A stretch of DNA of 64,000 bases from Candidatus Omnitrophota bacterium (GTDB lineage: Bacteria > Omnitrophota > Gorgyraeia > B26-G9), in NCBI GenBank assembly GCA_016213925.1, contig JACQZH010000013.1, positions 14,034-78,033 of the forward strand, written 5' to 3'. The translations under genes and the position numbers were made by a program. The notes under the pieces were generated by a model. That model made no database searches. It was not told the DNA's origin and saw only the letters and a list, made by a program, of their open reading frames with translations. This document shows, piece by piece, positions 1 to 64,000 of this stretch. How positions within the stretch are numbered: the first letter of the stretch is position 1; the number at the start of each line of letters is the position of its first letter.

Positions 1-136
1 TGATATCGTTCGGCAGTCCTCGTGCTGGATTTACCTTAACTCCGTTCATAATTTTATTTGCGGCCTTTTCTGTTTATTGCTTGATGGATTTAATAAGGTT
101 CGGGTTTTTATTTTTAATAAATATGACAAGGATGGG

Positions 137-1024
137 ATGATGCTCCAAAGTTTGAATGAAAAGTTGTCAAAATATGATGTGCCGTTATTTTTTCTGCTTG
201 CGGCTATCCTTATCGTGTCAAACTACCAAAGCAAAACAATGTTTGGGGTTGTCTTACTGGGAGGTTTTTATTTAATTGCCATGCCGCGGCTAATCTATCT
301 TTATTTGAAAGATAATAAAAACAGTTTCAAAAAGGTTATTTATATATATTTTATTATGATTTTTGTGCATGTGCATTTGACAACTCAGAGAGCTGATAGG
401 GCGGATAAAACCGAAGGGGCCGGCAACGAGCCTAAAAAAGTTTATAAAGTTTCCTTATCTTCCGAAGATAATATTCCGTTTTTGGAAAAACCGTATTTTT
501 ATAGCGGGATAAAAGTGCGGACTACGGAATTCAGTGAAGGCCGGAAGGTGGTTGATTGTTCCTTGGATGAGAAAAAATTATATTTTCAGTGCACTAAGAA
601 ATACAGTAACATAGAGAATTCTGATTTTTCTTTTTTGGTTACTTATTATCCGGAAATGATATCAGGCACTTCGAAGTTTACTATTGTTTTTCAGTTTACC
701 GATGAGATGGAAAGGGAACTGGGTTTTCTTACCTATGTTCTATACGGGGCAAGCGATTTTTATTTCCACGTCAACAATAAAGTCGAAGATAAGGTTTTCG
801 CGACTTATATTGTTGATCCTATAGAAGGAGAGTGGAAGACGTTTGAGGCAAAAAGCATAATCGATGACTATAACGCAAGGGCTAAACAATTGGAAGGCAA
901 GCTCTGGGCTGAGCTTAAGGTGAAAAAAATGAAATTAACGATAATGTCCTGGAATGCTGACGGAGAAATCATGAATGTTTATTTAAAAGGGTTGCAATTG
1001 CAGGAGCGTAAAAAGGAGCAATAG
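137..1024 (+). CDS. Bitopic membrane protein with a C-terminal copy of a novel ~130-aa domain (NSDFSF..YYP..LTYVLYG.SDYY..GEWK..DDYN..GKLW). The start is uncertain: the frame is open back to nt 2, so the gene may begin upstream of the window.
   Basis: ORF track 77..1024. The first in-frame ATG pair is at 137, preceded by an AAGGA at 127-131. A hydrophobic segment follows. The C-terminal domain aligns by eye with the two repeats at the end of the 977-aa protein (9752..12685). Confidence 0.5.
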   Translation: MMLQSLNEKLSKYDVPLFFLLAAILIVSNYQSKTMFGVVLLGGFYLIAMPRLIYLYLKDNKNSFKKVIYIYFIMIFVHVHLTTQRADRADKTEGAGNEPKKVYKVSLSSEDNIPFLEKPYFYSGIKVRTTEFSEGRKVVDCSLDEKKLYFQCTKKYSNIENSDFSFLVTYYPEMISGTSKFTIVFQFTDEMERELGFLTYVLYGASDFYFHVNNKVEDKVFATYIVDPIEGEWKTFEAKSIIDDYNARAKQLEGKLWAELKVKKMKLTIMSWNADGEIMNVYLKGLQLQERKKEQ

Positions 1025-1050
1025 AGAAAATTAATAAAATCGATGATTTT

Positions 1051-2052
1051 ATGCAGAAAAATCTGGATAATAAATTCAAAAACAAAAATATCTTAATAAC
1101 CGGTGGCTTGGGTTTTATCGGCAGTAATTTGGCGATAAAACTGGTTAATCTAGGGGCAAAAGTTACTTTGATGGACGCAATGCTTGCTGATTATGGGGCA
1201 AACAGGTTTAATATCGAGCCGGTAAAAGATAAAGTTAAAGTTGATGAAAGCGATATCCGCGACGCGGATTCGGTTAACAGGCTTGTTCAAGGTAAAGACT
1301 TTATATTTCATTTAGCAGGGCAGGTATCTCATGTTTTAAGCCTGTCTAATCCGTTTCTTGACATTGACATTAATATCAAGGGTACGGCAATGTTGATGGA
1401 AGCCTGCCGTAATTATAACAGGAGCGCGAAAGTAATTTATACTGGAACACGCGGCCAGTATGGAAGCGTCGTAAAACTGCCGGTAGATGAAACTACTCCG
1501 ACAAATCCAAAGGGAATTTATGAGATTTCAAACCTGACCGCGGAAAAGATTATTAAAGTTTACAATGATAACTTTGGCATAAAATGTGTGTTGCTCAGGC
1601 TGACCAATGTTTACGGGCCGCGTTCCCAAATGAAAAATGACCATTATGGGGTCGTGAACTGGTTTATGCGTTTAGCTCTTGAAGATAAAGAAATTAAGGT
1701 TTTTGGCGACGGCAAGCTAAAACGGGATTTCCTTTATGTTGACGATTGCGTGGATGCGTTAATAATGAGCGCGGCAAATGAGAATGCTTATGGTGAAATA
1801 TTCAATGTCGGCATAAATAAACCGACAACTTTTGTTGAATTGGCCGAGCTGATCGTTCAGATAGCGGGAAGCGGCAGGTGGGAATTCGCTCCTTTCTCCG
1901 CAGAAAGAAAAGCTTTGGAACCGGGAGATTATTATTCGGATATTTCTAAGATCAAGGAACATGTTACCTGGGAACCTAGAATTTCTCTTGCTGAAGGGAT
2001 AAAAGCATCGATTGGTTATTATCAAAAATACCGGACGCATTATTGGGAATAG
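1051..2052 (+). CDS. NAD-dependent sugar epimerase/dehydratase (extended SDR)
   Basis: N-terminal Rossmann motif ITGGLGFIGSNL. Its length and context in a glycan cluster fit a nucleotide-sugar epimerase/dehydratase. Confidence 0.75.
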   Translation: MQKNLDNKFKNKNILITGGLGFIGSNLAIKLVNLGAKVTLMDAMLADYGANRFNIEPVKDKVKVDESDIRDADSVNRLVQGKDFIFHLAGQVSHVLSLSNPFLDIDINIKGTAMLMEACRNYNRSAKVIYTGTRGQYGSVVKLPVDETTPTNPKGIYEISNLTAEKIIKVYNDNFGIKCVLLRLTNVYGPRSQMKNDHYGVVNWFMRLALEDKEIKVFGDGKLKRDFLYVDDCVDALIMSAANENAYGEIFNVGINKPTTFVELAELIVQIAGSGRWEFAPFSAERKALEPGDYYSDISKIKEHVTWEPRISLAEGIKASIGYYQKYRTHYWE

Positions 2053-2057
2053 AGAAT

Positions 2058-3020
2058 ATGAAAAAAATAAATATACTTGTCAGCGGAGTAAGCTCATCTA
2101 ATTCAATTACTTTTATAAAAGCATTGCGTAGACAGAAAGAAATTAAATTCAAAATTTTTGGAACTGATATTTATGAGAAAAACCTTTCGCAGGGTGCTTA
2201 TTTTTGTGATGGTTTTTTTAAGGTTTCAAAGGCAAATCAAAAAATGTTTATTCCCAAGTTATTGAAAATCTGCAAAGAAAATTCAATTAGAGTGCTGGTT
2301 CCGATTATTGAAGAGGAGTTTGCTTTAGTATCAAGAGCAACCGCTGAATTTAAAAAATGTGGTACTTTGGTTATGCTGCCTGATTCGAAAACGATACTAA
2401 TGTGTTTGAATAAGATAAAACTTTCCCGGTTTTTAGAAAAGCATGAATTCCCGACTCCTAAAATATACTTATCAGTGCCAGAAAGGAGCAGTTTTCCTTT
2501 AGTGAAAAAGCCGATTAAGGGCAGGGGGAGCAAGGGGATAAGCATAGTATACAGAAAAGAGGACATTAAACAGGCAAACCGTAATGATAAAAGCTGCTTT
2601 TTTCAGGAATTTATCAAAGGGCAGGAATACAGCGTGGATGTATTATCTGATAGAAGCGGAAAAGCAAAGGCGGTCTTTTGCCGGGTAAGATTGGAAGTAA
2701 GGGATGGTAAAAGCGTTAAGGCAATAACAGTGAGAAATAAAACAGTTGAGGATTTGGCGGTTAGGATCGCTGATGCTCTCGGCTTAAAGGGGCCTTCGTG
2801 CCTACAGTGTATTGTTGATAAAGACGGAGTGCCTTATTTTTTTGATGTTAATACAAGGATTGGCTCGGCTACTATTTTGACAGTTGAGGCAGGAGTAAAT
2901 ATCCCTTTTTTAGCGGTTAAAAGTTTGCTTGGCATGAAAATTGATAAATTAACCGGAAAGTTTAAAGAAAATATTATTATGCTGCGTTATCTTGATGAAA
3001 TTTTCACGCTGGTTGATTAA
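2058..3020 (+). CDS. ATP-grasp domain protein, a carboxylate-amine ligase-like enzyme in a glycan cluster
   Basis: ATP-grasp-like layout: N-terminal pre-ATP-grasp region, then the FPLVKKPIKGRGSKGI nucleotide-binding loop, then QEFIKGQEYSVDV. The start is either ATG 2058 or TTG 2043. Confidence 0.55.
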   Translation: MKKINILVSGVSSSNSITFIKALRRQKEIKFKIFGTDIYEKNLSQGAYFCDGFFKVSKANQKMFIPKLLKICKENSIRVLVPIIEEEFALVSRATAEFKKCGTLVMLPDSKTILMCLNKIKLSRFLEKHEFPTPKIYLSVPERSSFPLVKKPIKGRGSKGISIVYRKEDIKQANRNDKSCFFQEFIKGQEYSVDVLSDRSGKAKAVFCRVRLEVRDGKSVKAITVRNKTVEDLAVRIADALGLKGPSCLQCIVDKDGVPYFFDVNTRIGSATILTVEAGVNIPFLAVKSLLGMKIDKLTGKFKENIIMLRYLDEIFTLVD

Positions 3021-3034
3021 GGGGAAATATTTAT

Positions 3035-3703
3035 ATGAACATTTTTTTGGATTTTGACGGGCCTGTGCTTGATAACAAGGCTAGATTATATCAACTTTAT
3101 TTTGACCTTTTGGCCGAATTCGGCGGCAATCCTTTGCCTATCGATGAATATTGGCAGTTAAAAAGAAATTGTGTCAAAGAGGATGTAATATTAAAAGAAA
3201 AAAGCGGGTTTACCGAAGAGTTGAACGGAGATTATCAGAGGCTGCGTATTGAGCAAATTGAATCAAAGAGATATTTGAGCTTGAATGCGGTAATAAACGG
3301 TTGTTATGAGAGCCTTGACTTTTTGGCGAAACAAGGCGATTTGATGCTAATTACCAGCCGCAGGAACAGGGATAACCTTATCTGGGAGCTTAAAGATAAG
3401 AAACTTGAAAAGTATTTTAAAAAGATCCTATCGGATTTTAATGATTATCTGCCGGCTTGGCAGCTTAAGGTTGATTTAATACGAGAATTTATCCCTGAAT
3501 TCGGAAAAGCAGATATTATTGTGGGAGATACAGAAGCGGAGATTTTATGCGCAAAGGAGCTGGGGATTTATTCTATCGCTCTTTTGAGCGGAATCAGAAA
3601 TGAAGAAAAATTAAAATTATATGTTCCGGATATAATCTATGAGAATATAAATGAAGTTGTTAAAAATTGGACGCAGATTAAAACAAACGCGCAGAAGATA
3701 TGA
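3035..3703 (+). CDS. HAD-superfamily hydrolase/phosphatase
   Basis: N-terminal DxDGxV motif (FLDFDGPVLDN) and a downstream GDT..E motif, typical of a HAD phosphatase. Confidence 0.6.
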   Translation: MNIFLDFDGPVLDNKARLYQLYFDLLAEFGGNPLPIDEYWQLKRNCVKEDVILKEKSGFTEELNGDYQRLRIEQIESKRYLSLNAVINGCYESLDFLAKQGDLMLITSRRNRDNLIWELKDKKLEKYFKKILSDFNDYLPAWQLKVDLIREFIPEFGKADIIVGDTEAEILCAKELGIYSIALLSGIRNEEKLKLYVPDIIYENINEVVKNWTQIKTNAQKI

Positions 3704-4827
3704 AAAATATACTTTTTGTAGAGCTTTCCAGGGAATATAAGGCGCTAAGAAAAGAAATTGATTCAAAAGTGGCTAAGGTATTGGACTCTGGCCGTTTTTT
3801 GCTCGGGCCGGAATGCGCGAAATTTGAAGAAGCATTTGCCAAATATTGCGGAATTAAATTTTGTGTCGGGGTCGCTTCCGGGACAGAAGCAGTGGCATTG
3901 GCATTAATGGCATCAGGTACCGGGCATGGGGATTTGGTAATTACAGCAGCTAATACTGCGGTGCCTACTGTTTCGGCTATATCAATGAGCGGTGCAGAGC
4001 CTTTGTTTGTCGATATTGACGAAAAAACCATGTTAATGTCTCCGGAAAGTTTGCAAATCTGCTTAAAAAAGATGCCAAAGGCGATATTAAAGCGTATTAA
4101 AGCAATAATTCCTGTGCATCTTTACGGGCTTATGTGTGCGATGGATGAGATTAAGGCTATAGCTGATAAATATAAAATCGCTATTATAGAAGATTGCGCG
4201 CAGGCACACGGTGCGGAATATAAGGGTAAAAGAGCCGGTACTATAGGGATGTTTGGCTGTTATAGCTTTTATCCCAGCAAAAATCTCGGTTGTTACGGCG
4301 ACGGCGGTGCGGTTATTGTAGATAATACGAAATTATATGAAAAACTAACAATGCTTAGAAATTACGGGCAAACAGACAGGTATAACCATGAAATTATCGG
4401 TATTAACAGCAGGTTGAGCGAATTGCAGTCAGCGATATTGAACGTTAAACTTAAATATCTCGATGCTTGGAACGCAAGGCGCCGGTTTTTAGCGCAGATG
4501 TATACGAATGGGCTTAAAGATTATAATGTATGGTTTCAGGAATTCAGGCAACAGGAAAGATCGCATGTTTATCATCTTATGGTTTTGCGCAGCGATAAAA
4601 GGCAATCACTTGTAAAATATTTATCAGAGCAGGGCATCCACACGTTAATCCATTATCCTAGGCCGGTGTATTTGCAAAAGGCATACAGGAATATTATATA
4701 TAGAAAAAACAGCTGTAAAATTGCGGAGCGCACCTGCAAACAAATTTTCAGTATACCGCTTTATCCTTTTTTAAAAGATAAGGAAGCTAAATTTATAGTA
4801 GATAAATTAAGGAGGTTTTTAAAATGA
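3700..4827 (+). CDS. DegT/DnrJ/EryC1/StrS-family PLP-dependent sugar aminotransferase
   Basis: Family-typical N-terminus (LGPECAKFEEAFAKYCG..VGVASGTEAVALAL) and a length of about 375 aa. It overlaps its neighbours by 4 nt, indicating an operon. Confidence 0.85.
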   Translation: MKNILFVELSREYKALRKEIDSKVAKVLDSGRFLLGPECAKFEEAFAKYCGIKFCVGVASGTEAVALALMASGTGHGDLVITAANTAVPTVSAISMSGAEPLFVDIDEKTMLMSPESLQICLKKMPKAILKRIKAIIPVHLYGLMCAMDEIKAIADKYKIAIIEDCAQAHGAEYKGKRAGTIGMFGCYSFYPSKNLGCYGDGGAVIVDNTKLYEKLTMLRNYGQTDRYNHEIIGINSRLSELQSAILNVKLKYLDAWNARRRFLAQMYTNGLKDYNVWFQEFRQQERSHVYHLMVLRSDKRQSLVKYLSEQGIHTLIHYPRPVYLQKAYRNIIYRKNSCKIAERTCKQIFSIPLYPFLKDKEAKFIVDKLRRFLK

Positions 4828-5753
4828 CTACCTTAAGCATAATAGTGCCGGTTTTTTTTAATGAAGAAAGTCTTCCTTTGCTTTATGAAAAGCTTGAGCA
4901 GGTTTCGCGACAAATGAATAATGTGTGTTTTGAATATGTTTTTGTTGATGACGGCTCCAAAGATAATTCCTATAAGGTACTGCTGGATATTTCGAAAAGT
5001 GATAAACGTGTTAAAATTGTCAAGCTATCGCGCAATTTCGGTTCTTTTGTTGCCTGCTTTGCAGGGCTTACTTACGCAAAAGGCGATTGCGCTTTGATAA
5101 TGGCCGCGGATTTACAGGATCCTCCGGAATTGATCCCTGAACTTTTTAGTAAATGGCAACAAGGCAGTGAGGTGGTGTTTGCCGTTAAGCAAAAAAGGGA
5201 AGAAAGTAGTATGAATATTTTCTTTTCTTCGATATTTCACAGGATTTTTCGTCTTATCGCGTTGGGGAATGCTCCAAAACATGGATTTGATTTTGTTTTG
5301 ATCGGCAGAAAAGTAATTGATGTGCTGGTTAAATCAGGGGAGAAGAATTCTTCGATCATGGGGCAAATTATTTGGGCAGGATTTAAAACCGACCAGATAA
5401 GTTATACAAAGAAAGCACGCCTGCATGGTAAATCCCGCTGGAAATTCTGGACGAAAATAAAATATTTTATAGATTCAATAATGGCTTTTAGTTATTTCCC
5501 GATAAGAATGGCCTCATTTTTGGGTATTGGAATAGCTTTAATCGGTTTTATATTTGCTGTATATGCAGTCTACCGCAGGATTTTTTTTGGTGTTAATGTC
5601 CCGGGTTTTACGCTTTTGCTGGTTGTAATATTGCTGACCTCAGGCGCGCAAATGATTCTTTTGGGGATTATCGGCGAGTATATATGGAGAGCGCTTGATG
5701 AGGCAAGAAAAAGGCCTATTTTTATCGTAGACGAACTTATTAATAATGACTAG
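4824..5753 (+). CDS. GT2 polyprenyl-phosphate glycosyltransferase (ArnC/DPM1/GtrB-like) with C-terminal transmembrane helices
   Basis: Motifs IIVPVFFNEE, FVDDGSKDNS and LSRNFGSF, a DxD-type AADLQD, and two C-terminal hydrophobic helices. Confidence 0.85.
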   Translation: MTTLSIIVPVFFNEESLPLLYEKLEQVSRQMNNVCFEYVFVDDGSKDNSYKVLLDISKSDKRVKIVKLSRNFGSFVACFAGLTYAKGDCALIMAADLQDPPELIPELFSKWQQGSEVVFAVKQKREESSMNIFFSSIFHRIFRLIALGNAPKHGFDFVLIGRKVIDVLVKSGEKNSSIMGQIIWAGFKTDQISYTKKARLHGKSRWKFWTKIKYFIDSIMAFSYFPIRMASFLGIGIALIGFIFAVYAVYRRIFFGVNVPGFTLLLVVILLTSGAQMILLGIIGEYIWRALDEARKRPIFIVDELINND

Positions 5754-5816
5754 ATAGGATAATCCCAAATTTTGGGATAATAAATATAACTAATTTCTCT
5801 GAAGAAAGATAAGAAT

Positions 5817-7223
5817 TTGAATATTGCTTTGGTCTGGCCTTTTGGAAATGATTGCAACTGGGTTTTTCCAATGTCCATAGGGTTCCTTGAGGCTAATTTG
5901 CCTAAGGATAAGTTTAATACCTATGTTTTTGATTTTTCCCTGGAAAAAGTTAATCCGTATACGGAGAGAAAAAGATTAAAAACCTTTTTCGCGGATTTGG
6001 ATATAAATGTTTTTGGAATAAGCAGTGCCTTGTCTTTTAATTACCCTTATGCGCGTAAGACCGCTGAAATTATAAAAGAATTGATACCGCGGGCAAAAAT
6101 AGTCTTAGGCGGATGCCACGCGTCAATGACTGCATGTAAAATACTCGGAGAAAATGACAATATTGATTTTATATTAAAAGGAGAAGCAGAGTTTTCTTTC
6201 CCTGCATTGCTTGATTATTTTAAATCCAATTTATCGGAAGATGCTTTATCGCTGGTGCCGGGTTTAGTTTATAGGCGCAATAACAGCATTATGGAGAATC
6301 CTGCGGTTATTACTCAGGACTTAGACAGTATTAAGCCGGTTAATTACAGGAAAATGCGTTTAGAAGATTATGTCAAAGCCGGGTACCGTTACGGTACGAA
6401 TAATTTCGGTTTATCAGCGCCTTTGTGGATAAGCCGCGGCTGTCCTTACGGATGCACTTTTTGCTCGGCGTCGATTATGAACGGCAGAAAAGTCAGGTAC
6501 CACTCCATAGAATATGTAATCAAACTTATTAAGCATCTTTATGAGAAAGAAAATGTGAGAACGTTTACAATTATTGATGATAATTTCACGTTTGACCGTG
6601 CTTATGTTAAAAAATTCTGCTTTGAAGTAAAAAAACTCGGGTTTAAAGATATAAATATTGTTGCGCCTAACGGAGTGCGCATAGACAGGCTTGATCAGGA
6701 GACTTTAAAGCTGATGTATGAAGCCGGCTGGAGAGTCTTGATGGTTGCGATCGAAACGGATAATGAAAAAATAATGCAAAAAATGGATAAAAAGATCGAC
6801 CTTAAGGAAGTCCCCGGAAAAATTGCAATGATTAAAAGAGCAGGATTTAAGGTGCATAGCAATTTCATTTTAGGATTTCCCGGGGCATCCAGGGGAGATA
6901 TTAAGAAAACAATTGATTATGCCTGCCGTCTGGAGCTTGACATGGTTGGTTTCCCTAAATTTCAGCCTTTGCCTGGAACTAAGATGTTTGATGAGTTGTG
7001 TTCGAACGGAGAAATTGACGAGGATTTTCTGCCTGTTGAGTATAATGAAAAGTCTAAATATGCGCCAAAGGGAATAAAGACGCAAATGCTGGATAAGCTT
7101 CAGAGAAATGCGTATTTATTATTTTACCTGAGACATCCGGCTTCAATTTTGTTGTTGTTTGAGAATTATAGTATCAAGCATTTGCTCGGATATATAAGAA
7201 GAGTAATTATAGGAAAAAGTTAA
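5817..7223 (+). CDS. B12-binding-domain radical SAM enzyme (class B type), paralog 1
   Basis: CxxxCxxC motif (SRGCPYGCTFCS) preceded by a Rossmann-like B12-binding N-terminal region. The apparent start is TTG, and there is no in-frame ATG before the conserved N-terminus. Confidence 0.8.
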   Translation: MNIALVWPFGNDCNWVFPMSIGFLEANLPKDKFNTYVFDFSLEKVNPYTERKRLKTFFADLDINVFGISSALSFNYPYARKTAEIIKELIPRAKIVLGGCHASMTACKILGENDNIDFILKGEAEFSFPALLDYFKSNLSEDALSLVPGLVYRRNNSIMENPAVITQDLDSIKPVNYRKMRLEDYVKAGYRYGTNNFGLSAPLWISRGCPYGCTFCSASIMNGRKVRYHSIEYVIKLIKHLYEKENVRTFTIIDDNFTFDRAYVKKFCFEVKKLGFKDINIVAPNGVRIDRLDQETLKLMYEAGWRVLMVAIETDNEKIMQKMDKKIDLKEVPGKIAMIKRAGFKVHSNFILGFPGASRGDIKKTIDYACRLELDMVGFPKFQPLPGTKMFDELCSNGEIDEDFLPVEYNEKSKYAPKGIKTQMLDKLQRNAYLLFYLRHPASILLLFENYSIKHLLGYIRRVIIGKS

Positions 7224-7247
7224 GATTAACTTTGGAGTTTTTTTTGT

Positions 7248-8717
7248 ATGATTTTAGATAAAACAAAAGTGTTATTGATAGAACCTCCTCCTCTATGGAA
7301 ATACGGCAATCAGAGGTCTAAAGGAGCTTTCGGTAACCTTAAGACAGATATAAGATGGCCGCCGATCGATTTGATGGTTATTGCCGGATACCTTCGTAAA
7401 AATAATGTTGAAGTTGCGCTTATTGATGCCGGAGGAGAAAGGCTTATGATCGATAAGCTGGCAGAAAGCATATCGAACGTAGATGCCCGGCTGATCGTGA
7501 TTAATACTTCTACTACAACGATATATCATGATGTCAATATCGCAGAAAGAATAAAAAGAATCAAGCCGGCGGCTTTGGTAGGAGCAATCGGAGTTCATGT
7601 AATGGCATTGCCGGAAGAAACGCTAAAATTATCAGAGGGGTTGGATTTTGTCGTGGTTTCTGAGCCGGAAATTCCGATACTAAATCTGGCGAAAATCCTG
7701 GACTTGCCCGGAACCAAGGGTATTTGTTATCTGAAAAACAGTCAAATAATAAAAAATTTACCTGAGTCCCCGATTTCTAATCTGGATGAACTGGGAATGC
7801 CGGCGCATGATCTGGTGCCTTTGAATATATATAAAGAACCGCAGCTTAAAAGAAAGCCGATGACAATTACTATGGTCTCACGCGGTTGTATAAATAGGTG
7901 TATTTTTTGCAGTGCCTGTTTTTATGGTGATTACAGGTTGCGTTCGATTTCTAATGTTATGGAAGAACTAAAATGGATAAGCAGTGAACTAGGGGTAAAG
8001 GAGTTGAAATTTTATGACGATGGGATCACCTATAACCGTAAATGGGCAGTGAGCTTGTTTCAGGCAATGATTGATGAGAAAATTGACTTAACCTGGAATA
8101 CTAATCTCCGCGCGGATTCTATTGATTTGGAACTGGCTCAACTGATGAAAAAAGCAGGCTGCCATACGGTGAATATGGGGCTGGAAAGCGCTAATCAGGA
8201 TATTTTAAACAACATTAAAAAAAATGTTACGTTGGAAAAAATGGAGCAAGCTGTTAAATATTGCAAGCAAGCGGGATTAGAGGTTTGCGGGTATTTTGTT
8301 ATTGGTTTACCAGGGGAAACATTGGAAACTGTTAATCAGACTGTGGAATTTGCAAAACGGCTTGACTTGGACCTGGCTACTTTTAATGTGACGGCGCCAC
8401 ACCCCGGAACGGAATTTTTTGACTTTTTGCAGAAAAAAGGGTTTCTGAAAACTAAGAATTGGGAAAAATATGATACAAACAGCCTGCCTGTGTATGATTA
8501 TCCCAAAATGAGCGCGCAGGATATTTATAGCCTTGCGTTAAAGGCATACCGGCATTTTTATATGAGGCCGGGTTATTTTTTAAAAAGGCTTAAAAGAGTG
8601 AATTCCTTGCTGGAAATGAAAAATCTGGCAGAAAATTTTTTTGCGTTTATGGAAAATTTTATTATTAAAAGCGTAGCAAGGGATGTAATTGCTATTTTTA
8701 AAATGGAGAAGAAATGA
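7248..8717 (+). CDS. B12-binding-domain radical SAM enzyme, paralog 2
   Basis: CxxxCxxC motif (SRGCINRCIFCSA). The N-terminus KVLLIEPP is typical of the B12-binding domain. It is a clear paralog of the upstream gene. Confidence 0.8.
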   Translation: MILDKTKVLLIEPPPLWKYGNQRSKGAFGNLKTDIRWPPIDLMVIAGYLRKNNVEVALIDAGGERLMIDKLAESISNVDARLIVINTSTTTIYHDVNIAERIKRIKPAALVGAIGVHVMALPEETLKLSEGLDFVVVSEPEIPILNLAKILDLPGTKGICYLKNSQIIKNLPESPISNLDELGMPAHDLVPLNIYKEPQLKRKPMTITMVSRGCINRCIFCSACFYGDYRLRSISNVMEELKWISSELGVKELKFYDDGITYNRKWAVSLFQAMIDEKIDLTWNTNLRADSIDLELAQLMKKAGCHTVNMGLESANQDILNNIKKNVTLEKMEQAVKYCKQAGLEVCGYFVIGLPGETLETVNQTVEFAKRLDLDLATFNVTAPHPGTEFFDFLQKKGFLKTKNWEKYDTNSLPVYDYPKMSAQDIYSLALKAYRHFYMRPGYFLKRLKRVNSLLEMKNLAENFFAFMENFIIKSVARDVIAIFKMEKK

Positions 8718-9733
8718 AGAAAAAAGATTTATCTTTTTTTTACTGCCGCAGTTGTAATAAATCACTTGAAATAAAAGTAATTGATTCAAAAGCAGATGAT
8801 GTGCAAGAAGGAATTTTCAGCTGCTCTGGTTGCGGCCAGTGGTATCCGCTGACAGAGAGAATAGGGTTCTTTCTGAAAAATGATTACTCTTTTGCTGAAG
8901 AATTCAGGCAGAGGTTTGTGAAGAGGCATGCCTTAAAATTGGAAAATAAGAATTGTGACAGCGAGCAGTTATCTATTAAAGAAAAAAATAAGCAAATTGA
9001 ATTTTTTAATATTGAATCAGATTGTTATACCTATGTACATACTATGAGCCAATTTGTCCGGCTTTTAGATGCGCAGTTACTTAAGTTCTGGGGGCAATAT
9101 ATTCTTGAAAACGGTGTGATCATTGATCTGGGCTGTGGGACAGGGATGAGGACTTTGCCTTTGGCAGGGCAGTATACAAACAGTAATATAATCGGAGTTG
9201 ATATTTCAATAGGTATGATCCGTGTGGCGTTGAAGCATGCCCAAGATAAGGGATTAAATAATATTAGTTTTATTGTTGCTGACGCAGATAATCTTCCATT
9301 TGCCGCTGAAATTACTGAAACAGTTATCGGCCCAGGCATATTGCATCATGTGCCGGAACCTAAAGCTGTACTAAGGGAGGCGCAAAGGGTTTTAAAAACA
9401 AACGGATGTTATCTGGGAATTGAAAACAACCGGTCTGTTTTTCGTTTTGTTTTTGACTTTCTTCAGAAAATAAAACCTGCCTGGAGAGAGGAAGCGGGAA
9501 GGCATCCTTTGATTTCTGTTGAAGAGTTAATAAGATGGGGCAAGGAAGAGTTATTGGAGATTAGTGCTCATTCGCGTGTATTCCTTCCGCCGCAGCTAAT
9601 TAATAGTTTATCTTTGAATATGGCGGAAAAAGTTTTTAATTTTTCTGAAAATACAGGGCGATGGTTGCCGTTTATCCGCAATCATGGAGGGATGCTTTTT
9701 ATTCAGGGGAGAAAAATCGTTTCTCGCGATTAA
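8714..9733 (+). CDS. Class I SAM-dependent methyltransferase with an N-terminal Trm112-like zinc ribbon
   Basis: CxxC..CxxC (CRSCN..CSGCGQWYP) followed by motif I IIDLGCGTGMRT. A 4-nt overlap with the upstream radical SAM gene couples them. Confidence 0.75.
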   Translation: MKKKDLSFFYCRSCNKSLEIKVIDSKADDVQEGIFSCSGCGQWYPLTERIGFFLKNDYSFAEEFRQRFVKRHALKLENKNCDSEQLSIKEKNKQIEFFNIESDCYTYVHTMSQFVRLLDAQLLKFWGQYILENGVIIDLGCGTGMRTLPLAGQYTNSNIIGVDISIGMIRVALKHAQDKGLNNISFIVADADNLPFAAEITETVIGPGILHHVPEPKAVLREAQRVLKTNGCYLGIENNRSVFRFVFDFLQKIKPAWREEAGRHPLISVEELIRWGKEELLEISAHSRVFLPPQLINSLSLNMAEKVFNFSENTGRWLPFIRNHGGMLFIQGRKIVSRD

Positions 9734-9751
9734 AAATACAATTATCGGATT

Positions 9752-12685
9752 ATGAGTGCACAGAGGAAAAGAGTATTTAGTTTGTCTTTGGCGGGTCTAT
9801 GTTTGGCATGGATAATTTATGTTAGTTTTTTTGTGCGGCATGGATTGAGCCTGACTGATGCGGGATTAATATGCGCCCAATCATGGAGATTTTACTTGGG
9901 TGATATTCCTTTTAAAGATGTTTTTTGCATCCCGGTAAGTTTGTCGGATTACTTTTTAAGCATAGTCTTTGTAGCATACCCTGATTGCGGATTGCTGGCT
10001 TTGAGAATTATCTGGGCAATAATATTATTTATAGCGATTGCTTTTTCATACAAAATTATAACCAGGTTTTATTCCGTTTATCTGGCATTTCCGGCAATGA
10101 TATGCTCGTTAAGTATATTTGCCATGCATGGAATTGACTTGCCGGGTTATAATAATACCCCAGAGATGTTTTTTATTATTTCAATATTTTTACTGTTTTG
10201 GTCACTTTGTTCAAACCATAAGCAGAAAATATTTATTTATGGCGTTCTTTCCGGGTTTGCTGCGTTTACAGCTGTTTTGTGTAAGGTCACTTATCTTCCC
10301 ATAGCCGGGATTGGTTTTATTTGCCTGTTAGTTTCACTATTGATTAAATCAGAGGTAAAAAAACACATTTTGTGCGCATCGCTGATTTTTACGATGACTT
10401 TTTTTGTAAGTTTAGCAGCGTTCCTGATATTTTTATACGTAAACGGATTGTTCGAAGAGTTTTTGATGGATTTTCGTGTGCATACCCAAGGGGGTGCTTA
10501 TTCTTCAATTATTATTTCCGGATTGTTTGGAAAAGGAAGTATTTTTTTGTTAAAGGCATTACCTCTGGTTATATCATGTATTTTTTTTAATCTAGTTTGT
10601 GGTTATTTTTTGCGGAAAAAAATGATTTTTTTACGGATAGGATGTCAAGCCATACTTGTATGTTTGTTTTATTTATTTTTTCTGCGTATGTTTTCTTTTC
10701 CTGGATATTTTATTTATGGATATGCTTATGCTTTGCTAGGCGTAGGAATAATTTTGTATTGGAAAAATATCTTTGAAGAAAAAGATAAAGATATAATTGT
10801 AACTAATCAATTAAAAATAATATTACTTTTGCTGGCAGGATTTCTGCAGTGGCTGTGTACGCTTTATTCGAGCCATGGGATATACACTTCTCATAAAGGG
10901 ATGTTTTTAAGCCTGCCGCTGGCCTGGATAATATCCTGGGAATTGCCGGTATACATTAAAAAAGCGGGGCAATTAAATAAGAAAGAATTACTATCCTATC
11001 GAATAGTAATTCTGGTTTTTGCGCTTATTATTGCGTTTTATGCATTTGGTTTTAAATTAAAACACCCTTATCTGGATAGTCCTGACCGATCTGAACTATG
11101 CGTTGCGTTCAAAACAAAAAAGCTTAAGGGGATTTTTTCAACTAAAAAACATGTAGAGATAATAGACCGTTTAACTGAGTTTATGGGGACGAGGATAAAA
11201 AGAGGCGAGTATCTGCTTACTTATATAAATTTGCCGATGATCAGCTTTTTACTGGAGGCGCGTCCGGCAACAAGGATTACCTGGTTTTCCGGGATATCCA
11301 ATCCTCTGGATAAGCCGGCTGTGGAAGATTTGAAGAAAACCAAGCCGAAATTTGTTATACGCACTCACCAGTATATGTGTTCAAATACCTGGCCTGATAA
11401 GGTTAACCTTTTACTGGATGCGCCTGGGTCTGAAGTTTTTTACGTAGATAATTATGTGCAGGCAAACTACGAGCTTGTAAATAAGATTGATGCTTTTGAG
11501 ATTTTGCAGAGAAATGATGAATATTTTAATGAAGAATTAAATATTGATAATAAAATCAGCTTTTTTGAACAGGATTTTTACGTTAAGAATGATAAACATA
11601 AATTTAAAATAAATGATTTTTTCGGAGAAAAGGCGTATGATTTTTCGGTTTCAGGGAAGCGTATGGTATATAAAAACTGTTATAAATTTTTTAAAAATGC
11701 AGGTAATTCTGATTTTTCTTTTAAGCTTAAATACTATCCTCAAAGATTAACAGGATTTGCTGATTTTAATGTGCGTTTTAAGGCGCTGACTTATGTGCTT
11801 TATGGCCGGGCAGATTATTATTATCCGGCCAATGAGATAATTGACGGAAAAGTTTATGCTTGCCGGATAATTGAGCCGCAATTTGGACATTGGAAAGAAT
11901 TACGCGTGGATTCTATTGTGGCAGATTATGAAAAGATAAGCAGGCAGTTGCAAGGGCCGTTATATGATGAGATGGAAATATCCCAGGTTATGGTTTCGCT
12001 TAATTCCAGAGCAGGCCAGGATTCTTCGATTTTGGTGTATCTTGCTGATTTTAATGTAGTTGAGAATAATGTTGACTATGCAAGGATAGATAATGCTATC
12101 AAAAATGCATCAGTATATAGCCAATATGGGATCATTTTATTTAATAAAAGGCATTATGTTGATAATAAGGTGATGGAAAGATGTGTGCAACAGTTTGAAA
12201 AAGAGAATGTAATCCGGTTTTCTGAACCAAGGCTAGAAGGGCAGTTGGTTTTTACCAAGGAATATCAAAATGCGGACAATAGTTATTTTTCTTTTCAAAC
12301 GGAATATTTTCCTGAAAAATTACAAGGCATAACCAAATTTAACCTGCAGTTTGAACTTTTGGATAATAGCTCAATTCCTGTAGGGAACTTAACTTATGTA
12401 TTATATGGCAAGAGCGATTATTATTGTAACGTAAATCAAAAGATTAACGGAAATATTTTTGCAACCTATATAATAAATCCTCAGCAGGGAGAATGGAAAA
12501 ATTTAGTTGTCAATTCGCTTACAGACGATTATAATAATATTTCTACTCGGCTGGGGGGGAAGTTATGGCAAGAATTAAATATAAGTAAAATAAAAGTACT
12601 GTTGTTTTCTTTTGGTACGCAACAGCCGGATGATGAGATGTCAGTTTGCCTTAAGAGGTTGGAAATAAAGAAGAACCAACGTTAG
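9752..12685 (+). CDS. Large membrane protein: an N-terminal polytopic domain of about 450 aa, then two tandem copies of a novel ~130-aa domain
   Basis: Many hydrophobic helices in the N-terminal half. The C-terminal repeats (about 11676..12070 and 12260..12640) share NSxFSF..YYP..LTYVLYG.(A/S)DYY..GxWK..DYxxIS..L.G.L(Y/W). The same domain occurs at the C-terminus of the first gene in the window. Confidence 0.7.
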   Translation: MSAQRKRVFSLSLAGLCLAWIIYVSFFVRHGLSLTDAGLICAQSWRFYLGDIPFKDVFCIPVSLSDYFLSIVFVAYPDCGLLALRIIWAIILFIAIAFSYKIITRFYSVYLAFPAMICSLSIFAMHGIDLPGYNNTPEMFFIISIFLLFWSLCSNHKQKIFIYGVLSGFAAFTAVLCKVTYLPIAGIGFICLLVSLLIKSEVKKHILCASLIFTMTFFVSLAAFLIFLYVNGLFEEFLMDFRVHTQGGAYSSIIISGLFGKGSIFLLKALPLVISCIFFNLVCGYFLRKKMIFLRIGCQAILVCLFYLFFLRMFSFPGYFIYGYAYALLGVGIILYWKNIFEEKDKDIIVTNQLKIILLLLAGFLQWLCTLYSSHGIYTSHKGMFLSLPLAWIISWELPVYIKKAGQLNKKELLSYRIVILVFALIIAFYAFGFKLKHPYLDSPDRSELCVAFKTKKLKGIFSTKKHVEIIDRLTEFMGTRIKRGEYLLTYINLPMISFLLEARPATRITWFSGISNPLDKPAVEDLKKTKPKFVIRTHQYMCSNTWPDKVNLLLDAPGSEVFYVDNYVQANYELVNKIDAFEILQRNDEYFNEELNIDNKISFFEQDFYVKNDKHKFKINDFFGEKAYDFSVSGKRMVYKNCYKFFKNAGNSDFSFKLKYYPQRLTGFADFNVRFKALTYVLYGRADYYYPANEIIDGKVYACRIIEPQFGHWKELRVDSIVADYEKISRQLQGPLYDEMEISQVMVSLNSRAGQDSSILVYLADFNVVENNVDYARIDNAIKNASVYSQYGIILFNKRHYVDNKVMERCVQQFEKENVIRFSEPRLEGQLVFTKEYQNADNSYFSFQTEYFPEKLQGITKFNLQFELLDNSSIPVGNLTYVLYGKSDYYCNVNQKINGNIFATYIINPQQGEWKNLVVNSLTDDYNNISTRLGGKLWQELNISKIKVLLFSFGTQQPDDEMSVCLKRLEIKKNQR

Positions 12686-12708
12686 TTAAATTTAAAAATG
12701 AGAATTAA

Positions 12709-13887
12709 ATGAAAAGTGAACTATTGCTTTTAACCCGCAATTTTTATCCGACAATAGGCGGGGTTGAAGTTTATATTCTGGAGTTTATTAAGTTTTTTAC
12801 GGCAAAAGGCAGGGGAAAAATCCATGTATTATGCCCCAAAAAAAGTGCTTTGCCAGATGAACTTAAAAACGGGCATGTTTATTTATATTCTCCAAAAAGT
12901 AATTTTACTTTTTTCGAGATAGATCATGTTTTAACGGGGATAAAGGCTTATTTTCAAATAATTATTTTTTTTGTTATTTTTTTTATTCAGGGAAGCGGAT
13001 TCCTGCTTAAAAAAAACAATAAAATTAAGGTAATATATGCGGTCGGCGGAATAGTAGCTATTATGTCAGCTTTGGCCTTGGGCAGGATATTCGGCAAAAA
13101 AATATTCGGGCATATGCATGCTGATTTTCAGTTTTCCCAGTTTCCAAAGTTGTGGAAGGATTTTTATAAAAAGATTTTTTCGGGCTTGGATAAGGTCTTT
13201 GTTAACTCCCGGGACGGCAAAATCGATTTGGAAAAAATAGGGGTGGACAAAACAAAGATTGAAATAATAGATAACTGGGCTGATGGGAGCATATTTGAGT
13301 TAAAAGACAAAGAAAGCTGCCGAAAGGCTTTGAAGTTGCCCTTAGATAAAAAGATCTTTTTGTTTGTAGGCAGGCTGTCTTTTGAAAAAGGCATTAATGA
13401 GGTTTTGGATTGTATTGAGCAGTATAGAAATAGAGAGGATATTTTTTTTGTTATTATCGGTGACGGCCATTTGAAAGAGAAGGTATTCAATTGCATTAAA
13501 GATAATAAACAGGCTGTTTATGCCGGTTCGAAAAAAACAAAAGAACTCGTGGATTACTATAATGCTGCGGATGCTGCTTTATGGGGGTCGATTGATACAT
13601 ATTATATATCGATTACTATGATAGAAGGCTTTCATTGCGGGCTGCCGGCATTATGTCCAAAGGGCACAACCAATGTGCCTAAATGGGGAAAGAAAGAATT
13701 TGAGATTAAAGACGGGGTTCTCCCTGATTTTGCCGGAATATTATTTGAAAGCAGTGCTAAGGGGTTGTCTGAGGCAATAGAAAAGTTCTTAAAAATGAAA
13801 TTTGACAGCAAAAAAATTAAAGAATATGCGCTAATGAAATATTCCGAAAAGAACGCAGAACGTATCGTAGAGGAGATGTTTTCTTAA
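12709..13887 (+). CDS. GT4 (GT-B fold) glycosyltransferase
   Basis: N-terminal LLLTRNFYPTIGGVEVYI, a typical GT4 start. The C-terminal half has an E-x7-E-like region. Length is about 390 aa. Confidence 0.75.
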   Translation: MKSELLLLTRNFYPTIGGVEVYILEFIKFFTAKGRGKIHVLCPKKSALPDELKNGHVYLYSPKSNFTFFEIDHVLTGIKAYFQIIIFFVIFFIQGSGFLLKKNNKIKVIYAVGGIVAIMSALALGRIFGKKIFGHMHADFQFSQFPKLWKDFYKKIFSGLDKVFVNSRDGKIDLEKIGVDKTKIEIIDNWADGSIFELKDKESCRKALKLPLDKKIFLFVGRLSFEKGINEVLDCIEQYRNREDIFFVIIGDGHLKEKVFNCIKDNKQAVYAGSKKTKELVDYYNAADAALWGSIDTYYISITMIEGFHCGLPALCPKGTTNVPKWGKKEFEIKDGVLPDFAGILFESSAKGLSEAIEKFLKMKFDSKKIKEYALMKYSEKNAERIVEEMFS

Positions 13888-13888
13888 G

Positions 13889-14545
13889 ATGAAGATAATT
13901 GCTCACCGCGGCTTATGGAAAAAGGCGAATGAGAAAAATACGCCTGATGCCTTTGAAAAAGCGCTTAAAAGCGGCTACGGTATTGAATTTGATGTACGCG
14001 ATTATAAAAAAGGGCTTGTTATTGCCCATAATATGGCTGATAAAAATTCTCCCGGTCTTTACTGGGTTTTTGACCGGTTAAAAAAGATTGAGAGTTTTTC
14101 AAAGGTAATATTTGCCGTAAATATAAAATGTGATTCTATTGAGCGGGAAGTTTTAAAATTCCTCCAGGATTATGGCATAATCAAAAATTCTTTTATTTTT
14201 GATATGTCTTTTCCTGCGACGTATGTTTTTAAGAAGTATTGCGAAAAAATAAATATTGCAGCCAGGCAGAGCGAATTTGAAAAAGAGCCTTTCTTTTACA
14301 GCCAGGTGCAGTGGCTTTGGCTGGATGAGTTTGAAAAGCACTGGATAGATAATAAGACTATCGTCAAACATATAGAAAACGGTAAAAAGGTTTGTATCGT
14401 TTCTCCTGAATTGCATGGAAGAAACCATGAGAAAGCCTGGGCGCAATATTCGAAATTGCCGGAAAAATATTTTAAATATATGGCTTTGTGCACTGATTTT
14501 CCGGATGAGGCAGAGCGTTTTTTTATAACAGGTGAAGGTAGATGA
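13889..14545 (+). CDS. Glycerophosphodiester phosphodiesterase (GDPD)-family protein
   Basis: N-terminal IIAHRG motif followed by EFDVR, the catalytic signature of GP-PDE. Confidence 0.6.
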   Translation: MKIIAHRGLWKKANEKNTPDAFEKALKSGYGIEFDVRDYKKGLVIAHNMADKNSPGLYWVFDRLKKIESFSKVIFAVNIKCDSIEREVLKFLQDYGIIKNSFIFDMSFPATYVFKKYCEKINIAARQSEFEKEPFFYSQVQWLWLDEFEKHWIDNKTIVKHIENGKKVCIVSPELHGRNHEKAWAQYSKLPEKYFKYMALCTDFPDEAERFFITGEGR

Positions 14546-15225
14546 ATATAGTTATTCCGTTGGCAGGCAAAGATGCTCGTTTTGAGCAGATGAATATTGC
14601 CAAGCCTCTTATAGAGGTTGAGGGAAAACCTCTAGTTAAGTTTTGCATAGATACTCTTGAGTATCCGTTTAAAACGCACAAATACAAGCTGTATTTTTTA
14701 ATATTAAAAGAGCATGATGAGAAGTATAATTTAAAAAATAAATTAAAAGGGCTTTATCCGCAGGCGCTAGTTATAATTATTGAAAAATTGACAGAGGGTA
14801 CTGCCTGTACTGTTTTAACTCTGGAAAATGAAATAAATAATGACGAGGAGTTAATAGTCTATCTGGCGGATATTTATTTTCGCGCTGATTTAAAGGCCGG
14901 TATAGAGTCCGGCCGGATGAGTAATACTGCCGGTTTTATTCCGGTGTTCAAATCGGATAACCGTAAATATAGCTATGCAAAAATCGGTCCAGAGGGAAAA
15001 GTCGGAGAGGTTGCCGAAAAAAAAGTGATTTCCGAAAATGCCAGCAGCGGGTTTTATTATTTCAGAAAAGGCAAATATTTTGTGGATGCGGCAAAAAAAA
15101 TGATAAATAATGGTGACCGCGTAAACGGGCTTTTTTTTTTATGTCCGGTATATAATTACCTTATCAGAGCCGGCTTAGAAGTCAGGACAATAGATGCAGA
15201 GTTTATCTTTGACCTGGTATTTTAA
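14542..15225 (+). CDS. Nucleotidyltransferase (GT-A-like NTP-transferase fold), paralog A
   Basis: N-terminal IVIPLAGKDARF. Similar to the two downstream genes (GFYYFRKG..CPVYNY). Contains a T10 homopolymer at 15131-15140. Confidence 0.65.
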   Translation: MNIVIPLAGKDARFEQMNIAKPLIEVEGKPLVKFCIDTLEYPFKTHKYKLYFLILKEHDEKYNLKNKLKGLYPQALVIIIEKLTEGTACTVLTLENEINNDEELIVYLADIYFRADLKAGIESGRMSNTAGFIPVFKSDNRKYSYAKIGPEGKVGEVAEKKVISENASSGFYYFRKGKYFVDAAKKMINNGDRVNGLFFLCPVYNYLIRAGLEVRTIDAEFIFDLVF

Positions 15226-15268
15226 ATGTTTATCCAAAAGTATGTTCAAAAAAAGGGGAGTGTGGGCA

Positions 15269-15913
15269 ATGATAAAAGCGGTTATCTTTGATATGGATGG
15301 TGTTCTTATAGACGCTAAGGAATGGCATTACGAGGCGCTTAACAAGGCGCTTCGTTTATTCGGTTATGAGATTACCCGGCATGAGCATCTGGTAAGTTAT
15401 GACGGGCTTCCGACAAAAGAAAAGCTTAAAATGTTGTCTCTGGAAAGGGACCTTCCGGCAAAACTGCATGATTTTATCAATGAAATGAAACAGCGCTATA
15501 CGGTTGAAGCTATTTTTAATCATTGCCGGCCTTATTTTACTCATCAATATGCTTTAGCCAGATTAAAACAGCAAAAATACAAGATTGCCGTGTGTTCGAA
15601 CTCGATAAGGGACACTGTTCAGTTAATGATGGAAAAAAGCGATCTGCTAAAATATATTGATTTTTATCTTAGTAACCAGGATATTAAAAAGCCGAAACCT
15701 GATCCGGAGATGTATGAAAAGGCGGTTATAAAGTTATCGCTAAAACCTGAAGAGTGCCTGGTATTGGAAGATAATAAAAACGGGATTATTGCTGCGGAAA
15801 CTGCCGGGTGCAATGTTTATGTTGTTGATAGCGTCGAAGAGGTGAATTTTACCAATATCGAAAAGAAGATAAAAGAGATAGACGCTCAAAAGAGAGGTAA
15901 AAAACATGCATAA
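15269..15913 (+). CDS. HAD-superfamily hydrolase (beta-phosphoglucomutase/phosphatase-like)
   Basis: Motif IKAVIFDMDGVLID. A GGGGAG RBS lies 8 nt upstream of ATG 15269. The ORF-track start at 15194 probably over-extends the gene. Confidence 0.7.
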   Translation: MIKAVIFDMDGVLIDAKEWHYEALNKALRLFGYEITRHEHLVSYDGLPTKEKLKMLSLERDLPAKLHDFINEMKQRYTVEAIFNHCRPYFTHQYALARLKQQKYKIAVCSNSIRDTVQLMMEKSDLLKYIDFYLSNQDIKKPKPDPEMYEKAVIKLSLKPEECLVLEDNKNGIIAAETAGCNVYVVDSVEEVNFTNIEKKIKEIDAQKRGKKHA

Positions 15914-16652
15914 GATCAATATTGTTATTCCTATTGCCGGAAAGGGCAAGAAGTTTGAGGAAAGCGGTTCGATTTTTCCTAAGGCGCTGGTCGAGGTAAA
16001 GGCAAAGCCGATGATACAGGTGGTTGTGGAAAATATCAGCCTTAGCAAAAAATATGACCAGCGGTTTATTTTTATAGTGAATAAAAGGGATCATCAGAAA
16101 TTTGCGATCGCACAGGTATTGGAATTGCTTGCTCCGGGATGCAAGGTAATCGTCGTTGAATCGGATACAAAGGGCTCTGCCTGCAGTGTGTTATTGGCCA
16201 GCGAGTATATTGACAACGATGTTCCTTTGCTGATTGCTAACGGAGACCAGTATCTTGACATGGATATGAACAGTTTTGTTGGCGATGCCGAGAGCAGAAA
16301 CCTTGACGGAAGCTTGATTGTTTTTGATTCAATCCACCCGCGCTGGTCTTTTGTTAAAACCGATGAAGGTGGATATGTTATAGAGGCCGCGGAAAAACGG
16401 CCGATCAGCCGCAATGCCACCGCCGGAGTCTATTATTATAAAAAAGGGTCTTTTTTTATTGAAGCTGTAAAGGAAATGATCAGAAAAGAAGCAACGGTAA
16501 TGGAACAGTATTTTGTCTGCCCGACATACAATGAAATGATTCTAAAAGGCATGAAAATAGGCGTATTTGAAATTGAATCGGATAAAATGTATGGATTGGG
16601 GACTCCTGAACAGGTTAAAGAATTTGAAACCATAAAATTAAAGGGCGCATAA
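15906..16652 (+). CDS. Nucleotidyltransferase, paralog B
   Basis: N-terminal INIVIPIAGKGKKF. The C-terminal block GVYYYKKG..VCPTYN..LGTPEQ parallels paralog A. Confidence 0.65.
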   Translation: MHKINIVIPIAGKGKKFEESGSIFPKALVEVKAKPMIQVVVENISLSKKYDQRFIFIVNKRDHQKFAIAQVLELLAPGCKVIVVESDTKGSACSVLLASEYIDNDVPLLIANGDQYLDMDMNSFVGDAESRNLDGSLIVFDSIHPRWSFVKTDEGGYVIEAAEKRPISRNATAGVYYYKKGSFFIEAVKEMIRKEATVMEQYFVCPTYNEMILKGMKIGVFEIESDKMYGLGTPEQVKEFETIKLKGA

Positions 16653-17193
16653 TGATCAATATTATTATCCCAATGGCAGGGGCAGGTTCCCGTTTTGTAA
16701 AGGCAGGGTATAGGAAACCAAAACCTTTTATAGACGTGCTTGGCAAGACAATGATTGAAAGAGTTATGGAGAATCTTACTCTGGAGAAAGCCAGGTATAT
16801 TTTGATTACAAGAAAAGAATTTTTGGAACAGGAAAAGGAAATTGTTAACCGGATTGAAAAAGAGTATAATTGTGAATTTTTATCGGTTGATAAGCTTACC
16901 GAAGGCGCCTGCTGTACGATTTTGCTGGCAGTGGACTTTATAAATAATGAGATGCCACTGTGGGATTATATTATTTTTCAAAAGGCAGGGATTTTGTAAA
17001 TAACGCCGTTAAAATGATCGCTAATAACGAGAGGGTAAATAACGAATTTTATACATGCCCTGTATATAATTATGCGATAAAGTCCGGGCTGAAGATTGGG
17101 GTGTTTAATGTTGATAAAAATGCCATGTACGGGCTGGGAACTCCGGAAGATTTGGATAAGTTTATAAGCGCGCGGAAGAATAAGGTTCTTTAA
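16652..17193 (+). pseudogene. Nucleotidyltransferase paralog C, disrupted by an internal deletion of about 180 nt plus a frame change
   Basis: Two ORFs (16652..16999 frame 2, 16960..17193 frame 1) together match paralogs A and B. About 60 residues between the INNEMPL block and the GLYYFSKG block are missing. The junction lies near 16955-16962. Confidence 0.6.
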
Positions 17194-17216
17194 AGCTTTA
17201 ATATGGAAAAGGAGAT

Positions 17217-18553
17217 TTGCACAATATGCTTGATTTATCGGATAAGCAGTTTGTAAAAGGCGAAGGCGTAAAGCGCTGGAGCGCGCCTTTAAATCAGCTT
17301 TACCGGCCGCTATCGTTTTTTGAAGAAGACAGCCAGAAGCTTGTTTATTGCCGTGATAACCTTAATACAACAAAATTTGTCCCGATATTGCTGAAGGAAT
17401 GGTTTAGTCTGGTTGCAAAGGACGGCTATCTGTGTATTGACTATAAGCCGAATAAGGTATGTGATTGGAGAAAGCTTGAAGAAAACTTTTGGTGGCTGTG
17501 GAAAGGCAAATACGAAATAATTTTTCATGGTGAAATTTCCGGAGAGGATCTGAATGGATTAAACAAAAGTAAAATTAGTGTATTTATCGACCGGCAGGAA
17601 AAATATTTCAAAACTGATCTGGATAAAAAAACGCTTTTGCCAGCGCCGTTGAAAGGAAAGTTAAAGGCAAAGCGTGAGAGCGCTTATCTTCGGTTTGTCT
17701 GCAAAAAGAAGACGGCGACAAAATTGGAAAATGATTCTATGGACAAATGGACGTTTGGTATTATTACAAACGGCATGAGAATGGACTGGATGGAACTGGT
17801 TATTGAATCGATAAGAAAACAGAAAATAGCGCATTATGAGATATTATAGTTTGCGGGACTTATTTTGACAAGAAAGAGCAGGATTTTACTTATATAGCGT
17901 TTAATCAGCGCGATGATATAGGATGGATTACGCGGAAAAAGAATCTGATTGCCGAAAAAGCAAAATATGAAAATATCTGTGTGTTGCATGACCGCTTAAT
18001 ACTGGCGGATGATTGGTATGAACAAATGAAAAAGTGGGGAAATTCTTTTGACTATCTTACCTGCAGCCAGCTTTTTGAAGGAAAACGCGCTTATGACTGG
18101 CTTACTGCAGGCGGAAAAATGGATGTGCATTTCCGGATAAAGATGCTTGATTACAGGGATTGGGATTTTTATGCGATCATAGCAGGGATGGTTACAATTA
18201 CGAAAAAATGTTTTATCAGGCAGATTAAATGGAACGAAGCAAGGTTTTGGAACGATTATGAAGACATACAGCTAAGCCTGGAATATCACTATAGCGGACT
18301 TCTTGGAAGGGTAAATCCCAAAGCTAAGATGACTTCGCTTGGTTTTCGTCACGGTATCGTTCCTTTTAAAAGATATTTTCCTTATGAAACATGGCTGACG
18401 ATTATTCCGCAGAACATGTATCTGCGCAGTATAATAAGGTTTTTTTTAAGCTTGTTAAGCAGGATTCCTTTTATGCTTAAGACCATTAATTTTTTATACG
18501 AAAAGGTTTTTAAGAATTCCCGGATTTACCAAAAGATTATAAAAAGTAGCTAG
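17217..18553 (+). pseudogene. GT-A-fold glycosyltransferase-like gene with an N-terminal extra domain, split by an apparent frameshift near 17840-17848
   Basis: Frame 0 ends ..KQKIAHYEIL*. The overlapping frame, open from 17840, continues (D)IIVCGTY... Spliced, the sequence reads FGIITNG..(30 aa)..HYEIIVCG, then about 80 aa later LILADDW. This is the beta1 .. EIIVVDDG .. DxD spacing of GT-A folds. It may be a true pseudogene or a sequencing or assembly error. Confidence 0.5.
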
Positions 18554-18586
18554 GAAAAGTAGAGTTTCGCTTAAAAAGGATGAAAA

Positions 18587-19342
18587 ATGACTACAAAGAA
18601 AAATTATAAAGTGGTTATAGTAATGCCGGCATATAATGCTGAAAAAACATTGCTGGCAACTTATAAGGCAATTCCTCCGCATAGCTATGATGAAATTGTT
18701 TTGGTTGATGATGCTTCTCATGATTTAACTTATGAGCTGGCTAAAAAGCTGCATTGTCATGTTATTAAACATGACAAGAACCGCGGCTACGGCGGTAATC
18801 AGAAAACCTGCTACAAAAAAGCCTTGGAGCTGGGGGCGGATGTTATTGTTATGCTGCATCCGGATAATCAGTATGATCCCCGGTTGATTCCAAATATTGC
18901 TTTGCCGATAATTGAAGGACAAGCTGATGCGGTTATGGCATCGCGTTTTATCCGCGATCCTTATGACGGAGGCCCTCTAAAAGGCGGCATGCCTTTGTAT
19001 AAAATTATCGCTAATAGGCTGTTAACCTGGTTACAGAATTCTGTTATGCACACATATTTTACGGAGTTTCATACCGGATACCGGGCATTTTCGCGCAAGG
19101 CTCTAGAGTCGGTGAAGTGGGAGCTTAATTCAGATGATTTTATTTTTGATAATGAAATTATTGTTCAAATGGTTATGAAACGAATAAGATTTAAGGAGAT
19201 TCCGGTTTTAACAAAGTATTTCAAAGAAGCAAGCTCGATTAATTTTATCCGGTCGTGTAAGTATGGTTTAGGGATATTAATAAATTGCATAAAATATACT
19301 TTGCATAGAAAAAAAATAATGCGGTTTGAACAGTTCGAATAA
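18587..19342 (+). CDS. GT2 glycosyltransferase (DPM1-like, soluble)
   Basis: Motifs KVVIVMPAYNAEKTL, EIVLVDDASHD and DxD-like HPDNQYD. Confidence 0.75.
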   Translation: MTTKKNYKVVIVMPAYNAEKTLLATYKAIPPHSYDEIVLVDDASHDLTYELAKKLHCHVIKHDKNRGYGGNQKTCYKKALELGADVIVMLHPDNQYDPRLIPNIALPIIEGQADAVMASRFIRDPYDGGPLKGGMPLYKIIANRLLTWLQNSVMHTYFTEFHTGYRAFSRKALESVKWELNSDDFIFDNEIIVQMVMKRIRFKEIPVLTKYFKEASSINFIRSCKYGLGILINCIKYTLHRKKIMRFEQFE

Positions 19343-19366
19343 AAATTCAGGTGAGGATAACCAGTG

Positions 19367-20293
19367 ATGTTAGATTGTGACCATAGCTGTTCGGAAAAAC
19401 TATTTTTTGTTAACGGTTATAATATTGTTTTTTGCAAGAAATGCGGTTTTAGAAAGACTTTTCCAATTCCTAAACGGCAGGATCTTGCGGATATATATGA
19501 TAAAAATTTTTATTCCGGGAATGATTCGCGCCGTTTCGGGGATATCGGAGAAATGCTTGTTAGATTTTTCCGTTTTTTAAGAGCTTTTAAGGCCGCTTTA
19601 TTTTATTTTCCAAAACGGGTTTTGGATGTCGGCTGCGGAAGAGCATTAATGCTTTATTATCTAAAAAAATATTTTAAAGCCGAATATGTTATCGGTACGC
19701 AATATTGCAGCGCGTCAATTGCTTACGCGAAGAAAAAATTTGGCATTGATGTTAAAAAAGGTGAATTGGCAGATAATATTGGTTCTATAGAAAAAAACCT
19801 GGATTTGATATGTTTTTGGCATGTACTTGAACATATCGATGATGTTGAAACATATATTAAGCTGAGTTATCAACTTCTAAAAAAGGGAGGAAAACTTCTG
19901 ATTGAGGTGCCGAATAGCGAAAGTTTTTCTGCTAAGATAAGTAAGAACGGCTGGATGGGCTGGGATACTCCAAATCATTTAACTCATTTTACTCCTGATT
20001 CACTTGCCGGTTTGCTTGAAAATAATGGCTTTAAAATATTCAAAAAAAAATATTTTTCCGCTGAATATAGTGTTTTTACTACTATGCAGAGTTTATTAAA
20101 TAAAATTTCGGGGGAATGGAATTATTTTTACAAATCACTACTGGTTGGTAAGGATAAACAGGAATTTTCCGCGAAGTTTATCGGGTATTTTCTGCTTGCC
20201 GTATGTTTGGCTCCGCTTGCGATTATTGCGAATCTAATTTTTTATAATAGCCGGCAGGGTGAAGTAATACATTATGTGGCGGAAAAAGTTTAA
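19367..20293 (+). CDS. Class I SAM-dependent methyltransferase with an N-terminal Cys-rich (zinc-ribbon-like) segment and a C-terminal transmembrane helix
   Basis: Motif I VLDVGCGRALM. The N-terminus has C..C....CKKCGF. A C-terminal hydrophobic helix is present. A GAGG RBS lies before ATG 19367. Confidence 0.7.
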   Translation: MLDCDHSCSEKLFFVNGYNIVFCKKCGFRKTFPIPKRQDLADIYDKNFYSGNDSRRFGDIGEMLVRFFRFLRAFKAALFYFPKRVLDVGCGRALMLYYLKKYFKAEYVIGTQYCSASIAYAKKKFGIDVKKGELADNIGSIEKNLDLICFWHVLEHIDDVETYIKLSYQLLKKGGKLLIEVPNSESFSAKISKNGWMGWDTPNHLTHFTPDSLAGLLENNGFKIFKKKYFSAEYSVFTTMQSLLNKISGEWNYFYKSLLVGKDKQEFSAKFIGYFLLAVCLAPLAIIANLIFYNSRQGEVIHYVAEKV

Positions 20294-20329
20294 CTTAAAT
20301 GGTTGCGCTATACCGGATAAATTATTGAT

Positions 20330-22504
20330 ATGAAAAATGCGAAAAACTTTTTTATCATTCTAATCTTAGCCTGCATCTTTTCTTTTTTTTATACTTGGAT
20401 GGCAGTGCGGGAGTTTAGCCCCTTTCAGGCGAAGTACAATGATGTTCCTGCTAAGTTGGATTTTGAGCTTCCGGCTAAGGATGTTTACCTGCTTAAAGTG
20501 AAAACTGAAGATGAATTACCAGAAATCAGTGTTAATGGGTATGTTTTAAAGAGTTTTTCCGAAAAAGCCTATAATAATGTTTTTATTAAAATCATTCCGC
20601 AGAATGCTGCCTTGAAAGGAGTAAACCGCCTGGTTGTTAAAGGCAGGGGCGATAAAAATGCGGATAAGCTTATTACTAAACTGAAAATCTCAAATTATTT
20701 GGCGAAAGATTCATCCGGCGGATTTCTGCTTTTGGCAGGGGCGCCGGTTCTTAGTCAATATCTCACAAGTAAAATAATTTTTTCCATTTTACTTGTATTG
20801 GTGATGGGAATAATTATCTTGGTGCTTAAATCAAATTTGGAGATTTTCAAGGTGCATGCTTTTGAATATAGGAAAAAATATTTGCTGCTTTTTTTATTCT
20901 GGTTTTCCGGTTTTACGGCAATGAGTGTTGTGCCTGCATTTTATAAGCTCAGGATAGCTTTTTATTCCGGCTCTTTCTTGAAGTTCAATATTTGTTATAT
21001 TCTTTTTATCGGTATGTTTTTATTTTTCCGGGTTGTATTTACAGCTTTTAAAAATTGGATTAAGTTTATCGGGCATAAGCTCAAAGAATGCGGTTCAGGG
21101 AAGGAAGATGATAAAGATGATTATAGTTACAGATCTTTGACCAGGGATATTATCCCGCAGGCTTTCTTGGCGGTTAAGGGCGCAAAAGGTTATCAGTGGA
21201 TAATCGCGGCGGTTGTTATTATTAATGTAGTGCTTAAAATTCATTTTATTGCCTCTAATTCAAAAGTGTTTTACCCTCCGGGAGGGGATGCAGCAGGGTT
21301 TGATTACTGTGCTGAACATCTGTTGAGCTGGTTTTTCAGCCCTGAAATGGTACGGCCTCCGGTCTACATATTCTTTTTAAAATTCATATATTTTTTAATT
21401 GGCATATTCCGGCTTGAAAAATTACCTGCGGTATATTTTGCCCACTGTTTGCTGGATGTCGGAACAATGCTTGCGGCGCTTTCCATGATTGAGATAATTT
21501 TCATAAAACTGAAGGCGAGGAACCTGTTAAAAATAACTTATGCTGTTTGTTATACTTTGTACTTTCCGTTTATAATTAATAGCGCGGCTATATTAAGGGA
21601 AACTTTGAATAATTTTCTCACGGCTTTGTTTTTGGTTTTTTTATTGAGATTTCATGTCGCGGAGGAAATGATGGTGAAACTGAAAATTGCAGGCAGGAAA
21701 GTTTCTTGTAATCTTAAAACGGGCTATCTTTTTACCGCGGCATTTTTTTTTACCATGACGTATCTTAACCGTGAGGATAATTTTTTGTATTTATTTTTTA
21801 TTTTGCCGTACTTTTGGTACCTGCATTTTTTTAAAAAACAAAACGGCTTTGGGAAAAAGGCGGTATTCTTTCTCGCGGTTATCGCGTTATTTAATCTGCC
21901 GTGGTTATTGCGCAATATTGTTTTTTCCCGCGAGTTTGTATGGCTTACAAAGCAAGGCGGCCTTAGCATTGCGCTTGGGCATATGTATGATTATCCTATC
22001 TTTGATGATCTGCGATGCCCTTACCTAAGTGATATGGCTGCTTCTTTTGCTGAAAAAAATGAACAATCCGGCAGTGGAATCAAAGCGGCTTTTTATTTTG
22101 TTAATCAATTATGGGCAAATCATACTTTTTGGGAAGTTTTTAAATTTTATATGACTAAAATTATAAATATGTTTAAAATTGCGCTTATCCTGTGTATATA
22201 TCCGATAAATCTGGGTTTCTACACCATATATACGACATTTATTAATGTTACGCATACGGTATTTTTAAGATTTTTTATTATATCTTGGCCGATATTATTT
22301 ATATACCGCAGGTTACTAAATCCTTGTATTATTTATGTTATTTTCATTTTCGCGCTTAAAATCTTAATGGCTTTGATGATGTTCGGATGCCCCAGGTATG
22401 CGTTTAATATGATTCCATATATGATTTTATTTGCGTGTTTTGCAATGTATATGCTGGTTGCAATGTTTGGGAAACTACTTAAAGTTTTGGGAAGAATAGT
22501 ATAA
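20330..22504 (+). CDS. Polytopic membrane protein (724 aa), candidate glycan polymerase or GT-C-like enzyme
   Basis: A signal-anchor, then a soluble segment of about 120 aa, then more than 10 hydrophobic helices. No soluble-enzyme motifs recognised. Confidence 0.5.
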   Translation: MKNAKNFFIILILACIFSFFYTWMAVREFSPFQAKYNDVPAKLDFELPAKDVYLLKVKTEDELPEISVNGYVLKSFSEKAYNNVFIKIIPQNAALKGVNRLVVKGRGDKNADKLITKLKISNYLAKDSSGGFLLLAGAPVLSQYLTSKIIFSILLVLVMGIIILVLKSNLEIFKVHAFEYRKKYLLLFLFWFSGFTAMSVVPAFYKLRIAFYSGSFLKFNICYILFIGMFLFFRVVFTAFKNWIKFIGHKLKECGSGKEDDKDDYSYRSLTRDIIPQAFLAVKGAKGYQWIIAAVVIINVVLKIHFIASNSKVFYPPGGDAAGFDYCAEHLLSWFFSPEMVRPPVYIFFLKFIYFLIGIFRLEKLPAVYFAHCLLDVGTMLAALSMIEIIFIKLKARNLLKITYAVCYTLYFPFIINSAAILRETLNNFLTALFLVFLLRFHVAEEMMVKLKIAGRKVSCNLKTGYLFTAAFFFTMTYLNREDNFLYLFFILPYFWYLHFFKKQNGFGKKAVFFLAVIALFNLPWLLRNIVFSREFVWLTKQGGLSIALGHMYDYPIFDDLRCPYLSDMAASFAEKNEQSGSGIKAAFYFVNQLWANHTFWEVFKFYMTKIINMFKIALILCIYPINLGFYTIYTTFINVTHTVFLRFFIISWPILFIYRRLLNPCIIYVIFIFALKILMALMMFGCPRYAFNMIPYMILFACFAMYMLVAMFGKLLKVLGRIV

Positions 22505-24367
22505 ATGAAGTTGGAATTTTCAGAAAAAAAACTTGATTTTGTCCTGATGCTGGCGATATTTTTTATTGCTTGCCTGATAGTTTTTTCTAATCTTGGCATC
22601 AAATATTCGTTTGTCGGTGATGATCCTGGTGTGTCAATGCAGTTTCTTGAAGGCGTGAACAGATATGATTGCTACCTCTGGAATGAGTATGTGGGTGCCG
22701 GAGCTCCTTTGCCCAGCGGGGTCCAGTCATTAGCCTGGAATACCTTATTAAGGGTTATTGGGTTATTCGTTGCGCAAAAATTTATAATCCGCATTATGAG
22801 TATTTTATTTTTTAGCTTATGCGGAATGTCAATGTATTATCTTGTGCATATGATATCAAAGACAGAAGGCATGATGCGTAAAGACACGCGTTTTTTAAAA
22901 CTGGGGGCTTTTATCGGCGCGCTTGTTTATATGATGAACCATCTAATTATGATTTTGCTGAATTTTCCTTTGTCGAAATTGCAGTTTCCTTATTGCATAT
23001 ATCCATTTATTATTGCGTTGTTTATTTATGCATTACATAAGCCGATGCCTTTTTATAAGATTTTTATTTCAGCAATGCTTTTATTAATATTATTTTGCGG
23101 GAATCCAGCAAACATGGTAGTTATTTTTAATATTTTACTTCTATATTTTATATATTTTATTTTTATTAAAACAGGGGCAAAGGAACAGTTGTTTCGAAAA
23201 CTAGCTGTATTTTTATGTGTTACGGTATTGTTCTTGTTGTTTACTGCTTTTATATGGCTGCCTACTTTGCTGTTACCTCTTTATGGAGAGGCTTTGGCAA
23301 AAGTGGATAATGCTAATTTTTTAAATGATGTTAGTTTTAACAGCCATCGAAGCTCGTTTTTATCCTTGTGGCGGTTGGACGGTTATATGTGTTTTCTAAA
23401 TTTTCCTTTTGCCGGCCAATACTATTCCAATGCTTTTTTGGTATTTTTGGGGTTTGCGGTTTACACGCTTTTACCTTTTAGCGTGCTTTTGTTTTTTCGG
23501 AAAAGCCGGTTTATTAATTATTTTGTTTTTGTTTATTTAATGTTTCTTTTTTTTGCAAAGGGAACGTATCCGCCGGGAAGAGTAGTTTTTGAATGGGTTT
23601 TTATCCATGTGCCGTATTTTGCCATGTTTAAATCGCAGTACATAAAATTGATTGTAGTGCCGGTAATATTAGGAGCGGTTTTCAGCGGTTTTTCCTCTGC
23701 GAAAATTTTATCCGAGTCGCCGAAATCTTATTTACGTTTTTTTATTGGTTTGGTTGCGATGATAATCGGATATAATCATATTTTTGTCGATGGAAGCTGG
23801 AATTATAAGTCTTTTTTGACGGAAATCCCCGCGGATTATCAGCAAACAGCCGATTTTATAAATTCGCTTGGCGGTAATAAAAGGATACTAATGTGCCCTG
23901 AGACTTCCGGTTTTCAGATTTCCGGCTGGAAAAAGGAAGATGAGACCTGGGCCAGGCATCATCTGAATGATTATCAGCAGATGTATGTTGGGGGATTGAT
24001 ACATCCGTATGTGTTCAATAAACCTTGTTTGAATATGTGGTATTTTAAAAAGTATTTTTCTTCGGAGGAGAATGCGGAATTCCCATACTTATTTCCTTCG
24101 ATATTTTTAAGGCTTAAGTACTATGATGTGGGGTATATATGCCTTGAAAAGAGTTTTTTGGATGAATATAACGGCGGATTTGGCTGCGGCAATATGATAT
24201 TAAACGGCTATAAAAAATATCAGGATTATAAGGAAATATTAAAAAAAACTAATGGCTTGGCCCTGGTTTTGGATACGCCTAACTGGTCGGTATATAAGAT
24301 TTCCGATGACATGACTTGCGCAAAAATTTATTCCAGCTATGAGGATGAGTTGTATAACACCAAGTAG
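22505..24367 (+). CDS. Polytopic membrane protein (620 aa) with a C-terminal extracytoplasmic domain
   Basis: Its start codon immediately follows the upstream stop. Many transmembrane helices are followed by a soluble C-terminal domain of about 200 aa. Confidence 0.5.
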   Translation: MKLEFSEKKLDFVLMLAIFFIACLIVFSNLGIKYSFVGDDPGVSMQFLEGVNRYDCYLWNEYVGAGAPLPSGVQSLAWNTLLRVIGLFVAQKFIIRIMSILFFSLCGMSMYYLVHMISKTEGMMRKDTRFLKLGAFIGALVYMMNHLIMILLNFPLSKLQFPYCIYPFIIALFIYALHKPMPFYKIFISAMLLLILFCGNPANMVVIFNILLLYFIYFIFIKTGAKEQLFRKLAVFLCVTVLFLLFTAFIWLPTLLLPLYGEALAKVDNANFLNDVSFNSHRSSFLSLWRLDGYMCFLNFPFAGQYYSNAFLVFLGFAVYTLLPFSVLLFFRKSRFINYFVFVYLMFLFFAKGTYPPGRVVFEWVFIHVPYFAMFKSQYIKLIVVPVILGAVFSGFSSAKILSESPKSYLRFFIGLVAMIIGYNHIFVDGSWNYKSFLTEIPADYQQTADFINSLGGNKRILMCPETSGFQISGWKKEDETWARHHLNDYQQMYVGGLIHPYVFNKPCLNMWYFKKYFSSEENAEFPYLFPSIFLRLKYYDVGYICLEKSFLDEYNGGFGCGNMILNGYKKYQDYKEILKKTNGLALVLDTPNWSVYKISDDMTCAKIYSSYEDELYNTK

Positions 24368-24404
24368 GAAGAGGCTGTTCTTAAATGAAGAGGAAAGTTT
24401 TAGT

Positions 24405-25334
24405 ATGAATAAAAACAGTAAGATTCTTATTGTCGGGTATAAAAGCATGCTTGGCAATGCTCTTGCCGATTATTTCAAAACGGAGGGTTTTAAAAATATT
24501 TTAAGCGAAGTTTTAAATAGTTTTGATTTGATGAGCCAAAGCGCGGTTAATGATTTTTTTGCGAAGGAAGAACCGGAGTTTATTTTTATGACTGATGTTA
24601 GATCCGGAGGTATTGTAGCTAATCTGGAAAGCCCGGCAGAATTTATTTATACTAATTTGCAGGTACAAAACAATATTATCCATGCCGCTTATGAGTACGC
24701 GGCGGAAAAACTTTTATTTTTGGGTAGTTCCTGCGGGTATCCTAAAGATTGTCAGCAGCCGATTAAGGAAGAGTATTTTCTTGGCGGAAAAATTGAAGAG
24801 TCAAGCGCTCCTTACGCGGTTTCCAAGATTGCAGGGATCAAGATGTGCCAGGCTTATCAAAAGCAGTACGGAGTAAATTTTATTTGTGCTGTACCTGCTA
24901 CGGTTTATGGGGGTAATGATGATTTTGACCTGAAGAGTTCGCATGTTATAAGCGCGTTGATCAGAAAATTTCATGAAGCAAAATTAAAAAATGAGGACGA
25001 GGTTAGTATCTGGGGCACAGGCAATCCTAAACGGGAGTTTTTGTATATAGATGATATGGTCAAAGCCTGTGTATTTTTGATGAATAATTATAAAAACCCT
25101 GAGATTATTAATGTTGGTTATGGAGAAGATATCAGCATCAAGGAGCTGGCTAAAACCATAAAGGATGTGGTTGGCTTTAAAGGGAAGACAGTTTTTGATA
25201 GTACAAAACCGGATGGAGCAATGCGGAAACTTTTGGATAGTACAAAAATATTTGGTCTGGGTTGGAGCCCGAAAATTAACCTAAAAATGGGAATAGAAAG
25301 AACATATAAATGGTACAAGGAGGGAGTAAAATGA
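24405..25334 (+). CDS. fcl: GDP-L-fucose synthase (GDP-4-keto-6-deoxymannose 3,5-epimerase/4-reductase)
   Basis: Near-collinear match by memory to E. coli Fcl: GGIVAN..P.EFIY.N..NIIHAA, KLLFLGSSC.YPK, YA..KIAGIK.C, SHVI.ALIR.FHEA, WG.G.P.REFL..DDM, INVG.G.D..I.ELA, FD..KPDG..RKLLD, GW. The RBS-supported start is ATG 24405; the ORF-track start at 24339 is probably upstream read-through. Confidence 0.85.
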   Translation: MNKNSKILIVGYKSMLGNALADYFKTEGFKNILSEVLNSFDLMSQSAVNDFFAKEEPEFIFMTDVRSGGIVANLESPAEFIYTNLQVQNNIIHAAYEYAAEKLLFLGSSCGYPKDCQQPIKEEYFLGGKIEESSAPYAVSKIAGIKMCQAYQKQYGVNFICAVPATVYGGNDDFDLKSSHVISALIRKFHEAKLKNEDEVSIWGTGNPKREFLYIDDMVKACVFLMNNYKNPEIINVGYGEDISIKELAKTIKDVVGFKGKTVFDSTKPDGAMRKLLDSTKIFGLGWSPKINLKMGIERTYKWYKEGVK

Positions 25335-26263
25335 AAATATTAGTTACAGGAGCTGCTGGTTATATCGGGTCGATTTTAGTGCCGGAATTATTGGAAAAAG
25401 GCCATGAGGTTATTGCTTTGGATAATTTTATGTATAACCAAAGCTCTCTATTGAACAGTTGTTTTGATAAAAAATTAACGGTGATAAGAGGCGATACTCG
25501 CGATAAGGGCATTATTGCTAATTGCTTAAAAAAGACGGATGCTATTTTTCCGCTTGCTTGTTTAACCGGTGCTCCGCTATGCAATAAATTCCCGCAGGAG
25601 GCGCAATCAATTGTTGTGGATGCCATACAAATGATCCTGGAACTGCGTAGTAAGGAGCAGATGATTATCTACCCGACTACGAATAGCGGTTACGGTATCG
25701 GGCAAAAGGGCATTCATTGTGATGAAAAAACACCTTTAAATCCGATTTCATTGTACGGTAAGGTCAAAGTCGAAGCGGAAGAAAAGCTTCTTGCTTCTGG
25801 TAATGCGATTACTTTAAGGCTGGCTACCGCGTTTGGCGTCAGCCCGCGCATGCGGCTTGATTTGTTGGTGAATGATTTTGTCTACCGGGCTGTAAATGAC
25901 CGCTTTATTATACTTTTTGAAGCAGGTTTTAAACGCAATTATATACACGTACGCGATGTTGCAAAAGCTTTTATGCATTCATTAAACAATTTTAAGAAAA
26001 TGAAGAATGAGCCGTATAATGTCGGGCTTAGTGATGCTAATTTGAGTAAATGGGAATTATGCGAAGAAATAAAAAAACAGGTGCCTGATTTTTATTTTGT
26101 CGAAGCAGAGGTGGGAGAGGATCCGGATAAACGTGATTATATTGTAAGTAATGAGAAAATTGAAAAAACAGGATTTAACCCGGATTTTTCTTTAAAACGA
26201 GGGATAGAAGAATTAATAAAAGCTTATCAGATAATCAGGAGAAATCAGTTTGCCAATATTTAG
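25331..26263 (+). CDS. NAD-dependent epimerase/dehydratase (extended SDR). It could be the dehydratase partner of fcl, but this is unproven.
   Basis: Motifs ILVTGAAGYIGSIL and a YGKVK catalytic Y..K. An AAGGAGGGAG RBS precedes it. A 4-nt overlap with fcl couples the two genes. Confidence 0.7.
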   Translation: MKILVTGAAGYIGSILVPELLEKGHEVIALDNFMYNQSSLLNSCFDKKLTVIRGDTRDKGIIANCLKKTDAIFPLACLTGAPLCNKFPQEAQSIVVDAIQMILELRSKEQMIIYPTTNSGYGIGQKGIHCDEKTPLNPISLYGKVKVEAEEKLLASGNAITLRLATAFGVSPRMRLDLLVNDFVYRAVNDRFIILFEAGFKRNYIHVRDVAKAFMHSLNNFKKMKNEPYNVGLSDANLSKWELCEEIKKQVPDFYFVEAEVGEDPDKRDYIVSNEKIEKTGFNPDFSLKRGIEELIKAYQIIRRNQFANI

Positions 26264-26309
26264 GCTTAGTTATATAATATTATTTCTCTTAAATTAAGGA
26301 GGATAGATT

Positions 26310-27305
26310 GTGATCATAAGTAAAACACCGTTCAGGATATCATTCTTCGGCGGAGGCACGGATTATCCTGTTTGGTATGAAGCCAATAGCGGAGCAGTAT
26401 TGTCAACGACAATAGACAAATATTGTTATCTTACCTGCCGGTATCTTCCGCCTTTCTTTGAACATAAGCACCGGATAGTTTATTCAAAGATTGATACAGT
26501 TAGGAATATCGCGGATATCCGCCATCCTGCGGTAAGGGCTTTGTTACAGTTTATGGATATACATAAGGGTATGGAAATCCATCATGATGGCGATTTGCCG
26601 GCGCGTACAGGACTGGGATCGAGTTCTGCGTTTACGGTCGGCTTATTATATTCATTATATGCTTTAAAAGGTATGATGCCGACAAAGCATCGTTTGGCAC
26701 AAGAAGCTATCCACATTGAGCGTGATGTGCTTAAAGAGCATGTTGGTTCGCAGGACCAAGTGGCTGTGGCTTATGGCGGTTTTAATGAGATAAGCTTTAC
26801 CCAAGACGGAAATTTCAGGGTTGAGCCGGTTGTTATTAATCGGCAGAGGCTAAACAATCTGCAGGAACATATCATGCTGTATTTTACCGGTTTTTCCCGG
26901 ATTGCCTCAAAAATAGCCAAGCGTCAGATAAAAGATACACCTAAAAGGAGCAATGAATTAAAAGCGATGCATCAAATGGTGGAAGAAGCGAAAAAGATTT
27001 TGTATAGTGATAACGGGCTTGTTGATTTCGGTAAATTACTTCATGAAGCCTGGCTGCTAAAACGGTCACTGACGCATAAAATTTCTAATATGCAGATTGA
27101 TGATATTTACTCGCAGGCGCTTTGTGCCGGCGCTATAGGCGGAAAACTTCTGGGAGCCGGCGGCGGAGGGTTCATGATATTATTCGTAAAACCTGAATTG
27201 AAAAACAAAGTTAGGAAAAGATTATCGAAGCTGTTGGAAGTTAATTTCCAGTTTGAATCAGAAGGCAGCCAGATAATATTTTATAAAGATTCCAGTATAA
27301 TTTAA
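26310..27305 (+). CDS. GHMP-family sugar kinase (HddA/heptose-7-phosphate kinase-like)
   Basis: GHMP motif PARTGLGSSSAF and a C-terminal GAGGGGF. GTG start with an AAGGAGGA RBS. Confidence 0.75.
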   Translation: MIISKTPFRISFFGGGTDYPVWYEANSGAVLSTTIDKYCYLTCRYLPPFFEHKHRIVYSKIDTVRNIADIRHPAVRALLQFMDIHKGMEIHHDGDLPARTGLGSSSAFTVGLLYSLYALKGMMPTKHRLAQEAIHIERDVLKEHVGSQDQVAVAYGGFNEISFTQDGNFRVEPVVINRQRLNNLQEHIMLYFTGFSRIASKIAKRQIKDTPKRSNELKAMHQMVEEAKKILYSDNGLVDFGKLLHEAWLLKRSLTHKISNMQIDDIYSQALCAGAIGGKLLGAGGGGFMILFVKPELKNKVRKRLSKLLEVNFQFESEGSQIIFYKDSSII

Positions 27306-27319
27306 AGAAGAGGACTGAT

Positions 27320-28150
27320 GTGAAAAAAAACGTAAAATTAACTGATTTTTTGGAAAAGAAAGCCTTTGATGTAAGGCGCAGGACCTTATCTATTCACGGG
27401 TTGGCGCCTGAAACAAGAGTGGCTTCTTCATTGTCGTGTGTGGAAATATTTGTTGCTTTATATTACGGGAAAATACTGAAATTTAAAGCGACGGATCTGC
27501 AATGGGATAAAAGGGACCGTTTTATTATAAGTAAAGGCCATGGTGCTATTTCTTTATACCCTATTCTTGCGGACCTTGGTTTTTTTAGTAAGTATGAATT
27601 GCTTAAAGTCGGTACAAAAGATTCTTTTTTGGGAGGTATACCTGACCCTGTAATCCCCGGATTTGAAACAGTTAACGGTTCTCTGGGGCATGGATTGGGA
27701 GTTGCGTGCGGGATTGCAGTAGGGCTTAAGAGAAAAAAGAAAAAAGAATCAGTTTTTGTTCTTAACGGCGATGGGGAAATGTCCGAAGGTTCTGTATGGG
27801 AAGCGATAATGTTTGCCGGACACCATAAGCTGGATAATATTACTTTGATTGTGGATAATAATAAAATCGGCATGCTTGATTATTGTAAAAACGTGATTGA
27901 TCTTGCTCCTCTTGAGGAAAAATTTAAGGTGTTTGGCTGGCATTCGGAAACGGTAGACGGGCATAATATGCAAAAAGTTTATGATATTCTAAAATATTTA
28001 AAAGAAAAAAGGACCAACAAACCCAAGGTATTGATAGCCGATACGATTAAAGGTAAAGGGGTGCCTTCGCTTGAATGCGATGTGCTTTGCCATATAAGGA
28101 ACCTTTCTAAGAATGAGATAGATAAACTTTTAAAAGATAAGGAGTTTTAA
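27320..28150 (+). CDS. Transketolase N-terminal (TPP-binding) subunit
   Basis: Motifs GHGAISLYPILADLG, GSLGHGLGVACG and NGDGEMSEGSVWEA. GTG start with an AAGAAGAGGA RBS. Confidence 0.8.
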   Translation: MKKNVKLTDFLEKKAFDVRRRTLSIHGLAPETRVASSLSCVEIFVALYYGKILKFKATDLQWDKRDRFIISKGHGAISLYPILADLGFFSKYELLKVGTKDSFLGGIPDPVIPGFETVNGSLGHGLGVACGIAVGLKRKKKKESVFVLNGDGEMSEGSVWEAIMFAGHHKLDNITLIVDNNKIGMLDYCKNVIDLAPLEEKFKVFGWHSETVDGHNMQKVYDILKYLKEKRTNKPKVLIADTIKGKGVPSLECDVLCHIRNLSKNEIDKLLKDKEF

Positions 28151-29109
28151 TGGAACAAGTTAAACAAAAGACGATGCGGGATGCCTTCTTGGAGCAGCTC
28201 TATAATCAAATGCAGAAAAGAGAGGATCTTTTTTTTGTTAGCGCTGATTTCGGTTCCCCTGTTTTGGACAAAATCAGGACAGAATTTAAAAATAATTTTA
28301 TTAATGTAGGCATCGCCGAACAAAATCTTATTAATGTTGCAACAGGCCTGGCTTTGGAAGGATTTATTGTCTATGCTTATGCGATTGCTCCTTTTTTATC
28401 AATGCGTGCGTATGAACAAATCAGGACTAATCTGGCATTGCTCTCGCAGATAAAGCAGGTTAATGTAAACTTAATCGGAGTAGGCGCGGGCTTAAGCTAT
28501 GATGTTTCCGGGCCGACGCATCATTGCCTTGAGGATATAACTTTGATGAGGCTGCTTCCGAATATAATGCTATTTTCCCCGGCTGACTGGGTAACAGCAA
28601 AGTGTTGTGCGGATTTTTCGATTGATGTTAAACAGCCGAAATATCTGCGTTTTGACGCGAAACCTTTACCGGCAATTTATGCTGATTTTAAAAATATTGA
28701 TATGGAAAAGGGTTTTTGCGAATTGAAGAAAGGGAATGATGTTTGTTTTGTGTCTACTGGGTATATGACGCACCGGGCACTGGAGCTTTCAGGTATACTG
28801 CTAAAAGACGGCATAAACTGTGGAATAATTGATATATTTATGTTAAAGCCTTTTGATGAAAAAGCCCTTCAGAAAGCCATGAAAAAATATAGGGCAGTTA
28901 TAGCTCTGGAAGAGTCTTTCGGGGAAAAGGGAGGGCTTGATAGTATTTTGTTTAATTTAATTTCCGGGCTAAATAAGGAAATGATCTATAAGAATTTTGG
29001 TTTTGCCGATAAATATGTGTTTGAATTGGGAAGCCGCAAAGAGTTACATGAACAAAACGGGTTGTCGGATAAGGTGTTGCTTGATGCAGTTAAAAAATGT
29101 CTGAATTAA
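28150..29109 (+). CDS. Transketolase C-terminal (pyrimidine-binding) subunit
   Basis: Motifs AEQNLINVATGLALEG..AYAIAPF and a C-terminal domain. Its start overlaps the stop of the N-terminal subunit by 1 nt. Confidence 0.8.
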   Translation: MEQVKQKTMRDAFLEQLYNQMQKREDLFFVSADFGSPVLDKIRTEFKNNFINVGIAEQNLINVATGLALEGFIVYAYAIAPFLSMRAYEQIRTNLALLSQIKQVNVNLIGVGAGLSYDVSGPTHHCLEDITLMRLLPNIMLFSPADWVTAKCCADFSIDVKQPKYLRFDAKPLPAIYADFKNIDMEKGFCELKKGNDVCFVSTGYMTHRALELSGILLKDGINCGIIDIFMLKPFDEKALQKAMKKYRAVIALEESFGEKGGLDSILFNLISGLNKEMIYKNFGFADKYVFELGSRKELHEQNGLSDKVLLDAVKKCLN

Positions 29110-29121
29110 AAAAACAAAATA

Positions 29122-30330
29122 ATGAAAGGCAATATTATGAAAATTCCCTTTGGCACTATTTCTATAACAGATAAAGCAAAGATGCTTGTCAATGAGGCTC
29201 TTGAATCAAAAAAGGTTTCGCAAGGCAAATTTGTTCGTGAATTTGAGGAAAAATACGCGGAATTAGTCGGCAGTAAGGAAGCTGTGGCGTTAAGCAGCGG
29301 GACTGACGCGGATATCCTAGCTTTAGCTGTGCTTTATGATTTTGGCGCTTGCCGCGGGGATGAAGTTATTATTCCGTCGCTTTCTTTTGTGGCAACGGGA
29401 AACGCGGTTTTACAGGCGGGGTTTATTCCTATATTTGTCGATATTGAAAGAAATACTTTAAATATAAATCCGGATAAAATTGAAGCGGCAATAACGGATA
29501 AGACCAGAGCGATTATGCCGGTGCATTTGATGGGAAAACCGGCACAAATGGATAAAATAAATGCAATAGCTAAAAAGCATAAGCTTTTTGTTATTGAAGA
29601 CGCAGCTGAGGCGCATGGTGCTGTATATAAAGGAAAAAATATCGGTACTTGGGGAGATATGGCGGCGTATAGCCTTTACGTCGCGCATATTATTACAACT
29701 ATAGAAGGCGGAGTTGTTGTTACAGACAGGCCTGATTTTGCCGATGTTTTAAGGTCATTGCGTTCACACGGCAGATTTTGTAAATGTAATAAGTGTGTAA
29801 TGAGTACCGGCGCGGTTACTTGTTCGAAACGTTTTAAAAAAGGGCAGGATCTAAGGTTTTTCTTTGAACGTGTGGGCTATTCTTCAAAAATGAATGAGCT
29901 TGAAGCAGCTGTAGGGCTGGGCAATCTTGAAATATATGATGAAATTCTTAGCAAACGCCGGGAAAATCTTAGGTATCTGTTTGAAAATTTTACTCAATTT
30001 GCACCGCTTCTTAATACTATTACCGAAGAAGAATATGAGGAAATTGGGCCACATGCGTTTCCGGTAATTGTCGGAGAAAGAGCGGGCTTTACCCGCGATG
30101 AATTAGTTGAGTACCTGAAAAATAAAGGCATAGATTCGCGTAATTTGTTTTTATCTATGCCTACACAGTGCCCTGGATTTGAGTTTCTTGGGCATAAACT
30201 CGGTGAATTCCCAGAGGCAGAATACGTTGCGGATAACGGTTTTCATATCGGTATACATCAGGATATCGGAGTAAAAGAGTGCCGGTACTTTTTGGATAGT
30301 GTAAAGGAATTTTTGAAAGACAATGCTTAA
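29122..30330 (+). CDS. DegT-family PLP/PMP-dependent sugar-modifying enzyme with a four-cysteine insertion, a candidate E1-type (RfbH/DdhC-like) Fe-S sugar 3-dehydrase
   Basis: DegT-like N-terminal half (GKFVREFEEKYAELVGSKEAVALSSGTDA), then an insertion HGRFCKCNKCVMSTGAVTC (C-x-C-x2-C-x8-C) at about 29770-29825 that ordinary DegT aminotransferases lack. Confidence 0.6.
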   Translation: MKGNIMKIPFGTISITDKAKMLVNEALESKKVSQGKFVREFEEKYAELVGSKEAVALSSGTDADILALAVLYDFGACRGDEVIIPSLSFVATGNAVLQAGFIPIFVDIERNTLNINPDKIEAAITDKTRAIMPVHLMGKPAQMDKINAIAKKHKLFVIEDAAEAHGAVYKGKNIGTWGDMAAYSLYVAHIITTIEGGVVVTDRPDFADVLRSLRSHGRFCKCNKCVMSTGAVTCSKRFKKGQDLRFFFERVGYSSKMNELEAAVGLGNLEIYDEILSKRRENLRYLFENFTQFAPLLNTITEEEYEEIGPHAFPVIVGERAGFTRDELVEYLKNKGIDSRNLFLSMPTQCPGFEFLGHKLGEFPEAEYVADNGFHIGIHQDIGVKECRYFLDSVKEFLKDNA

Positions 30331-30380
30331 GTAGATATTTAGTATAGAATTAAAGCGAACAAATAAGGATTATTTAAAAG

Positions 30381-31088
30381 ATGAAAGCAGTTATTTTAGC
30401 CGGAGGATTTGGAACCCGTCTTAAGCAAACAGTGAAAGATTTACCAAAGCCTATGGTAGATGTGGATGGAAAACCGTTTTTGGAATATCTGGTTTTGCAG
30501 CTTAAGAAGTGGGATATCAAAGAAGTCGTGCTTTGTGTGGGTTATTTAAAAGAGGTTATTAAAGGCTATTTTAATGACGGCAGTAAATGGGGCTTAAATA
30601 TCTCTTATTCTGAAGAGAATTCTCCTTTAGGCACTGGAGGGGCTTTAAGACAGGCAATGTGTTTGTGTAATGAAGATGATTTTCTTGCCATGAACGGAGA
30701 TTCTTTTTTGGATGTAGATTTTGATAAAATCATTTCGTTTCATCGTAAAAAAAGCGCTTTGGCGACTTTGAGCTTAATTAAAGTTGAGGATGTAAACCGT
30801 TATGGAAGGATATCAATCAATGTTGAAAATGAGGTCATTGAATTTTGCGAAAAAGGCAATAGCGGGCAGGGTTTTATCAATGCAGGGGTGTATGTTTTTA
30901 GTAAGGAAATAATTGAGCATATTCCGCTGGGTAAGGTTTCACTGGAACATGAAGTTTTGGCTAAACTTATCAATAAAAAATTTTACGGGGTGGGAATTGA
31001 AGGATTTTTTTCAGATATAGGTACCCCTGATTCTTACAAGCGTATTTCAGAAAATCCGGCCGGTTTATATAACGCATTGGGGTTATGA
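30381..31088 (+). CDS. Sugar-1-phosphate nucleotidyltransferase, short HddC/ManC-N-terminal type
   Basis: N-terminal MKAVILAGGFGTRL..DLPKPM and GTGGAL motifs, about 235 aa. Confidence 0.75.
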   Translation: MKAVILAGGFGTRLKQTVKDLPKPMVDVDGKPFLEYLVLQLKKWDIKEVVLCVGYLKEVIKGYFNDGSKWGLNISYSEENSPLGTGGALRQAMCLCNEDDFLAMNGDSFLDVDFDKIISFHRKKSALATLSLIKVEDVNRYGRISINVENEVIEFCEKGNSGQGFINAGVYVFSKEIIEHIPLGKVSLEHEVLAKLINKKFYGVGIEGFFSDIGTPDSYKRISENPAGLYNALGL

Positions 31089-31095
31089 ATAAAAT

Positions 31096-31665
31096 ATGAG
31101 CAAAACGTTAATAATACTTATAATTTTTATAAATGTTATAGTATTTTTTAACTGCGATATTTTAGTAGGAGGTAATATAGTTTTAGTTCCAAACCAGGGG
31201 CCTGAAATAATTTTCAAAAAGTTTAATCCGACTAAATATTTAGTAAAAGTGCAAGGCGCAAAAAAGCCTTTTTGGCTGGTATTCAGTGAAGGTTTTCACT
31301 CTGAATGGAAGCTGTATAAGTGCCAATCAATTGATTGCGGGCCAGAATTTTTTTCGGAAGTTGATCTGGAATACCCGGATATTAGTGTAAAAGAATCAAA
31401 GCCATTTTTTAAGTTTACTCCGGGGGATATTAAGTTTTTGTTTGAAAAACCTTTTGACATTATTCATGAGGAGGTAAATGAATATTCAAACGGCTGGTAT
31501 ATAGACCCGGATAAGCTTGGGCTGGGAGAGGATTTTACGTTTGTGCTGTTTTTTTATCCGCAAGCGTTTTTTTATCTGGGGTTTTTAATCTCTATTGGTT
31601 CGTTTTTGTGCTGTTTAGTTTGTTATATTACTGGTTTTCTGAATAGAAAAAATCGAGTGAGATAA
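31096..31665 (+). CDS. Small bitopic membrane/exported protein, unknown function
   Basis: An N-terminal hydrophobic signal-anchor and a C-terminal transmembrane helix flank a soluble domain of about 120 aa. Confidence 0.4.
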   Translation: MSKTLIILIIFINVIVFFNCDILVGGNIVLVPNQGPEIIFKKFNPTKYLVKVQGAKKPFWLVFSEGFHSEWKLYKCQSIDCGPEFFSEVDLEYPDISVKESKPFFKFTPGDIKFLFEKPFDIIHEEVNEYSNGWYIDPDKLGLGEDFTFVLFFYPQAFFYLGFLISIGSFLCCLVCYITGFLNRKNRVR

Positions 31666-31685
31666 GTGACCGAAGAAGGGCTATT

Positions 31686-32720
31686 ATGAGCAAAAATGTT
31701 AACGGATATGACTATAATCTGAAATTCAGAAAGTTTAAAGGGCTGGTTTTTAGTTTTGGGTTATCTTTTGCTTTTATAGTTAGTGTCTCAGCGTTTTTTC
31801 TGATTGGAGATATTAGTAAGGAAAAGATTGTAAATATTGAAGGGGAGTTTCCGGTCAGAGGCAATAGTTTCAGCAGAGAGTTTAACTTGCCTGAAAACAG
31901 TGATTATATAGTAAACATAAAATATGCTTCCGGAAATACGGAAATGGAGAGGGTAACTTTAAACGGCAAAATCTTGGAAGGCAGGATATCAAATATATCC
32001 AAAAGCTTGATTTCCAGCAGGTATTTTTATGCGCCTAAAAATATTATTCTTCCTAAAAACAAACTGGAGATAAAGTTTTTTCCTTGCGGGCCGCAGACAA
32101 TTGATTTACGTTTTAGAAATTATCTTACTTTTTTTGCCGAAGGGAACGCGGTGGCGGCTCTTAGAGAAAATCCTTTTCGATTTAACGAGAAATATGCGTT
32201 AATGTTTAATGTGATTTTATTTTTCGCAGCGGTTCTTTTTATGTGGTATTTTATTTTTAATTTTGAAGTTAAATTTCTAGGAATTTCTTTGCAGTATGCG
32301 ATTATTAACAATCTGTTATCTTTTATTTTTCCTGTGTTTTTATGTGTGGTGCTTGGCTTAGTCTCAAAATTAAGCCCGTATTTAGTAATTATGAACAATG
32401 GTTATTTATTACTGGCTTTCATGGTATTTGTCGGAGTGATTAATCTGCTGGTTAATATTATTTGCGTTTATTTTGAAGGGGCTGTTTTGAAAGTTGAAAC
32501 ACTTGAGTTCGCAGTTATAAGAAAATCTCTGTTCTGGTTTAAAAAGTTGTTATTTACCGATAAAATTGTGATAATTTTTATGGCGGTTATTATAGCAGGT
32601 GCGATTATTCTGTGCTTAGGATTGACTAAAATAGCTGAGATTGCGGCAAATACAGCATACTTTTTGATATTAAGTGCGGTTTTATTGCGATTGGTTGGAA
32701 GTGTTGCCTGGAAAGAATGA
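31686..32720 (+). CDS. Membrane protein: an extracytoplasmic N-terminal domain plus a C-terminal polytopic region, unknown function
   Basis: A transmembrane helix near residue 20, a soluble domain of about 130 aa, then at least 5 hydrophobic helices. Confidence 0.4.
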   Translation: MSKNVNGYDYNLKFRKFKGLVFSFGLSFAFIVSVSAFFLIGDISKEKIVNIEGEFPVRGNSFSREFNLPENSDYIVNIKYASGNTEMERVTLNGKILEGRISNISKSLISSRYFYAPKNIILPKNKLEIKFFPCGPQTIDLRFRNYLTFFAEGNAVAALRENPFRFNEKYALMFNVILFFAAVLFMWYFIFNFEVKFLGISLQYAIINNLLSFIFPVFLCVVLGLVSKLSPYLVIMNNGYLLLAFMVFVGVINLLVNIICVYFEGAVLKVETLEFAVIRKSLFWFKKLLFTDKIVIIFMAVIIAGAIILCLGLTKIAEIAANTAYFLILSAVLLRLVGSVAWKE

Positions 32721-35185
32721 AAATGTTTAAAATAGACGCGGTTAAAAATAATAGCCTGGTAATTATTTTTTTTATTTTTTTAAGCCTGGTTGCTACATTT
32801 CCGCTTGTATTGAATTTTTCCGGACAGATTTACGGCGATGCGAAAGATGCTTTGGGTGCAGTTTGGAATTTCTGGTGGATTAATTATGCAAAAATAAACA
32901 AAATCTCTCCGACAACAATTTCCTCATTGGTTTTTCCATTCGGCACTGATTTGAGTTCAGGGATTGATTATCCGGTTTGGAATCTGCTGAATTTATATTT
33001 AACTTATATTCTAGGGGAAATTGCTGCGTATAATCTGCAGATTTTATTTGGATTTATATTTTCCGGACTTGCGATGTATTATCTGGTTTTCTTTTTTACT
33101 AAAGATGTATATGCTTCAGTCCTTAGCGGTTTGATATTTACGTTTTCCCCGTATCATTTTGCGCATGCGTTTGAGCATCTTGGCTTATCTAATATGCAAT
33201 GGGTGGTTTTGTATATTTTGTGCTTATTCAATTTTCAAAGGCAGACAACATATAAGAATGCTGTTATTTGCGGTTTTGCTTTTTCGATTGTAGGATTTTT
33301 TGATTATTATTATTTATATTTTATGCTTATTTTTACAGCTTTATTTTTAGTGTATTGTTTTTTCTATTTTCGCGCTGATTTAAAAGTTTTTGGCAGTGGC
33401 AAGATAAAAGCAGTTTTTTTAGCGGTTGTTAATGCTGTGCTATGCTTGCTCCCGTTTATTTACAATATCGTAAAGCTGTCTTTTTTTGTTCAAAGCGCTG
33501 AAAAGCCGCAAGCATTTACTTATACGCGTCCGTTCGGGCATTTATTTGCTGATTCTGCGCGTTTATTGGACTATTTTTTACCGGCGCATTTCCATCCTTT
33601 TTTAGGCAGAATAACTAAACCGTTTATAGGATCATTTTTATATGGTGATAATCCGCCGGAACAGACGTTGTATTTGGGATTTGTCGGGCTGATTCTGGCT
33701 TTTTTGGGGTGGTGGAAGCGTGGAAAAGGGCGATACCTGGTAGGTTTGTCTGACTTAAAAAAGGAAGAAAATTTCATAATAACTTTTTTTTCGTTTTCAT
33801 TTATTGCGTTTATGATATGTTCGTTTCCTCCGTATCTTGAAATTGGAAAAATTTTCTTACCGTTTCCTTCATTTTTTTTATATAAAATATTTCCGATGTT
33901 CAGAAATTATGCGCGTATGGGTATGCTGGTTTTAATTTCTATGTGTGTTTTGACCGGATTCGGACTGAGATATGTTTTTGATAAAATTGATTCTAGCCGG
34001 AAAAGAGGAATTTTGGTTTGTTTGCTGGGGGTGGTAGTATTTTTTGAATTTCTGCCGTATCCGCCGGTTAGAGTAATTGATGTGAGTAATACTCCGGCAC
34101 TGTATAAATGGCTTAAAAACCAGCCGGCAGATACTGTTATCGCGGAATATCCTTTGGACGCTGATATTCGCGCGTATATTTTGTATCAGCGTGTCCATGA
34201 GAAAAAGCTGATTAACGGTGCGCTGCCTGGTACATATGCTTATGAAGTTTTTCAAAAAATAATTGATATTGAAAACCCGAATACAGCAGGTATTTTAAGT
34301 TTTCTCGGAGCAAAATATATTATTATTCATAAGGATAGATACCAGGCTTATGAAGGAGGTAATGTTTTGGGAAGAGCCCCTGATTTAAGCGCACAAGCTT
34401 CATTTAGGCTGGTTAAAAGTTTTGGCCCGGCAGATGTTTATGAAATAAATGCAGAAAAAATTGATCCTAAAACTGTAAAGGTAAAAGAAGCGCAAAAGGA
34501 TATTTTAGAAAATAGCAGGTATCAAAAAGAAAAAAATAACGAATGTGAAAGTCTTAATAACAGCGTATACCAGGTCAATTATTTCTGGTTTATCCCTGCT
34601 TTTGACGTCAATATCTGCAAAAGAGAAAATATTGCGGATATATCCACGGCAGTTTTAATTGCGCAGGTTAAGAGTACGGATTTTTTCTCGAATTTTTTTA
34701 AAATGAAAGGAAAGTATGTTTCGGTTTTTGATGTTAAAAATTTATATCCGCTCGAATACAGTGAAGAGGTATTAATAAAGGAGAATAAAAAAAGGGAAAA
34801 ACATGTGGTTTTTGACCATAAAAATCTTTTTATGCAGGCAAAGGATAAAATGGTCAATATATTCCCCGGAACACAGGACCCTGTTTCTATGTTCTTTTTT
34901 ATTCCGGAGCAACAGTTTGAAAAGCACAAAAAGATTATAACTTATGTCAATCCGGGTAAATCTAATTATAAAATGCAGATGGAAGTTATCGGTAAAGAAA
35001 AGATAACCTTAAATGGCTTTCAAAAAAGCTGCTGGAAAATAGAGGGTGAGTTTTTTAAAGTAAAAGAAACTGATATGAAAATTGGTTCTTTGGTGTTTTG
35101 GATTGATGAGGAATCGCGGAACAGAAAAATCCATCGGCTTCAAATCTATTCTAAAATCGGGGTGCTTAATCTAATACTCAAATAA
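32717..35185 (+). CDS. Large polytopic membrane protein (822 aa), paralog A; candidate GT-C/YfhO-like membrane glycosyltransferase
   Basis: Block-wise identity to the downstream 841-aa gene: YNLQILFGF..YYLVFFFTK, SPYHFAHAFEHLGLSNMQW, FPSFFLYKIFPMFRNYARMG, AEYPLDAD, HKDRYQAYEGGNVLG and a shared C-terminal domain. More than 10 transmembrane helices and a soluble C-terminal domain of about 300 aa. Confidence 0.65.
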   Translation: MKMFKIDAVKNNSLVIIFFIFLSLVATFPLVLNFSGQIYGDAKDALGAVWNFWWINYAKINKISPTTISSLVFPFGTDLSSGIDYPVWNLLNLYLTYILGEIAAYNLQILFGFIFSGLAMYYLVFFFTKDVYASVLSGLIFTFSPYHFAHAFEHLGLSNMQWVVLYILCLFNFQRQTTYKNAVICGFAFSIVGFFDYYYLYFMLIFTALFLVYCFFYFRADLKVFGSGKIKAVFLAVVNAVLCLLPFIYNIVKLSFFVQSAEKPQAFTYTRPFGHLFADSARLLDYFLPAHFHPFLGRITKPFIGSFLYGDNPPEQTLYLGFVGLILAFLGWWKRGKGRYLVGLSDLKKEENFIITFFSFSFIAFMICSFPPYLEIGKIFLPFPSFFLYKIFPMFRNYARMGMLVLISMCVLTGFGLRYVFDKIDSSRKRGILVCLLGVVVFFEFLPYPPVRVIDVSNTPALYKWLKNQPADTVIAEYPLDADIRAYILYQRVHEKKLINGALPGTYAYEVFQKIIDIENPNTAGILSFLGAKYIIIHKDRYQAYEGGNVLGRAPDLSAQASFRLVKSFGPADVYEINAEKIDPKTVKVKEAQKDILENSRYQKEKNNECESLNNSVYQVNYFWFIPAFDVNICKRENIADISTAVLIAQVKSTDFFSNFFKMKGKYVSVFDVKNLYPLEYSEEVLIKENKKREKHVVFDHKNLFMQAKDKMVNIFPGTQDPVSMFFFIPEQQFEKHKKIITYVNPGKSNYKMQMEVIGKEKITLNGFQKSCWKIEGEFFKVKETDMKIGSLVFWIDEESRNRKIHRLQIYSKIGVLNLILK

Positions 35186-35224
35186 GACAGGCTATAATAG
35201 GGGTTATCACTGGAAACAAAATTT

Positions 35225-37750
35225 ATGATAAAAAAAGTTATAATGAAATTGAAGAATAGCCCGGTTATTAAAGTGCATTTATTGGTTATTCTTTTGTATG
35301 TTTTCCTGAGTATCTACGCCACTTTCCCTGTTATTCTTAAGATGAAAACGTCTTTTTACGGCTCAACCATGGATACCCTGGCCTGGATATGGAAATTTTG
35401 GTGGCTAAAATATTCATATTTGCATAATATGGCATCACTGAAGAGCTCGATGATTTCCTATCCTTTTGTTATGAAACTGCCGTTTTTATATCCAATATGG
35501 GACTTTATAAGCCGATGGTTAAGTTTATTTATCGGAGAGATAGCTAACTATAATTTACAGGTACTATTCAGCTTTTTTCTTTCCGGATTATCGCTGTATT
35601 ATCTGGTATTCTATTTTACAAAACATCAATGGGCGGCATTTTTCTGCGGAGCTGCTTTTACCCTTTCTCCATACCATTTTGCCCGTTCATGGGATCATCT
35701 ATGCTTATCTAATATGCAATGGATGGTTTTTTATGTTTTGACGCTTTTTGTCCTTAAAGATAGAAGTAATAACAAAAATGCAGTTTTGCTCGGTCTGTAT
35801 TTTTTGCTGATTGGGCAATTCAGCAGTTTTTATTATAACTATTTTATGATCATTTTTACCGCCTTATTTCTGCTTGCGATAGTATTTTTAAGCAAAGACA
35901 ATTCAGGAAAGCGTGATATAAGGGAGTTGAAAAAAATTATATCACGGATGGGGATCAGCGGCCTGGTTATAATTGCCGGAATGCTGCCACAATTATGGAG
36001 CAGTTTAAGGGCAATATTTTTTTCGGATGTCTCTACAGGGATTGTCGGGGTTATAAGGTATTTTAAAGACTTGTTTTCTGATTCTGCAACTCCTTTAAAT
36101 TATTTTTTACCAGCAGTTTATAACCCGTTTCTAGGCAGAATTACCCAGCCGTTTTTAGGTACTTTCTTGTATGGTGAAAACAGCGGAGGAGAGCAGTCGC
36201 TTTTTTTAGGTTATGTGCCGCTTGTTTTAGCTATATTCGGATTTTTAAAATGGAAAGGCAGAAGAAAAGACAGTCCTGATGCCCGGGGAGAAAATTTCAC
36301 AGTGCCATTTTTTTATTTTTGTTTTTTCGCATTTATGGTTATTTCTTTTAGGCCTTATTGGGGAGATAAAAGCGGGATTATAATTCCTTTTCCATCCTTT
36401 ATCCTTTTTAAAATTTTCCCCATGTTTCGTAATTATGCCCGTTTTGGGGTTTTGGTTATGCTTTCAGTATGTGTGTTAGCAGGGTTTGGATTGAAAGACC
36501 TGATGTGTTCGATTAAGAGTAAAAGTAAAAAAATAATAGTATATTGTTCCCTCTTTTTGGTTATGCTTTTTGAATTCTTAAACTTTCCTCCGTACAGGGT
36601 AAATAATGTTGCTGATGTGCCTGAGGTTTATAATTGGTTAAAAATTCAGGATGGAGATAGAGTTATCGCAGAATATCCTTTAGAGGCAGATGATCGCTGG
36701 TATTTTTATTATCAAAGGACACATGAAAAGAAAATAATAAACTATTTTGTTCCGGGCACTGAATCTGCACAGGTCAGAAAGAAGATTCTTGATATTGAAA
36801 AAGACTATGTTCCCGGAGTTTTGAAATTTCTAGGTGTTGACTATGTTTTTATTCATAAAGATAAATATCTGGCATATGAAGGAGGCACTGTTTTAGGACA
36901 AGTCCCGGATTTGAGCAGGCAATCCGGATTAAAGCTCATAAAAACCGGTGCGGATATAGATGTGTATGAAATAACCGCATATGCCTATAGTCCTGATAAT
37001 GTTCTTATTGAGAAACAGGGAGAAAACGGGCAGCCGGTTACCATTATGCCGGAAACAGAAGTTATAGTCTCCAGAGATAGTCTGGGAAATTTCAGGTTTA
37101 ATGCAGGAACAAAATTAAGTTATGTGATAAAATATTTTAGTATTTTACCGGTTTTGAAATTAGATATAACTATTGACGGACAAGATGAGGGTAGCGGTGC
37201 CCAGGATATTTTAATAAATGCGTTTTTGAGGACAGAGAGATTAATTGAGCCATTTTTTGATTTAGAGGGCAGAGCACAATCTTATTTCGATGGGGCAAGT
37301 TTATGCAGCCGCCGGTATAAAGAAATATTGAAAATGAAAAATCGCAGCGATAAAACACGTGAAATGATTTTTGAGCAGAAGGAACATATTTTGACTGTTA
37401 ACGCTGATAAAAGGAAGATTTATCCATATACGCAGGATCCGCTTTCGCTGATGTTTTTCTTTTCGTCTTTGGATTTTAATAAAATAAAAAATGCCGAAGC
37501 TTTCGTAAACGCCGGCAAGACTAATTATAAGCTGTTGGTAAAGGTTGAGGGAAAAGAGGATATTGAGGTCAATGGCAGGCAATATTCATGCTGGAAGTTA
37601 AGCGGAGAATATTTTAAACTAAAAAAAGGAACGAAAAAGTTTGCTGATCTTACTGCCTGGCTAGAGAACTCAAAAGAGCAGAGGCTTTTATTCTTAAGAG
37701 CCTTCAGCAAGTTGGGGATTATTAGCCTGGAGTTAAAGGAGAACAATTAA
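35225..37750 (+). CDS. Large polytopic membrane protein (841 aa), paralog B
   Basis: See paralog A. The same motif blocks appear: YNLQVLFSF..YYLVFYFTK, SPYHFARSWDHLCLSNMQW, FPSFILFKIFPMFRNYARFG, AEYPLEAD, HKDKYLAYEGGTVLG. Confidence 0.65.
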   Translation: MIKKVIMKLKNSPVIKVHLLVILLYVFLSIYATFPVILKMKTSFYGSTMDTLAWIWKFWWLKYSYLHNMASLKSSMISYPFVMKLPFLYPIWDFISRWLSLFIGEIANYNLQVLFSFFLSGLSLYYLVFYFTKHQWAAFFCGAAFTLSPYHFARSWDHLCLSNMQWMVFYVLTLFVLKDRSNNKNAVLLGLYFLLIGQFSSFYYNYFMIIFTALFLLAIVFLSKDNSGKRDIRELKKIISRMGISGLVIIAGMLPQLWSSLRAIFFSDVSTGIVGVIRYFKDLFSDSATPLNYFLPAVYNPFLGRITQPFLGTFLYGENSGGEQSLFLGYVPLVLAIFGFLKWKGRRKDSPDARGENFTVPFFYFCFFAFMVISFRPYWGDKSGIIIPFPSFILFKIFPMFRNYARFGVLVMLSVCVLAGFGLKDLMCSIKSKSKKIIVYCSLFLVMLFEFLNFPPYRVNNVADVPEVYNWLKIQDGDRVIAEYPLEADDRWYFYYQRTHEKKIINYFVPGTESAQVRKKILDIEKDYVPGVLKFLGVDYVFIHKDKYLAYEGGTVLGQVPDLSRQSGLKLIKTGADIDVYEITAYAYSPDNVLIEKQGENGQPVTIMPETEVIVSRDSLGNFRFNAGTKLSYVIKYFSILPVLKLDITIDGQDEGSGAQDILINAFLRTERLIEPFFDLEGRAQSYFDGASLCSRRYKEILKMKNRSDKTREMIFEQKEHILTVNADKRKIYPYTQDPLSLMFFFSSLDFNKIKNAEAFVNAGKTNYKLLVKVEGKEDIEVNGRQYSCWKLSGEYFKLKKGTKKFADLTAWLENSKEQRLLFLRAFSKLGIISLELKENN

Positions 37751-37819
37751 AAGCGGTTATTCGCGGGAAAAAATTTTATGAATTTTTCTAAAAGTGCTAT
37801 TAAAGAAAGGAAAGTTAAA

Positions 37820-38185
37820 ATGATTTCGATTGCTTTGTTAATTTTAACTGTATTTATTGCGGCGCTTGGACAGATTCTTCTTAAAAAAGGCATGATTACT
37901 GTAGGTGTAATTTCCCAAGATATTACTTTGTTCAAATATTTTTTTAAAGCTTTTACTAATGTGTATATAATTACCGGGATGATCCTGTATTTTTTGGGTA
38001 CCTTTATCTGGTTAGCGGTTTTGGCAAGGGTGCCGCTTAGCATTGCATATCCGTGTTTGGCTTTAGGATATGTTTTTGTGGCATTGGCGTCAAAAGCGTT
38101 CTTTAATGAAGAGATTGCCATGATCCGCTGGGTTGGAATAATAGTTATATGCCTGGGTGTATTTTTAATCTCAAGGTCGGTTTGA
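37820..38185 (+). CDS. Small 4-TM DMT/SMR-like protein (ArnE/EamA-like flippase subunit)
   Basis: About 121 aa with four hydrophobic helices and a GQILLKKGM pattern. An AAAGGAAAG RBS precedes ATG 37820. The ORF-track start at 37778 is probably too far upstream. Confidence 0.55.
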   Translation: MISIALLILTVFIAALGQILLKKGMITVGVISQDITLFKYFFKAFTNVYIITGMILYFLGTFIWLAVLARVPLSIAYPCLALGYVFVALASKAFFNEEIAMIRWVGIIVICLGVFLISRSV

Positions 38186-38188
38186 GCG

Positions 38189-39316
38189 ATGGAAGAAGTA
38201 GATGTGATCATTATCGGAGCCGGAGTGGTGGGCTTGAGCATCGCGGCTCGTGTTGCTGATTGCCGGCGTTCGGTGTTTGTCTTGGAAAAAAACGACTCTT
38301 TCGGCAGGGAAACCAGCAGTAGGAACAGTGAAGTTATCCATGCGGGGATGTATTATGAGCAGGGTTCTCTAAAAGCCAAGATGTGCGTTGAGGGGAACAG
38401 ATTATTGTATCAGATTTGTTCAGAGCATAATATTCCGCATCGTAAGACCGGAAAATTAATTGTTGCCACCCGCAAAGATGAAGAAACTCAATTATTAAAA
38501 TTAGAGCAAAAGGGAAAAGAGAATAATGTCCCTGGATTAAGGATGGTCTCGCAAAAAGAGGTAAATAAAATAGAGCCTAACGTAAAAGCGTTGTCAGCTC
38601 TTTATTCGCCGTTAACCGGGATTATCGATACACATAAATTAATGGAATATTTCATCTATGTTTTAAAAGAAAAAGGAGCGGATATCTCCTACGGTTCTGA
38701 AGTGATAAAAATAAATAAAATTAAAGAAGGATACGAGGTTACGGTAAAGGATTCATCAGGAGATATGTTCAGCTTTTGTAGCAGGGTTGTGATAAATAGC
38801 GCGGGCCTTGATAGCGATAAAATCGCTCAAATGGCGGGGATTGATATAAATAAAGAAAAATACAACTTGAAATATTGCAAAGGGCAGTATTTCAGAGTGG
38901 CGAATTCTCAAAAATGCAAACTTATCAACCGCTTGATATATCCTGTGCCTGAAATGGAAAAAGGGGGGCTGGGAATACATGCAACTATGGATTTGGCCGG
39001 TAGTGTGCGTCTTGGCCCGGATACCGCTTATCTTACAGGCAATATAATAAACTACGATGTTGATCTTAGCCAGAAGAAAAAATTCTTTGATTCTGTGTCG
39101 CAGTTTTTACCGTTTCTGGATGAAAAAGATTTAGTTCCTGATTTAGCCGGGATTAGGCCGAAACTTCAGGGTAAAGGCGAGCCGTTCCGGGATTTTGTTA
39201 TTAAAGAGGAAAGTGAATTAGGATATCCGGGATTGATCAATCTTATCGGTATAGAATCTCCGGGATTAACCGCAGCAGTGTCAATAGCGGATTATGTGAA
39301 AAATTTGTTAAGGTAA
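38189..39316 (+). CDS. FAD-dependent oxidoreductase of the L-2-hydroxyglutarate oxidase (LhgO) family
   Basis: N-terminal DVIIIGAGVVGLSIA. The blocks VIHAGMYYEQGSLKAKMCVEGNR..GKLIVAT parallel E. coli LhgO by memory. Confidence 0.7.
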   Translation: MEEVDVIIIGAGVVGLSIAARVADCRRSVFVLEKNDSFGRETSSRNSEVIHAGMYYEQGSLKAKMCVEGNRLLYQICSEHNIPHRKTGKLIVATRKDEETQLLKLEQKGKENNVPGLRMVSQKEVNKIEPNVKALSALYSPLTGIIDTHKLMEYFIYVLKEKGADISYGSEVIKINKIKEGYEVTVKDSSGDMFSFCSRVVINSAGLDSDKIAQMAGIDINKEKYNLKYCKGQYFRVANSQKCKLINRLIYPVPEMEKGGLGIHATMDLAGSVRLGPDTAYLTGNIINYDVDLSQKKKFFDSVSQFLPFLDEKDLVPDLAGIRPKLQGKGEPFRDFVIKEESELGYPGLINLIGIESPGLTAAVSIADYVKNLLR

Positions 39317-39377
39317 TTTCTAAATCAGAAAAAATATTGATACTCCGATACCAAACATTAGGATGATTCATTCGCGC

Positions 39378-39406
39378 TTGACAATTAGTTAAATATGTAC
39401 TAAAAT
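39378..39406 (+). promoter_or_regulatory. Near-consensus sigma70-type promoter upstream of the AbiE-like pair
   Basis: TTGACA (39378-39383), a 17-nt spacer, then TAAAAT (39401-39406), about 30 nt upstream of ATG 39437. Confidence 0.45.
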
Positions 39407-39436
39407 TTATATATAACTAAACTATAATACATAATT

Positions 39437-40225
39437 ATGAATGACAAAATATCCAATCTTTTACAAATAAGAGAAGTATTTCACCTGGAATTCTTAAGAT
39501 GGTTTGGAAGAAAAATTAAACCGGCGTGGTACGCTCTTAAAGGCGGGGTGAATTTACGTTTTTTCTTTAATAGTTTTCGATATTCGGAAGATATGGATTT
39601 AGATATCCATACTGTAAAAGTAGTGATTTTAGCCGATGTTGTTATGGGAATACTGCAATCCGTATCTTTTCAGGATAGCCTTAGGCCGTTTGGAATCGAA
39701 AAAATAATTCCTCCAAATATTACAAAAGCAAAACAAACGCAGACGACCCAAAGATTTAAAATCCATTTAATTACCCCCGCGAATGAGGATTTTTTTACTA
39801 AAATTGAATTTTTACGCAGGGGATTTAAAGGAGAAGTTGTTGTTCAGACGGTATCAACCCCTATTTTACGTTTATATAAGTCATCGCCATTAGTAGTTCC
39901 TCATTATGACGCGCAATCTGCGATAATTCAAAAAATAGAAGCTCTTTCAACAAGAGTAATGGTGCAAGCAAGGGATATTTTTGACTTATATATGTTAGCT
40001 TCTTACTATAAACCTTTGGAAAAAAAACAGATTAAAATGGATTTGGTTAAATTTAAAAAAGCGTGTGAAAATGTTTTTACGGTTAGTTTTGAGCAGTTTC
40101 GGGATACAGTAATTTCTTATTTGGCGGCGGATGAGCAGGCGGTATACGCCGAGGCTTCCTTATGGGATGAGATAAAACTGAAAGTTTGCGCTTTTATTGA
40201 GGAAATCCGAAAAACTCATGGCTAA
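39437..40225 (+). CDS. AbiEii/DUF1814-family nucleotidyltransferase (type IV toxin-antitoxin toxin-like)
   Basis: N-terminal region LKGGVNLRFFFNSFRYSEDMDLDIH matches the AbiEii signature (KGGTAL..R.SEDxDxD). Confidence 0.6.
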   Translation: MNDKISNLLQIREVFHLEFLRWFGRKIKPAWYALKGGVNLRFFFNSFRYSEDMDLDIHTVKVVILADVVMGILQSVSFQDSLRPFGIEKIIPPNITKAKQTQTTQRFKIHLITPANEDFFTKIEFLRRGFKGEVVVQTVSTPILRLYKSSPLVVPHYDAQSAIIQKIEALSTRVMVQARDIFDLYMLASYYKPLEKKQIKMDLVKFKKACENVFTVSFEQFRDTVISYLAADEQAVYAEASLWDEIKLKVCAFIEEIRKTHG

Positions 40226-40850
40226 ACATTCTATTTTGAAATTTATTAAAGGATTATATCGGCCTGTGTTTACAACACTTGAATTATCCGCTCTTTCCGG
40301 AAAATCTTTATCTGCTACAATTCAGGCGCTTAATTATCTTGAAAAACAGGGAGTGGTTTTTAAGATATACAGGGGAATTTGGTCTGAAGTTACAAATGAA
40401 TCTTTAAGCCCTTATCTAGTGGTCCCTTTTTTGCTTTCAGGGCAGCGCAGCTATGTATCTTTTATTAGCGCGTTGCATATCTATGGAATAATCGAGCAGA
40501 TTCCTCAATCAATTACTCTCGCTTCAAATGTCCATACCAAGATAATTCATACGAAAGCGGCAACTTTTTATGTCCACCGCATAGCGCCTTCTTTTTTTAA
40601 GGGGTTTAGGTGGTATAAGGACGCGGACAGTTTTTTAATCGCCGAGCCGGAAAAAGCGTTAATCGATTGCCTATACTTATCGGCACGCAAAAAAAAGCAA
40701 TTCGGGTATTTTCCTGAATTATATTTTCCTAAGTCGTTTAGTTTTGGGAAGGCTAGGGAATGGGTTGAGAAAATTCCTGATGATAAGATTAGATCTTCGG
40801 TTAAAAAAAAATTAGATAAAGTTTTTCAATTCAAGAATATTCATGTGTAA
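40218..40850 (+). CDS. AbiEi-like antitoxin/transcriptional regulator (winged helix), partner of the upstream AbiEii-like gene
   Basis: N-terminal wHTH-like segment (LSALSGKSLSATIQALNYLEKQGVVFKIYRGIW). It overlaps the toxin stop by 8 nt (ATGGCTAA). The order is toxin first, the reverse of the canonical abiEi-abiEii arrangement. Confidence 0.45.
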   Translation: MAKHSILKFIKGLYRPVFTTLELSALSGKSLSATIQALNYLEKQGVVFKIYRGIWSEVTNESLSPYLVVPFLLSGQRSYVSFISALHIYGIIEQIPQSITLASNVHTKIIHTKAATFYVHRIAPSFFKGFRWYKDADSFLIAEPEKALIDCLYLSARKKKQFGYFPELYFPKSFSFGKAREWVEKIPDDKIRSSVKKKLDKVFQFKNIHV

Positions 40851-40914
40851 AATTCAAGCTTTAATTGCATATAACGTTAATAACTTGAAAGAAAAATAAT
40901 AACGGAGGATAAAG

Positions 40915-41949
40915 GTGCGGATATTAGTTACCGGCGGAGCCGGGTTAGTAGGGTCACATTGCGCGGAATATTTCGCGAAGAAAAAATGCCAGGTGTTTGT
41001 GCTGGATAATTTGATGCGTTCTGAGTTATTTAAGTCAAAAAAGAAAAGCGTTGAATATAACTGGAATTATCTGGAAAGTTTTAAGAACATCAAAAGAATA
41101 AAAGGTGATGTGCGCAATGAAAAAGATGTTTTAAAAGCTATCGGAAGTGGTGTGGATGCGGTTATCCATACTGCCGGCCAGCCCGGGGTGCCTTCATCAG
41201 TGCGTATGCCCAGGGATGATTTTAGTATTAATGCTTTTGGCACGCTTAATGTCCTTGAATGCCTGCGTAAAAAAAGCCCAAAAGCGGCTTTTGTATATTG
41301 TTCCACAAATAAAGTATACGGAGAGAATGTTGATAAAGTTGCGCTTAGAAAATTGAAAACAAGATATGTTTTTAAAGGTATAAGTGGAATTGATGAAACA
41401 ACCCTGACTGATTTAACCGGGCATACACCGTATGGCGTAAGCAAGCTGGCGGGTGATTTATATACGCAGGAATACGCGCATATATACGCTATGAGAACAG
41501 CGGTGTTTAGGATGAGTTGTATTTACGGGGAAAGGCAGTTTGGCTTTGAAGATCAGGGATGGGTAGCCTGGTTTATAATTGCCGCTCTTTTGGGCAGGGA
41601 AATTACCGTGTATGGCGACGGCCGGCAGGTGAGAGATCTTTTATATGCAAAAGATCTTGTAAACGCTTTTGATAGATTTATCACAGGCAAACAGCAGCAT
41701 ATACTGGTAAATATCGGAGGTGGAAATGATAATACGGTTTCCTTGCTGGAATTTCTGTCCAAGCTGGAAAATATTACTGGCCGTAAACCAATAGTAGAAT
41801 TTAGTAATTGGCGGCCTTCGGACCAGAAAGTATATATCAGGAATATAGGTAAAGTTAAAAAGTTTTTATCCTGGAAACCTGAAACCGGAGTTGATGAAGG
41901 ATTAGAGCAATTGGCTAATTGGATAAAGGCTAATAAGGATATATTTTAA
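40915..41949 (+). CDS. NAD-dependent epimerase/dehydratase (extended SDR)
   Basis: Motifs ILVTGGAGLVGSH and a YGVSK catalytic motif. GTG start with a GGAGG RBS. Confidence 0.75.
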   Translation: MRILVTGGAGLVGSHCAEYFAKKKCQVFVLDNLMRSELFKSKKKSVEYNWNYLESFKNIKRIKGDVRNEKDVLKAIGSGVDAVIHTAGQPGVPSSVRMPRDDFSINAFGTLNVLECLRKKSPKAAFVYCSTNKVYGENVDKVALRKLKTRYVFKGISGIDETTLTDLTGHTPYGVSKLAGDLYTQEYAHIYAMRTAVFRMSCIYGERQFGFEDQGWVAWFIIAALLGREITVYGDGRQVRDLLYAKDLVNAFDRFITGKQQHILVNIGGGNDNTVSLLEFLSKLENITGRKPIVEFSNWRPSDQKVYIRNIGKVKKFLSWKPETGVDEGLEQLANWIKANKDIF

Positions 41950-41961
41950 TAAATTAAAATT

Positions 41962-42906
41962 ATGTCGAAGAAAAAAGTAATGATTTTTGGCTGCGGCGGG
42001 ATGTTGGGAAAAGCGGTTTATGAAAAGTTCAAAGAGCGTTATGATGTACTGGCCACTGATATAGATGTAAATGAGACATGGCTTGAGTATTTAGATGTGA
42101 GGGATTTAAATGCAATATTAAAAAGGGTTGCTGATTTTGGCCCTGGTTTATTGATAAATCTTGCCGCATTGACAGACTTGGAATATTGCGAGAAGCATCC
42201 GCAGGAAGCTTGGCTTACTAATGCCTTGGGCCAGGAAAACATTGCTTTAGCCGGGCAAAAATTTGATATAGCTTGTGTATATGTCAGCGCCGCGAGTGTT
42301 TTCGACGGAAAACAGGAGTTTTATAACGATGCCGACAACCCTAAGCCGGTCAATGTATATGGGAAAGGAAAGTATTATGGGGAAGTTGTTACGCAGCAGA
42401 TGCTTAAAAAGTATTTTATTTTTAGAGCCGGATGGATGATGGGCGGCGGAATAAAAAAAGATAAAAAATTTATTAACAAGATATTCAAACAAGTCAGCGC
42501 GGGCGCAAAGGAACTTTTTGTTGTTGAAGATAAGCACGGCACGCCGACATATACGGTTGATTTTGCAAGTTCAATGTATAATATAGTGCAGGGTGATTTC
42601 TATGGTTTATACAACATGGTTTGTACAGGCAGTGCCAGCCGTTATGAGGTGGCAAAAGAATTTATAAAATGTTTAGGGCTGGAAAAAGAGGTCAAAATAA
42701 ATCCGGTAAATTCCGCTTATTTTGAAAAGGAATACTTTGCGCCCAGGCCTAAATCGGAAAAATTAATTAATTTAAAGCTGCAAAAAAGAGGGATGCTTTA
42801 TATGAGAGAATGGAAAGAATGTTTGGCGGAATATGCGCAAGTTTTAAAAAAAGAAAAACTAAAGCACGCATCACACAAAGACGCGGAGCCGCAGAGAAAA
42901 GAATAA
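41962..42906 (+). CDS. RmlD-like sugar-nucleotide reductase/epimerase (SDR, RmlD substrate-binding-domain type)
   Basis: N-terminal VMIFGCGGMLGKAVY. No classical long N-terminal GxxGxxG stretch, which fits the RmlD-type family. Confidence 0.55.
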   Translation: MSKKKVMIFGCGGMLGKAVYEKFKERYDVLATDIDVNETWLEYLDVRDLNAILKRVADFGPGLLINLAALTDLEYCEKHPQEAWLTNALGQENIALAGQKFDIACVYVSAASVFDGKQEFYNDADNPKPVNVYGKGKYYGEVVTQQMLKKYFIFRAGWMMGGGIKKDKKFINKIFKQVSAGAKELFVVEDKHGTPTYTVDFASSMYNIVQGDFYGLYNMVCTGSASRYEVAKEFIKCLGLEKEVKINPVNSAYFEKEYFAPRPKSEKLINLKLQKRGMLYMREWKECLAEYAQVLKKEKLKHASHKDAEPQRKE

Positions 42907-42975
42907 ATAGTAAATAAACGAAGTTTGGCAGAATAGAAAAACATTGTGGGCTTTGAGGCTCTGTGTGAGGTTAAA

Positions 42976-43953
42976 ATGAATGCTGAAAAAGACAAAAAAT
43001 CAATAAGCATAGTTATTCCGACTTATAAATCAGCAGAGAATTTAACTGTTTTGGTTGAACGGTTGAAAGCTGTGCTGGATAAATGCGCGTATAGCTATGA
43101 AATAATTTTTATTGAGGATGCCAGCCCGGATAATTCCCTGGAGATTTTAAAGGATATTGCGCTAAAAGATCCGCGGGTTAAGATAATAAGCTTTTCCCGG
43201 AATTTTGGGCAGCAGATTGCTATTTGCTGCGGTTTGCAGCATTCAGAAGCGGACGCGGTAATTATTATGGATGATGACCTTCAGGATCCTCCGGAGTTTA
43301 TTCCTGAACTAATTAAAAAATGGGAAGAAGGCTATGAGGTTGTTTATGCGGTTAGAAAAGCCCGCAAAGAAGGATATTTGAAGAAAATCGGATACAGGCT
43401 TTATTATTGGATTCTTGCGAATTTAAGCAGTATCAAGATCCCTAAAGACAGCGGAGACTTTGGCCTTATAGATAGAAAAATCGTTGATATAATAAATAAT
43501 ATGCCGGAGCAGGACCGGTTTGTCAGGGGGCTTCGTGCCTGGACAGGATTTAAGCAAATCGGAATAGAATATGAGCGGGCATATAGATATAAGGGGGAGC
43601 CTGCTTATAAATTATTCAAAATATTAAAATTGTCTACAGACGGAATTTTCGCTTTTTCCAATATGCCGCTGCGGATTTCTTCAGCTTTGGGTTTTATTGT
43701 TGCCGGGATTGCTTTTTTAGGGATAGTTTTTACTCTTATACAAAAAATTATAACTTTAATTTTCCCTGACAATGTTATAGCTGTATGGCCGGGGTTTAGC
43801 ACTATTGTGCTGTCAATATTATTTATTGGAGGGGTGCAGTTAATCTGTATCGGGATTTTAGGCGAATATATTGCCAGGATTTATAATGAGGTAAAAAAAA
43901 GGCCGTTATTCTTGATTAAGGAAAAAGTTGGGTTTAAGGAAGAAAAAAAGTAA
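42976..43953 (+). CDS. GT2 polyprenyl-phosphate glycosyltransferase (ArnC/DPM1-like), a paralog of 4824..5753
   Basis: Motifs ISIVIPTYKSAENL, FIEDASPDNS, SRNFGQQ and DDDLQDPPEFIPEL, plus C-terminal transmembrane helices. These parallel the upstream paralog block for block. Confidence 0.8.
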   Translation: MNAEKDKKSISIVIPTYKSAENLTVLVERLKAVLDKCAYSYEIIFIEDASPDNSLEILKDIALKDPRVKIISFSRNFGQQIAICCGLQHSEADAVIIMDDDLQDPPEFIPELIKKWEEGYEVVYAVRKARKEGYLKKIGYRLYYWILANLSSIKIPKDSGDFGLIDRKIVDIINNMPEQDRFVRGLRAWTGFKQIGIEYERAYRYKGEPAYKLFKILKLSTDGIFAFSNMPLRISSALGFIVAGIAFLGIVFTLIQKIITLIFPDNVIAVWPGFSTIVLSILFIGGVQLICIGILGEYIARIYNEVKKRPLFLIKEKVGFKEEKK

Positions 43954-43977
43954 CATCTATTTTTTTAGGAGGAGAAA

Positions 43978-45399
43978 ATGAAAAAAGTTGTTTATTATAT
44001 TATGGCCGGAGGACAAGGAATGCGTCTTTGGCCAATGAGCCGGTCTCATTTTCCCAAGCAGCTGCATTCTTTGCTGGGAGAAGGCTCATTGTTTCAGCAA
44101 TCCGTGCAAAGGCTCATAAAGATTAGCAAGCCTGAAAACATTTTGATTGGTACAAGAGAAGATTTGTACTTTTCTATAAGGGAACAATGGCATAATCTGA
44201 ATTTTAAAACCGAGCCCTGGCTTATATTGGAACCGATGAGCCGCAATACCGCCCCGGCTATCGCATTGGCTGTGTTGGCTGTACGGGAGCGTTTTGGCGA
44301 AGATGTGATTATGGTTACGCTTGCCGCGGATCATGTTATAAAAAATCATAAACTGTTTGAAAAACTTTTAAAGGAAGCGGCCATATTTGCTGAAAAAGGG
44401 GATATCGTTACTTTTGGAGTTGTTCCTTCTTATCCGGAAACAGGATATGGGTATATTAAAACCGGCAGAAATTTAAAAAATAATGTGTTCAGTGTCGCGG
44501 AATTTAAAGAAAAACCGAATTTAAGTGTGGCTACGAAGTATGTAAATAGTAAAAAATATCTTTGGAACAGCGGAATGTTTATATTTGATACTAAAGTTAT
44601 TGCGGATAATTTAAAAGAGTTTGCTGCCGAAGTATGGACGTTGTCGCGGGATGTTTGGAAAAAGAGAATTGAAAAAGATGGGGTAATCAGGTTAAAGAAT
44701 AATTTATTCGAAAAGATTCCTAATATATCGATTGATTATGCGGTGATGGAAAAGGCGAAAAGAAAAACAGTTATTAAGGCTGACTTTAGATGGTGTGATG
44801 TAGGCTGCTGGCGTATGGTGCATGAAATATCGCGAAAAGATAAGCAGGGCAATGTGTTTTCCGGTGATGTGTTTGGATTGGATACAAAGAATACTTTTAT
44901 CAAGTCGGAAAAAAGGTTTGTCGCGGCTGTGGGGCTTGAGGATCTTATAATTATTGATACTGCGGATGCTTTATTGATATCTAAGCGCCAGCGCAGCCAG
45001 GATGTAAAACGCATAGTTGATAAACTAAATACACAGGGCTCTGAACTGACTAAGTTCCATACTACGGTTTACAGGCCGTGGGGTAATTACACTGTATTGG
45101 AAGAAGGCCCTGGATATAAAATTAAACGTGTGGTTGTTAATCCAAAACAAAAGCTTTCATTGCAAAAACATAGGTTCAGGAGCGAACATTGGGTGGTGGT
45201 TTGCGGAAAAGCTTGTATTGTCAGCGATAAAAAATCGATTACTTTAAAGTCAAATGAAAGTATTTTTATCCCTAAAGGCCATAAACACCGGATAATGAAT
45301 CCTTTTAATAAGGAAGTGGTGATTATAGAAGTTCAGACTGGATACCGAATAACCGAAAATGATATTGTCAGGTATGACGATATATATGAGCGCAGTTAG
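43978..45399 (+). CDS. manC: Mannose-1-phosphate guanylyltransferase / mannose-6-phosphate isomerase (type II, cupin C-terminus)
   Basis: N-terminal GGQGMRLWPMSRSHFPKQ. The cupin C-terminus (KPWGNY..EHWVVV) is typical of ManC/XanB/CpsB. Confidence 0.8.
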   Translation: MKKVVYYIMAGGQGMRLWPMSRSHFPKQLHSLLGEGSLFQQSVQRLIKISKPENILIGTREDLYFSIREQWHNLNFKTEPWLILEPMSRNTAPAIALAVLAVRERFGEDVIMVTLAADHVIKNHKLFEKLLKEAAIFAEKGDIVTFGVVPSYPETGYGYIKTGRNLKNNVFSVAEFKEKPNLSVATKYVNSKKYLWNSGMFIFDTKVIADNLKEFAAEVWTLSRDVWKKRIEKDGVIRLKNNLFEKIPNISIDYAVMEKAKRKTVIKADFRWCDVGCWRMVHEISRKDKQGNVFSGDVFGLDTKNTFIKSEKRFVAAVGLEDLIIIDTADALLISKRQRSQDVKRIVDKLNTQGSELTKFHTTVYRPWGNYTVLEEGPGYKIKRVVVNPKQKLSLQKHRFRSEHWVVVCGKACIVSDKKSITLKSNESIFIPKGHKHRIMNPFNKEVVIIEVQTGYRITENDIVRYDDIYERS

Positions 45400-46007
45400 C
45401 TTATTAGCGCATTAGTACATTTGATTATTAGGCAGAAGATGCAAGGATAAATGCGCTAAAATAAAAAAATTGGCAAATGAACGGATTTTAAGGTATAATT
45501 ATTAAGGTAAGGTAAATATCCATAATAGGATAAAAATCATATTACTTTATTTATTTTTTTTTACAGATAACGGCAAACTTTTCCCGAAGGCAGCAACATT
45601 AAAAGATGCGTGTCGGGATACCGAGGTAATGTTAGAAAAACATATTCGGGAGCAAAAGTAAAGGGCTGTGCCCAGGGTTAAATTAATTTAACCCAACAAG
45701 AGGCCTCGAAAAAAATACGAAATCATATAAATTAGGTTCGAGGCAAAACTGTGGGTCTAAAAGAGAGTCTTTTAGAAAACTGGGTTGCCTAAGTAAAGAG
45801 AAACACTGCCGAACTATCATGTAAAAAAAGGATAGTCCGGTTTTTTTATGCTTGCTAAATTATCTTTTCATTGAAAGGAGGTGCCGGATAGTTTTTAAAA
45901 AGTATAAATAGAAAGGGAGGAGGTGGGAAAGAAGAAATAAGTTTAATCTACAGCTAGAGGTATGAGGTATGAGAATAAATTAATATTAAATACGGGGGAA
46001 ATAGTTC

Positions 46008-46036
46008 TTGACATTAAAAAATAGTTTTGATACATA
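46008..46036 (+). promoter_or_regulatory. Candidate promoter for the pilin gene
   Basis: TTGACA (46008-46013), a 17-nt spacer, then TGaTACATA, an extended -10-like element ending at 46036. This is about 45 nt upstream of ATG 46083. Confidence 0.3.
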
Positions 46037-46082
46037 TATAACCAATAGAAGAAATATGAGTTTAAAAATAGGGGAGGAAAAA

Positions 46083-46499
46083 ATGGATAAAAAGGGTTTT
46101 ACGCTTGTTGAACTTTTGATGGTAGTTATCATCATCGGTATACTTGTTACTTTGGCAGTACCAAACTACTATCGTTCTATCGAAAGAGCAAAGGCAGGAA
46201 AAGCGAAAGCAGCTATGGACGCGATTAGAAAAGCAGAGATTCAATATCGCGCTTTTAATGATGAATATATAGACTTAAATGGAGACATGGCTGAATTAGA
46301 ACCGTATGATCTTCCGGCTGATATTGTGGATGATGCTAATGATAGTGATTGGACATATTCTGTCGACGGATCCGGTGAAGATGCTATGCTTATTCATGCT
46401 GAAAGAGATGATGGGCCTAACGCCACAGAAGAATTAACGATGGACCAGGACGGAGTTATGGCTAATCCGGGCGCTATCCCGGAATGGGGAGTTAACTAA
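46083..46499 (+). CDS. Type IV pilin/pseudopilin with an N-terminal prepilin methylation motif
   Basis: MDKKGFTLVELLMVVIIIGIL is a class III signal peptide (G|FTLVE). An AGGGGAGGAAAAA RBS lies upstream. The ORF-track start at 46008 is read-through of the leader. Confidence 0.85.
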   Translation: MDKKGFTLVELLMVVIIIGILVTLAVPNYYRSIERAKAGKAKAAMDAIRKAEIQYRAFNDEYIDLNGDMAELEPYDLPADIVDDANDSDWTYSVDGSGEDAMLIHAERDDGPNATEELTMDQDGVMANPGAIPEWGVN

Positions 46500-46540
46500 T
46501 TTTGTAATTTGATTCACGGAGGAAAAGTAATTGAAGGTTT

Positions 46541-46598
46541 GCCGTTGGTTTATTCTTAGGTTTTATTGAACGCAAGAATGAACCAACGGCATTTTTTT
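46541..46598 (+). terminator. Rho-independent terminator after the pilin gene
   Basis: Perfect 10-bp stem GCCGTTGGTT / AACCAACGGC (46541-46550 and 46581-46590), followed by T7 at 46592-46598. Confidence 0.7.
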
Positions 46599-46635
46599 GA
46601 CATTTTAAAGGTGTTAAATTTATGAGGAGGGAAAT

Positions 46636-47706
46636 ATGCGGATAATCGCCATTGCTAATCAGAAAGGGGGATGCGGCAAAACAACTACGGCAATTAATCT
46701 TAGCGCGTGTCTTTCTAAACTTGGCAGGAATGTATTGCTGATTGATTTGGACCCACAAGGGCACGCTACCTTGGGATTAAATGTGAATCCCAACGATCAG
46801 GATAAAACAATGTACAATGTGTTAACTCCTCTTTTGGAAAAAAGATTACGCCTTGATGAAATTATTATTCCTATTTCTGATGGCCTTGACCTTGCGCCGG
46901 CAAATATTTTATTATCCGCGATCGAACAAGAACTTTCCGGCAAACCGGAACGAGAGGCAAGGCTTTCGCAGGCGATTTCCTTAATGGTTACGGATAAGAC
47001 TTATGAGTTCATTATAATTGATTGTTCCCCAAGCCTAGGGATGTTGACATTCAACGCGTTACGGGCTTGCCGCGAACTTATTTCTCCGGTTGATACGGGG
47101 TTCTTTTCTTTGCATGGGATCGGTAAATTAATTGAAACGGTTAAGCTGATTGAAAAAGAGTTAAGATATAAAATCCCCGTAACAGCTTTGGTTACTATGT
47201 TTGATCAGCGCACAAAGTTTTCACACGAGGTGAAAGAAGAAATTAACAAATATTTTTCAGGAAACGTATTCTCTGCGTCTATCCGTAATAATGTGCGTTT
47301 AAAAGAGGCGTCAAGTTATGGTAAGGCGGTAATTGATTATGATAAGCGCTCGAGCGGCGCGCTGGATTATTCTGCTGTTGCAAAAGAATTAATTTATGGA
47401 ATTGTTAAAAAAGAAGAGCCGGTTAACCCGATAAAATTAAGCAGGGAAATGATCTTTAGCTTTTATGATCCGAATGCTCAAAGCGTGGAAATAGCCGGTG
47501 ACTTTAATAATTGGACAGCAACTCAAGAAAGCAAACTTGAATATTTAAATGATGGTAAATGGAAAAAAGAGTTTAGCCTTGAGCCTGGCCGTTACCGCTA
47601 TAAATTCGTAGTAGACGGTAAATGGGTCGTTGATCCCAATAATCCGAATACAGAGCCGGACAATAGCGGGAATATTAATTCGCTATTAGAAATAAAAAAG
47701 GATTGA
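46636..47706 (+). CDS. ParA/MinD-family P-loop ATPase fused to a C-terminal CBM48/AMPK-beta-like glucan-binding domain
   Basis: Deviant Walker A KGGCGKTT at the N-terminus. The C-terminal ~100 aa (IFSFYDPNAQSVEIAGDFNNW..GRYRYKFVVDGKWVVDPNNPNTEPDNSGNINS) matches the AMPK-beta / CBM48 glycogen-binding signature. A GAGGAGGG RBS precedes it. Confidence 0.75.
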   Translation: MRIIAIANQKGGCGKTTTAINLSACLSKLGRNVLLIDLDPQGHATLGLNVNPNDQDKTMYNVLTPLLEKRLRLDEIIIPISDGLDLAPANILLSAIEQELSGKPEREARLSQAISLMVTDKTYEFIIIDCSPSLGMLTFNALRACRELISPVDTGFFSLHGIGKLIETVKLIEKELRYKIPVTALVTMFDQRTKFSHEVKEEINKYFSGNVFSASIRNNVRLKEASSYGKAVIDYDKRSSGALDYSAVAKELIYGIVKKEEPVNPIKLSREMIFSFYDPNAQSVEIAGDFNNWTATQESKLEYLNDGKWKKEFSLEPGRYRYKFVVDGKWVVDPNNPNTEPDNSGNINSLLEIKKD

Positions 47707-47721
47707 TTTTTGGGTAAATAA

Positions 47722-48639
47722 ATGAGCAAAGTTAAAAAATTGGGTAAAGGCCTTGAGGATATATCGCATTTGTTCTTGTCTTCAGGAGATAAAGAAATTT
47801 CTTTTTCAGGCCAGGAGCAATCTTTATTACTAACACGGACTAAAAGTATCTGTCTTGTCGGTAATGGGGCTAAATTTCATGATTCTTTTCTGGTTATAAA
47901 TCTTGCGCTGGCTTTAGCCCGCTTGGGCATGCGCATTGCTGTGGTAGACGCCGATGAGGATCTTCCTTGTTTAAATTTTCTTCTCGGCAAAGAACAATCT
48001 AATAACGGAATAAATACAAGCGAAGTGTTTATCCAAAAAGGCCCTTTGGGGGTTCAGCTGGTGGGCTTAAATCAGAAGCGTTTAAGCCAGTTTCCCGATG
48101 CTCAAAAACAGGAATATATGCTTGAACAGTTGAGACAGGTGGAAAATGAGGTTGATTTAATAATGGTTAGTATGGCGCGCAGGAATTTACAGGATATGCG
48201 CCGGTTTTTAGAGAATTCTATCAGGGAATTTTTAGTTTTAGTATCTCCTGATAAGGACGATATGCTTTCCGCTTATGCGGTGATAAAGTCAATTTTCAAT
48301 GCGGATATTTTGGCGAAAATAGGCGTGATTATCACAGAGATAAATCATATGTATGAGATCGATGCGGTTTATGATAAGTTATACCAAGCTGTGCAGAAAT
48401 TTTTGGATAAACAGTTATATAAGTACGGATTTCTTTTTAAGATAAATCAGGATGTTGATTCTACGGCAAATATAGCGTCATTCTATGACGCGGATCTTAC
48501 AGCCTGCATTTCTAATATTGCCCAGATTGTTGTTTTAAGGTTGAACCTGGGCAATGAATCATCTGCCGGCGGGGCATTTTTTACGCGTTTATTTAATAAT
48601 TACCGGAGAATTGAAAATAATGGCAACGGTATTTCGTAA
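47722..48639 (+). CDS. Degenerate ParA/MinD-like protein (no canonical Walker A) with a ParB-like N-terminal peptide KKLGKGLEDISHLFLS
   Basis: The region ICLVGNGAKFHDSFLVINLALALARLGMRIAVVDAD resembles a ParA/MinD fold with a degenerate P-loop. The N-terminal LGKGLE motif resembles the ParA-activating LG(R/K)GL N-terminus of ParB proteins. Confidence 0.5.
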   Translation: MSKVKKLGKGLEDISHLFLSSGDKEISFSGQEQSLLLTRTKSICLVGNGAKFHDSFLVINLALALARLGMRIAVVDADEDLPCLNFLLGKEQSNNGINTSEVFIQKGPLGVQLVGLNQKRLSQFPDAQKQEYMLEQLRQVENEVDLIMVSMARRNLQDMRRFLENSIREFLVLVSPDKDDMLSAYAVIKSIFNADILAKIGVIITEINHMYEIDAVYDKLYQAVQKFLDKQLYKYGFLFKINQDVDSTANIASFYDADLTACISNIAQIVVLRLNLGNESSAGGAFFTRLFNNYRRIENNGNGIS

Positions 48640-49264
48640 ATCTCAAATTGATAAAGAAAAGCTTAGGGAAATTATTTTAAAAAATCCGGATGATTTGTTG
48701 CCGGGTTTAAGTTTTATTGACCAGCAGATTGGTTCTGAAGAATACGGTATTATTGATTTTCTTGGAGTAAACGTTAAGGGCGAGCTGATAATAGTTAATT
48801 TGGGGACAGCTATTAATGAAGGTCTCTTGGTTTCTTCTTTGAGCCAGCTAACTTGGCTTAAAGAAAATAAAAGTCTGCTTAAACGTTTATTTTTTAGCGA
48901 AAATATTGATTTTGATAAAGCTCCTCAAATAGTGCTTGTTGGAAACTGGTTTTCAGAGAGGTTCAAGTTTGCAGTTTTCCAGTTGCCGCGGCAAAATATC
49001 CATTTGATAGAATATAAGTACCTTATCGCGGAAGGTAAAGATGCGATAATTTTCGAAGAAATTGCGGATAAGAATCGCTGTGAGTGCGAGCCAGCCGCTC
49101 CCAGGCAACCGCAAACGGAAAATATTCCGGAGAATAGAGCGCATCTAACTGTCCAATCAAAGGATACTCTTTGGAAATCGCAAAAAGAACTGCTTACCAG
49201 CGAAGAAATAGCTGAATTTTTGGATTTTGACTTCAATCTTGGCGAAGAAAGGCCAGCAGCATAA
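48620..49264 (+). CDS. PD-(D/E)xK nuclease-like (DUF91/NucS-like fold) protein
   Basis: The GIIDFLGVNVKGELIIVNL block resembles the D..(D/E)xK core of DUF91/NucS-type nucleases. A GGAGA RBS precedes ATG 48620. The ORF-track start at 48554 overlaps the upstream gene. Confidence 0.35.
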   Translation: MATVFRKSQIDKEKLREIILKNPDDLLPGLSFIDQQIGSEEYGIIDFLGVNVKGELIIVNLGTAINEGLLVSSLSQLTWLKENKSLLKRLFFSENIDFDKAPQIVLVGNWFSERFKFAVFQLPRQNIHLIEYKYLIAEGKDAIIFEEIADKNRCECEPAAPRQPQTENIPENRAHLTVQSKDTLWKSQKELLTSEEIAEFLDFDFNLGEERPAA

Positions 49265-49310
49265 TGTCCCGGCGCAGGTTGTTCTTAACAGCATATCGTA
49301 TTTTTAAATA

Positions 49311-50087
49311 ATGACTGAAGAAAAGAAACAATTAAAAAGAAAATCCGAATCAGGTTATTATTATAGCCGGTTGATCCCAAAGAACATAATCTGCGCCTTT
49401 ACCACCAGAGAACATGATTACGGCTTGCGTAATGCCGAAAACTTTCATGAGTACAGTAATAATCTTAAGGCGCGTTTAAATTTTTTTAACCGTTTTGGCG
49501 GAAAACCTGAAAATATAGTTTTTTTTGAGCAGGTTCACAAGGCGAATATTTCAGTAGTTGAAAAAAAAGATTGCGGCAGCGGAGTTTTTGATTTTAGAAA
49601 CGCGCTGCGTTCTTCTGATGCCGCGGTTTGCCAAACTGCGGATATTGGCTTATGTATATTAACGGCTGATTGTTTGCCGGTATTCTTTATTGAGCCTAAA
49701 AAAAAGGTTATTGGGATTGCTCATGCCGGATGGCGAGGGACAAATCTTGGCATCTCTGTCCGGACTGTTAAAGTAATGGTAAATAATTTTCAGGCTGATC
49801 CAAATAATATAGAAGTGTATTTTGGCCCTGGAATACGCGTGTGTTGTTATGAAGTAGGCAGGGAGCTCTTACCGTTTTTTCCTGAACAGATTAAAAAGCG
49901 AGGGAAACGTTTTTACCTGGATCTGGTAAAGGCAAATATTACAAGGTTGAAAAAGGCAGGTATTAAAACAGAAAATATATTTGATGCAGGCATCTGCACA
50001 AAGTGTAATAACGATAAGTTTTTTTCTTTTCGCGCAGGAGATACTTATAAAAGGATGATGAGCCTAATCATGATAAAAAACAAATAG
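49311..50087 (+). CDS. YfiH/PgeF (DUF152, laccase-domain, purine nucleoside phosphorylase-like) family protein
   Basis: Motifs LTADCLPVFF and IAHAGWRGT are characteristic of DUF152. Confidence 0.7.
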   Translation: MTEEKKQLKRKSESGYYYSRLIPKNIICAFTTREHDYGLRNAENFHEYSNNLKARLNFFNRFGGKPENIVFFEQVHKANISVVEKKDCGSGVFDFRNALRSSDAAVCQTADIGLCILTADCLPVFFIEPKKKVIGIAHAGWRGTNLGISVRTVKVMVNNFQADPNNIEVYFGPGIRVCCYEVGRELLPFFPEQIKKRGKRFYLDLVKANITRLKKAGIKTENIFDAGICTKCNNDKFFSFRAGDTYKRMMSLIMIKNK

Positions 50088-50243
50088 TTAGCAGTAATCA
50101 ACCTTTTGCGCGCCATTGCGAAAAAAGAAGATAGTGCGCTGTAGAAATATCTCCTTGACTTTTATTAATAAAAGTAGTAATGTTAAGGGCACGGTAAATT
50201 TTAGAATGTAATAAATAATTGCTGATTTTAGCCATGAATAATT

Positions 50244-51686
50244 ATGAAGAAAATAAAAAAAACTGTTAATAAATCCAATAAGCTGCAACATTTTAAAACA
50301 GGGTTTCCTGAAAAGACAGAAATAATTTTAAGAAAAACACAGCAGAGGAAAGTTACCCCGACTACAAAAAAATTAGGCAAAGGGCTTGAAGATATATCTT
50401 ATTTATTTTTATCCGGTTCGGATAAAAATAAACAAGCTGGGAGACAGCCAGTATCCAGCCGTTCGACAGTTAAAAAAATTGCGCCAAAGACTGAAAAAAC
50501 TTCTGTAAGAACTTTGGAATCGGCTTCTGTGAAAAAAACTAAAAAAGTTTCTGCCAAGGCTCCTGCGGTTAAGGCGAAGATAAAAACAAAAGCCCGGATA
50601 AATAAAACAGAACCTATAATAATAAGTAGAAAAACAGGGGTGATAACAATGGATAAAATTCAAAAAAACGGCTCAACACAAAAAAATAATGTTGAAGCTA
50701 AAAAAGTATCAAAAACCGAGGAAAAGAAAAGCTTGGAAACTCTAAAGAAGAAAACATCCAGGCTGGGTTCAATCAGCGAATTAAAAACATTATTCAAGAA
50801 AAAAATATCGCAGCCTGTGCCGGAAAATATCCAGCAGGAACAGGTAATTGAGGAAAGTAAATTTTTTGTCGGGCCGGCGGTATCTGAGTTGCAAAAACAG
50901 GAAATACAGGCGAGTGATATCCCTTCCGGGTACGGCGACAATCGTATTGTTATTCAGGTAAGAGATCCTTACTGGTTGCATTCTTATTGGGAAATTACAG
51001 CGGAGAAAATAAACTCTTTAAGAAATGAAATAGGCGATGTCATTGATTCTGCCAAAAGGATATTGAGAATTTATGATATTACAAATGTTGTATTTGACGG
51101 TTCCAACGCGAATAAATTTTTTGATATTGAAATAAATAATCATGCCAATAACTGGTATATTCATACCGGAGAAGCTGGGCGCGGCTATTGCGTCGATATC
51201 GGGCTGATACTGCCTGATGGGCGGTTTATTCTTTTAGCTAGGTCGAATTGTGTTGCTACCCCGATAGACGGGCCAAGCTGGATTACAGATGAAGAATGGA
51301 TGGTTATAGAAGATGATTTTAACCGCTTGTACGGTTTATCCGCAGGTTTGGGTATTGGGTTAAGCTCCATGGAATTAAGGAAACAGATAAAGGAAAAGAT
51401 GAAACATATCTCTTCCGGTATGGTTTCGTCTGCGGGCTTGGCCAGGAAAGCCGCTGAACGAAAATTTTGGCTTGTGGTAAATACCGAATTGATAGTATAT
51501 GGCGCGACTGAGCCGGATGCAAGTGTTTCCATCCAGGGCAGGCCAATAAAATTAAATGCGGATGGCACATTTAGTATTCGTTTTGCGTTACCTGATGGAG
51601 AGCAGGTAATACCTGTTAAAGCTGTTTCCGCAGATGGCTTTGAGGAAAGGGTTATTACTCCGGAAGTGCAGAAAAAAACCACATAA
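50244..51686 (+). CDS. Lys-rich protein with a ParB-like N-terminal peptide (TKKLGKGLEDISYLFLS) and a C-terminal DUF4912-like domain
   Basis: The N-terminal motif is shared with the 47722 gene. A low-complexity K/T/S-rich linker follows. The C-terminal about 220 aa (RIVIQVRDPYWLHSYWEI..NNWYIHTGEAGRGYCVDIG) resembles DUF4912, which to my recollection is often encoded next to GH57 genes. Confidence 0.55.
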   Translation: MKKIKKTVNKSNKLQHFKTGFPEKTEIILRKTQQRKVTPTTKKLGKGLEDISYLFLSGSDKNKQAGRQPVSSRSTVKKIAPKTEKTSVRTLESASVKKTKKVSAKAPAVKAKIKTKARINKTEPIIISRKTGVITMDKIQKNGSTQKNNVEAKKVSKTEEKKSLETLKKKTSRLGSISELKTLFKKKISQPVPENIQQEQVIEESKFFVGPAVSELQKQEIQASDIPSGYGDNRIVIQVRDPYWLHSYWEITAEKINSLRNEIGDVIDSAKRILRIYDITNVVFDGSNANKFFDIEINNHANNWYIHTGEAGRGYCVDIGLILPDGRFILLARSNCVATPIDGPSWITDEEWMVIEDDFNRLYGLSAGLGIGLSSMELRKQIKEKMKHISSGMVSSAGLARKAAERKFWLVVNTELIVYGATEPDASVSIQGRPIKLNADGTFSIRFALPDGEQVIPVKAVSADGFEERVITPEVQKKTT

Positions 51687-51723
51687 TTTTTAATTTTTTT
51701 TCCATAAGCTTAGTAAAAAAATA

Positions 51724-51762
51724 ACGCTGGAATTTTTTTTAAAGTATATTCCGGCGTTTTTC
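51724..51762 (+). terminator. Rho-independent terminator after the DUF4912 gene
   Basis: Stem ACGCUGGAAU / AUUCCGGCGU, 10 bp with one G-U pair, a 14-nt loop, then T5 at 51757-51761. Confidence 0.55.
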
Positions 51763-51891
51763 ATTGTTTCCATTGTTAAATATCTTGAATTATGAAAATT
51801 AGTATGTTAAACTAATTACATTATTTTTCTGACTGATCCAGAGTTTTTGGAAAACTATTATAAAATGAGTGTTTTAAAAAGGAAAAACAAA

Positions 51892-53472
51892 ATGGAAAAA
51901 GGATATCTTTGTATTGTTTTACATGGGCACTTACCGTTTGTACGGCATCCCGAACATGAAAATTTTTTGGAAGAGGAATGGTTATATGAAGCAATTACCG
52001 AAACATATATTCCTTTATTAGTAATGTTCGAGCGCTTGTTAGCGGATAATGTTGATTTCCGTGTAACGATAGGATTGTCTCCGACTTTGATTTCCATGTT
52101 AATGGATTCTTTGTTGCAGCAACGTTATATGCGCCATATAGATAAATTGATCGAATTGGCCAGCCGGGAAGTCGAACGTACGCGCTGGCAGCCTGAATTC
52201 AATAAACTTGCGTTAATGTATCTTAGTAAGCTGAATCTTGCCAGGTATACATTTGCTGAAAAATATCATCGCAATATCGTTGAAGGATTTAAGAGAGTTC
52301 AAGATGCTGGAAAACTGGAAATTATGACTTGCGGGGCAACGCACGGTTATTTTCCGCTTATGGATGTTACTAAGGCTTCAATTCGCGCGCAGGTACGTGT
52401 TGCTGTAAATCAGTATAAAAGTGTTTTTGGCCGAAACCCAAGGGGTATTTGGCTTCCGGAATGCGGTTATCAGCCTGGAGATGATGAAATCCTTAAGGAT
52501 TGCGGGTTAAGATATTTTTTCGGAGATACACATGCTGTACTGCATGGTGTCCCTCGTCCCAAATATGGGGTTTTTGCTCCGGTTTATTGTAAATCCGGAG
52601 TCGCTTGTTTTGGCCGTGATGTGGAATCTTCAAAGCAGGTTTGGAGCGCAGCTCAAGGGTATCCTGGTGATTATAACTACCGTGAGTTTTATCGTGATAT
52701 TGGCTTTGATCTGGATTTTGATTATATAAAGCCATATATACATCCGGATGGGATAAGGACTAATACCGGAATAAAATATTACCGGATTACCGGTAAAACA
52801 GACCATAAGCAGCCTTATGTTCCGGAAATAGCAATGGAAACAGCAGCTAGTCATGCCGCCAATTTTATGTTTAACCGGGAAAAACAAGTTGAATATGTAT
52901 ACGGCCTGATAAAAAAAAGGCCGATTATAGTTTCTCCTTATGACGCAGAACTATTCGGGCATTGGTGGTATGAAGGCCCGGAATGGCTGGATTTTCTTAT
53001 CCGGAAGATAGCTTATGACCAGAAAACAATTAAACTTATTAACCCTTCTGAATATCTGGAACGTTATCCGCGTAATCAGGTGATTACTCCTTCTTTATCG
53101 AGTTGGGGGTGGAAGGGGTATTCAGAGTTTTGGCTGGAAGGTTCTAATGACTGGATTTACCGTCATTTACATAAGGCATCTGAACGCATGAATAGGTTAA
53201 CTCAATTATATCCGCAGGCGCAAGGTGTGTTGGTACGTGCTTTAAACCAGGCTTTAAGAGAACTATTGCTGGCGCAAAGTTCCGATTGGGCGTTTATTAT
53301 GAAGACAGGCACGCATGTATCATACGCAGTTGAAAGGACGAAAAATCATCTGCTTAATTTTACAAAACTCTATTACCAGATCAGAAAAAATTCTATTGAT
53401 GAACCTTGGATGGCTAAACTAGAGAGCACAAACAATATTTTTCCTGATATTGATTACAAATTTCATATGTAA
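51892..53472 (+). CDS. Glycoside hydrolase family 57 enzyme (alpha-1,4-glucan branching enzyme type)
   Basis: N-terminal GYLCIVLHGHLPFVRHPEHE is the GH57 signature, with a long C-terminal alpha-helical domain. The start is probably ATG 51892 (AAAGGA RBS); alternatives are 51865 or 51847. Confidence 0.75.
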   Translation: MEKGYLCIVLHGHLPFVRHPEHENFLEEEWLYEAITETYIPLLVMFERLLADNVDFRVTIGLSPTLISMLMDSLLQQRYMRHIDKLIELASREVERTRWQPEFNKLALMYLSKLNLARYTFAEKYHRNIVEGFKRVQDAGKLEIMTCGATHGYFPLMDVTKASIRAQVRVAVNQYKSVFGRNPRGIWLPECGYQPGDDEILKDCGLRYFFGDTHAVLHGVPRPKYGVFAPVYCKSGVACFGRDVESSKQVWSAAQGYPGDYNYREFYRDIGFDLDFDYIKPYIHPDGIRTNTGIKYYRITGKTDHKQPYVPEIAMETAASHAANFMFNREKQVEYVYGLIKKRPIIVSPYDAELFGHWWYEGPEWLDFLIRKIAYDQKTIKLINPSEYLERYPRNQVITPSLSSWGWKGYSEFWLEGSNDWIYRHLHKASERMNRLTQLYPQAQGVLVRALNQALRELLLAQSSDWAFIMKTGTHVSYAVERTKNHLLNFTKLYYQIRKNSIDEPWMAKLESTNNIFPDIDYKFHM

Positions 53473-53524
53473 TAAATTTGAAGTACTGTTTAGGCAGGTA
53501 ATAATCCGCACAGAGTATAACTAA

Positions 53525-54250
53525 ATGCATGCAAAAGAGAAAATCCCCGAACATATAGCGATAATTATGGATGGCAATGGCCGCTGGGCGAATAAAAAAG
53601 GATTACCGCGGATTGCCGGGCACAGGCAGGGTGCTAAGGTTATCAAGTCGATTGTTAAACAAGCCGATGCCGTGGGTGTTAAGTTCTTGACCCTATATAC
53701 TTTTTCTACGGAGAACTGGAAAAGGCCGCAAGCTGAAGTTAATTTTCTTATGCAGCTTCTAAGTGTGTATTTAAAAAAAGAGCTAAACCATCTTAAGGGA
53801 AAAAATGTCCGGTTTCTGACAATTGGCATGATTGAAGCGTTGCCTAAGCTGGCGCGGGATATTTTAAATAAGGCAAAATTAGAAACGCGGGAGAATACCG
53901 GGTTAACGCTTATCTTAGCGCTTAATTATGGAGCACGCAGTGAGATTTTACAGGCTGCGTTATCTTTGCATGAGGATATTGAGAAAGGAAAGATTGATAA
54001 AAAATCAGTTTCAGAAATGGATTTTTCGAAGTACCTTTATACCTCCGGAATTCCAGATCCCGAATTGTTAATCCGGACCAGCGGAGAAAAGCGGTTGAGT
54101 AATTTTCTTCTCTGGCAGCTTTCTTACAGCGAAATATACATTACCGATAGATTTTGGCCGGATTTTGATAAGGATGAGTTTAACAGGGCTATTGAAGATT
54201 TTCAAAATAGGAAACGCCGGTTTGGGGACGTTAGAGAAACCAAAAGTTAA
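53525..54250 (+). CDS. uppS: Undecaprenyl-diphosphate synthase
   Basis: Motifs HIAIIMDGNGRWA, LTLYTFSTENWKRP and RTSGEKRLSNFLLWQ. Confidence 0.9.
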   Translation: MHAKEKIPEHIAIIMDGNGRWANKKGLPRIAGHRQGAKVIKSIVKQADAVGVKFLTLYTFSTENWKRPQAEVNFLMQLLSVYLKKELNHLKGKNVRFLTIGMIEALPKLARDILNKAKLETRENTGLTLILALNYGARSEILQAALSLHEDIEKGKIDKKSVSEMDFSKYLYTSGIPDPELLIRTSGEKRLSNFLLWQLSYSEIYITDRFWPDFDKDEFNRAIEDFQNRKRRFGDVRETKS

Positions 54251-54296
54251 AGGCCAAAAGCTAAAAACTAATTAAATATAAGGGAATAAGAAATTT

Positions 54297-55115
54297 ATGG
54301 CAAGCGCGGAGTTAGAAAGGAGAGCGGTTACTGCTGTTAGCGTTATATTATTTGTGATTTTCGGGATATTTATTATGCCGGAATGGTTTTTTGCCGCTGT
54401 GGTAACTTTTCTTATCGGCATGGGCTTATATGAATTCTACGGCTTGATCGAAAAAAAAGGTATTTTTATATATAAATATATCGGGATATTAATAGGCATT
54501 TTGATTCCAGTGAGTATTTATGCTAAATTTGAACCGACTAAAGGCTGGGAATTATTTTTTATCGCGGCAGTGACTTTATTGTTTTTTGTCTTGCAGTTTA
54601 TTCGTAAGGATAGCTCACAAGCTATTGTAGGGATTTCTACTACTATGTTCGGGATTTTCTATGTAAGCTGGTTTTTTTCTTTTTTGATCAAGATAAGGTT
54701 CATGCCGCAAGGGAAATTGCTTGCGGCTTTTCTGCTTTTGGTGACCAAAATGGGAGATATCGGCGCGTATATTATCGGTGCGAATTTTGGTAAAAATCCG
54801 CTGATTACGCGAATAAGCCCAAAAAAGACATTTGAAGGCGCGTTAGGAGGGCTTATTTTTAGTGTTAGCGCTGCTTTTATAAGTAAATTATACCTGGGGT
54901 TTATTCCGCTTTTCCATTTATTGGCAATGGGTGTGCTTATTGGTTTTCTTTCTCAAGTAGGCGATCTTTGCGAATCGCTGATTAAAAGAGATTGCGGAGT
55001 AAAAGATAGCGGCGCATATCTTCCTGAATTGGGGGGGATTTTGGATATTATTGACAGTATTATTTTTGCCAGCCCGTTTTTTTATTTTTATTTGATACAT
55101 TTTAATTTAATTTAA
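54297..55115 (+). CDS. cdsA: Phosphatidate cytidylyltransferase
   Basis: Polytopic, with KTFEGALGG and C-terminal SLIKRDCGVKDSGAYLPELGGILDIIDS (the CdsA signature). Confidence 0.85.
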   Translation: MASAELERRAVTAVSVILFVIFGIFIMPEWFFAAVVTFLIGMGLYEFYGLIEKKGIFIYKYIGILIGILIPVSIYAKFEPTKGWELFFIAAVTLLFFVLQFIRKDSSQAIVGISTTMFGIFYVSWFFSFLIKIRFMPQGKLLAAFLLLVTKMGDIGAYIIGANFGKNPLITRISPKKTFEGALGGLIFSVSAAFISKLYLGFIPLFHLLAMGVLIGFLSQVGDLCESLIKRDCGVKDSGAYLPELGGILDIIDSIIFASPFFYFYLIHFNLI

Positions 55116-55124
55116 GTAAGAAGT

Positions 55125-56270
55125 ATGAAGAAAATCGCAATTTTAGGTTCAACCGGATCTATTGGCACAAATACGCTGCGAGTGGTAGAACAAAGGCCTG
55201 ACGATTTTCAGGTAATTGGCTTAAGCGCGTATCGTAATATATGTTTGCTTTCCGAACAGATAAAACGGTTTCGTCCGAAGATAGTTAGTGTTAAGGATGA
55301 AAGCGCGATTAAGGAACTCAATAATTTAGCGGATCTTTCGGGGGTGGATGTGTTTACGCAGGATGATGGCCTGATTAAAATAGCCACGGAAAAACAAGTT
55401 CAGACTTTAGTAGTGGCGACTTCCGGAATAATCAGCCTTATTCCGACATTATTAGCCATAGAACAAGGTAAATGTATTGCTTTAGCTAATAAAGAGCCTT
55501 TGGTTATGGCTGGTAAAGTGGTCATGGAAAAACTTAAAAAACATAAAGGGCAAATTATCCCGGTAGATTCTGAACATAGCGCGATATTTCAGTGTATCGG
55601 TAAAGAAAATATAAATTCGGTTAAACGTATCTATCTTACCGGAAGCGGGGGCCCGTTTCGAATGGCGACAATTAAGCAATTGAAAGCAGCTAAAGCAAGC
55701 AGTGCTTTGCGTCATCCTAAATGGAAGATGGGCAAGAAGATCACAATAGATTCAGCGACTTTAATGAACAAGGGGCTTGAGCTTATTGAAGCTTCCTGGC
55801 TTTTTAATATTGCTCCGGAGAATATAGAAATATTGATACATCCTGAAGCAATTATTCATTCCATGGTTGAATTTAACGATTGTTCGGTCATTGCCCAGCT
55901 GGGGATTACTGATATGCGCCTGCCGATTCAATACGCGCTGGATTATCCAAAACGTATTGCGAATGATCTTAATTCAGTTGATTTTTTTAAAATGAAGGCG
56001 CTTACTTTTTACAAAGCGGATGAAAAAAAATTCCCCTGCCTGGCGATTGCTAAAAAAGTTGCTGAAAAAGGAGGAAGCGGCGGATGTGTAATGAATGCGG
56101 CAAACGAGGTTGCGGTTGAAGTATTTTTGAATAATAAAATTGGTTTTATGGATATTCCCAAGGTGATTGACAAAGTCCTTAAAAAACATAAGTTTATTAC
56201 AAACCCCAGCTTGGATGAGATTCTTTCTTCAGATCAATGGGCGCGAAAGGAGGCTAGGTTATTTTGTTAG
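55125..56270 (+). CDS. dxr: 1-deoxy-D-xylulose 5-phosphate reductoisomerase
   Basis: Motifs KKIAILGSTGSIGTNTL, LANKEPLV and DSEHSAIFQ. Confidence 0.9.
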   Translation: MKKIAILGSTGSIGTNTLRVVEQRPDDFQVIGLSAYRNICLLSEQIKRFRPKIVSVKDESAIKELNNLADLSGVDVFTQDDGLIKIATEKQVQTLVVATSGIISLIPTLLAIEQGKCIALANKEPLVMAGKVVMEKLKKHKGQIIPVDSEHSAIFQCIGKENINSVKRIYLTGSGGPFRMATIKQLKAAKASSALRHPKWKMGKKITIDSATLMNKGLELIEASWLFNIAPENIEILIHPEAIIHSMVEFNDCSVIAQLGITDMRLPIQYALDYPKRIANDLNSVDFFKMKALTFYKADEKKFPCLAIAKKVAEKGGSGGCVMNAANEVAVEVFLNNKIGFMDIPKVIDKVLKKHKFITNPSLDEILSSDQWARKEARLFC

Positions 56271-57355
56271 CAACAGTTTCGTTTCTATTTGTTTTAGGGG
56301 TTTTGGTGCTTGCGCATGAATTCGGCCACTTTATTGTGGCAAAATTTTTTAAAGTCCGGGTAGAAATATTTTCAATCGGGTTTGGGCGCAAGATTCTCGG
56401 GATAAAAAAGGGAGATACGGAATACCGGATTTCCTTATTCCCTTTAGGCGGATATGTTAAAATGGCTGGAGATAATCCGGAAGAAGTAAGAAAAGGCGAT
56501 AAAGGTGAATTTTTGTCAAAATCTCCGGGAGAAAGATCAGCGATTGTTTTAGCCGGGCCGGCTTTTAATTACCTAATCTCTTTTTTGATTTTTAGTTTTA
56601 TTTTTTTTACGGGATTTCCCAGATTGATAACCCAATTAGGAGAGGTTAAAGAAAACTATCCGGCGTATGAAGCAGGGATTAAAACAGGCGACAGAATTGT
56701 TTCTATTGATGGTAAAGAAGTTGAATTTTGGGATGACCTTTCGTTAATTATACACGATAAAGTTGAGAATATTCCGGTAAAACTAAGAGTAGAGAGGGAT
56801 GAACAGGTTTTAGAAATTACGGTTATCCCTAAAGTTGAAAGCGTAAAAAATATTTTTGGCGAAGAGCAAAAAATCGGGCTTAGTGGAGTAGCGCCTTCGG
56901 ATGAATCAAAAATTGTGAGATTTCCCCCTTTGGAATCAATTTATTACGGAGCGGAACAAGTAGTTTCTTTGACGAAATTAACTTACTTTTCTTTTTACAA
57001 TATGATTATCGGGAAGATGTCGGTACGCAATTCCCTTGCCGGGCCTGTAGAGATATTTCGCATTACCGGAAAGGAAGCGGAAAAAGGTTTTGTTAATTTG
57101 CTTCATTTGATGGCGGTATTGAGTGTTAGTTTGGCTATTATCAATTTATTTCCGGTCCCGGTTTTAGATGGAGGGCATCTTTTGTTTTTCTTATTTGAAA
57201 AAATAAGAGGAAAACCAGTAGGCATTAAAGGCCAGGAAGTCGCTACGAGGATAGGATTCTCCATTCTTATCGGGCTGATGGTTTTTGTTTTATACAACGA
57301 TTTATCGCGGATTGGTTTTTTTGAGAAAGTTTTTAACCTTTTTTCGAGTAAATGA
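56264..57355 (+). CDS. rseP: RseP-type site-2 zinc metalloprotease (RIP protease)
   Basis: HEFGHF (HExxH) in the first transmembrane helix, a PDZ-like middle region and an LDGGH motif. Apparent TTG start with a GGAGG RBS. Confidence 0.85.
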   Translation: MLATVSFLFVLGVLVLAHEFGHFIVAKFFKVRVEIFSIGFGRKILGIKKGDTEYRISLFPLGGYVKMAGDNPEEVRKGDKGEFLSKSPGERSAIVLAGPAFNYLISFLIFSFIFFTGFPRLITQLGEVKENYPAYEAGIKTGDRIVSIDGKEVEFWDDLSLIIHDKVENIPVKLRVERDEQVLEITVIPKVESVKNIFGEEQKIGLSGVAPSDESKIVRFPPLESIYYGAEQVVSLTKLTYFSFYNMIIGKMSVRNSLAGPVEIFRITGKEAEKGFVNLLHLMAVLSVSLAIINLFPVPVLDGGHLLFFLFEKIRGKPVGIKGQEVATRIGFSILIGLMVFVLYNDLSRIGFFEKVFNLFSSK

Positions 57356-58425
57356 ATTATATGGATATCAAGAGAAGGAAATCAAACAAAATTTTTGCCG
57401 GCGGCGTTCCTATTGGAGGAGATAGCCCGGTTACAATCCAGTCTATGACCACTACTGATACAACTGATGTTAATGCTACGGTGCGCCAGATAAAACGCCT
57501 TGAACGGGTCGGTTGTCAGATAATCAGAGTGGCAGTCTTAAATGAACAGGCTGCTAAAGCAATTATAAAGATAAAGCCTAAAATAAAAATTCCTTTGGTA
57601 GCTGATATCCACTTTGATTATCGGCTTGCGCTTAGCAGTATTAGGTATGGCGCGGACAAGATCAGATTGAATCCTGGTAACATTGAAAAAGAAGCGCATG
57701 TAGAACAGGTTATCAGGCTGGCTAAAGAGTATAAAATACCGATGCGTATAGGCATTAATTCAGGGTCTGTAAAAAGGCATCTTAAGAACAGCCTTGTTGA
57801 GGATATGGTCTCGGCGGCTAGGGAGTATCTTTTGTTATTTGAAAAATATGGATTTTTCGATGTTGTGGTTTCTTTAAAAGCACACGATATTCTTACTACG
57901 ATAGAGGCTTACCGGAGAATGGCTAATGTAAGTGATGTGCCTTTGCATTTGGGGATAACAGCTGCCGGCCCGCTGCAAAGCGGTATAGTTAAATCTTGTA
58001 TCGGTATCGGCGGGTTATTGCTTGAAGGCATTGGCGATACAATAAGAGTTTCTTTAACAGCTGATCCTATAGAGGAAGTTGAAGTTGGGAAAAAGATATT
58101 AGCGGCGCTTGAGCTGCGTAAATCCGGCATAGAGTTGATTTCCTGCCCTACTTGCGGCAGATGTACGATTGACTTGATTAGCCTTGTTAAACAGGCTGAA
58201 AAAAAGATAGCAGTATTAAACCATAATTTTAGCGGAAAAAAATTAAAAGTAGCAATGATGGGGTGTGTTGTTAACGGGCCTCAAGAGGCAAAGGATGCTG
58301 ATATAGGGATCGCATGGGGTGGCAAATCAGGGATTTTATTCAAAAAAGGAAAAAAAATAAGGCTGGTTAAAGAGAGCGAAATTATCGACGTTTTAATTCA
58401 AGAGGTGCGAAATGAGATGGACTGA
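57352..58425 (+). CDS. ispG: 4-hydroxy-3-methylbut-2-enyl diphosphate synthase
   Basis: IspG/GcpE pattern with a C-terminal SCPTCGRC cluster motif. The start is ambiguous, 57352 or 57361. Confidence 0.85.
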   Translation: MNYMDIKRRKSNKIFAGGVPIGGDSPVTIQSMTTTDTTDVNATVRQIKRLERVGCQIIRVAVLNEQAAKAIIKIKPKIKIPLVADIHFDYRLALSSIRYGADKIRLNPGNIEKEAHVEQVIRLAKEYKIPMRIGINSGSVKRHLKNSLVEDMVSAAREYLLLFEKYGFFDVVVSLKAHDILTTIEAYRRMANVSDVPLHLGITAAGPLQSGIVKSCIGIGGLLLEGIGDTIRVSLTADPIEEVEVGKKILAALELRKSGIELISCPTCGRCTIDLISLVKQAEKKIAVLNHNFSGKKLKVAMMGCVVNGPQEAKDADIGIAWGGKSGILFKKGKKIRLVKESEIIDVLIQEVRNEMD

Positions 58426-60124
58426 ATTTCTCTTGCCTACGCTTAAAGAAATTCCCTCGGAAGCGGAAGCTATAAGCCATATTTTAATGATCCGTGCCGG
58501 TTTGATCCGCAGATTAACTTCAGGGGTATATTCGTATTTGCCTTTAGGTTTGCGTGTGCTAAAAAAAGTTGAAAAAATTATCCGGCAGGAAATGGATTCC
58601 AAGCAGGCGCAGGAGGTCCTTTTGCCGGCAATTCAGCCTATTGAGTTATGGATTAAAAGCGGCCGGTTTGCGGCTCTAGGTGAAGATATGATTACGTTTA
58701 CTGACCGGCATAAAAAAGTTAATGTATTAGGGCCTACACACGAAGAAGTAATTACGGCATTAGTTAAAAATGAGGTTAATTCGTATCGGCAGCTTCCTCT
58801 TATTCTTTACCAGATTCAAACTAAATTCCGCGATGAAGCCAGGCCGCGGTTTGGGGTAATGCGTTCTCGTGAGTTCATCATGAAAGACGCGTACAGTTTT
58901 GACTGTGATGGAGAAGGATTGAATACCAGTTATAATAAAATGTATCAAGCGTATTGCCGGATATTTAAAAGGTGCGGGTTGAATTTTATTGCAGTCGAAG
59001 CGGATACAGGTATTATGGGCGGAGATGTTTCGCATGAATTTATGGTGTTGGCAGAAAATGGCGAAGATATGGTTGTTATCTGTGAAAATTGTAAGTATGC
59101 GGTAAGTATGGATAAGGCGGAATGTGTTAAGCCGGTAACCAGAGGCCAGGAACCAGTAGCCAGAAAAATGGAGGAAGTAAAGACACCTGGTGTTAGTTCG
59201 GTTGAAGATGTAGCGAGATTTTTGAAAGTAGGAGCGGAACAACTGGTCAAAACACTTATATACATAGCGGATGATAAGCCAGTAGCTGTTCTTGTGCGCG
59301 GAGATCATGAAATAAATGAAACAAAACTTAACCGTCTTTTAAAAGCAGGCAGTTTATCTATGGCGGATGAAGAAACAATTCAAAAAGTTACAGGCGGCCC
59401 TTTAGGATTCAGCGGCCCAGTAGGATTAAGCGGCTTAAAAATAATAGCGGACTTAGGTATTGCTGCTTCGTCTAATTTTGTTGTTGGGGCGAATAAATCA
59501 GATGTCCATTTTGTAGGTGTAAATATAGAAAGAGATTTTAAAGTCTGGCAATGGGCAGATGTACGTAATATCATGGACAAAGATATATGTCCAAAATGTA
59601 TGCAGCCGATTAAAATAGAGCAAGCAATAGAAGTTGGGCATGTTTTTAAGCTTGGCACGAAGTATACCGAAAACTTAAATGCTACTTTTCTTGATGAACA
59701 AGGCAAGGCTAAAAAAATTATTATGGGTTGCTATGGTATCGGAGTAACCAGGCTTATTGCCGCTTGTATTGAGCAAAATTGCGATAAAAACGGGATAATC
59801 TGGCCTAAAGAGATTGCTCCGTTTCAGGTAATACTTATGCCGCTTAATACTGCACATGTGTTATCAATGGATTTTGCCAGAACTATTTATGGACATCTAA
59901 CTGAACGCAATATTGAGGTTCTTTTGGATGATCGTGATATTCGTGCCGGAATAAAATTTAAAGATGCGGATTTAATTGGAATCCCTTTGCAGATTATAAT
60001 AGGAGAAAAGAATCTTGAGCAGAACCGTATAGAAATAAAGGAACGAATGACAGGGCAAAGATATATTATTGCGCTGGATGAAGCGTTAAAAAAAACCATT
60101 GAATTGTTAAAAATACCTGGCTGA
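58412..60124 (+). CDS. proS: Prolyl-tRNA synthetase (bacterial type with an editing insertion)
   Basis: N-terminal HILMIRAGLIRRLTSGVYSYLPLGLRVL. Class II motifs are present and the length is 570 aa. Confidence 0.9.
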   Translation: MRWTEFLLPTLKEIPSEAEAISHILMIRAGLIRRLTSGVYSYLPLGLRVLKKVEKIIRQEMDSKQAQEVLLPAIQPIELWIKSGRFAALGEDMITFTDRHKKVNVLGPTHEEVITALVKNEVNSYRQLPLILYQIQTKFRDEARPRFGVMRSREFIMKDAYSFDCDGEGLNTSYNKMYQAYCRIFKRCGLNFIAVEADTGIMGGDVSHEFMVLAENGEDMVVICENCKYAVSMDKAECVKPVTRGQEPVARKMEEVKTPGVSSVEDVARFLKVGAEQLVKTLIYIADDKPVAVLVRGDHEINETKLNRLLKAGSLSMADEETIQKVTGGPLGFSGPVGLSGLKIIADLGIAASSNFVVGANKSDVHFVGVNIERDFKVWQWADVRNIMDKDICPKCMQPIKIEQAIEVGHVFKLGTKYTENLNATFLDEQGKAKKIIMGCYGIGVTRLIAACIEQNCDKNGIIWPKEIAPFQVILMPLNTAHVLSMDFARTIYGHLTERNIEVLLDDRDIRAGIKFKDADLIGIPLQIIIGEKNLEQNRIEIKERMTGQRYIIALDEALKKTIELLKIPG

Positions 60125-60181
60125 CGGTGTGTAAATATTAGTTATTTCCTGAATTAGAACTTGCAAGGTTCAAAAAAAATA

Positions 60182-60210
60182 TTGACATAGGATTAAAATT
60201 ATGTTAATAA
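60182..60210 (+). promoter_or_regulatory. Weak candidate promoter for the pilM-pilQ operon
   Basis: TTGACA (60182-60187), a 17-nt spacer, then TAATAA (60205-60210), about 70 nt upstream of ATG 60283. The -10 element is poor. Confidence 0.2.
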
Positions 60211-60282
60211 TGATTTAACAATGAATTAAAGGAAATGATTCGCGTTTAAAAGGATTTTAGAAGAAATAAATGGACTTAAAAT

Positions 60283-61893
60283 ATGTTGTTTTTTAAAACT
60301 ACAGTAGGTCTTTATATTGGCCCTAAGGCTGTACAGCTTGCCGAGCTGCAAGCTGTTGGTAAAAAAATTCAACTAGTAAACTTTATCCATCTTGATATAG
60401 AAGCAGAGCAGGCTGGTAATTTGGATAAAGAAGAGCTTCTAGTTACAACTCTCCGCAAAGCACTTAATAAATCAAAAATAGATCCAAGACGGGTAAATAC
60501 CGTATTGCTGCCAGGGATGGTTTTGCTGCGTTATTTCCAAATGCCTAGAATTAGTGCCGAAGAAATGGAAGAGGCTGTCAGGTTTGAGGCAAGGAAATAT
60601 ATTCCTTTTCGATTGGAGGAAGCGGTAACAGGTTTTTACATTCTTAAGGATGATCATGAAAGCAGAAAAATCGGTATTCTGTCTTTAGTGACTAAAGAAG
60701 AATCTATAAAAAGTCATTTAACTGTTTTGCATAAGGTTAACGTAAGCCCTTCTTCAGTAGAAACAGCTTCTTTTGCGTTATTGCGCCTATTGGAGCATAA
60801 CGCGGAAATTGACCGTCAAAAATCTAATTTAGTGTTATATCTTTATGCGCAAAGGCTTAATATTATTATCTTGAAAAACGGTATCCCCTATTTTGTCCGT
60901 GATATTTCACTGGCTAAAAAAGAGGAATGGATAGACGATGAGGCAGCGGAGTTTTTAATGGGAGGGAAAATAATCCCTTCTGATAACCGGCTTATAACTT
61001 TGGAAAACATGGTCAGCGAACTTAAAATATCGCTAAAAAATAATAAAAAAGAATTAGGGAATGAAGAAGTCAGTAAAGTAGTTCTTTGCGGTGAGCTTGA
61101 TAACTTTGATGATCTTGCTGCGGTAAAAGAAGTGGCGCAGGCGCAACCGGATAATCTGTGTCCTTTGGGTATTTATATTGAAAAGCAGCTGAATGTTCCT
61201 GTGCATATTGTTGATCCTTTGAAGAACGTCATAATTCCGAAAGTAAAGCCGCTTCCCTATACTTTTCCGATGATTGCAGTTACTGTTGGTGCCGGTTTAA
61301 GAAATTTAACCAAATCTACAGTAGAAATAGACTTGTTTAGCGCGCGTAAAAAACCAAGTTTAAAAGCGAAAATTTTTGTATATAAACTTGTTTTAGGCGG
61401 TTTGGCTGCGTTGCTGCTTTCCTATCTTATTATATTTGTTTTTTTTCAAGTTTTTGAATCTAAAGAGAAGAATCTTTTAGAACAAGAAAAACGTAATCGG
61501 CCAAAATTTATGGATTTAAGCCATTTTAGCGACGAACAGCTTAATACCGGGAAAACAGAAATATTGCAGCGTTTGGATATATATAACCAGCTTGTATTAA
61601 AACGCTTTATAGTTACTGATAAATTAAGCATTTTCCCGGAAACTATGATGGAGGATATCTGGCTTAATTCACTTCTATTTACTTATATTACGACATCTGA
61701 CGCAAAGAGCATTAAAAAAGATGTCATATTGCAAATGGAAGGAAATGTGTTCTCTAGTCAAAAAGGCTTGGAAGTAGAGATAGTTAATGATTTTGCTGAA
61801 GCGCTGAAAACTAATGATAAGTTTTATGAAGGGTTTTTGGTAATGAAGTTCCAGTTAACTTGTTATTCTTCCCCTAGCGAGAAAGAAGAATAA
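60283..61893 (+). CDS. pilM: Type IV pilus assembly PilM (actin-like ATPase fold) fused to a PilN-like bitopic C-terminal module
   Basis: PilM-like N-terminal 350 aa (LYIGPKAVQLAELQ..). A transmembrane helix (VYKLVLGGLAALLLSYLIIFV) follows, then a PilN-sized periplasmic tail of about 150 aa. Confidence 0.65.
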   Translation: MLFFKTTVGLYIGPKAVQLAELQAVGKKIQLVNFIHLDIEAEQAGNLDKEELLVTTLRKALNKSKIDPRRVNTVLLPGMVLLRYFQMPRISAEEMEEAVRFEARKYIPFRLEEAVTGFYILKDDHESRKIGILSLVTKEESIKSHLTVLHKVNVSPSSVETASFALLRLLEHNAEIDRQKSNLVLYLYAQRLNIIILKNGIPYFVRDISLAKKEEWIDDEAAEFLMGGKIIPSDNRLITLENMVSELKISLKNNKKELGNEEVSKVVLCGELDNFDDLAAVKEVAQAQPDNLCPLGIYIEKQLNVPVHIVDPLKNVIIPKVKPLPYTFPMIAVTVGAGLRNLTKSTVEIDLFSARKKPSLKAKIFVYKLVLGGLAALLLSYLIIFVFFQVFESKEKNLLEQEKRNRPKFMDLSHFSDEQLNTGKTEILQRLDIYNQLVLKRFIVTDKLSIFPETMMEDIWLNSLLFTYITTSDAKSIKKDVILQMEGNVFSSQKGLEVEIVNDFAEALKTNDKFYEGFLVMKFQLTCYSSPSEKEE

Positions 61894-61908
61894 AAGAATG
61901 GGAGTGAA

Positions 61909-62442
61909 ATGATAAAAAAAATTATACCTAGGGAAATACAACAATCATTAATACTAGCTATAGCAATTTTTGTCTTTTTGCTTTTTTGGGGAGGGAAGTT
62001 TATATATGGGAAAAGTATTGTTCGTTTGAAAAAGTATTCAGACGAACGCAAACGTTTAAAACTTGAAAATGAAGTGGGGAACAAACTGAATCAGCTGATT
62101 AAAATACGTGAAGAAATGAAGGTGGTTACGGAAAGTTCCCGTTTTTTATCTGAAGTAGCAAAGCTAGCCGGACAAATGAATATGAAGTTAAGTTCGATTG
62201 CAGCTTTACCTGCGGATAAACGTAAGGAGTTAGTGAGCCTGGGAGTAAGTTTAGAGCTGGATACAACCTATCATGAATTGGGCCTTTTTATTAGCAAAGT
62301 AGAAAGTTCTGATTTGTTTATGAGTGTGCAAAAAATGGAAATTGTCAGCAATCTGCAGAAAGAAAACGCGGAAAAACCGCGGATTATTGCTAAACTAGTT
62401 TTAAATACGCTGACTTTAAATGATACTATTTTAGAAAAATGA
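61909..62442 (+). CDS. PilO/PilN-like bitopic pilus assembly protein
   Basis: A short cytoplasmic N-terminus, one transmembrane helix (LILAIAIFVFLLFW), a coiled-coil-like segment and an ~80-aa periplasmic domain. Position between pilM and pilP. Confidence 0.55.
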   Translation: MIKKIIPREIQQSLILAIAIFVFLLFWGGKFIYGKSIVRLKKYSDERKRLKLENEVGNKLNQLIKIREEMKVVTESSRFLSEVAKLAGQMNMKLSSIAALPADKRKELVSLGVSLELDTTYHELGLFISKVESSDLFMSVQKMEIVSNLQKENAEKPRIIAKLVLNTLTLNDTILEK

Positions 62443-62972
62443 TGAAAAAGACGATCTTATTTTATGTGATTATTGCGTTGATTCTATCAAGCATGGGGCA
62501 GGCTTTTGCCGGGAAAAAAGCTGAAAAATCTGAGTCAGCTAAACCGAAAAAATCTGAGTCAGCTAAACCGAAAAAATCTGAGTCAGCTAAAGAGAAAAAA
62601 ATTGAGGCGGATAAAGAGATTGACATTAGTAAAGTGATTAAAGAAGTAAAATATACGGGGTTTGATAAAAGGGATCCTTTTGCTGTTAATAAGCAGTTGG
62701 CAAAAATGCTTAAGACCCCTGAAATATTGCCTGGACAAAAAGAAACACCTGTTAAAATGCCTGCAGTTGATGTGCAAGGTGTAATTTGGAGTAAAAGAAT
62801 GCCGCAGGTTATAATAAATGACGCGGTCATGAAAGCAGGCGATTTTATAGGCGAGTTTGAAATAAAAGAAGTTACTAGAAATGGGATTATTCTTTTTCAT
62901 AAAGGAGTAGAATATAAATTAGGAATTCAAAATAGTGAAGAGAATTCAAAAAGTAAAAAGAAGAAAAAATAA
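62439..62972 (+). CDS. PilP-like periplasmic/lipoprotein pilus assembly protein with a K/S/E repeat linker
   Basis: A signal peptide, then the repeat (KSESAKPK)x3, then a C-terminal beta-domain (VQGVIWSKRMPQVIINDAVMKAGDFIGEFEIKEV). Position is immediately upstream of the secretin. Confidence 0.5.
   Translation: MMKKTILFYVIIALILSSMGQAFAGKKAEKSESAKPKKSESAKPKKSESAKEKKIEADKEIDISKVIKEVKYTGFDKRDPFAVNKQLAKMLKTPEILPGQKETPVKMPAVDVQGVIWSKRMPQVIINDAVMKAGDFIGEFEIKEVTRNGIILFHKGVEYKLGIQNSEENSKSKKKKK
62523..62594 (+). repeat. 3 x 24-nt in-frame tandem repeat inside the pilP-like gene
   Basis: The unit AAAAAATCTGAGTCAGCTAAACCG repeats three times head to tail; the last copy diverges at its 3' end. Confidence 0.8.
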
Positions 62973-62983
62973 GGAGTTTTAAG

Positions 62984-64000
62984 ATGAAAAATTTTTTCAG
63001 AATATGTAGCAATATGGCAATGCTGGTGCTGTGTGTGCTGTTGTTTAGCGGCGGTAGATTATTCGCTCAAACCGAGTATTCGGTGGAAGATGATATCGAA
63101 GTGAAAACTCAAGAAGAGGAAGGGGTAGTTTCGCTTGATTTTAAAGATGCTGATCTTCGGGATGTTTTGAAAGTTTTTTCGCAGCAATCCGGGTTGAATT
63201 TTATCGCGGCGAAAGAAATAGAAGAAAAAAAGATTACGCTGTATATGAGTGATGTTAAAGTAGAGGATGCTTTGAAAACATTGTTAGACGCTAACAATTT
63301 AGGAGTGTACCAGGCAGCTGGCAGCAATATACTTATTGTTAGGCAAAAACCAACTGCTCCTTTGCAAACAGAGACACGCGTTTATAAGTTACGTTATTTT
63401 TTCGGTAATATTTCTCCAGGAGCTTATTTGATGGGGGAAAAAAGCTCAGATGCTCGATCAAAAGGTGTTGCGTCGGGATGGGATAATATTATAAAACCAT
63501 TATTAAGTGAATTTGGCTCGATGGTTGCCTATTCTAATCTGGTTATTATTACTGATGTGCCAGAGCGTTTTAAGCTTATAGACCAAGTAATCAGTGAAGT
63601 GGATAAACCTGTTCCTGAAGTAATGATTGAGGTAGAGCTGATAGAAACAACTACTGACTTTTTGAAAGAATTAGGGGTGAAATGGAATAAAGAATTTATC
63701 AGCTATGCCAGCGGCCCTGCGCGGATAACACCCTTTCCTTTTACGCCTTGGGAACAGTATCAATCCGGAGAGATTGGGATTACTCCTTTGTCCAAAGACG
63801 GTGCGGTATTTCAATACGGATTAATTTCATCAACAGCGCTTAGTTGGGTTTTAGAAATGCTTCAAACAAATACAGATACAAAGTTTTTATCTAAACCGCG
63901 TATTTTGTGCCAGGATAGAGAATGGGCAGAGATTAAGATTGTTGCGGACCAGGTGGTTTCACTTAAAACAACCAGAGACAAGGATGGCAATATAGAGATG
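62984..64000 (+). CDS. pilQ: Type IV pilus secretin PilQ, N-terminal 339 codons; the gene continues past the window end
   Basis: I translated the frame by hand: it is open from ATG 62984 to nt 64000, with a GGAG RBS. It has a signal peptide, an N0-like VSLDFKDADLRDVLKVFSQQSGLNFI block and a secretin_N-like VMIEVELIETTTDFLKELGVKWN block. It is absent from the ORF track because no stop codon lies in the window. Confidence 0.8.
   Translation, partial: MKNFFRICSNMAMLVLCVLLFSGGRLFAQTEYSVEDDIEVKTQEEEGVVSLDFKDADLRDVLKVFSQQSGLNFIAAKEIEEKKITLYMSDVKVEDALKTLLDANNLGVYQAAGSNILIVRQKPTAPLQTETRVYKLRYFFGNISPGAYLMGEKSSDARSKGVASGWDNIIKPLLSEFGSMVAYSNLVIITDVPERFKLIDQVISEVDKPVPEVMIEVELIETTTDFLKELGVKWNKEFISYASGPARITPFPFTPWEQYQSGEIGITPLSKDGAVFQYGLISSTALSWVLEMLQTNTDTKFLSKPRILCQDREWAEIKIVADQVVSLKTTRDKDGNIEM

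Follow-up and report, generated by a model that had tools for sequence, protein, structure and literature searches.

In an uncultured Omnitrophota bacterium, the genes of two B12-binding-domain radical SAM enzymes, here called RS1 and RS2, share an operon with that of a methyltransferase, MT1. We think there is an even chance that the three form a unit that tailors a sugar linked to polyprenyl phosphate, as part of an Arn/Gtr-like pathway in this bacterium. From its gene content, the operon would load a lipid carrier with an amino sugar and hand this to a membrane glycosyltransferase, and methylation is just one way in which RS1 and RS2 may act on that sugar. We found no description of this RS1/RS2/glycan-operon module in the literature. 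The evidence comes from a 64,000-nt stretch of DNA (the window; Table 1) and from related loci, among which RS2 is the core of a conserved cassette.

Results

Table 1. Genes and domains of the operon, with positions in the window
Feature	Position	Strand	Basis
NDP-sugar 4,6-dehydratase/epimerase (SDR)	1051..2052	+	Pfam Epimerase 172 bits, GDP_Man_Dehyd 170 bits
ATP-grasp ligase (PRK12767-like)	2043..3020	+	Pfam ATP-grasp_3 76 bits, PylC-like_N; NCBIfam PRK12767.1-4 206 bits
HAD-family phosphatase	3035..3703	+	Pfam HAD_2 45 bits
DegT-type sugar aminotransferase (PseC/ArnB-like)	3700..4827	+	Pfam DegT_DnrJ_EryC1 375 bits
ArnC/PgfS/GtrB-type GT2	4824..5753	+	Pfam Glycos_transf_2 81 bits
RS1, B12-binding-domain radical SAM enzyme	5817..7223	+	468 aa, TTG start; Pfam domains above cut-off
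RS2, B12-binding-domain radical SAM enzyme, cassette core	7248..8717	+	489 aa; Pfam domains above cut-off
MT1, class I SAM methyltransferase	8714..9733	+	Methyltransf_31/25/11, 73-82 bits
N-terminal ~13-TM domain of 977-aa protein, predicted divergent GT-C-like glycosyltransferase	9752..11521	+	13 hydrophobic segments
C-terminal extracytoplasmic part of 977-aa protein	11537..12685	+	two copies of a ~170-aa domain without a name
Second methyltransferase	19364/19367-20293		Methyltransf_23, 83 bits

The cassette opens with the dehydratase/epimerase gene and continues through the ATP-grasp, HAD, sugar aminotransferase and ArnC-like GT2 genes to RS2. It is shared at 44-73% identity with five related loci (L002/L011, L004, L010, L031 and L032), found in Omnitrophota, a Thermodesulfovibrionales MAG and metagenome contigs, and a GT-C membrane glycosyltransferase is usually close by. 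Orthologues of the dehydratase are 65-73% identical (L004, L010, L031, L032), those of the HAD protein 44-46% (L004, L010, L031) and those of the aminotransferase 56-57% (L010, L031), while ATP-grasp orthologues of 48-52% identity adjoin GT2/RS2 genes in L002, L004 and L031. The GT2 orthologues (57-71%) lie directly upstream of an RS2 orthologue or one gene off. What varies is the slot between GT2 and RS2, which is filled by RS1 here, by a clade-B-like radical SAM gene in L031 and by a methyltransferase gene in L032.

Same-strand gaps between the GT2, RS1, RS2, MT1 and 977-aa genes are 63, 24, -4 and 18 nt, the negative value being the ATGA at 8714-8717, where the start codon of MT1 runs into the stop codon of RS2; this supports the translational coupling described in the sequence-only reading. 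Terminator-like sites within positions 1-14000 are equal in number to those in shuffled sequences. A parallel module at 18587-24367 of the same operon contains a second GT2 (AglJ/PpgS-like), a methyltransferase and large membrane proteins. The sole small transporter-like flippase candidate is an EamA match at 37778-38185, 28 kb downstream.

The arrangement of tandem B12-radical SAM genes is beyond chance, because 18 of the 19 non-redundant loci with an RS2 (clade-A) relative carry at least one further such gene, directly adjacent in 12. A GT2 is present in 13 of these loci and a GT-C protein in 12, in many cases as the next gene after the array. A Lawsonia intracellularis plasmid has the same kit of genes, and RS2 relatives also occur in Brocadiaceae MAGs. 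Across many phyla, homologues are found in operons of this type rather than in unrelated ones, and the glycan context proposed earlier holds, with the radical SAM pair between a polyprenyl-phosphate-type GT2 and a GT-C-like membrane protein.

The operon follows the logic of known carrier-lipid systems. In Arn (ArnA/B/C/D/E/F/T) and Gtr/CsbB-YfhO, a sugar-nucleotide dehydratase and an aminotransferase precede polyprenyl-phosphate loading by a GT2, a step on the lipid (the deformylase ArnD in Arn) and transfer by a multi-TM GT-C enzyme. Here, the best NCBIfam model for the dehydratase is dTDP-glucose 4,6-dehydratase (162 bits, below cut-off); the aminotransferase matches PseC at 243 bits and ArnB at 220 bits, and the GT2 matches PgfS at 210 bits and ArnC at 167 bits, both over full length. 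These aminotransferase and GT2 scores, like all Arn model scores, fall below the equivalog cut-offs. With its C-terminal TM helices (aa 231-285), the GT2 is a probable polyprenyl-phosphate glycosyltransferase. Unlike in Arn, the step on the lipid would be radical SAM chemistry and methylation instead of deformylation, and the GT-C protein is too divergent for Pfam models.

Both radical SAM genes, of about 470-490 aa as first described, have the class B architecture: each encodes a CxxxCxxC radical SAM core alongside a B12-binding domain. In RS1 the scores are 79 bits (Radical_SAM) and 43 bits (B12-binding), both above the gathering cut-offs, and the motif is C209-x3-C213-x2-C216 (CPYGCTFC at 6441-6464); in RS2 they are 106 and 56 bits, with C214-x3-C218-x2-C221 (CINRCIFC at 7887-7910). 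NCBI annotates RS1 as 450 aa; we prefer the TTG start at 5817, since the resulting N-terminus, 'MKIALIWPxG', aligns with that of 15 homologues. The two had been called paralogs, which is correct at superfamily level, but they share 24% identity, fall in separate clades and differ in their affinities, and so are not recent duplicates.

RS2 belongs to the large HpnJ/AprD4-like clade A and has 811 relatives at E<1e-10. Its top-scoring family model is that of the hopanoid-associated enzyme HpnJ (TIGR03471), matched over full length at 255 bits, less than half of the cut-off of 577.6; BchE follows at 181 bits, also far below cut-off, and the AprD4 model gives 111 bits against a cut-off of 500. True HpnJ proteins are 29-30% identical to RS2 across 95% of its length. 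By fold and profile, the closest solved structure is AprD4 (PDB 6FD2), the radical SAM 1,2-diol dehydratase of apramycin synthesis: the AF2 model (pLDDT 93) matches it best, with a TM score of 0.73-0.82 over ~490 columns (E 1e-27), the RS2 profile scores 184 bits against it and 117 bits against MgmA, and the two share an N-terminal 'LLxxP...PPLDLM' element, although they are only 21-22% identical. The closest characterised relatives, HpnJ and AprD4, are non-methylating and both act on a glucosamine ring, that of a hopanoid-linked sugar and that of paromamine, respectively. The substrate of AprD4, however, is a free pseudodisaccharide of an antibiotic pathway, and the enzyme binds no cobalamin (PMC12931638). 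RS2, by contrast, scores above the cut-off of the Pfam B12-binding model, and in its profile the Rossmann region can be aligned with those of the cobalamin binders TokK, OxsB and MgmA but not with that of AprD4. Because its closest structure lacks cobalamin, we say only that RS2 may use it.

HpnJ has the same two-domain architecture as RS2, is encoded directly after the GT2 HpnI, much as the cassette pairs GT2 with RS2, and works after HpnI on lipid-linked glucosamine (PMC13459092). Such parallels would fit a role of RS2, with or without RS1, in building a lipid head group whose end product is a membrane glycolipid and not a transferable sugar, either by ring contraction of a lipid-linked hexosamine to a carbocyclic cyclitol, as proposed for HpnJ and Cds (the calditol synthase type) with HpnJ evidence from knockouts only (PMC13459092), or by modification of a polyprenyl or membrane lipid. 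The order hpnI(GT2)-hpnJ-hpnK-LPG_synthase_TM is mirrored by GT2-radical SAM-methyltransferase-LPG_synthase_TM in L007, and a Citrobacter plasmid has distantly related B12-radical SAM genes arrayed in a lipid context. We nevertheless consider this unlikely: a cyclitol phosphate could no longer donate a glycosyl group, but in many loci the radical SAM array is followed by a GT-C gene; the scanned ORFs of the window include no hopanoid genes, and the GT2 is ArnC/PgfS-like, not HpnI; and true HpnJ scores 180 bits with RS2 but comes closer to clades C and G, at 250-289 bits.

RS1 is a singleton in its clade, with closest relatives at just 41% identity. Its best fold (AF2 model, pLDDT 90) and profile matches are MgmA, CysS, TsrM, AprD4 and TokK, and its top PDB profile matches are MgmA (QCMT; PDB 9CCB) at 132 bits, CysS at 92 bits and TokK at 77 bits, with Foldseek E values of 4e-24 to 1e-19 for these three. 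They have the same layout of a Rossmann domain and a partial TIM barrel, but are only 17-19% identical to RS1, act on a protein, an aryl ether and a carbapenam, respectively, and, in TokK and CysS, have long C-terminal domains that RS1 lacks (626-681 aa against 468). The NCBIfam MgmA model gives 104 bits, far below its cut-off of 360. RS1 therefore appears to be a lineage-specific accessory that leans towards the true cobalamin-dependent methylases.

MgmA methylates a protein glutamine (PMC11796369), and RS1 and RS2 could likewise modify a protein that is later glycosylated by the GT-C enzyme, or a RiPP precursor. Models of RiPP radical SAM enzymes, ApyD among them, match at 76-144 bits, PMT_2-family enzymes glycosylate proteins according to their family description, and some relatives (L002, L008, L009) have ORFs of just 66-79 aa in their vicinity. 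Within 5700-9800, however, there is neither a RiPP recognition element nor a small ORF that resembles a precursor, the surroundings contain no protease, leader peptidase or exporter, and the conserved partners are exclusively sugar-nucleotide and glycosyltransferase genes, all of which makes a peptide or protein substrate very improbable.

MT1 carries C11xxC14 ... C37xxC40-x3-YP at its N-terminus. The Trm112-like zinc ribbon proposed for it is just plausible, because the Pfam Trm112p match (17.4 bits, E 0.0044) is below the cut-off of 22; its class I methyltransferase domain is clear. Likewise, the second methyltransferase, earlier described as another zinc-ribbon protein, has four N-terminal cysteines (C5xxxC9 ... 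C24xxC27), but an HMM search gave no zinc-ribbon support. Elsewhere, a class I methyltransferase gene adjoins a B12-radical SAM gene in L002, L006, L007, L022, L032 and the Lawsonia plasmid, and three RS2-like proteins are fused to a methyltransferase (P0017, P0058, P0031); of the 19 clade-A loci, however, only 6 have a class I methyltransferase. By sequence comparison these partners are not one orthologous group, MT1 being ~25-33% identical to those elsewhere and the L002 partner having no detectable relation.

The gene that follows MT1 (9752-12685) encodes a 977-aa protein, neither part of which has a Pfam match. An exhaustive phmmer search with the N-terminal domain found 420 relatives of ~600 aa; a PMT_2 match occurs in 1 of 30 and a Glyco_transf_22 match in 1 of 30. 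Aligned by hhalign to PMT_2 proteins of related loci (probability 96.5%, E 8e-10, ~190 columns), the near-invariant Asp of the family (D36; consensus DLTDEG, TDAG in the 977-aa protein) falls on the invariant 'GDE' Asp of this PMT_2 set. Remote but significant homology thus suggests a divergent GT-C-like glycosyltransferase. In the C-terminal part, aa 596-771 and 817-977 match the C-terminus of a 315-aa protein encoded at 77-1024 (32% identity, E 5e-25, and 42%, E 5e-35, respectively).

Discussion

The sequence-only reading took both RS1 and RS2 for C-methylases. For RS2 this is not supported, as its nearest relatives are HpnJ, BchE and AprD4, so that it partly groups with non-methylating lipid and tetrapyrrole families; only RS1 leans to the methylases. 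The broader wording, 'or otherwise unusually modified sugars', is still a fair description. Methylases and non-methylases of this group are inseparable by sequence (PMC12931638), and since no clear structural features distinguish the non-methylating from the alkylating members (section 6 of the same paper), sequence is unable to settle the chemistry of RS1 and RS2.

That both are cobalamin-dependent C-methyltransferases of the GenK/GenD1/Fom3/MoeK5 type is conceivable but doubtful. On this reading they would attach methyl branches to unactivated carbons of the sugar and perhaps, like CysS, build on an O-methyl group supplied by MT1, so that the surface glycan would contain C-methylated or alkylated sugars. 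Consistent with it are the B12-binding domains of both, the top PDB matches of RS1 and the Rossmann region of RS2. Known class B multi-gene sets are mostly methylase sets. C-methyltransferases are present in all SSN groups that have a characterised member (PMC12931638, section 6). In the anammox bacterium Kuenenia, the O-glycan of the S-layer has up to five methyls on six sugars, with O- and C-methyl not resolved (PMC5088730), and RS2 relatives are carried by Brocadiaceae MAGs. Against it, besides the affinities of RS2, the methylase family models that match (KedN5, HpnR, MgmA) are all far below their cut-offs, and a class I methyltransferase is repeatedly coupled or fused to RS2-type enzymes, although a cobalamin-dependent methylase needs none. 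GenK, GenD1, Fms7 and MoeK5 are the only characterised sugar C-methylating class B enzymes listed in PMC12931638. We liken RS1 and RS2 to them by class and not by direct sequence comparison; they differ in belonging to secondary metabolism rather than envelope glycans and in having no GT-C partner. MoeK5 probably acts on a lipid-phosphate-linked sugar.

For the proposed tailoring unit, the analysis shows the domain architectures, the layout of the operon, the conserved cassette, the repeated association of B12-radical SAM arrays with GT2 and GT-C genes and the differing affinities of RS1 and RS2; which substrate is used, whether it is already lipid-linked, the use of cobalamin and all of the reactions are inferred. 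The dehydratase would turn an NDP-hexose into a keto sugar, which the DegT enzyme would aminate; the ATP-grasp ligase would possibly N-acylate or amidate the sugar, with the HAD phosphatase taking part. The ArnC-like GT2 would then move the sugar onto polyprenyl phosphate. At the cytoplasmic face, RS2, the conserved partner of the GT2, would alter the sugar ring by means of a 5'-deoxyadenosyl radical, whether by C-methylation or by an HpnJ/AprD4-type rearrangement or deoxygenation, RS1 would most likely add a C-methyl group and MT1 would supply an O- or N-methyl group. RS1 and RS2 may instead act on the NDP-sugar ahead of lipid loading. Finally, after flipping of the lipid-linked sugar, the GT-C-like 977-aa protein would transfer the sugar to an acceptor in the periplasm or at the surface, which may be lipid A/core, a glycan or a protein. 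The gene set that would carry out this pathway is recurrent across many uncultured anaerobes.

Results

Gene layout and the start of RS1

The window is AT-rich (GC about 0.37) with a uniformly positive GC skew, and its + strand carries nearly all of the long ORFs. The sequence-only reading had placed two adjacent B12-binding-domain radical SAM genes (RS1 and RS2) before an overlapping methyltransferase gene (MT1), an arrangement borne out by the ORF positions and by the ATGA in which the RS2 stop overlaps the MT1 start. The intergenic gaps are 63 nt between the GT2 gene and RS1, 24 nt between RS1 and RS2, and 18 nt between MT1 and the next gene. A promoter and terminator scan of positions 1-14000 revealed no internal terminator, which we do not take as proof; terminator-like sites were at chance level (13 observed, 11.0 expected from shuffles) and promoter-like sites were modestly above chance. 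NCBI annotates RS1 as 450 aa, with a start 18 codons downstream of the TTG at 5817 and hence without window positions 5817-5870. However, the N-terminal strand MKIALIWPxG encoded from this TTG is common to the 15 nearest RS1 homologues, and the residues absent from the NCBI protein form the conserved first beta strand in the homologue comparison. This favours the start at 5817, as originally read, and the deposited start is probably wrong.

Coordinates of features in the window and in related loci
Feature	Locus	Position	Strand	Product
Two-TM protein	window	77-1024		315 aa
ArnC-like GT2	window	4824-5753		
RS1	window	5817-7223	+	468 aa, TTG start
RS2	window	7248-8717	+	489 aa
MT1	window	8714-9733	+	339 aa
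Large membrane protein	window	9752-12685		977 aa
Repeat-domain region of the 977-aa protein	window	11537-12685		
Full-length NTP_transferase gene before the 115-aa ORF	window	15906-16652		
Partial NTP_transferase ORF	window	16652-16999		115 aa
Second module	window	18587-24367		
AglJ/PpgS-like GT2	window	18587-19342		
MT2	window	19364/19367-20293		
GHMP kinase to nucleotidyltransferase block	window	26310-31088		
DUF3108 paralogs with the protein after them	window	32717-38185		paralogs about 830 aa each, then 135 aa
AbiEii/AbiEi-like pair	window	39437-40850		
Block between glycan cluster and housekeeping genes	window	46636-53472		
ParA/MinD-CBM48 fusion	window	46636-47706		
DUF4912 protein	window	50244-51686		
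GH57 branching enzyme	window	51847-53472		
uppS-cdsA-dxr-rseP-ispG-proS	window	53525-60124		
DUF362 protein	L031	10464-11612		
LPG_synthase_TM, Portnoybacteria	L007	10131-11078		
LPG_synthase_TM, Mycetohabitans rhizoxinica	L030	7282-8343		
Lawsonia intracellularis plasmid cluster	L027 (NZ_CP107057.1)	2455-17063		
Citrobacter portucalensis radical SAM array	L029 (NZ_CP134684.1)	11971-20889		

RS1 and RS2 belong to one class and have different affinities

That both genes combine a B12-binding Rossmann domain with a CxxxCxxC radical SAM core is confirmed by Pfam, with scores above the gathering cut-offs for Radical_SAM (PF04055, cut-off 29.5; RS1 79 bits, RS2 106 bits) and for B12-binding (PF02310, cut-off 32.1; RS1 43 bits, RS2 56 bits). 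The motif reads CPYGCTFC in RS1 and CINRCIFC in RS2, and the three cluster cysteines are invariant in the alignments of both families. In the AF2 models (pLDDT 90 for RS1, 93 for RS2) both domains match TsrM, MgmA, OxsB, CysS and TokK. AprD4 and ArsL possess a related domain, yet do not bind cobalamin (PMC12931638), and non-methylating and alkylating members have no clear distinguishing structural features (PMC12931638, section 6). Given this, the chemistry of RS1 and RS2 is not readable from their sequences. Neither protein attains the cut-off of any NCBIfam model.

Similarity of RS1 and RS2 to characterised enzymes (bits; every NCBIfam score lies below its cut-off)
Model or PDB protein	Cut-off	RS2	RS1
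HpnJ (TIGR03471)	577.6	255, full length	152
BchE (TIGR02026)	481	181	141
PhpK	600	136	107
AprD4 (NF033070)	500	111	66
Sden_1168	575	122	152
ApyD	750	102	144
MgmA	360	105	104
HpnR	650	68-78 across RS1/RS2	68-78 across RS1/RS2
AprD4, PDB, family profile		184	108
MgmA, PDB, family profile		117	132
OxsB, PDB, family profile		79	57
TsrM, PDB, family profile		75	67
TokK, PDB, family profile		65	77
CysS, PDB, family profile		53	92

With 24% identity and membership in different clades, RS1 and RS2 are excluded as products of a recent tandem duplication. Profiles of the two families also rank the PDB sequences differently. By sequence and model, RS1 leans towards true methylases: its fold matches are led by MgmA, followed by CysS, TsrM and AprD4, and PDB 9CCB is MgmA/QCMT, a cobalamin-dependent glutamine C-methylase (PMC12931638, PMC11796369). 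RS2, judged in the same way, leans towards two non-methylating glucosamine-ring enzymes, HpnJ and AprD4. AprD4 is the top fold match of the RS2 model over its whole length (E 1e-27, TM 0.73-0.82), although RS2 falls short of the AprD4 family cut-off. HpnJ is the best NCBIfam model for RS2 by bits, and annotated HpnJ proteins of Mycetohabitans and Paraburkholderia align with 95% of RS2 at 29-30% identity, whereas the alignment with RS1 spans just 67%. However, the HpnJ score too stays below its cut-off, and no hopanoid context (shc, hpnH, hpnI, hpnK) was present among the scanned ORFs of the 64-kb window. True HpnJ scores 250-289 bits against clades C and G of the B12-radical SAM proteins and 180 bits against RS2; its ring contraction of hopanoid-linked glucosamine has been assigned from knockouts only (PMC13459092). 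Chlorophyll and haem genes were likewise absent from the window.

Since the conserved member of the cassette lies nearest two non-methylating sugar-ring enzymes, the label "B12-radical SAM, hence C-methylation" is unsafe here. The sequence-only reading had taken both proteins for likely C-methylases that would give C-methylated or otherwise unusually modified sugars or lipid carriers; the glycan context and the methylase-like character of RS1 uphold part of this, but the affinity of RS2 for HpnJ and AprD4 speaks against the rest. We consider it unlikely, though of appreciable weight, that both are C-methylases. Brocadiaceae MAGs carry RS2 relatives, and the S-layer O-glycan of Kuenenia is heavily methylated, O- and C-methyl groups not being separated (PMC5088730), which would fit two methylases, but the methylase models MgmA, PhpK and HpnR all score far below their cut-offs for either protein. 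A role of the radical SAM enzymes on lipid head groups or cyclitols is improbable. A protein or peptide substrate is highly improbable; no RiPP precursor ORF was found at 5700-9800.

RS2 is the conserved partner of an ArnC-like GT2

Related loci were gathered with a 12-sequence alignment, and 811 RS2 relatives were found at E<1e-10 among the scored candidates. Named relatives come from Omnitrophota, Planctomycetota/Brocadiaceae, Elusimicrobia, Portnoybacteria and DPANN archaea, to which GTDB representatives add Thermodesulfovibrionales/Nitrospirota, Nitrospinota, Sedimentisphaerales and Patescibacteria. RS1 is far more isolated, its closest relative being 41% identical, and the loci of its relatives (L008, L009) contain GT2, radical SAM, heptose-pathway and Wzt-type ABC transporter genes. 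The nearest RS2 orthologues (65-73% identity) share the cassette of the window, and its retention across L002/L011, L004, L010, L031 and L032 makes RS2 the conserved core partner of the ArnC-like GT2.

Gene order around RS2 and its orthologues (identity to the window protein in brackets)
Locus	Order
Window	dehydratase/epimerase, ATP-grasp, HAD, DegT, ArnC-like GT2, RS1, RS2, MT1, 977-aa membrane protein
L032	epimerase (73%), ATP-grasp, HAD, DegT, GT2 (71%), methyltransferase, RS2 orthologue
L031	ATP-grasp (52%), HAD (46%), DegT (57%), GT2 (60%), clade-B-like B12-radical SAM, RS2 orthologue, DUF362/ferredoxin, two further radical SAM genes, 379-aa ORF, PMT_2, epimerase (68%)
L004	epimerase, ATP-grasp, HAD, GT2, RS2 orthologue; PMT_2 genes alongside
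L010	HAD, DegT, GT2 ... RS2 orthologue, GT-C
L002/L011	two PMT_2, 348-aa ORF, ATP-grasp, GT2, RS2 orthologue, methyltransferase, FdtA

Clustering of 61 B12-radical SAM proteins from the gathered loci put RS2 into clade A (n=20) and left RS1 a singleton. The slot that RS1 occupies is a variable tailoring slot. RS1 as a conserved upstream partner of the clade C type was excluded, being a singleton whose place is taken by other genes in L031 and L032. A triad of clades in the order C-A-B recurs in Nitrospirota, Omnitrophota, Elusimicrobia and Planctomycetota loci and on further contigs. Within the fetched flanks of 19 non-redundant clade-A loci, a further B12-radical SAM gene is present in 18 and directly adjacent in 12, a GT2 gene in 13, a GT-C gene in 12 (often straight after the radical SAM array) and a class I methyltransferase gene in 6. 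In L031, the 73%-identical RS2 orthologue is directly followed by a gene for a DUF362 protein whose Pfam matches to 4Fe-4S domains of the ferredoxin type are weak to faint. This protein might supply electrons specifically to the radical SAM enzymes; the Pfam scan of window ORFs turned up no counterpart.

Methyltransferases

MT1 had been read as a Trm112-like zinc ribbon fused to a class I methyltransferase. The methyltransferase part is well supported by Methyltransf_31 (82 bits), Methyltransf_25 (79) and Methyltransf_11 (73), all above the Pfam cut-offs, with a class I signature at aa 121-277 and with assorted small-molecule and sugar O-methyltransferases as nearest PDB relatives. For the ribbon we looked for Trm112p (PF03966) at more than 22 bits together with CxxC...CxxC followed by YP[IL]xxxI. 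The MT1 N-terminus scores 17.4 bits (E 0.0044), under this cut-off, and its first 50 residues read C11xxC14-x22-C37xxC40-x3-YPL, so that a zinc ribbon is plausible. The gene proposed as a second zinc-ribbon methyltransferase (MT2) does encode a methyltransferase (Methyltransf_23, 83 bits, above the cut-off), but its four N-terminal cysteines draw no zinc-ribbon HMM match, and it is marginally related to MT1 (20% identity, E 0.002). Methyltransferase partners in other loci are about 25-33% identical to MT1, and that in L002 has no detectable relation to it. A single conserved orthologous partner of RS2 is thereby excluded, the partners being different class I methyltransferases. An RS2-like enzyme is fused to a class I methyltransferase domain in three proteins (P0017, P0058 and P0031).

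Glycosyltransferase and membrane partners

In the GT2 protein of the cassette, a Pfam GT2 domain (81 bits) is combined with C-terminal TM helices (aa 231-285), the layout of polyprenyl-phosphate glycosyltransferases. Its full-length scores against PgfS (210, cut-off 500) and ArnC (167, cut-off 529) are below both cut-offs, so it is the equivalog of neither. As marks of PMT_2/ArnT-like GT-C proteins we looked for a multi-TM N-terminal domain, homology to a GT-C family and an acidic residue conserved in the first extracytoplasmic loop. In the 977-aa membrane protein downstream of MT1, about 13 TM segments fall within residues 1-440, and neither Pfam nor NCBIfam has a match to it; Pfam scans at relaxed thresholds over all large membrane proteins yielded no usable match, and a word-index search returned the protein itself only. 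An exhaustive search found 420 relatives, mostly of about 600 aa and aligned to residues 1-590. A profile of 30 of them compared with 10 PMT_2 proteins from related loci gave an hhalign probability of 96.5% (E 8e-10, about 190 columns), in which the near-invariant D36 (consensus DLTDEG; TDAG in the window protein) aligns with the invariant GDE Asp of PMT_2, and 2 of the 30 relatives match Pfam GT-C families. This remote homology supports the view, taken from the outset, that GT-C-like large membrane proteins flank these genes. A domain of about 170 aa occurs three times, at aa 596-771 and 817-977 of the 977-aa protein and at the C-terminus of the 315-aa two-TM protein; the copies are 32-42% identical (E 5e-25 to 5e-35) and have no Pfam match. 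A second module, parallel to the first and farther along the same strand, comprises an AglJ/PpgS-like polyprenyl-phosphate GT2, MT2 and two multi-TM proteins of 724 and 620 aa without Pfam match, the 724-aa protein being weakly PMT_2-like (E 7e-6).

Relatives on plasmids and in cultured bacteria

The 27-kb plasmid of Lawsonia intracellularis, a cultured pathogen, carries a cluster that begins with GT2, GalE, GT2, two DUF2304 genes and a SIS-domain gene. There follows a B12-type radical SAM gene of clade G (31% identical to RS2) that overlaps a downstream class I methyltransferase gene. Behind these come another radical SAM gene, four additional methyltransferase genes, GT2, HAD-IIIA and GHMP kinase. 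In all, the cluster has three GT2 genes, two radical SAM genes of which one is B12-type, and six class I methyltransferase ORFs, two of them resembling a split gene. We found no paper on it, and the cluster offers a cultured entry point. In Mycetohabitans rhizoxinica the order is hpnI(GT2)-hpnJ-hpnK-LPG_synthase_TM, which parallels the GT2-radical SAM-methyltransferase-LPG_synthase_TM order of a Portnoybacteria locus; the LPG_synthase_TM protein may be a flippase-like partner common to both. Radical SAM arrays on Citrobacter and Solidesulfovibrio plasmids are distant (26-27% identity) and were set aside as functional evidence, the context being lipid in the former and mixed in the latter. The Citrobacter portucalensis IncF plasmid has five such genes (26% identical to RS2) near GH3, N-acetyltransferase, PAP2 phosphatase and fatty-acid desaturase genes, in a tractable host.

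Other genes of the window

One block encodes an HddA-like GHMP kinase (157 bits), a transketolase split into N and C genes, an RfbH-like DegT protein and a nucleotidyltransferase. GHMP kinase, SIS, HAD and NTP-transferase genes also occur in L006, L008 and the Lawsonia plasmid, with a TAL_FSA domain in L006 and L008, which suggests that these glycans contain heptose or some other higher sugar. The 115-aa ORF directly follows a full-length NTP_transferase gene; it aligns with no more of the NTP_transferase model than the N-terminal 100 positions and may be a truncated duplicate or pseudogene. Two paralogs (41% identical) each combine about 9 TM segments with a C-terminal DUF3108; the 135-aa protein after them, with four or five TM segments and a marginal EamA match (29.4 bits, cut-off 28.2), is a possible flippase subunit. 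An AbiEii toxin/AbiEi-like antitoxin pair lies within the glycan cluster, between a DAO-family oxidoreductase gene and rml-like sugar genes. The block after the cluster includes a ParA/MinD-type ATPase fused to a CBM48/AMPK glycogen-binding module, an unusual pairing, as well as the DUF4912 protein and the GH57 branching enzyme. The housekeeping genes that follow place the glycan cluster in the core chromosome, adjoining the undecaprenyl-diphosphate synthase gene.

Discussion

The Arn and Gtr/CsbB-YfhO systems start with dehydration and amination of a sugar nucleotide; a GT2 then loads the sugar onto polyprenyl phosphate, where it is modified before it is flipped and a GT-C enzyme transfers it. 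The layout described here fits the same logic. Our data show gene content, order, conservation and similarity, and from these we infer the substrate, the on-lipid timing, the use of cobalamin and the reactions. A sugar nucleotide would be dehydrated and aminated and then put onto polyprenyl phosphate by the GT2. RS2, RS1 and MT1 would act at the lipid-linked modification step, given that their genes lie between those of the GT2 and the GT-C-like protein, that RS2 co-varies with the ArnC-like GT2, and that HpnJ, the closest relative with a name, follows directly upon a GT2 and has a lipid-linked sugar as its substrate. Of the three, RS1 would most likely be a C-methylase dependent on cobalamin, RS2 would carry out either C-methylation or a rearrangement or deoxygenation of the HpnJ/AprD4 type, and MT1 would add an O- or N-methyl group, before the modified sugar is flipped and moved by the GT-C-like protein. 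For this tailoring of a lipid-carried sugar as a whole, our belief and our doubt are evenly balanced.

Antibiotics, cofactors, hopanoids and proteins are known targets of tailoring by class B radical SAM enzymes. We found no report in the literature of such an enzyme in envelope glycosylation by lipid carrier and GT-C transfer, nor a paper describing the module under radical SAM, GT2/polyprenyl, Omnitrophota, Patescibacteria or Lawsonia. The enzyme class and the pathway logic are known. What appears undescribed is their combination, and also how large the HpnJ/AprD4-like clade is and how widely it occurs in envelope glycan operons of uncultured anaerobes. The RS2 branch, with paralogs in C-A-B arrays, extends over Omnitrophota, Nitrospirota, Planctomycetota (anammox bacteria among them) and Elusimicrobia; its more distant relatives occur in Patescibacteria and DPANN archaea. 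It is rather doubtful, but conceivable, that this large HpnJ/AprD4-like branch acts by radical chemistry directly on polyprenyl-phosphate-linked sugars ahead of the GT-C step, for example by rearranging rings to carbasugars, by radical deoxygenation or by iterative C-alkylation. If true, this would be a class of envelope glycan modification without characterised precedent, with a variable tailoring slot that diversifies the surface. Should the Kuenenia genome prove to encode an RS2 relative, its S-layer glycan could serve as a test case. As the cassette recurs over many uncultured anaerobic phyla, often with 3-5 paralogs per locus, the modification is probably a common, unseen surface feature, relevant to phage/host recognition, episymbiont attachment and biomarker chemistry.

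Follow-up and report, generated by a model that had tools for sequence, protein, structure and literature searches.

The hallmarks of GT-C glycosyltransferases are 11-13 membrane helices, a cytoplasmic N-terminus, a periplasmic C-terminal domain, and an acidic catalytic residue in the first periplasmic loop. In EmbC of M. tuberculosis, a periplasmic C-terminal CBM appended to the GT-C enzyme binds the acceptor glycan and has two carbohydrate-binding sites, one in each subdomain (PMC3044687). Acceptor-glycan binding by periplasmic C-terminal CBMs has also been described for the GT-C enzymes EmbA/B, AftD, and GT136 ORF12 of Citrobacter youngae, and the partner genes of GT136 encode a polyprenyl-phosphate sugar synthase and a GT-C protein (PMC11127046).

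We analysed a stretch of 64,000 nt from a Candidatus Omnitrophota bacterium (contig JACQZH010000013.1, positions 14,034 to 78,033; hereafter the window), which holds a large glycan-synthesis cluster with GT4, methyltransferase, and nucleotidyltransferase genes. Like EmbC and GT136, the polytopic protein p977 of this cluster has a predicted beta-rich domain after its last membrane helix, on what is probably the periplasmic side, and it has this domain in two copies where EmbC has two binding sites. Just upstream of its gene lie an ArnB/PseC-like aminotransferase and an ArnC/PgfS-like GT2 enzyme, the latter recalling the synthase partner of GT136. This GT2 enzyme (nt 4824..5753, + strand; Pfam Glycos_transf_2) is similar over its full length to the polyprenyl-phosphate sugar synthases PgfS and ArnC (NCBIfam, 5.5e-62 and 4.4e-49, each below the equivalog cut-off), and probably makes a lipid-linked donor usable by a periplasmic GT-C enzyme. 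The likeness does not extend to sequence, as no similarity to the Emb/AftD proteins was found, and searches of the PDB, whose library should include the deposited Emb/AftD chains, gave nothing. Moreover, the CBM of GT136 has been described as immunoglobulin-like; for the domain of p977, shared with a second membrane protein of the window, p295, the prediction is a jelly roll that is larger and includes a helix.

The p977 gene (nt 9752..12685, + strand; HY810_02345 at NCBI, where the product is annotated as 960 aa) encodes 977 aa, and its two domain copies stand in tandem at the C-terminus, separated by a linker of about 20 aa. Copy 1 corresponds to aa 596-782 (nt 11537..12097, + strand), as delimited by the HMM envelope and BLASTP, with a conserved core from aa 652, and copy 2 to aa 801-977 (nt 12152..12682, + strand), as delimited by BLASTP, HMM, and alignment. 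By the same three methods, copy 3 was placed at aa 107-295 of p295 (nt 455..1021, + strand). By BLASTP, the p295 copy aligns with p977 aa 817-977 at E = 2e-36 (41.5% identity) and with aa 596-771 at E = 2e-26 (31.6% identity), and the two p977 copies align with one another at E = 1e-32 (40.7% identity across 140 aa). E-values of 1e-26 to 1e-36 rule out a chance or low-complexity repeat, and the preliminary description of this DNA, which had reported three copies on two membrane proteins from reading the sequence, thus stands up to proper statistics. The nucleotide identity among the copies is 57-60%; judging from these sequences, they are old duplicates that have diverged. When the whole window was scanned in six frames with a narrow and a broad HMM profile, no fourth copy turned up, and extra copies were absent from the related loci fetched for comparison.

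The extent of the repeat had to be revised. The unit had been described as about 130 aa long, with the two copies filling the C-terminal 260 aa of p977. The homologous unit is in fact about 175-190 aa, and the two copies therefore take up the last ~380 aa of the protein. The ~130-aa NS.FSF pattern, which starts at aa 652 and aa 843 of p977 and at aa 161 of p295, is the strongly conserved C-terminal two thirds of the unit, and the earlier consensus agrees with the invariant columns in the alignment of the copies. Distant homologs share this same region (profile positions ~58-175).

The membrane part of p977 (aa 1-437; nt 9752..11062, + strand) is polytopic, with 13-14 hydrophobic segments according to hydropathy and K/R counts, and is joined to the first repeat by a soluble stretch to which no assignment could be given (aa 438-595; nt 11063..11536, + strand). 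The same counts showed that the N-terminus is K/R-rich and that the loop before the last helix (aa 403-417) contains five K/R residues. This helix number and charge distribution are consistent with the GT-C layout, and an acidic residue, D36 in 'LSLTDAG', lies about 10 residues past helix 1. Unlike EmbC or the GT136 enzymes, the p977 membrane part matches no GT-C family. It had no match in Pfam, NCBIfam, or the PDB, nor by hhalign, where the PMT_2 and YfhO-like proteins compared gave probabilities of at most 1.6%. No kinship was detected with p620, p724, p822/p841, P0010, P0018, P0027, or L001-927. The only database match of p977, whole or N-terminal part, was p977 itself (P0005), and no relative was found among 5.8 billion proteins. 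An AlphaFold2 single-sequence model of the full protein was unusable (pLDDT 35.5). The membrane part is at most a suspected GT-C-type glycosyltransferase.

The p295 gene (nt 137..1024, + strand; NCBI HY810_02300; identical to P0001) encodes a protein of 295 aa with about three membrane helices (aa 10-28, 35-53, and 64-82, by hydropathy) followed by a single domain copy. It is a complete gene, with the NCBI start ATG at nt 137 and an RBS-like AAGGA directly 5' of it. The preliminary description had called both carriers polytopic, which holds for p977 with its 13-14 segments; for p295 the label is generous because of its ~3 helices. In p295, helix 3 comes after a K-rich loop, and in distant homologs the domain directly follows a signal peptide or membrane anchor. 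By the positive-inside rule, the domain would lie outside the cytoplasm, on the periplasmic side; the extracytoplasmic position proposed earlier is thus indirectly supported by the K/R-rich loops before the last helices and by the anchors of distant homologs. The p295 ortholog P0002 sits in a syntenic cluster, where its gene end coincides with the start of a gene for an 851-aa membrane protein, the first ~615 aa of which match p620, a protein weakly related to YfhO by hhalign. Genes of the p295 family are probably co-translated with adjoining large membrane proteins.

Structure prediction of one repeat, proposed with the preliminary description, gave for copy 2, with good confidence, a jelly-roll beta-sandwich of 11 strands and one helix (AlphaFold2, pLDDT 81.7, pTM 0.80). 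The best Foldseek matches in the PDB were beta-jelly-roll glucanases of family GH12 (2jem, 3amn, 1olr; query-normalised TM 0.57-0.60, E ~3e-4, rmsd 5-8 A), whose two-sheet jelly roll with a single helix packed on the sheet resembles the predicted fold; the birnavirus VP2 jelly roll and CBM28 1uww were also among the top matches. At E ~1e-4 to 1e-3 and 8-13% identity, the similarity is weak, and it is of the kind that jelly rolls share in general. CBM28 shares with the domain the general fold class, a similar size (179 aa), and the accessory position on carbohydrate-active proteins, but 1uww superposes poorly (TM 0.37, rmsd 9.9 A) and shows no sequence or HMM relationship. As the top matches are endoglucanases and xyloglucanases, and as D889 and N895 are nearly invariant, the domain might itself be an enzyme that trims or remodels periplasmic glycan, whether as a glycoside hydrolase, a transglycosylase, or a lyase of GH12-like or ConA-like type. 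We consider this highly improbable. GH12 enzymes require a Glu pair, the nucleophile and the acid/base; this pair has no conserved counterpart in the domain, no Glu is conserved across the alignment of 27 family members, and in the 'GEWK' motif the Glu is replaced by His in copy 1 and is variable in other sequences. In addition, the domain has ~180 aa versus 220-270 in GH12 (40-90 residues shorter), identity to GH12 is 8-13%, and the domain occurs in tandem or as an accessory to other proteins, including an anchored stand-alone copy, which is CBM-like, whereas in GH12 the jelly roll is the enzyme core.

Across the 27 sequences the near-invariant positions are K862, G886, D889, N895, and T905 (p977 numbering). 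They form no obvious aromatic sugar platform and could equally be structural residues or metal ligands.

The repeat had been thought not to belong to any named family, and Pfam-A, NCBIfam, and PDB sequences were indeed all without a match. The best Pfam-A scores were below cut-off (DUF4367, E = 0.085; SecE, E = 0.2), NCBIfam gave none, and profile searches against PDB chain sequences returned chance matches alone (E >= 0.23). A match to a well-known Pfam domain, named beforehand as the outcome that would count against novelty, did not occur. Relations to DUF3108, to the C-termini of p620 and L001-851, and to the N-terminus of p724 were rejected at hhalign probabilities below 1%. Searched exhaustively with HMMER, 1.84 billion representatives yielded 27 matches at E <= 1e-3. 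As far as the searches and the model can tell, the repeat represents a very rare sequence family that had no name so far, with a predicted ~180-aa jelly-roll beta-sandwich fold.

It may instead be a diverged member of an existing group, either CBM4_9/galactose-binding-like or Laminin_G_3/ConA-like, beyond the reach of HMMER. Distant members start with 'NGSFE.G...W', some of them finish with 'Y(I/L)DDV.(L/V)', and one has a weak Laminin_G_3 match (E = 0.019); we take the start and end motifs to be typical of CBM4_9-like modules and treat them as a lead only. This origin appears decidedly unlikely, since a Pfam scan of the 27 members, even when extended to E <= 10, turned up no recurring family, the profile search of PDB sequences was empty, and CBM4/CBM22-type structures were absent from the top 50 Foldseek matches. 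Most likely, the domain is a new sequence family yet a known kind of thing, a sugar-binding helper module.

The partner domains of the 27 members, assigned by Pfam scans, bear on this reading. In P0010 the domain forms the C-terminus of a PMT_2 GT-C enzyme (E = 1.8e-10 for the domain) whose locus, a glycan cluster, also encodes GT2s and methyltransferases. P0010 resembles p977 in its polytopic N-terminus followed by the domain, but it has one copy rather than two, and its membrane part passes the PMT_2 (PF13231) threshold of Pfam while that of p977 matches nothing; the two N-termini gave an hhalign probability of 0.3%. Elsewhere the domain is embedded in a YfhO-like protein (P0018), follows a GH89 NAGLU_C fragment (P0008), or is attached to a GDSL esterase (P0011). 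In P0014, P0019, P0022, and P0024 it has no partner domain and comes after a signal peptide or a membrane anchor. Thus, in its predicted fold and separable copies, the domain has the character of a CBM, a discrete, independently folding, non-catalytic beta-sandwich module, and it occurs, as CBMs do, alongside carbohydrate-active enzymes (PMT_2, YfhO-like, NAGLU_C, GDSL, and beta-helix partners) and in glycan-cluster loci. The same recurrence with partners that act on or build glycans, a pattern typical of CBMs, speaks against a protein-protein interaction or spacer/scaffold module that docks to an envelope component or to itself with no glycan role. Such docking, which we judge unlikely, would accord with the presence of viral capsid jelly rolls among the Foldseek matches, with the small anchored p295 family adjoining large, probably co-translated membrane proteins, and with the few conserved residues and the lack of a clear aromatic cleft.

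We therefore favour, with moderate confidence, the reading of the domain as a periplasmic, non-catalytic, CBM-like accessory module that binds surface glycan beside a membrane-embedded glycan-modifying enzyme, the glycan binding itself being deduced from fold and context; the glycan-binding or processivity role suggested in the preliminary description is plausible. The domain would hold a growing or finished surface glycan next to an enzyme acting outside the cytoplasm and may present the acceptor to a periplasmic glycosyltransferase using a lipid-linked donor. In p977, the two copies would serve the preceding ~13-helix membrane domain, a putative GT-C enzyme using a polyprenyl-phosphate-linked sugar that the nearby ArnC/PgfS-like GT2 would supply. 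In p295 and its orthologs, the single copy on its ~3-helix anchor would act in trans with the adjoining polytopic membrane proteins. More speculatively, and in our opinion possible rather than probable, p977 would be the sole known member of a new GT-C-type family, as GT136 once was, and the domain would found a new CBM family for an unusual glycan of Omnitrophota and related PVC bacteria, possibly amino- or methyl-modified; the tandem pair would then provide processive or multivalent acceptor capture, and the p295 family, with its anchored single copy, a detachable subunit that presents substrate to other GT-C-like enzymes.

Should glycan binding be confirmed, a new CBM or Pfam family would rest on the domain, and its presence would point to glycan-modifying machinery outside the cytoplasm in little-known lineages (Omnitrophota, Kiritimatiellota, and relatives). 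The domain would also be one more case of what is becoming a rule for periplasmic GT-C enzymes, namely that an appended beta-sandwich module brings in the acceptor. No current concept is challenged. For two orphan membrane proteins that have no other route to annotation, the domain offers a starting point.

A further group of relatives (P0007, P0009, P0012, P0013, P0016, P0020, and P0025) carries the domain at the N-terminus of secreted CotH + beta-helix proteins of about 1400 aa. Annotation places the CotH-type relatives in a kinase-like family, and some partners are therefore not classic carbohydrate-active enzymes. No paper on the combination of CotH, VTC, and DUF4956 was found in the literature. 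For genome and metagenome locus searches, the broad alignment offered no conserved stretch, the close profile gave no loci in GTDB genomes or JGI metagenomes, and the CotH-type profile identified one Pontiellaceae locus.

The 977-aa membrane protein p977 (nt 9752-12685, + strand; NCBI HY810_02345) carries two tandem copies of the domain, at aa 596-782 (copy 1) and aa 801-977 (copy 2), and the anchored 295-aa protein p295, also on the + strand, carries a third at aa 107-295, as delimited by BLASTP and HMM. By BLASTP, p295 aa 126-293 is 41.5% identical to p977 aa 817-977 (E = 3e-36) and p295 aa 107-290 is 31.6% identical to p977 aa 596-771 (E = 3e-26), and the two p977 segments share 40.7% identity with each other (E = 1e-32). 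The 40 invariant columns of the three-way alignment reproduce the conserved pattern given in the preliminary description; the domain of about 130 aa proposed there, however, begins at NS.FSF (aa 652 and 843 of p977, aa 161 of p295) and represents just the C-terminal two thirds of a unit of 175-190 aa. HMM scans in all six frames found no fourth copy in the window. Because the copies are only 57-60% identical at the DNA level, the duplications are old.

The product of the first gene, p295, exactly matches NCBI 'MAG: hypothetical protein HY810_02300 [Candidatus Omnitrophica bacterium]' (295 aa, ATG at nt 137, encoded on a 102,444-bp contig). Upstream, no stop codon interrupts its frame as far as nt 2, and a mechanical ORF list starts it at TTG nt 77 (315 aa, ending at nt 1024). 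The NCBI start is the better call, and since AAGGA lies just upstream of the ATG, the gene is complete within the window.

Consistent with the initial impression that the domain is not a named family, Pfam-A and NCBIfam gave nothing above noise for p977, p295 or the isolated copies, the sequences of all PDB chains, searched with profiles, yielded chance matches only, and no recurrent Pfam family emerged across 27 family members, each scanned at E <= 10. A word-indexed search of 5.8 billion protein clusters with the three-copy profile returned only four proteins, namely p295 itself (P0001), P0002, P0003 and P0004, all of the p295 type with about three helices and one copy. With a profile built from five sequences, an exhaustive HMMER search across 1.84 billion representatives gave 27 proteins at E <= 1e-3 (6 at E <= 1e-10), two of the weakest of which, P0021 and P0023, appear to be spurious matches to repeats. 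The distant matches align to profile positions ~58-175 and share the motif K-x4-F-x-F-x-D ... LTYVL-x-G-x-x-D-x-W-x3-N ... Y-x-T ... G-x-W ... IL-x-D-x-N-x-x-A ... W, with K862, G886, D889, N895 and T905 (p977 numbering) near-invariant in the family. The close profile found no match in GTDB genomes or JGI metagenomes, and a CotH-type profile found one locus in the genome and metagenome scans, in a Pontiellaceae MAG (L004, encoding P0007). The domain is an unnamed, very rare sequence family, while its fold class, placement and likely role are familiar.

Copy 2, modelled by AlphaFold2 with a five-sequence alignment (mean pLDDT 81.7, pTM 0.80), has eleven strands plus a single helix (aa 123-134 of the copy), and the domain is predicted to be a beta-sandwich. 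For this model Foldseek gave 23 PDB hits at E <= 1e-3, including GH12 endoglucanases and xyloglucanases (TM 0.57-0.60, normalised to the query), the birnavirus VP2 jelly roll and CBM28 1uww. A catalytic, GH12-like domain, suggested by the first of these, we regard as very improbable; that the domain belongs, in diverged form, to an existing CBM or ConA-like family seems quite unlikely.

We instead lean, by a little, towards a non-catalytic, CBM-like module that, in the periplasm, would bind the acceptor glycan and present it to a membrane enzyme. The domain occurs as a tandem fusion in p977 and as a single fusion in P0010, P0018 and P0027, while in the p295 family it forms a subunit of its own with an anchor. 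There are two experimental precedents for such C-terminal glycan-binding domains. In EmbC, the C-terminal domain has two sugar-binding sites whose mutation lowers arabinan extension (PMC3044687), and the C-terminal CBM of GT136 ORF12 binds the unmodified O-polysaccharide but was dispensable under the conditions tested (PMC11127046). A protein-docking or spacer module we consider unlikely.

Topology is in line with an extracytoplasmic location. The first 436 aa of p977 (N-terminus MSAQRKR) contain 13-14 hydrophobic segments; counted backwards, the segment at aa 57-75 is most readily placed within a long first periplasmic loop, leaving 13 helices. As the loop ahead of the last helix (aa 403-417) contains five K/R, the tail (aa 437-977) would be periplasmic by the positive-inside rule, and a K-rich loop (aa 54-66) before helix 3 likewise would place the tail of p295 outside. 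In distant relatives a signal peptide or anchor precedes the domain, and both lines suggest that it is periplasmic.

Partner domains vary. Seven proteins of ~1400 aa combine CotH and a right-handed beta-helix, with the domain directly after an N-terminal anchor; it is C-terminal in the PMT_2 GT-C enzyme P0010, internal in the YfhO-like P0018, placed after a GH89 NAGLU_C fragment in P0008 and near the N-terminus, after an anchor, in the GDSL esterase P0011. P0014 (189 aa), P0019 (201 aa), P0022 (318 aa) and P0024 (331 aa) consist of a signal peptide or anchor and the domain only. At L005 6001-10098, in another glycan cluster, P0010 (675 aa) is followed by a PMT_2 paralog of almost equal length (674 aa); as the paralog lacks the domain, a different sequence must make up its C-terminal ~130 aa. 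In L004 (779-6427), the gene for the 1400-aa CotH and beta-helix carrier P0007 is directly followed by VTC-domain and DUF4956 genes; a literature search found no paper combining CotH, VTC and DUF4956. A check of repeat number among homologs gave one copy everywhere except in p977; P0006 also has two, but these are letter-for-letter identical. P0006 (1472 aa) begins mid-domain and its first ~133 residues are identical to residues ~909-1041, so its second copy probably stems from contig wrap-around or a duplication in the assembly and is not genuine.

The membrane part of p977 had no match in Pfam, NCBIfam or the PDB, nor by hhalign against the PMT_2 and YfhO-like proteins compared, and aa 1-595 (window 9752-11536, +) fitted no family model and retrieved only p977 itself in the word-indexed search of 5.8 billion clusters; the single-sequence AlphaFold2 model of p977 (pLDDT 35.5) was unusable. 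As a membrane domain, the first 595 aa are a true orphan. From end to end, the window is a glycan-synthesis cluster with its genes on one strand, and it encodes a 4,6-dehydratase/epimerase, an ATP-grasp enzyme, a HAD hydrolase, an ArnB/PseC-like aminotransferase, a GT2 with full-length similarity to PgfS (5.5e-62) and ArnC (4.4e-49), two B12-binding radical SAM enzymes, a methyltransferase, p977 and then a GT4, besides nucleotidyltransferases, further GT2s and methyltransferases. PgfS/ArnC-type enzymes supply polyprenyl-phosphate sugars, which GT-C enzymes use outside the cytoplasm (see also PMC11127046). As such a GT2 is encoded here, a GT-C partner is expected in the cluster, and its position and topology make p977 a candidate.

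The radical SAM pair (5817-7223 and 7248-8717, +) lies between the ArnC/PgfS-like GT2 and the SAM methyltransferase; its best NCBIfam similarity, far below cut-off, is to HpnJ. The pair hints at an unusual radical modification, e.g. C-methylation, of the sugar or lipid-linked intermediate. Further along, 32717-35185 and 35225-37750 (+) encode tandem paralogs of 822 and 841 aa (p822/p841, 41% identical), whose polytopic N-termini are 36-38% identical to a protein annotated YfhO in the related locus L001 and whose C-termini are DUF3108 domains (E = 1e-16 and 2e-13). They share with p977 the design of a membrane enzyme plus a C-terminal beta domain, but the domain is unrelated. The p295 ortholog P0002 lies in the syntenic cluster L001 between homologs (8659-9993 and 10897-13452) of p724 and p620, adjacent polytopic proteins of 724 and 620 aa (window 20330-22504 and 22505-24367, +) that have no Pfam or NCBIfam match and are conserved in L001 at 38% and 48% identity, the L001 p620-like protein having ~235 additional C-terminal residues. 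The end of P0002 (10900) falls on the p620-like start (10897), an arrangement suggestive of coupled expression. Between the p620 family and YfhO-like p822/p841, hhalign shows a weak relationship (62%). Across the window (1-64000), the long ORFs lie almost without exception on the + strand, GC content is 34-41%, and every 2-kb bin has a positive GC skew (0.16-0.30). This fits a single, very long glycan gene cluster whose genes are co-oriented on a leading strand.

Follow-up and report, generated by a model that had tools for sequence, protein, structure and literature searches.

The histidine-type 3-dehydrases characterised to date are E1, ColD and SpnQ, and only these three have been studied biochemically (PMC8987622). 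A [2Fe-2S] cluster is present in E1 and in SpnQ, the latter of which relies on general reductases (PMC8987622). In the case of GDP-heptoses, Cj1427 together with a 3-dehydratase forms GDP-3-deoxy-4-keto-heptose in vitro, and it is only in vitro that 3-deoxy-D-glycero-heptoses have so far been made (PMC10680097). In the yersiniose, paulomycose and eurekanate systems, ThDP enzymes transfer a two-carbon unit from pyruvate onto an NDP-4-keto-deoxysugar. Here we describe a DegT-type gene located within a 64,000-nucleotide stretch of DNA from a Candidatus Omnitrophota bacterium (the whole analysed stretch is referred to as the window). We favour, with some confidence, the view that the product of this gene is a nucleotide-sugar 3-dehydrase that depends on PMP, follows the E1/SpnQ type of mechanism, has an iron-sulfur loop and acts on a GDP-heptose-derived substrate. 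The gene is part of a cassette:

24339–25334, + strand: SDR, Fcl-like; predicted C4-reductase (possibly also epimerase) of a GDP-4-keto sugar
25310–26263, + strand: SDR, Cj1427 homolog
26310–27305, + strand: GHMP kinase, HddA-like (heptose 7-phosphate 1-kinase)
27320–28150, + strand: transketolase-like ThDP enzyme, N-terminal subunit, non-canonical; best PDB match 6YAK
28150–29109, + strand: transketolase-like ThDP enzyme, C-terminal subunit, non-canonical; best PDB match 6YAJ
29122–30330, + strand: E1-like His-type DegT-fold protein, 402 aa; predicted PMP-dependent sugar-nucleotide 3-dehydrase
30381–31088, + strand: sugar-1-phosphate nucleotidyltransferase, HddC-like (GDP-forming)

A DegT domain (fold type I, AAT-like) covers the full length of the 29122–30330 product, with the Pfam family DegT_DnrJ_EryC1 (PF01041) matching residues 17–394 at 3.1e-95. 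The AF2 model has a pLDDT of 88.6 and a pTM of 0.88, and aligns with E1 (PDB 3BCX) at TM scores of 0.86–0.87. The true start of the ORF is probably the ATG at 29137 (Met6), since homologs open with MKIPFGT and the sequence AAAGG is found 7 nt upstream. Publicly, the gene is named 'DegT/DnrJ/EryC1/StrS family aminotransferase', and in its lineage over 100 clusters (90% identity) carry the labels 'aminotransferase' or 'dTDP-4-amino-4,6-dideoxygalactose transaminase'. That the product is an ordinary sugar aminotransferase would agree with its DegT fold and public name, and SpnQ has an aminotransferase side-activity when no reductase is present (PMC8987622). However, this function is hardly credible, as the Schiff-base lysine of the Lys-type signature S-x4-K-x5-EGG is absent and is replaced by His189 (SLYVAH189IITTIEGG), a substitution found in all 120 homologs. 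A true Lys-type DegT gene of the same window, at 3700–4827, retains its catalytic lysine (SFYPSKNLG) and lacks the cysteine-containing loop described below. The lineage of the 29122–30330 gene is large, well conserved and misnamed, and the annotation of the gene is corrected here.

The loop and the histidine occupy the following positions:

29686–29688, + strand: codon (CAT) of His189, at the position of the Schiff-base lysine of aminotransferases; aligns with E1 His220
29767–29823, + strand: inserted loop HGRFCKCNKCVMSTGAVTC, residues 216–234, C-x-C-x2-C-x8-C; putative iron-sulfur site
29779–29781, + strand: codon of Cys220
29785–29787, + strand: codon of Cys222
29794–29796, + strand: codon of Cys225
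29821–29823, + strand: codon of Cys234

A preliminary description of this DNA had noted a C-x-C-x2-C-x8-C segment at about 29770–29825 that is missing from the 3700–4827 gene, and had asked whether a histidine replaces the Schiff-base lysine. All three points are borne out. The 3700–4827 product has a 24-residue gap exactly at the loop position, and hence the loop is an insertion when compared with ordinary family members. Four of the seven cysteines of the protein fall within 15 residues, a clustering matched by 814 of 200,000 sequence shuffles (0.4%). His189 and the four loop cysteines are invariant in 120 of 120 homologs (66–75% identity) and also in a 56-sequence alignment (A1). Conservation of the motif among orthologs, on which the same description had made its reading depend, therefore holds for the close homologs; it does not extend to a sister clade (57–62% identity), from which the loop is deleted. 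Within the AF2 model, the loop has a pLDDT of 51–69, a low value of the kind expected when a cofactor-binding loop is modelled in the absence of the metal.

The best PDB sequence match of the 29122–30330 product is E1 (3BCX, 9e-60), and the alignment is full-length and includes the Cys loop. It pairs His189 with E1 His220. The ligands of the E1 [2Fe-2S] cluster are Cys193, Cys251, Cys253 and Cys261 (C-x57-C-x-C-x7-C), a spacing that fits the 3BCX sequence; the motif was reportedly described by Agnihotri et al. in 2004. Three of these, Cys251, Cys253 and Cys261, align with Cys220, Cys222 and Cys234, whereas the position of Cys193 is taken by Ala162 (EDAAEAHG versus EDCC193DALG). Cys225 is a candidate replacement for this missing cysteine. 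A cysteine is present at the E1-193 position in four of four sampled E1-type proteins with C-x-C...C, and it has been lost in 19 of 29 proteins with C-x-C-x2-C...C, as compared with 8 of 92 loop-less His-type proteins. These counts fit a replacement of the E1-193 cysteine by the extra loop cysteine as fourth ligand. The similarity to E1 is only slightly above that to perosamine synthase (4e-57) and ColD (2.5e-54), and Foldseek searches against the PDB do not discriminate between E1, ColD, perosamine synthase and ArnB, all of which match at about 1e-34 to 1e-36.

The neighbouring genes suggest a GDP-heptose-type context, because a Cj1427 homolog, an Fcl-like reductase, an HddA-like kinase and an HddC-like transferase flank the gene; the HddA, HddC and Fcl matches all lie under the respective NCBIfam equivalog cut-offs. 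The SDR encoded at 25310–26263 shares 57% identity with PDB 6VO6/6VO8 in a gapless alignment of 309 aa (3.7e-117), and is conserved at 62–76% identity in 17 related loci. 6VO6 is taken to be Cj1427, in line with the depositor's molecule name. The second SDR (24339–25334) matches the NCBIfam family for GDP-L-fucose synthase with 404 bits (cut-off 500), and in the PDB it matches 1BSV (2.8e-87) and several entries deposited as 'GDP-L-fucose synthase'. The top NCBIfam match of the kinase is HddA (157 bits, cut-off 600) and its closest PDB matches are the heptose kinases 3K85, 4USK and 4N3O; in almost every related locus its gene is next to that of the E1-like protein. For the nucleotidyltransferase, HddC is the top NCBIfam match (186.7 bits, cut-off 300), followed by mannose-1-phosphate guanylyltransferase. 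No homologs of GmhA or GmhB are encoded in the window; both are found beside the cassette in loci L003 and L004, and in the present organism they may be encoded elsewhere in the genome.

This context bears on the proposal, made in the preliminary description, that the gene encodes an RfbH/DdhC-type enzyme of 3,6-dideoxyhexose biosynthesis. A classical E1 (RfbH/DdhC/AscC) would act on CDP-4-keto-6-deoxyglucose, and RfbH (NF011936) is indeed the top NCBIfam profile match, as E1 is the top PDB match. The profile score of 269 bits is, however, well under the equivalog cut-off of 423, and a neighbour-joining tree places the product outside the E1 clade; this tree is crude, being built from BLOSUM62 distances without bootstraps, and is used only to establish that the query is not nested in that clade. 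On these two grounds, the product is not an RfbH/DdhC ortholog and forms a separate clade. In addition, Cys193 is absent, and the gene is surrounded by GDP-heptose-type genes. Neither a CDP-glucose 4,6-dehydratase nor a glucose-1-phosphate cytidylyltransferase was found in the 64-kb window or in loci L001–L004 and L087–L090, and an E3-like Fer2/FNR reductase was found neither among all window ORFs nor in eight Pfam-annotated related loci. No fusions to redox partners were seen among related proteins, the fusions found being to GT2 glycosyltransferases, RmlD-like reductases and methyltransferases. A classical E1 is therefore very improbable. What stands of the proposal is the likeness to E1 in the histidine, the best PDB match and the three aligned ligands; the fourth ligand of E1, the family membership and the 3,6-dideoxyhexose pathway do not.

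A different possibility is that the enzyme works as a 3-dehydratase of the ColD type, which removes the C3 hydroxyl, hydrolyses the ene-amine and regenerates PMP from L-glutamate; the Cys4 loop would then bind zinc or nothing and only stabilise the fold. The sister clade mentioned above, known from fourteen loci with the same cassette, has kept the histidine and deleted the entire loop. Hence, the pathway itself does not depend on the cluster. The loop-less enzymes may work in a ColD-like manner with glutamate. The failure to find an E3 partner in the window and the eight related loci also agrees with this possibility, as does the GDP-sugar context, which is that of ColD and of the C. jejuni heptose C3-dehydratase. 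However, the loop is homologous to the cluster-binding loop of E1, its four cysteines are strictly invariant, and the loss of the E1-193 cysteine accompanies the gain of the fourth loop cysteine, as would be the case for a loop that ligates the same cofactor. C-x-C-x2-C is also not known as a usual spacing of zinc ribbons. Representative ColD-like proteins have RAHGWIRD, without any cysteine, at the loop position. Taken together, we consider a ColD-type enzyme unlikely. If the loop does bind a cluster, it would represent a compact, all-in-one-loop variant of the unusual E1 motif, and the loop-less sister clade would provide a natural experiment on electron- versus glutamate-dependent 3-dehydrases.

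As an enzyme of the E1/SpnQ type, the 29122–30330 product probably removes the C3 hydroxyl of a GDP-heptose. The HddA-like kinase, together with the HddC-like transferase and the Cj1427-like C4-dehydrogenase, would supply its substrate. PMP would condense with the sugar's 4-keto group to a Schiff base, and His189 would take up the proton at C4', with expulsion of the hydroxyl at C3. Next, the ene-intermediate would be reduced by two single-electron transfers via an iron-sulfur cluster held by Cys220, Cys222, Cys225 and Cys234. The cluster is probably [2Fe-2S], although judged from sequence alone [2Fe-2S], [4Fe-4S] and zinc are all compatible with the Cys4 loop. Since an E3 partner is not encoded nearby, we propose that a ferredoxin or flavodoxin system of general use delivers the electrons, in the way reported for SpnQ. 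The Fcl-like SDR would then reduce the predicted product, a GDP-3-deoxy-4-keto-heptose. If the GDP-heptose context is true, this would be the first natural route to 3-deoxy-D-glycero-heptoses.

Before this reduction, the transketolase-like ThDP enzyme possibly adds a two-carbon branch at C4. The best PDB matches of its two subunits are those of a split transketolase (6YAK, 4.7e-46, for the 27320–28150 product; 6YAJ, 2.1e-38, for the 28150–29109 product). Compared with E. coli TktA, the pair retains the ThDP motif (GDG...NN, in the N-terminal subunit), His66, His261 and His473. Among the other active-site residues, His26 is replaced by Arg and His100 by Ile in the N-terminal subunit, and Ser385 by Pro, His461 by Gly, Asp469 by Ser and Arg520 by Ala in the C-terminal subunit. 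It is from these altered residues that a branching activity is inferred, and the surroundings of the pair raise the possibility of a naturally occurring enzyme with a transketolase fold that acts on a nucleotide sugar. In related loci, a PDH-E1 alpha/beta-like pair takes the place of the transketolase-like pair at the same position in the cassette. A role of the pair as a mere source of sedoheptulose 7-phosphate was rejected as the main reading, because phosphate- and acceptor-binding residues have been lost and because of this exchange for PDH-E1 alpha/beta-like genes.

The seven-gene cassette recurs across several uncultivated phyla and hints at an undescribed surface sugar in these groups. 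Most related loci also encode a B12-binding radical SAM enzyme; the two B12-radical SAM genes of the window (5817–8717) are not orthologs of that gene (26% identity). A literature search for a cassette combining transketolase, GHMP kinase, nucleotidyltransferase and DegT genes returned nothing. Tentatively, and with more doubt than conviction, we suggest an undescribed pathway that extends over Omnitrophota, Planctomycetota, Margulisiibacteriota, Nitrospirota and other groups. In this pathway, C4 oxidation of GDP-heptose would be followed by C3 deoxygenation through a new lineage of Fe-S/PMP dehydrases, with the cluster held entirely in one C-x-C-x2-C-x8-C loop and without a dedicated E3. Subsequently, a pyruvate-using transketolase-fold enzyme would introduce a C-branch into the nucleotide-sugar acceptor and, in most loci, a B12-radical SAM modification would follow, yielding a branched 3-deoxy higher-carbon sugar new to glycans.

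Several known systems resemble the locus in part. E1 (AscC/RfbH/DdhC; CDP-6-deoxy-L-threo-D-glycero-4-hexulose 3-dehydrase; 3BCX) has the DegT fold and the His-for-Lys exchange in common with the 29122–30330 product, as well as a Cys-rich loop that follows a GR motif, ends in C-x-KRF and provides the three aligned ligands. In contrast, identity is about 30%, the two belong to separate clades, the loop described here is four residues longer and bears all four cysteines, and a GDP-heptose, not a CDP-hexose, is the predicted substrate, with E3 and CDP-glucose genes absent nearby. SpnQ (dTDP-4-keto-2,6-dideoxyglucose 3-dehydrase of spinosyn biosynthesis), which is compared here by its published description, is likewise an E1-type Fe-S enzyme without a dedicated E3 in its gene cluster and depends on general ferredoxin/flavodoxin reductases, but it functions in a dTDP-deoxyhexose natural-product pathway. 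ColD and the GDP-heptose C3-dehydratases of C. jejuni HS:5/HS:11 are also His-type DegT proteins that deoxygenate C3 of GDP-4-keto sugars, and the C. jejuni enzyme converts the Cj1427 product into GDP-3-deoxy-4-keto-heptose in vitro; these proteins, however, lack the Cys loop, regenerate PMP from glutamate and are less similar in sequence (2.5e-54). With regard to the C. jejuni Mlgh pathway (HddA, HddC, Cj1427, Cj1430 and Cj1428), HddA, HddC, Cj1427 (57%) and Cj1428/Fcl each have a close or best-hit counterpart in the cassette. The cassette differs in having no cupin C3/C5 epimerase and in possessing the E1-like 3-dehydrase and a ThDP enzyme of two subunits, to which most related loci add the B12-binding radical SAM enzyme. 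Finally, the combination of a 3-dehydrase with a ThDP enzyme is also seen in the yersiniose system, where E1/E3 are followed by YerE, and in the paulomycose/eurekanate systems with their PDH-E1 alpha/beta-like proteins Plm8/9 and AviB1/2, whereas the ThDP enzyme of the locus described here has a transketolase fold.

The E1-like gene (29122-30330, + strand) encodes a protein of 402 aa that is spanned over its whole length by a DegT_DnrJ_EryC1 domain (Pfam, 3.1e-95), and the identical protein P0001 from a Candidatus Omnitrophica MAG has been deposited as 'DegT/DnrJ/EryC1/StrS family aminotransferase'. Since its homologs begin with MKIPFGT, the true start is probably Met6 (ATG 29137, preceded by AAAGG). 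The preliminary description had proposed a 3-dehydrase resembling CDP-6-deoxy-L-threo-D-glycero-4-hexulose 3-dehydrase (E1; AscC/RfbH/DdhC), and the active site agrees with this proposal: the motif S-x4-K-x5-EGG reads SLYVAH189IITTIEGG, so that the Schiff-base Lys is exchanged for His. E1 (PDB 3BCX) is also the best sequence match among solved structures (9e-60, residues 8-398), with His189 aligned to E1 His220. E1 leads the Lys-type perosamine synthase (4e-57) and ColD (2.5e-54) by a small margin only, and Foldseek searches with the AlphaFold model (pLDDT 88.6) do not separate these three enzymes, the highest query-normalised TM-score being that of E1 (0.86-0.87). The E1-like assignment hence rests on the His residue and the Cys loop and not on overall similarity. 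Membership of RfbH/DdhC, also suggested initially, did not hold; RfbH is the best NCBIfam model, but the score (269 bits) falls below its cut-off (423), which places the protein outside this equivalog. E1, ColD and SpnQ are well-characterised 3-dehydratases, each with His in place of Lys (PMC8987622), and we regard the protein as very probably a His-type PMP-dependent 3-dehydrase and not an aminotransferase.

The Cys loop is real and strongly conserved. It comprises residues 216-234 (nt 29767-29823; HGRFCKCNKCVMSTGAVTC) and, as first described, is absent from the DegT gene at 3700-4827, which has a 24-residue gap at this site in a pairwise alignment and carries the ordinary Schiff-base Lys (SFYPSKNLG). 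Four of the seven Cys residues fall within 15 residues, a clustering reached by only 0.4% of sequence shuffles, and Cys220, Cys222, Cys225, Cys234 and His189 are invariant in 120 homologs (66-75% identity) and in alignment A1. In the AlphaFold model the loop has a pLDDT of 51-69, which says nothing on metal. The E1 sequence was rebuilt from the HMMER alignment, with His220, Cys193, Cys251, Cys253 and Cys261 at the expected places; its spacing, C-x57-C-x-C-x7-C, agrees with the E1 motif reportedly described by Agnihotri et al. in 2004. E1 GRDC251YC253APGCDNTC261KKRF aligns with GRFC220KC222NKC225VMSTGAVTC234SKRF, and the position of E1 Cys193 (EDCC193DALG) is occupied by Ala162 (EDAAEAHG). The survey of this position covered the query, E1 and 150 cluster representatives (50% clustering).

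Cys at position 162 (E1 Cys193) in DegT-fold proteins
His-type, C-x-C...C loop (E1 proper and relatives): 4/4
His-type, C-x-C-x2-C...C loop: 10/29
His-type, no loop: 84/92
Lys-type: 2/22

The 19 C-x-C-x2-C...C proteins without this residue include the query clade, and loss of the Cys is concentrated where the loop has a fourth Cys, although the surveyed sequences are not phylogenetically independent. This is the pattern expected if the extra loop Cys (Cys225 in the query) takes over as ligand, as we infer from the sequences. Separately, the Cys that serves E1 as distal ligand is common in loop-less His-type proteins and rare in Lys-type ones, and must therefore have a non-ligand role in the loop-less enzymes. 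In E1 and SpnQ a [2Fe-2S] cluster is held by four cysteines, with electrons supplied by the reductase E3 for E1 and by general ferredoxin or flavodoxin reductases for SpnQ (PMC8987622). The loop is a putative cluster site, and binding in the manner of E1 appears reasonably likely.

The gene lies within the following cassette, all on the + strand.

24339-25334, +, SDR_A, GDP-L-fucose synthase-like (404 bits; E. coli Fcl 1BSV at 2.8e-87)
25310-26263, +, SDR_B, 57% identical, gap-free over 309 aa, to PDB 6VO6/6VO8
26310-27305, +, GHMP kinase, best NCBIfam match HddA, best PDB matches the heptose kinases 3K85, 4USK and 4N3O
27320-28150 and 28150-29109, +, split transketolase-like pair
29122-30330, +, E1-like gene with His189 and the Cys loop
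30381-31088, +, nucleotidyltransferase, best match HddC, then mannose-1-phosphate guanylyltransferase

We take 6VO6/6VO8 to be C. jejuni Cj1427, in agreement with the depositor's molecule name. The cassette is uncharacterised and widely distributed, recurring in Omnitrophota, Planctomycetes, Margulisiibacteriota, Nitrospira, Syntrophorhabdaceae and a MAG labelled Thermoplasmata with a two-subunit ThDP enzyme, Fcl-like and Cj1427-like SDRs, GHMP kinase, nucleotidyltransferase and E1-like gene. A B12-binding radical SAM enzyme is usually present too; the cassette's radical SAM gene was not found in the window. In loci L003/L004 the kinase and E1-like gene have a SIS (GmhA-like) isomerase and a HAD (GmhB-like) phosphatase at their flanks; no GmhA or GmhB homologs were found in the window. 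Likewise, no E3-like reductase, CDP-glucose 4,6-dehydratase or cytidylyltransferase was found in the whole window, and no Fer2/FNR-type reductase in eight Pfam-annotated related loci. In three loci a DAO-family FAD oxidoreductase is encoded no more than ~10 kb from the cassette (window 38189-39316; L006 14586-15716 and L009 283-1419, 64% and 37% identical to the window's copy). In L087, a related Omnitrophica contig, the SDR lying upstream of the cassette (1-636) has a weak intein-splicing Pfam match (PF14890).

The surrounding glycan locus holds further genes. A second sugar-modification block (2043-9733) encodes an ATP-grasp enzyme, a HAD hydrolase, a GT2 glycosyltransferase, a SAM methyltransferase and, at 3700-4827, the Lys-type DegT aminotransferase. 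It also holds two genes for B12-binding radical SAM enzymes (5817-7223 and 7248-8717), which match HpnJ best in NCBIfam, below cut-off, and are only 26% identical to the radical SAM gene of the conserved cassette. Also within the locus are two tandem paralogous ORFs of ~830 aa (32717-35185 and 35225-37750), each hydrophobic in its N-terminal part and with a DUF3108 domain at the C-terminal end, and three further large ORFs (620-977 aa) without Pfam match (20330-22504, 22505-24367 and 9752-12685). An AbiEii-type nucleotidyltransferase toxin domain (type IV toxin-antitoxin system; 39437-40225) is inserted among the glycan genes, overlapped and followed by an ORF without Pfam match (40197-40850). 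The glycan region ends at a housekeeping run of uppS, cdsA, dxr, rseP (M50 protease), ispG (GcpE) and proS (53525-60124), followed by pilus and secretion genes (PilM, PilO; 60283-62972).

His-type DegT proteins make up a large, diverse group that a crude neighbour-joining tree places apart from Lys-type members. Cys-loop proteins are scattered over this group: besides the E1 clade and several unnamed clades they include the query clade, which does not fall inside the E1 clade. Among relatives, fusions occur with GT2 glycosyltransferases, RmlD-like reductases or methyltransferases; redox-partner fusions were looked for and none found. One large uncharacterised His-type clade, with the motifs STYVAHLL.TGVGG and HGRD.IY..IDDDD (members include P0141, P0145, P0147, P0165-P0168, P0170, P0173, P0177 and P0199), shows frequent fusions to SDR or GT4/GT1 glycosyltransferase domains (688-808 aa). 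Conservation of the Cys motif in orthologs stands for the 120 homologs and fails in a sister clade: 14 loci retrieved by protein (L013-L026, 57-62% identity; for example L013 9950-11125 and L016 9908-11128) retain SLYAAHI..EGG, and a clean 26-residue deletion takes out the entire loop (RNHGIVNK--FEF). As these genes occupy the same cassette, the loop is a dispensable module of the pathway, which is also the best argument for the competing view that it is merely structural. The loop-less orthologs are also compatible with two endings of one reaction, in which electrons would travel via the cluster (E1/SpnQ-like) or the intermediate would undergo hydrolysis, with PMP regenerated by glutamate (ColD-like). 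In 6/6 loci with visible flank, the loop-less clade is paired with PDH-E1 alpha/beta-like and not transketolase-like genes.

Aligned with E. coli TktA (NC_000913.3), the transketolase-like pair (27320-29109) retains the ThDP motif, His66, His261 and His473, and carries the changes His26 to Arg, His100 to Ile, Ser385 to Pro, His461 to Gly, Asp469 to Ser and Arg520 to Ala. His461, Asp469 and Ser385 are lost in all cassette-linked homologs. The acceptor phosphate site of transketolase consists of Arg358, Ser385, His461 and Arg520. The sugar-phosphate site is lost and the active-site changes resemble those of transketolases engineered to take pyruvate as donor (E. coli H100L, G. stearothermophilus H102L); the pair is probably not a pentose-phosphate-pathway enzyme. 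In other cassettes PDH-E1 alpha/beta-like genes replace it at the same position. In the paulomycose and eurekanate pathways, NDP-4-keto-deoxysugars receive a pyruvate-derived two-carbon branch from enzymes of the PDH-E1 alpha/beta type, and in the yersiniose pathway the E1/E3 product is the substrate of YerE. Based on these residue changes, the gene exchange and the precedents, we propose, speculatively and with considerable doubt, that the ThDP enzyme might add a branch to a 3-deoxy-4-keto sugar at C4.

The '3,6-dideoxyhexose' product put forward in the preliminary description is probably wrong in detail, since the cassette is without a 4,6-dehydratase and its sugar resembles GDP-heptose. The most economical reading is a stepwise route in which the Cj1427 homolog would produce a 4-keto sugar, the E1-like enzyme would then take off the C3 hydroxyl and the Fcl-like SDR would reduce C4 last. 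GDP-4-keto-heptose is the best-supported guess for the substrate of the E1-like enzyme, and one we favour slightly. Raushel's group has obtained GDP-D-glycero-3-deoxy-4-keto-D-threo-heptose in vitro with Cj1427 and the ColD-type HS:5 C3-dehydratase (PMC10680097). The known C. jejuni heptose C3-dehydratases require glutamate and are 62-67% identical to two characterised GDP-4-keto-6-deoxymannose 3-dehydratases of the ColD type, and the E1-like enzyme would be their Fe-S-type counterpart.
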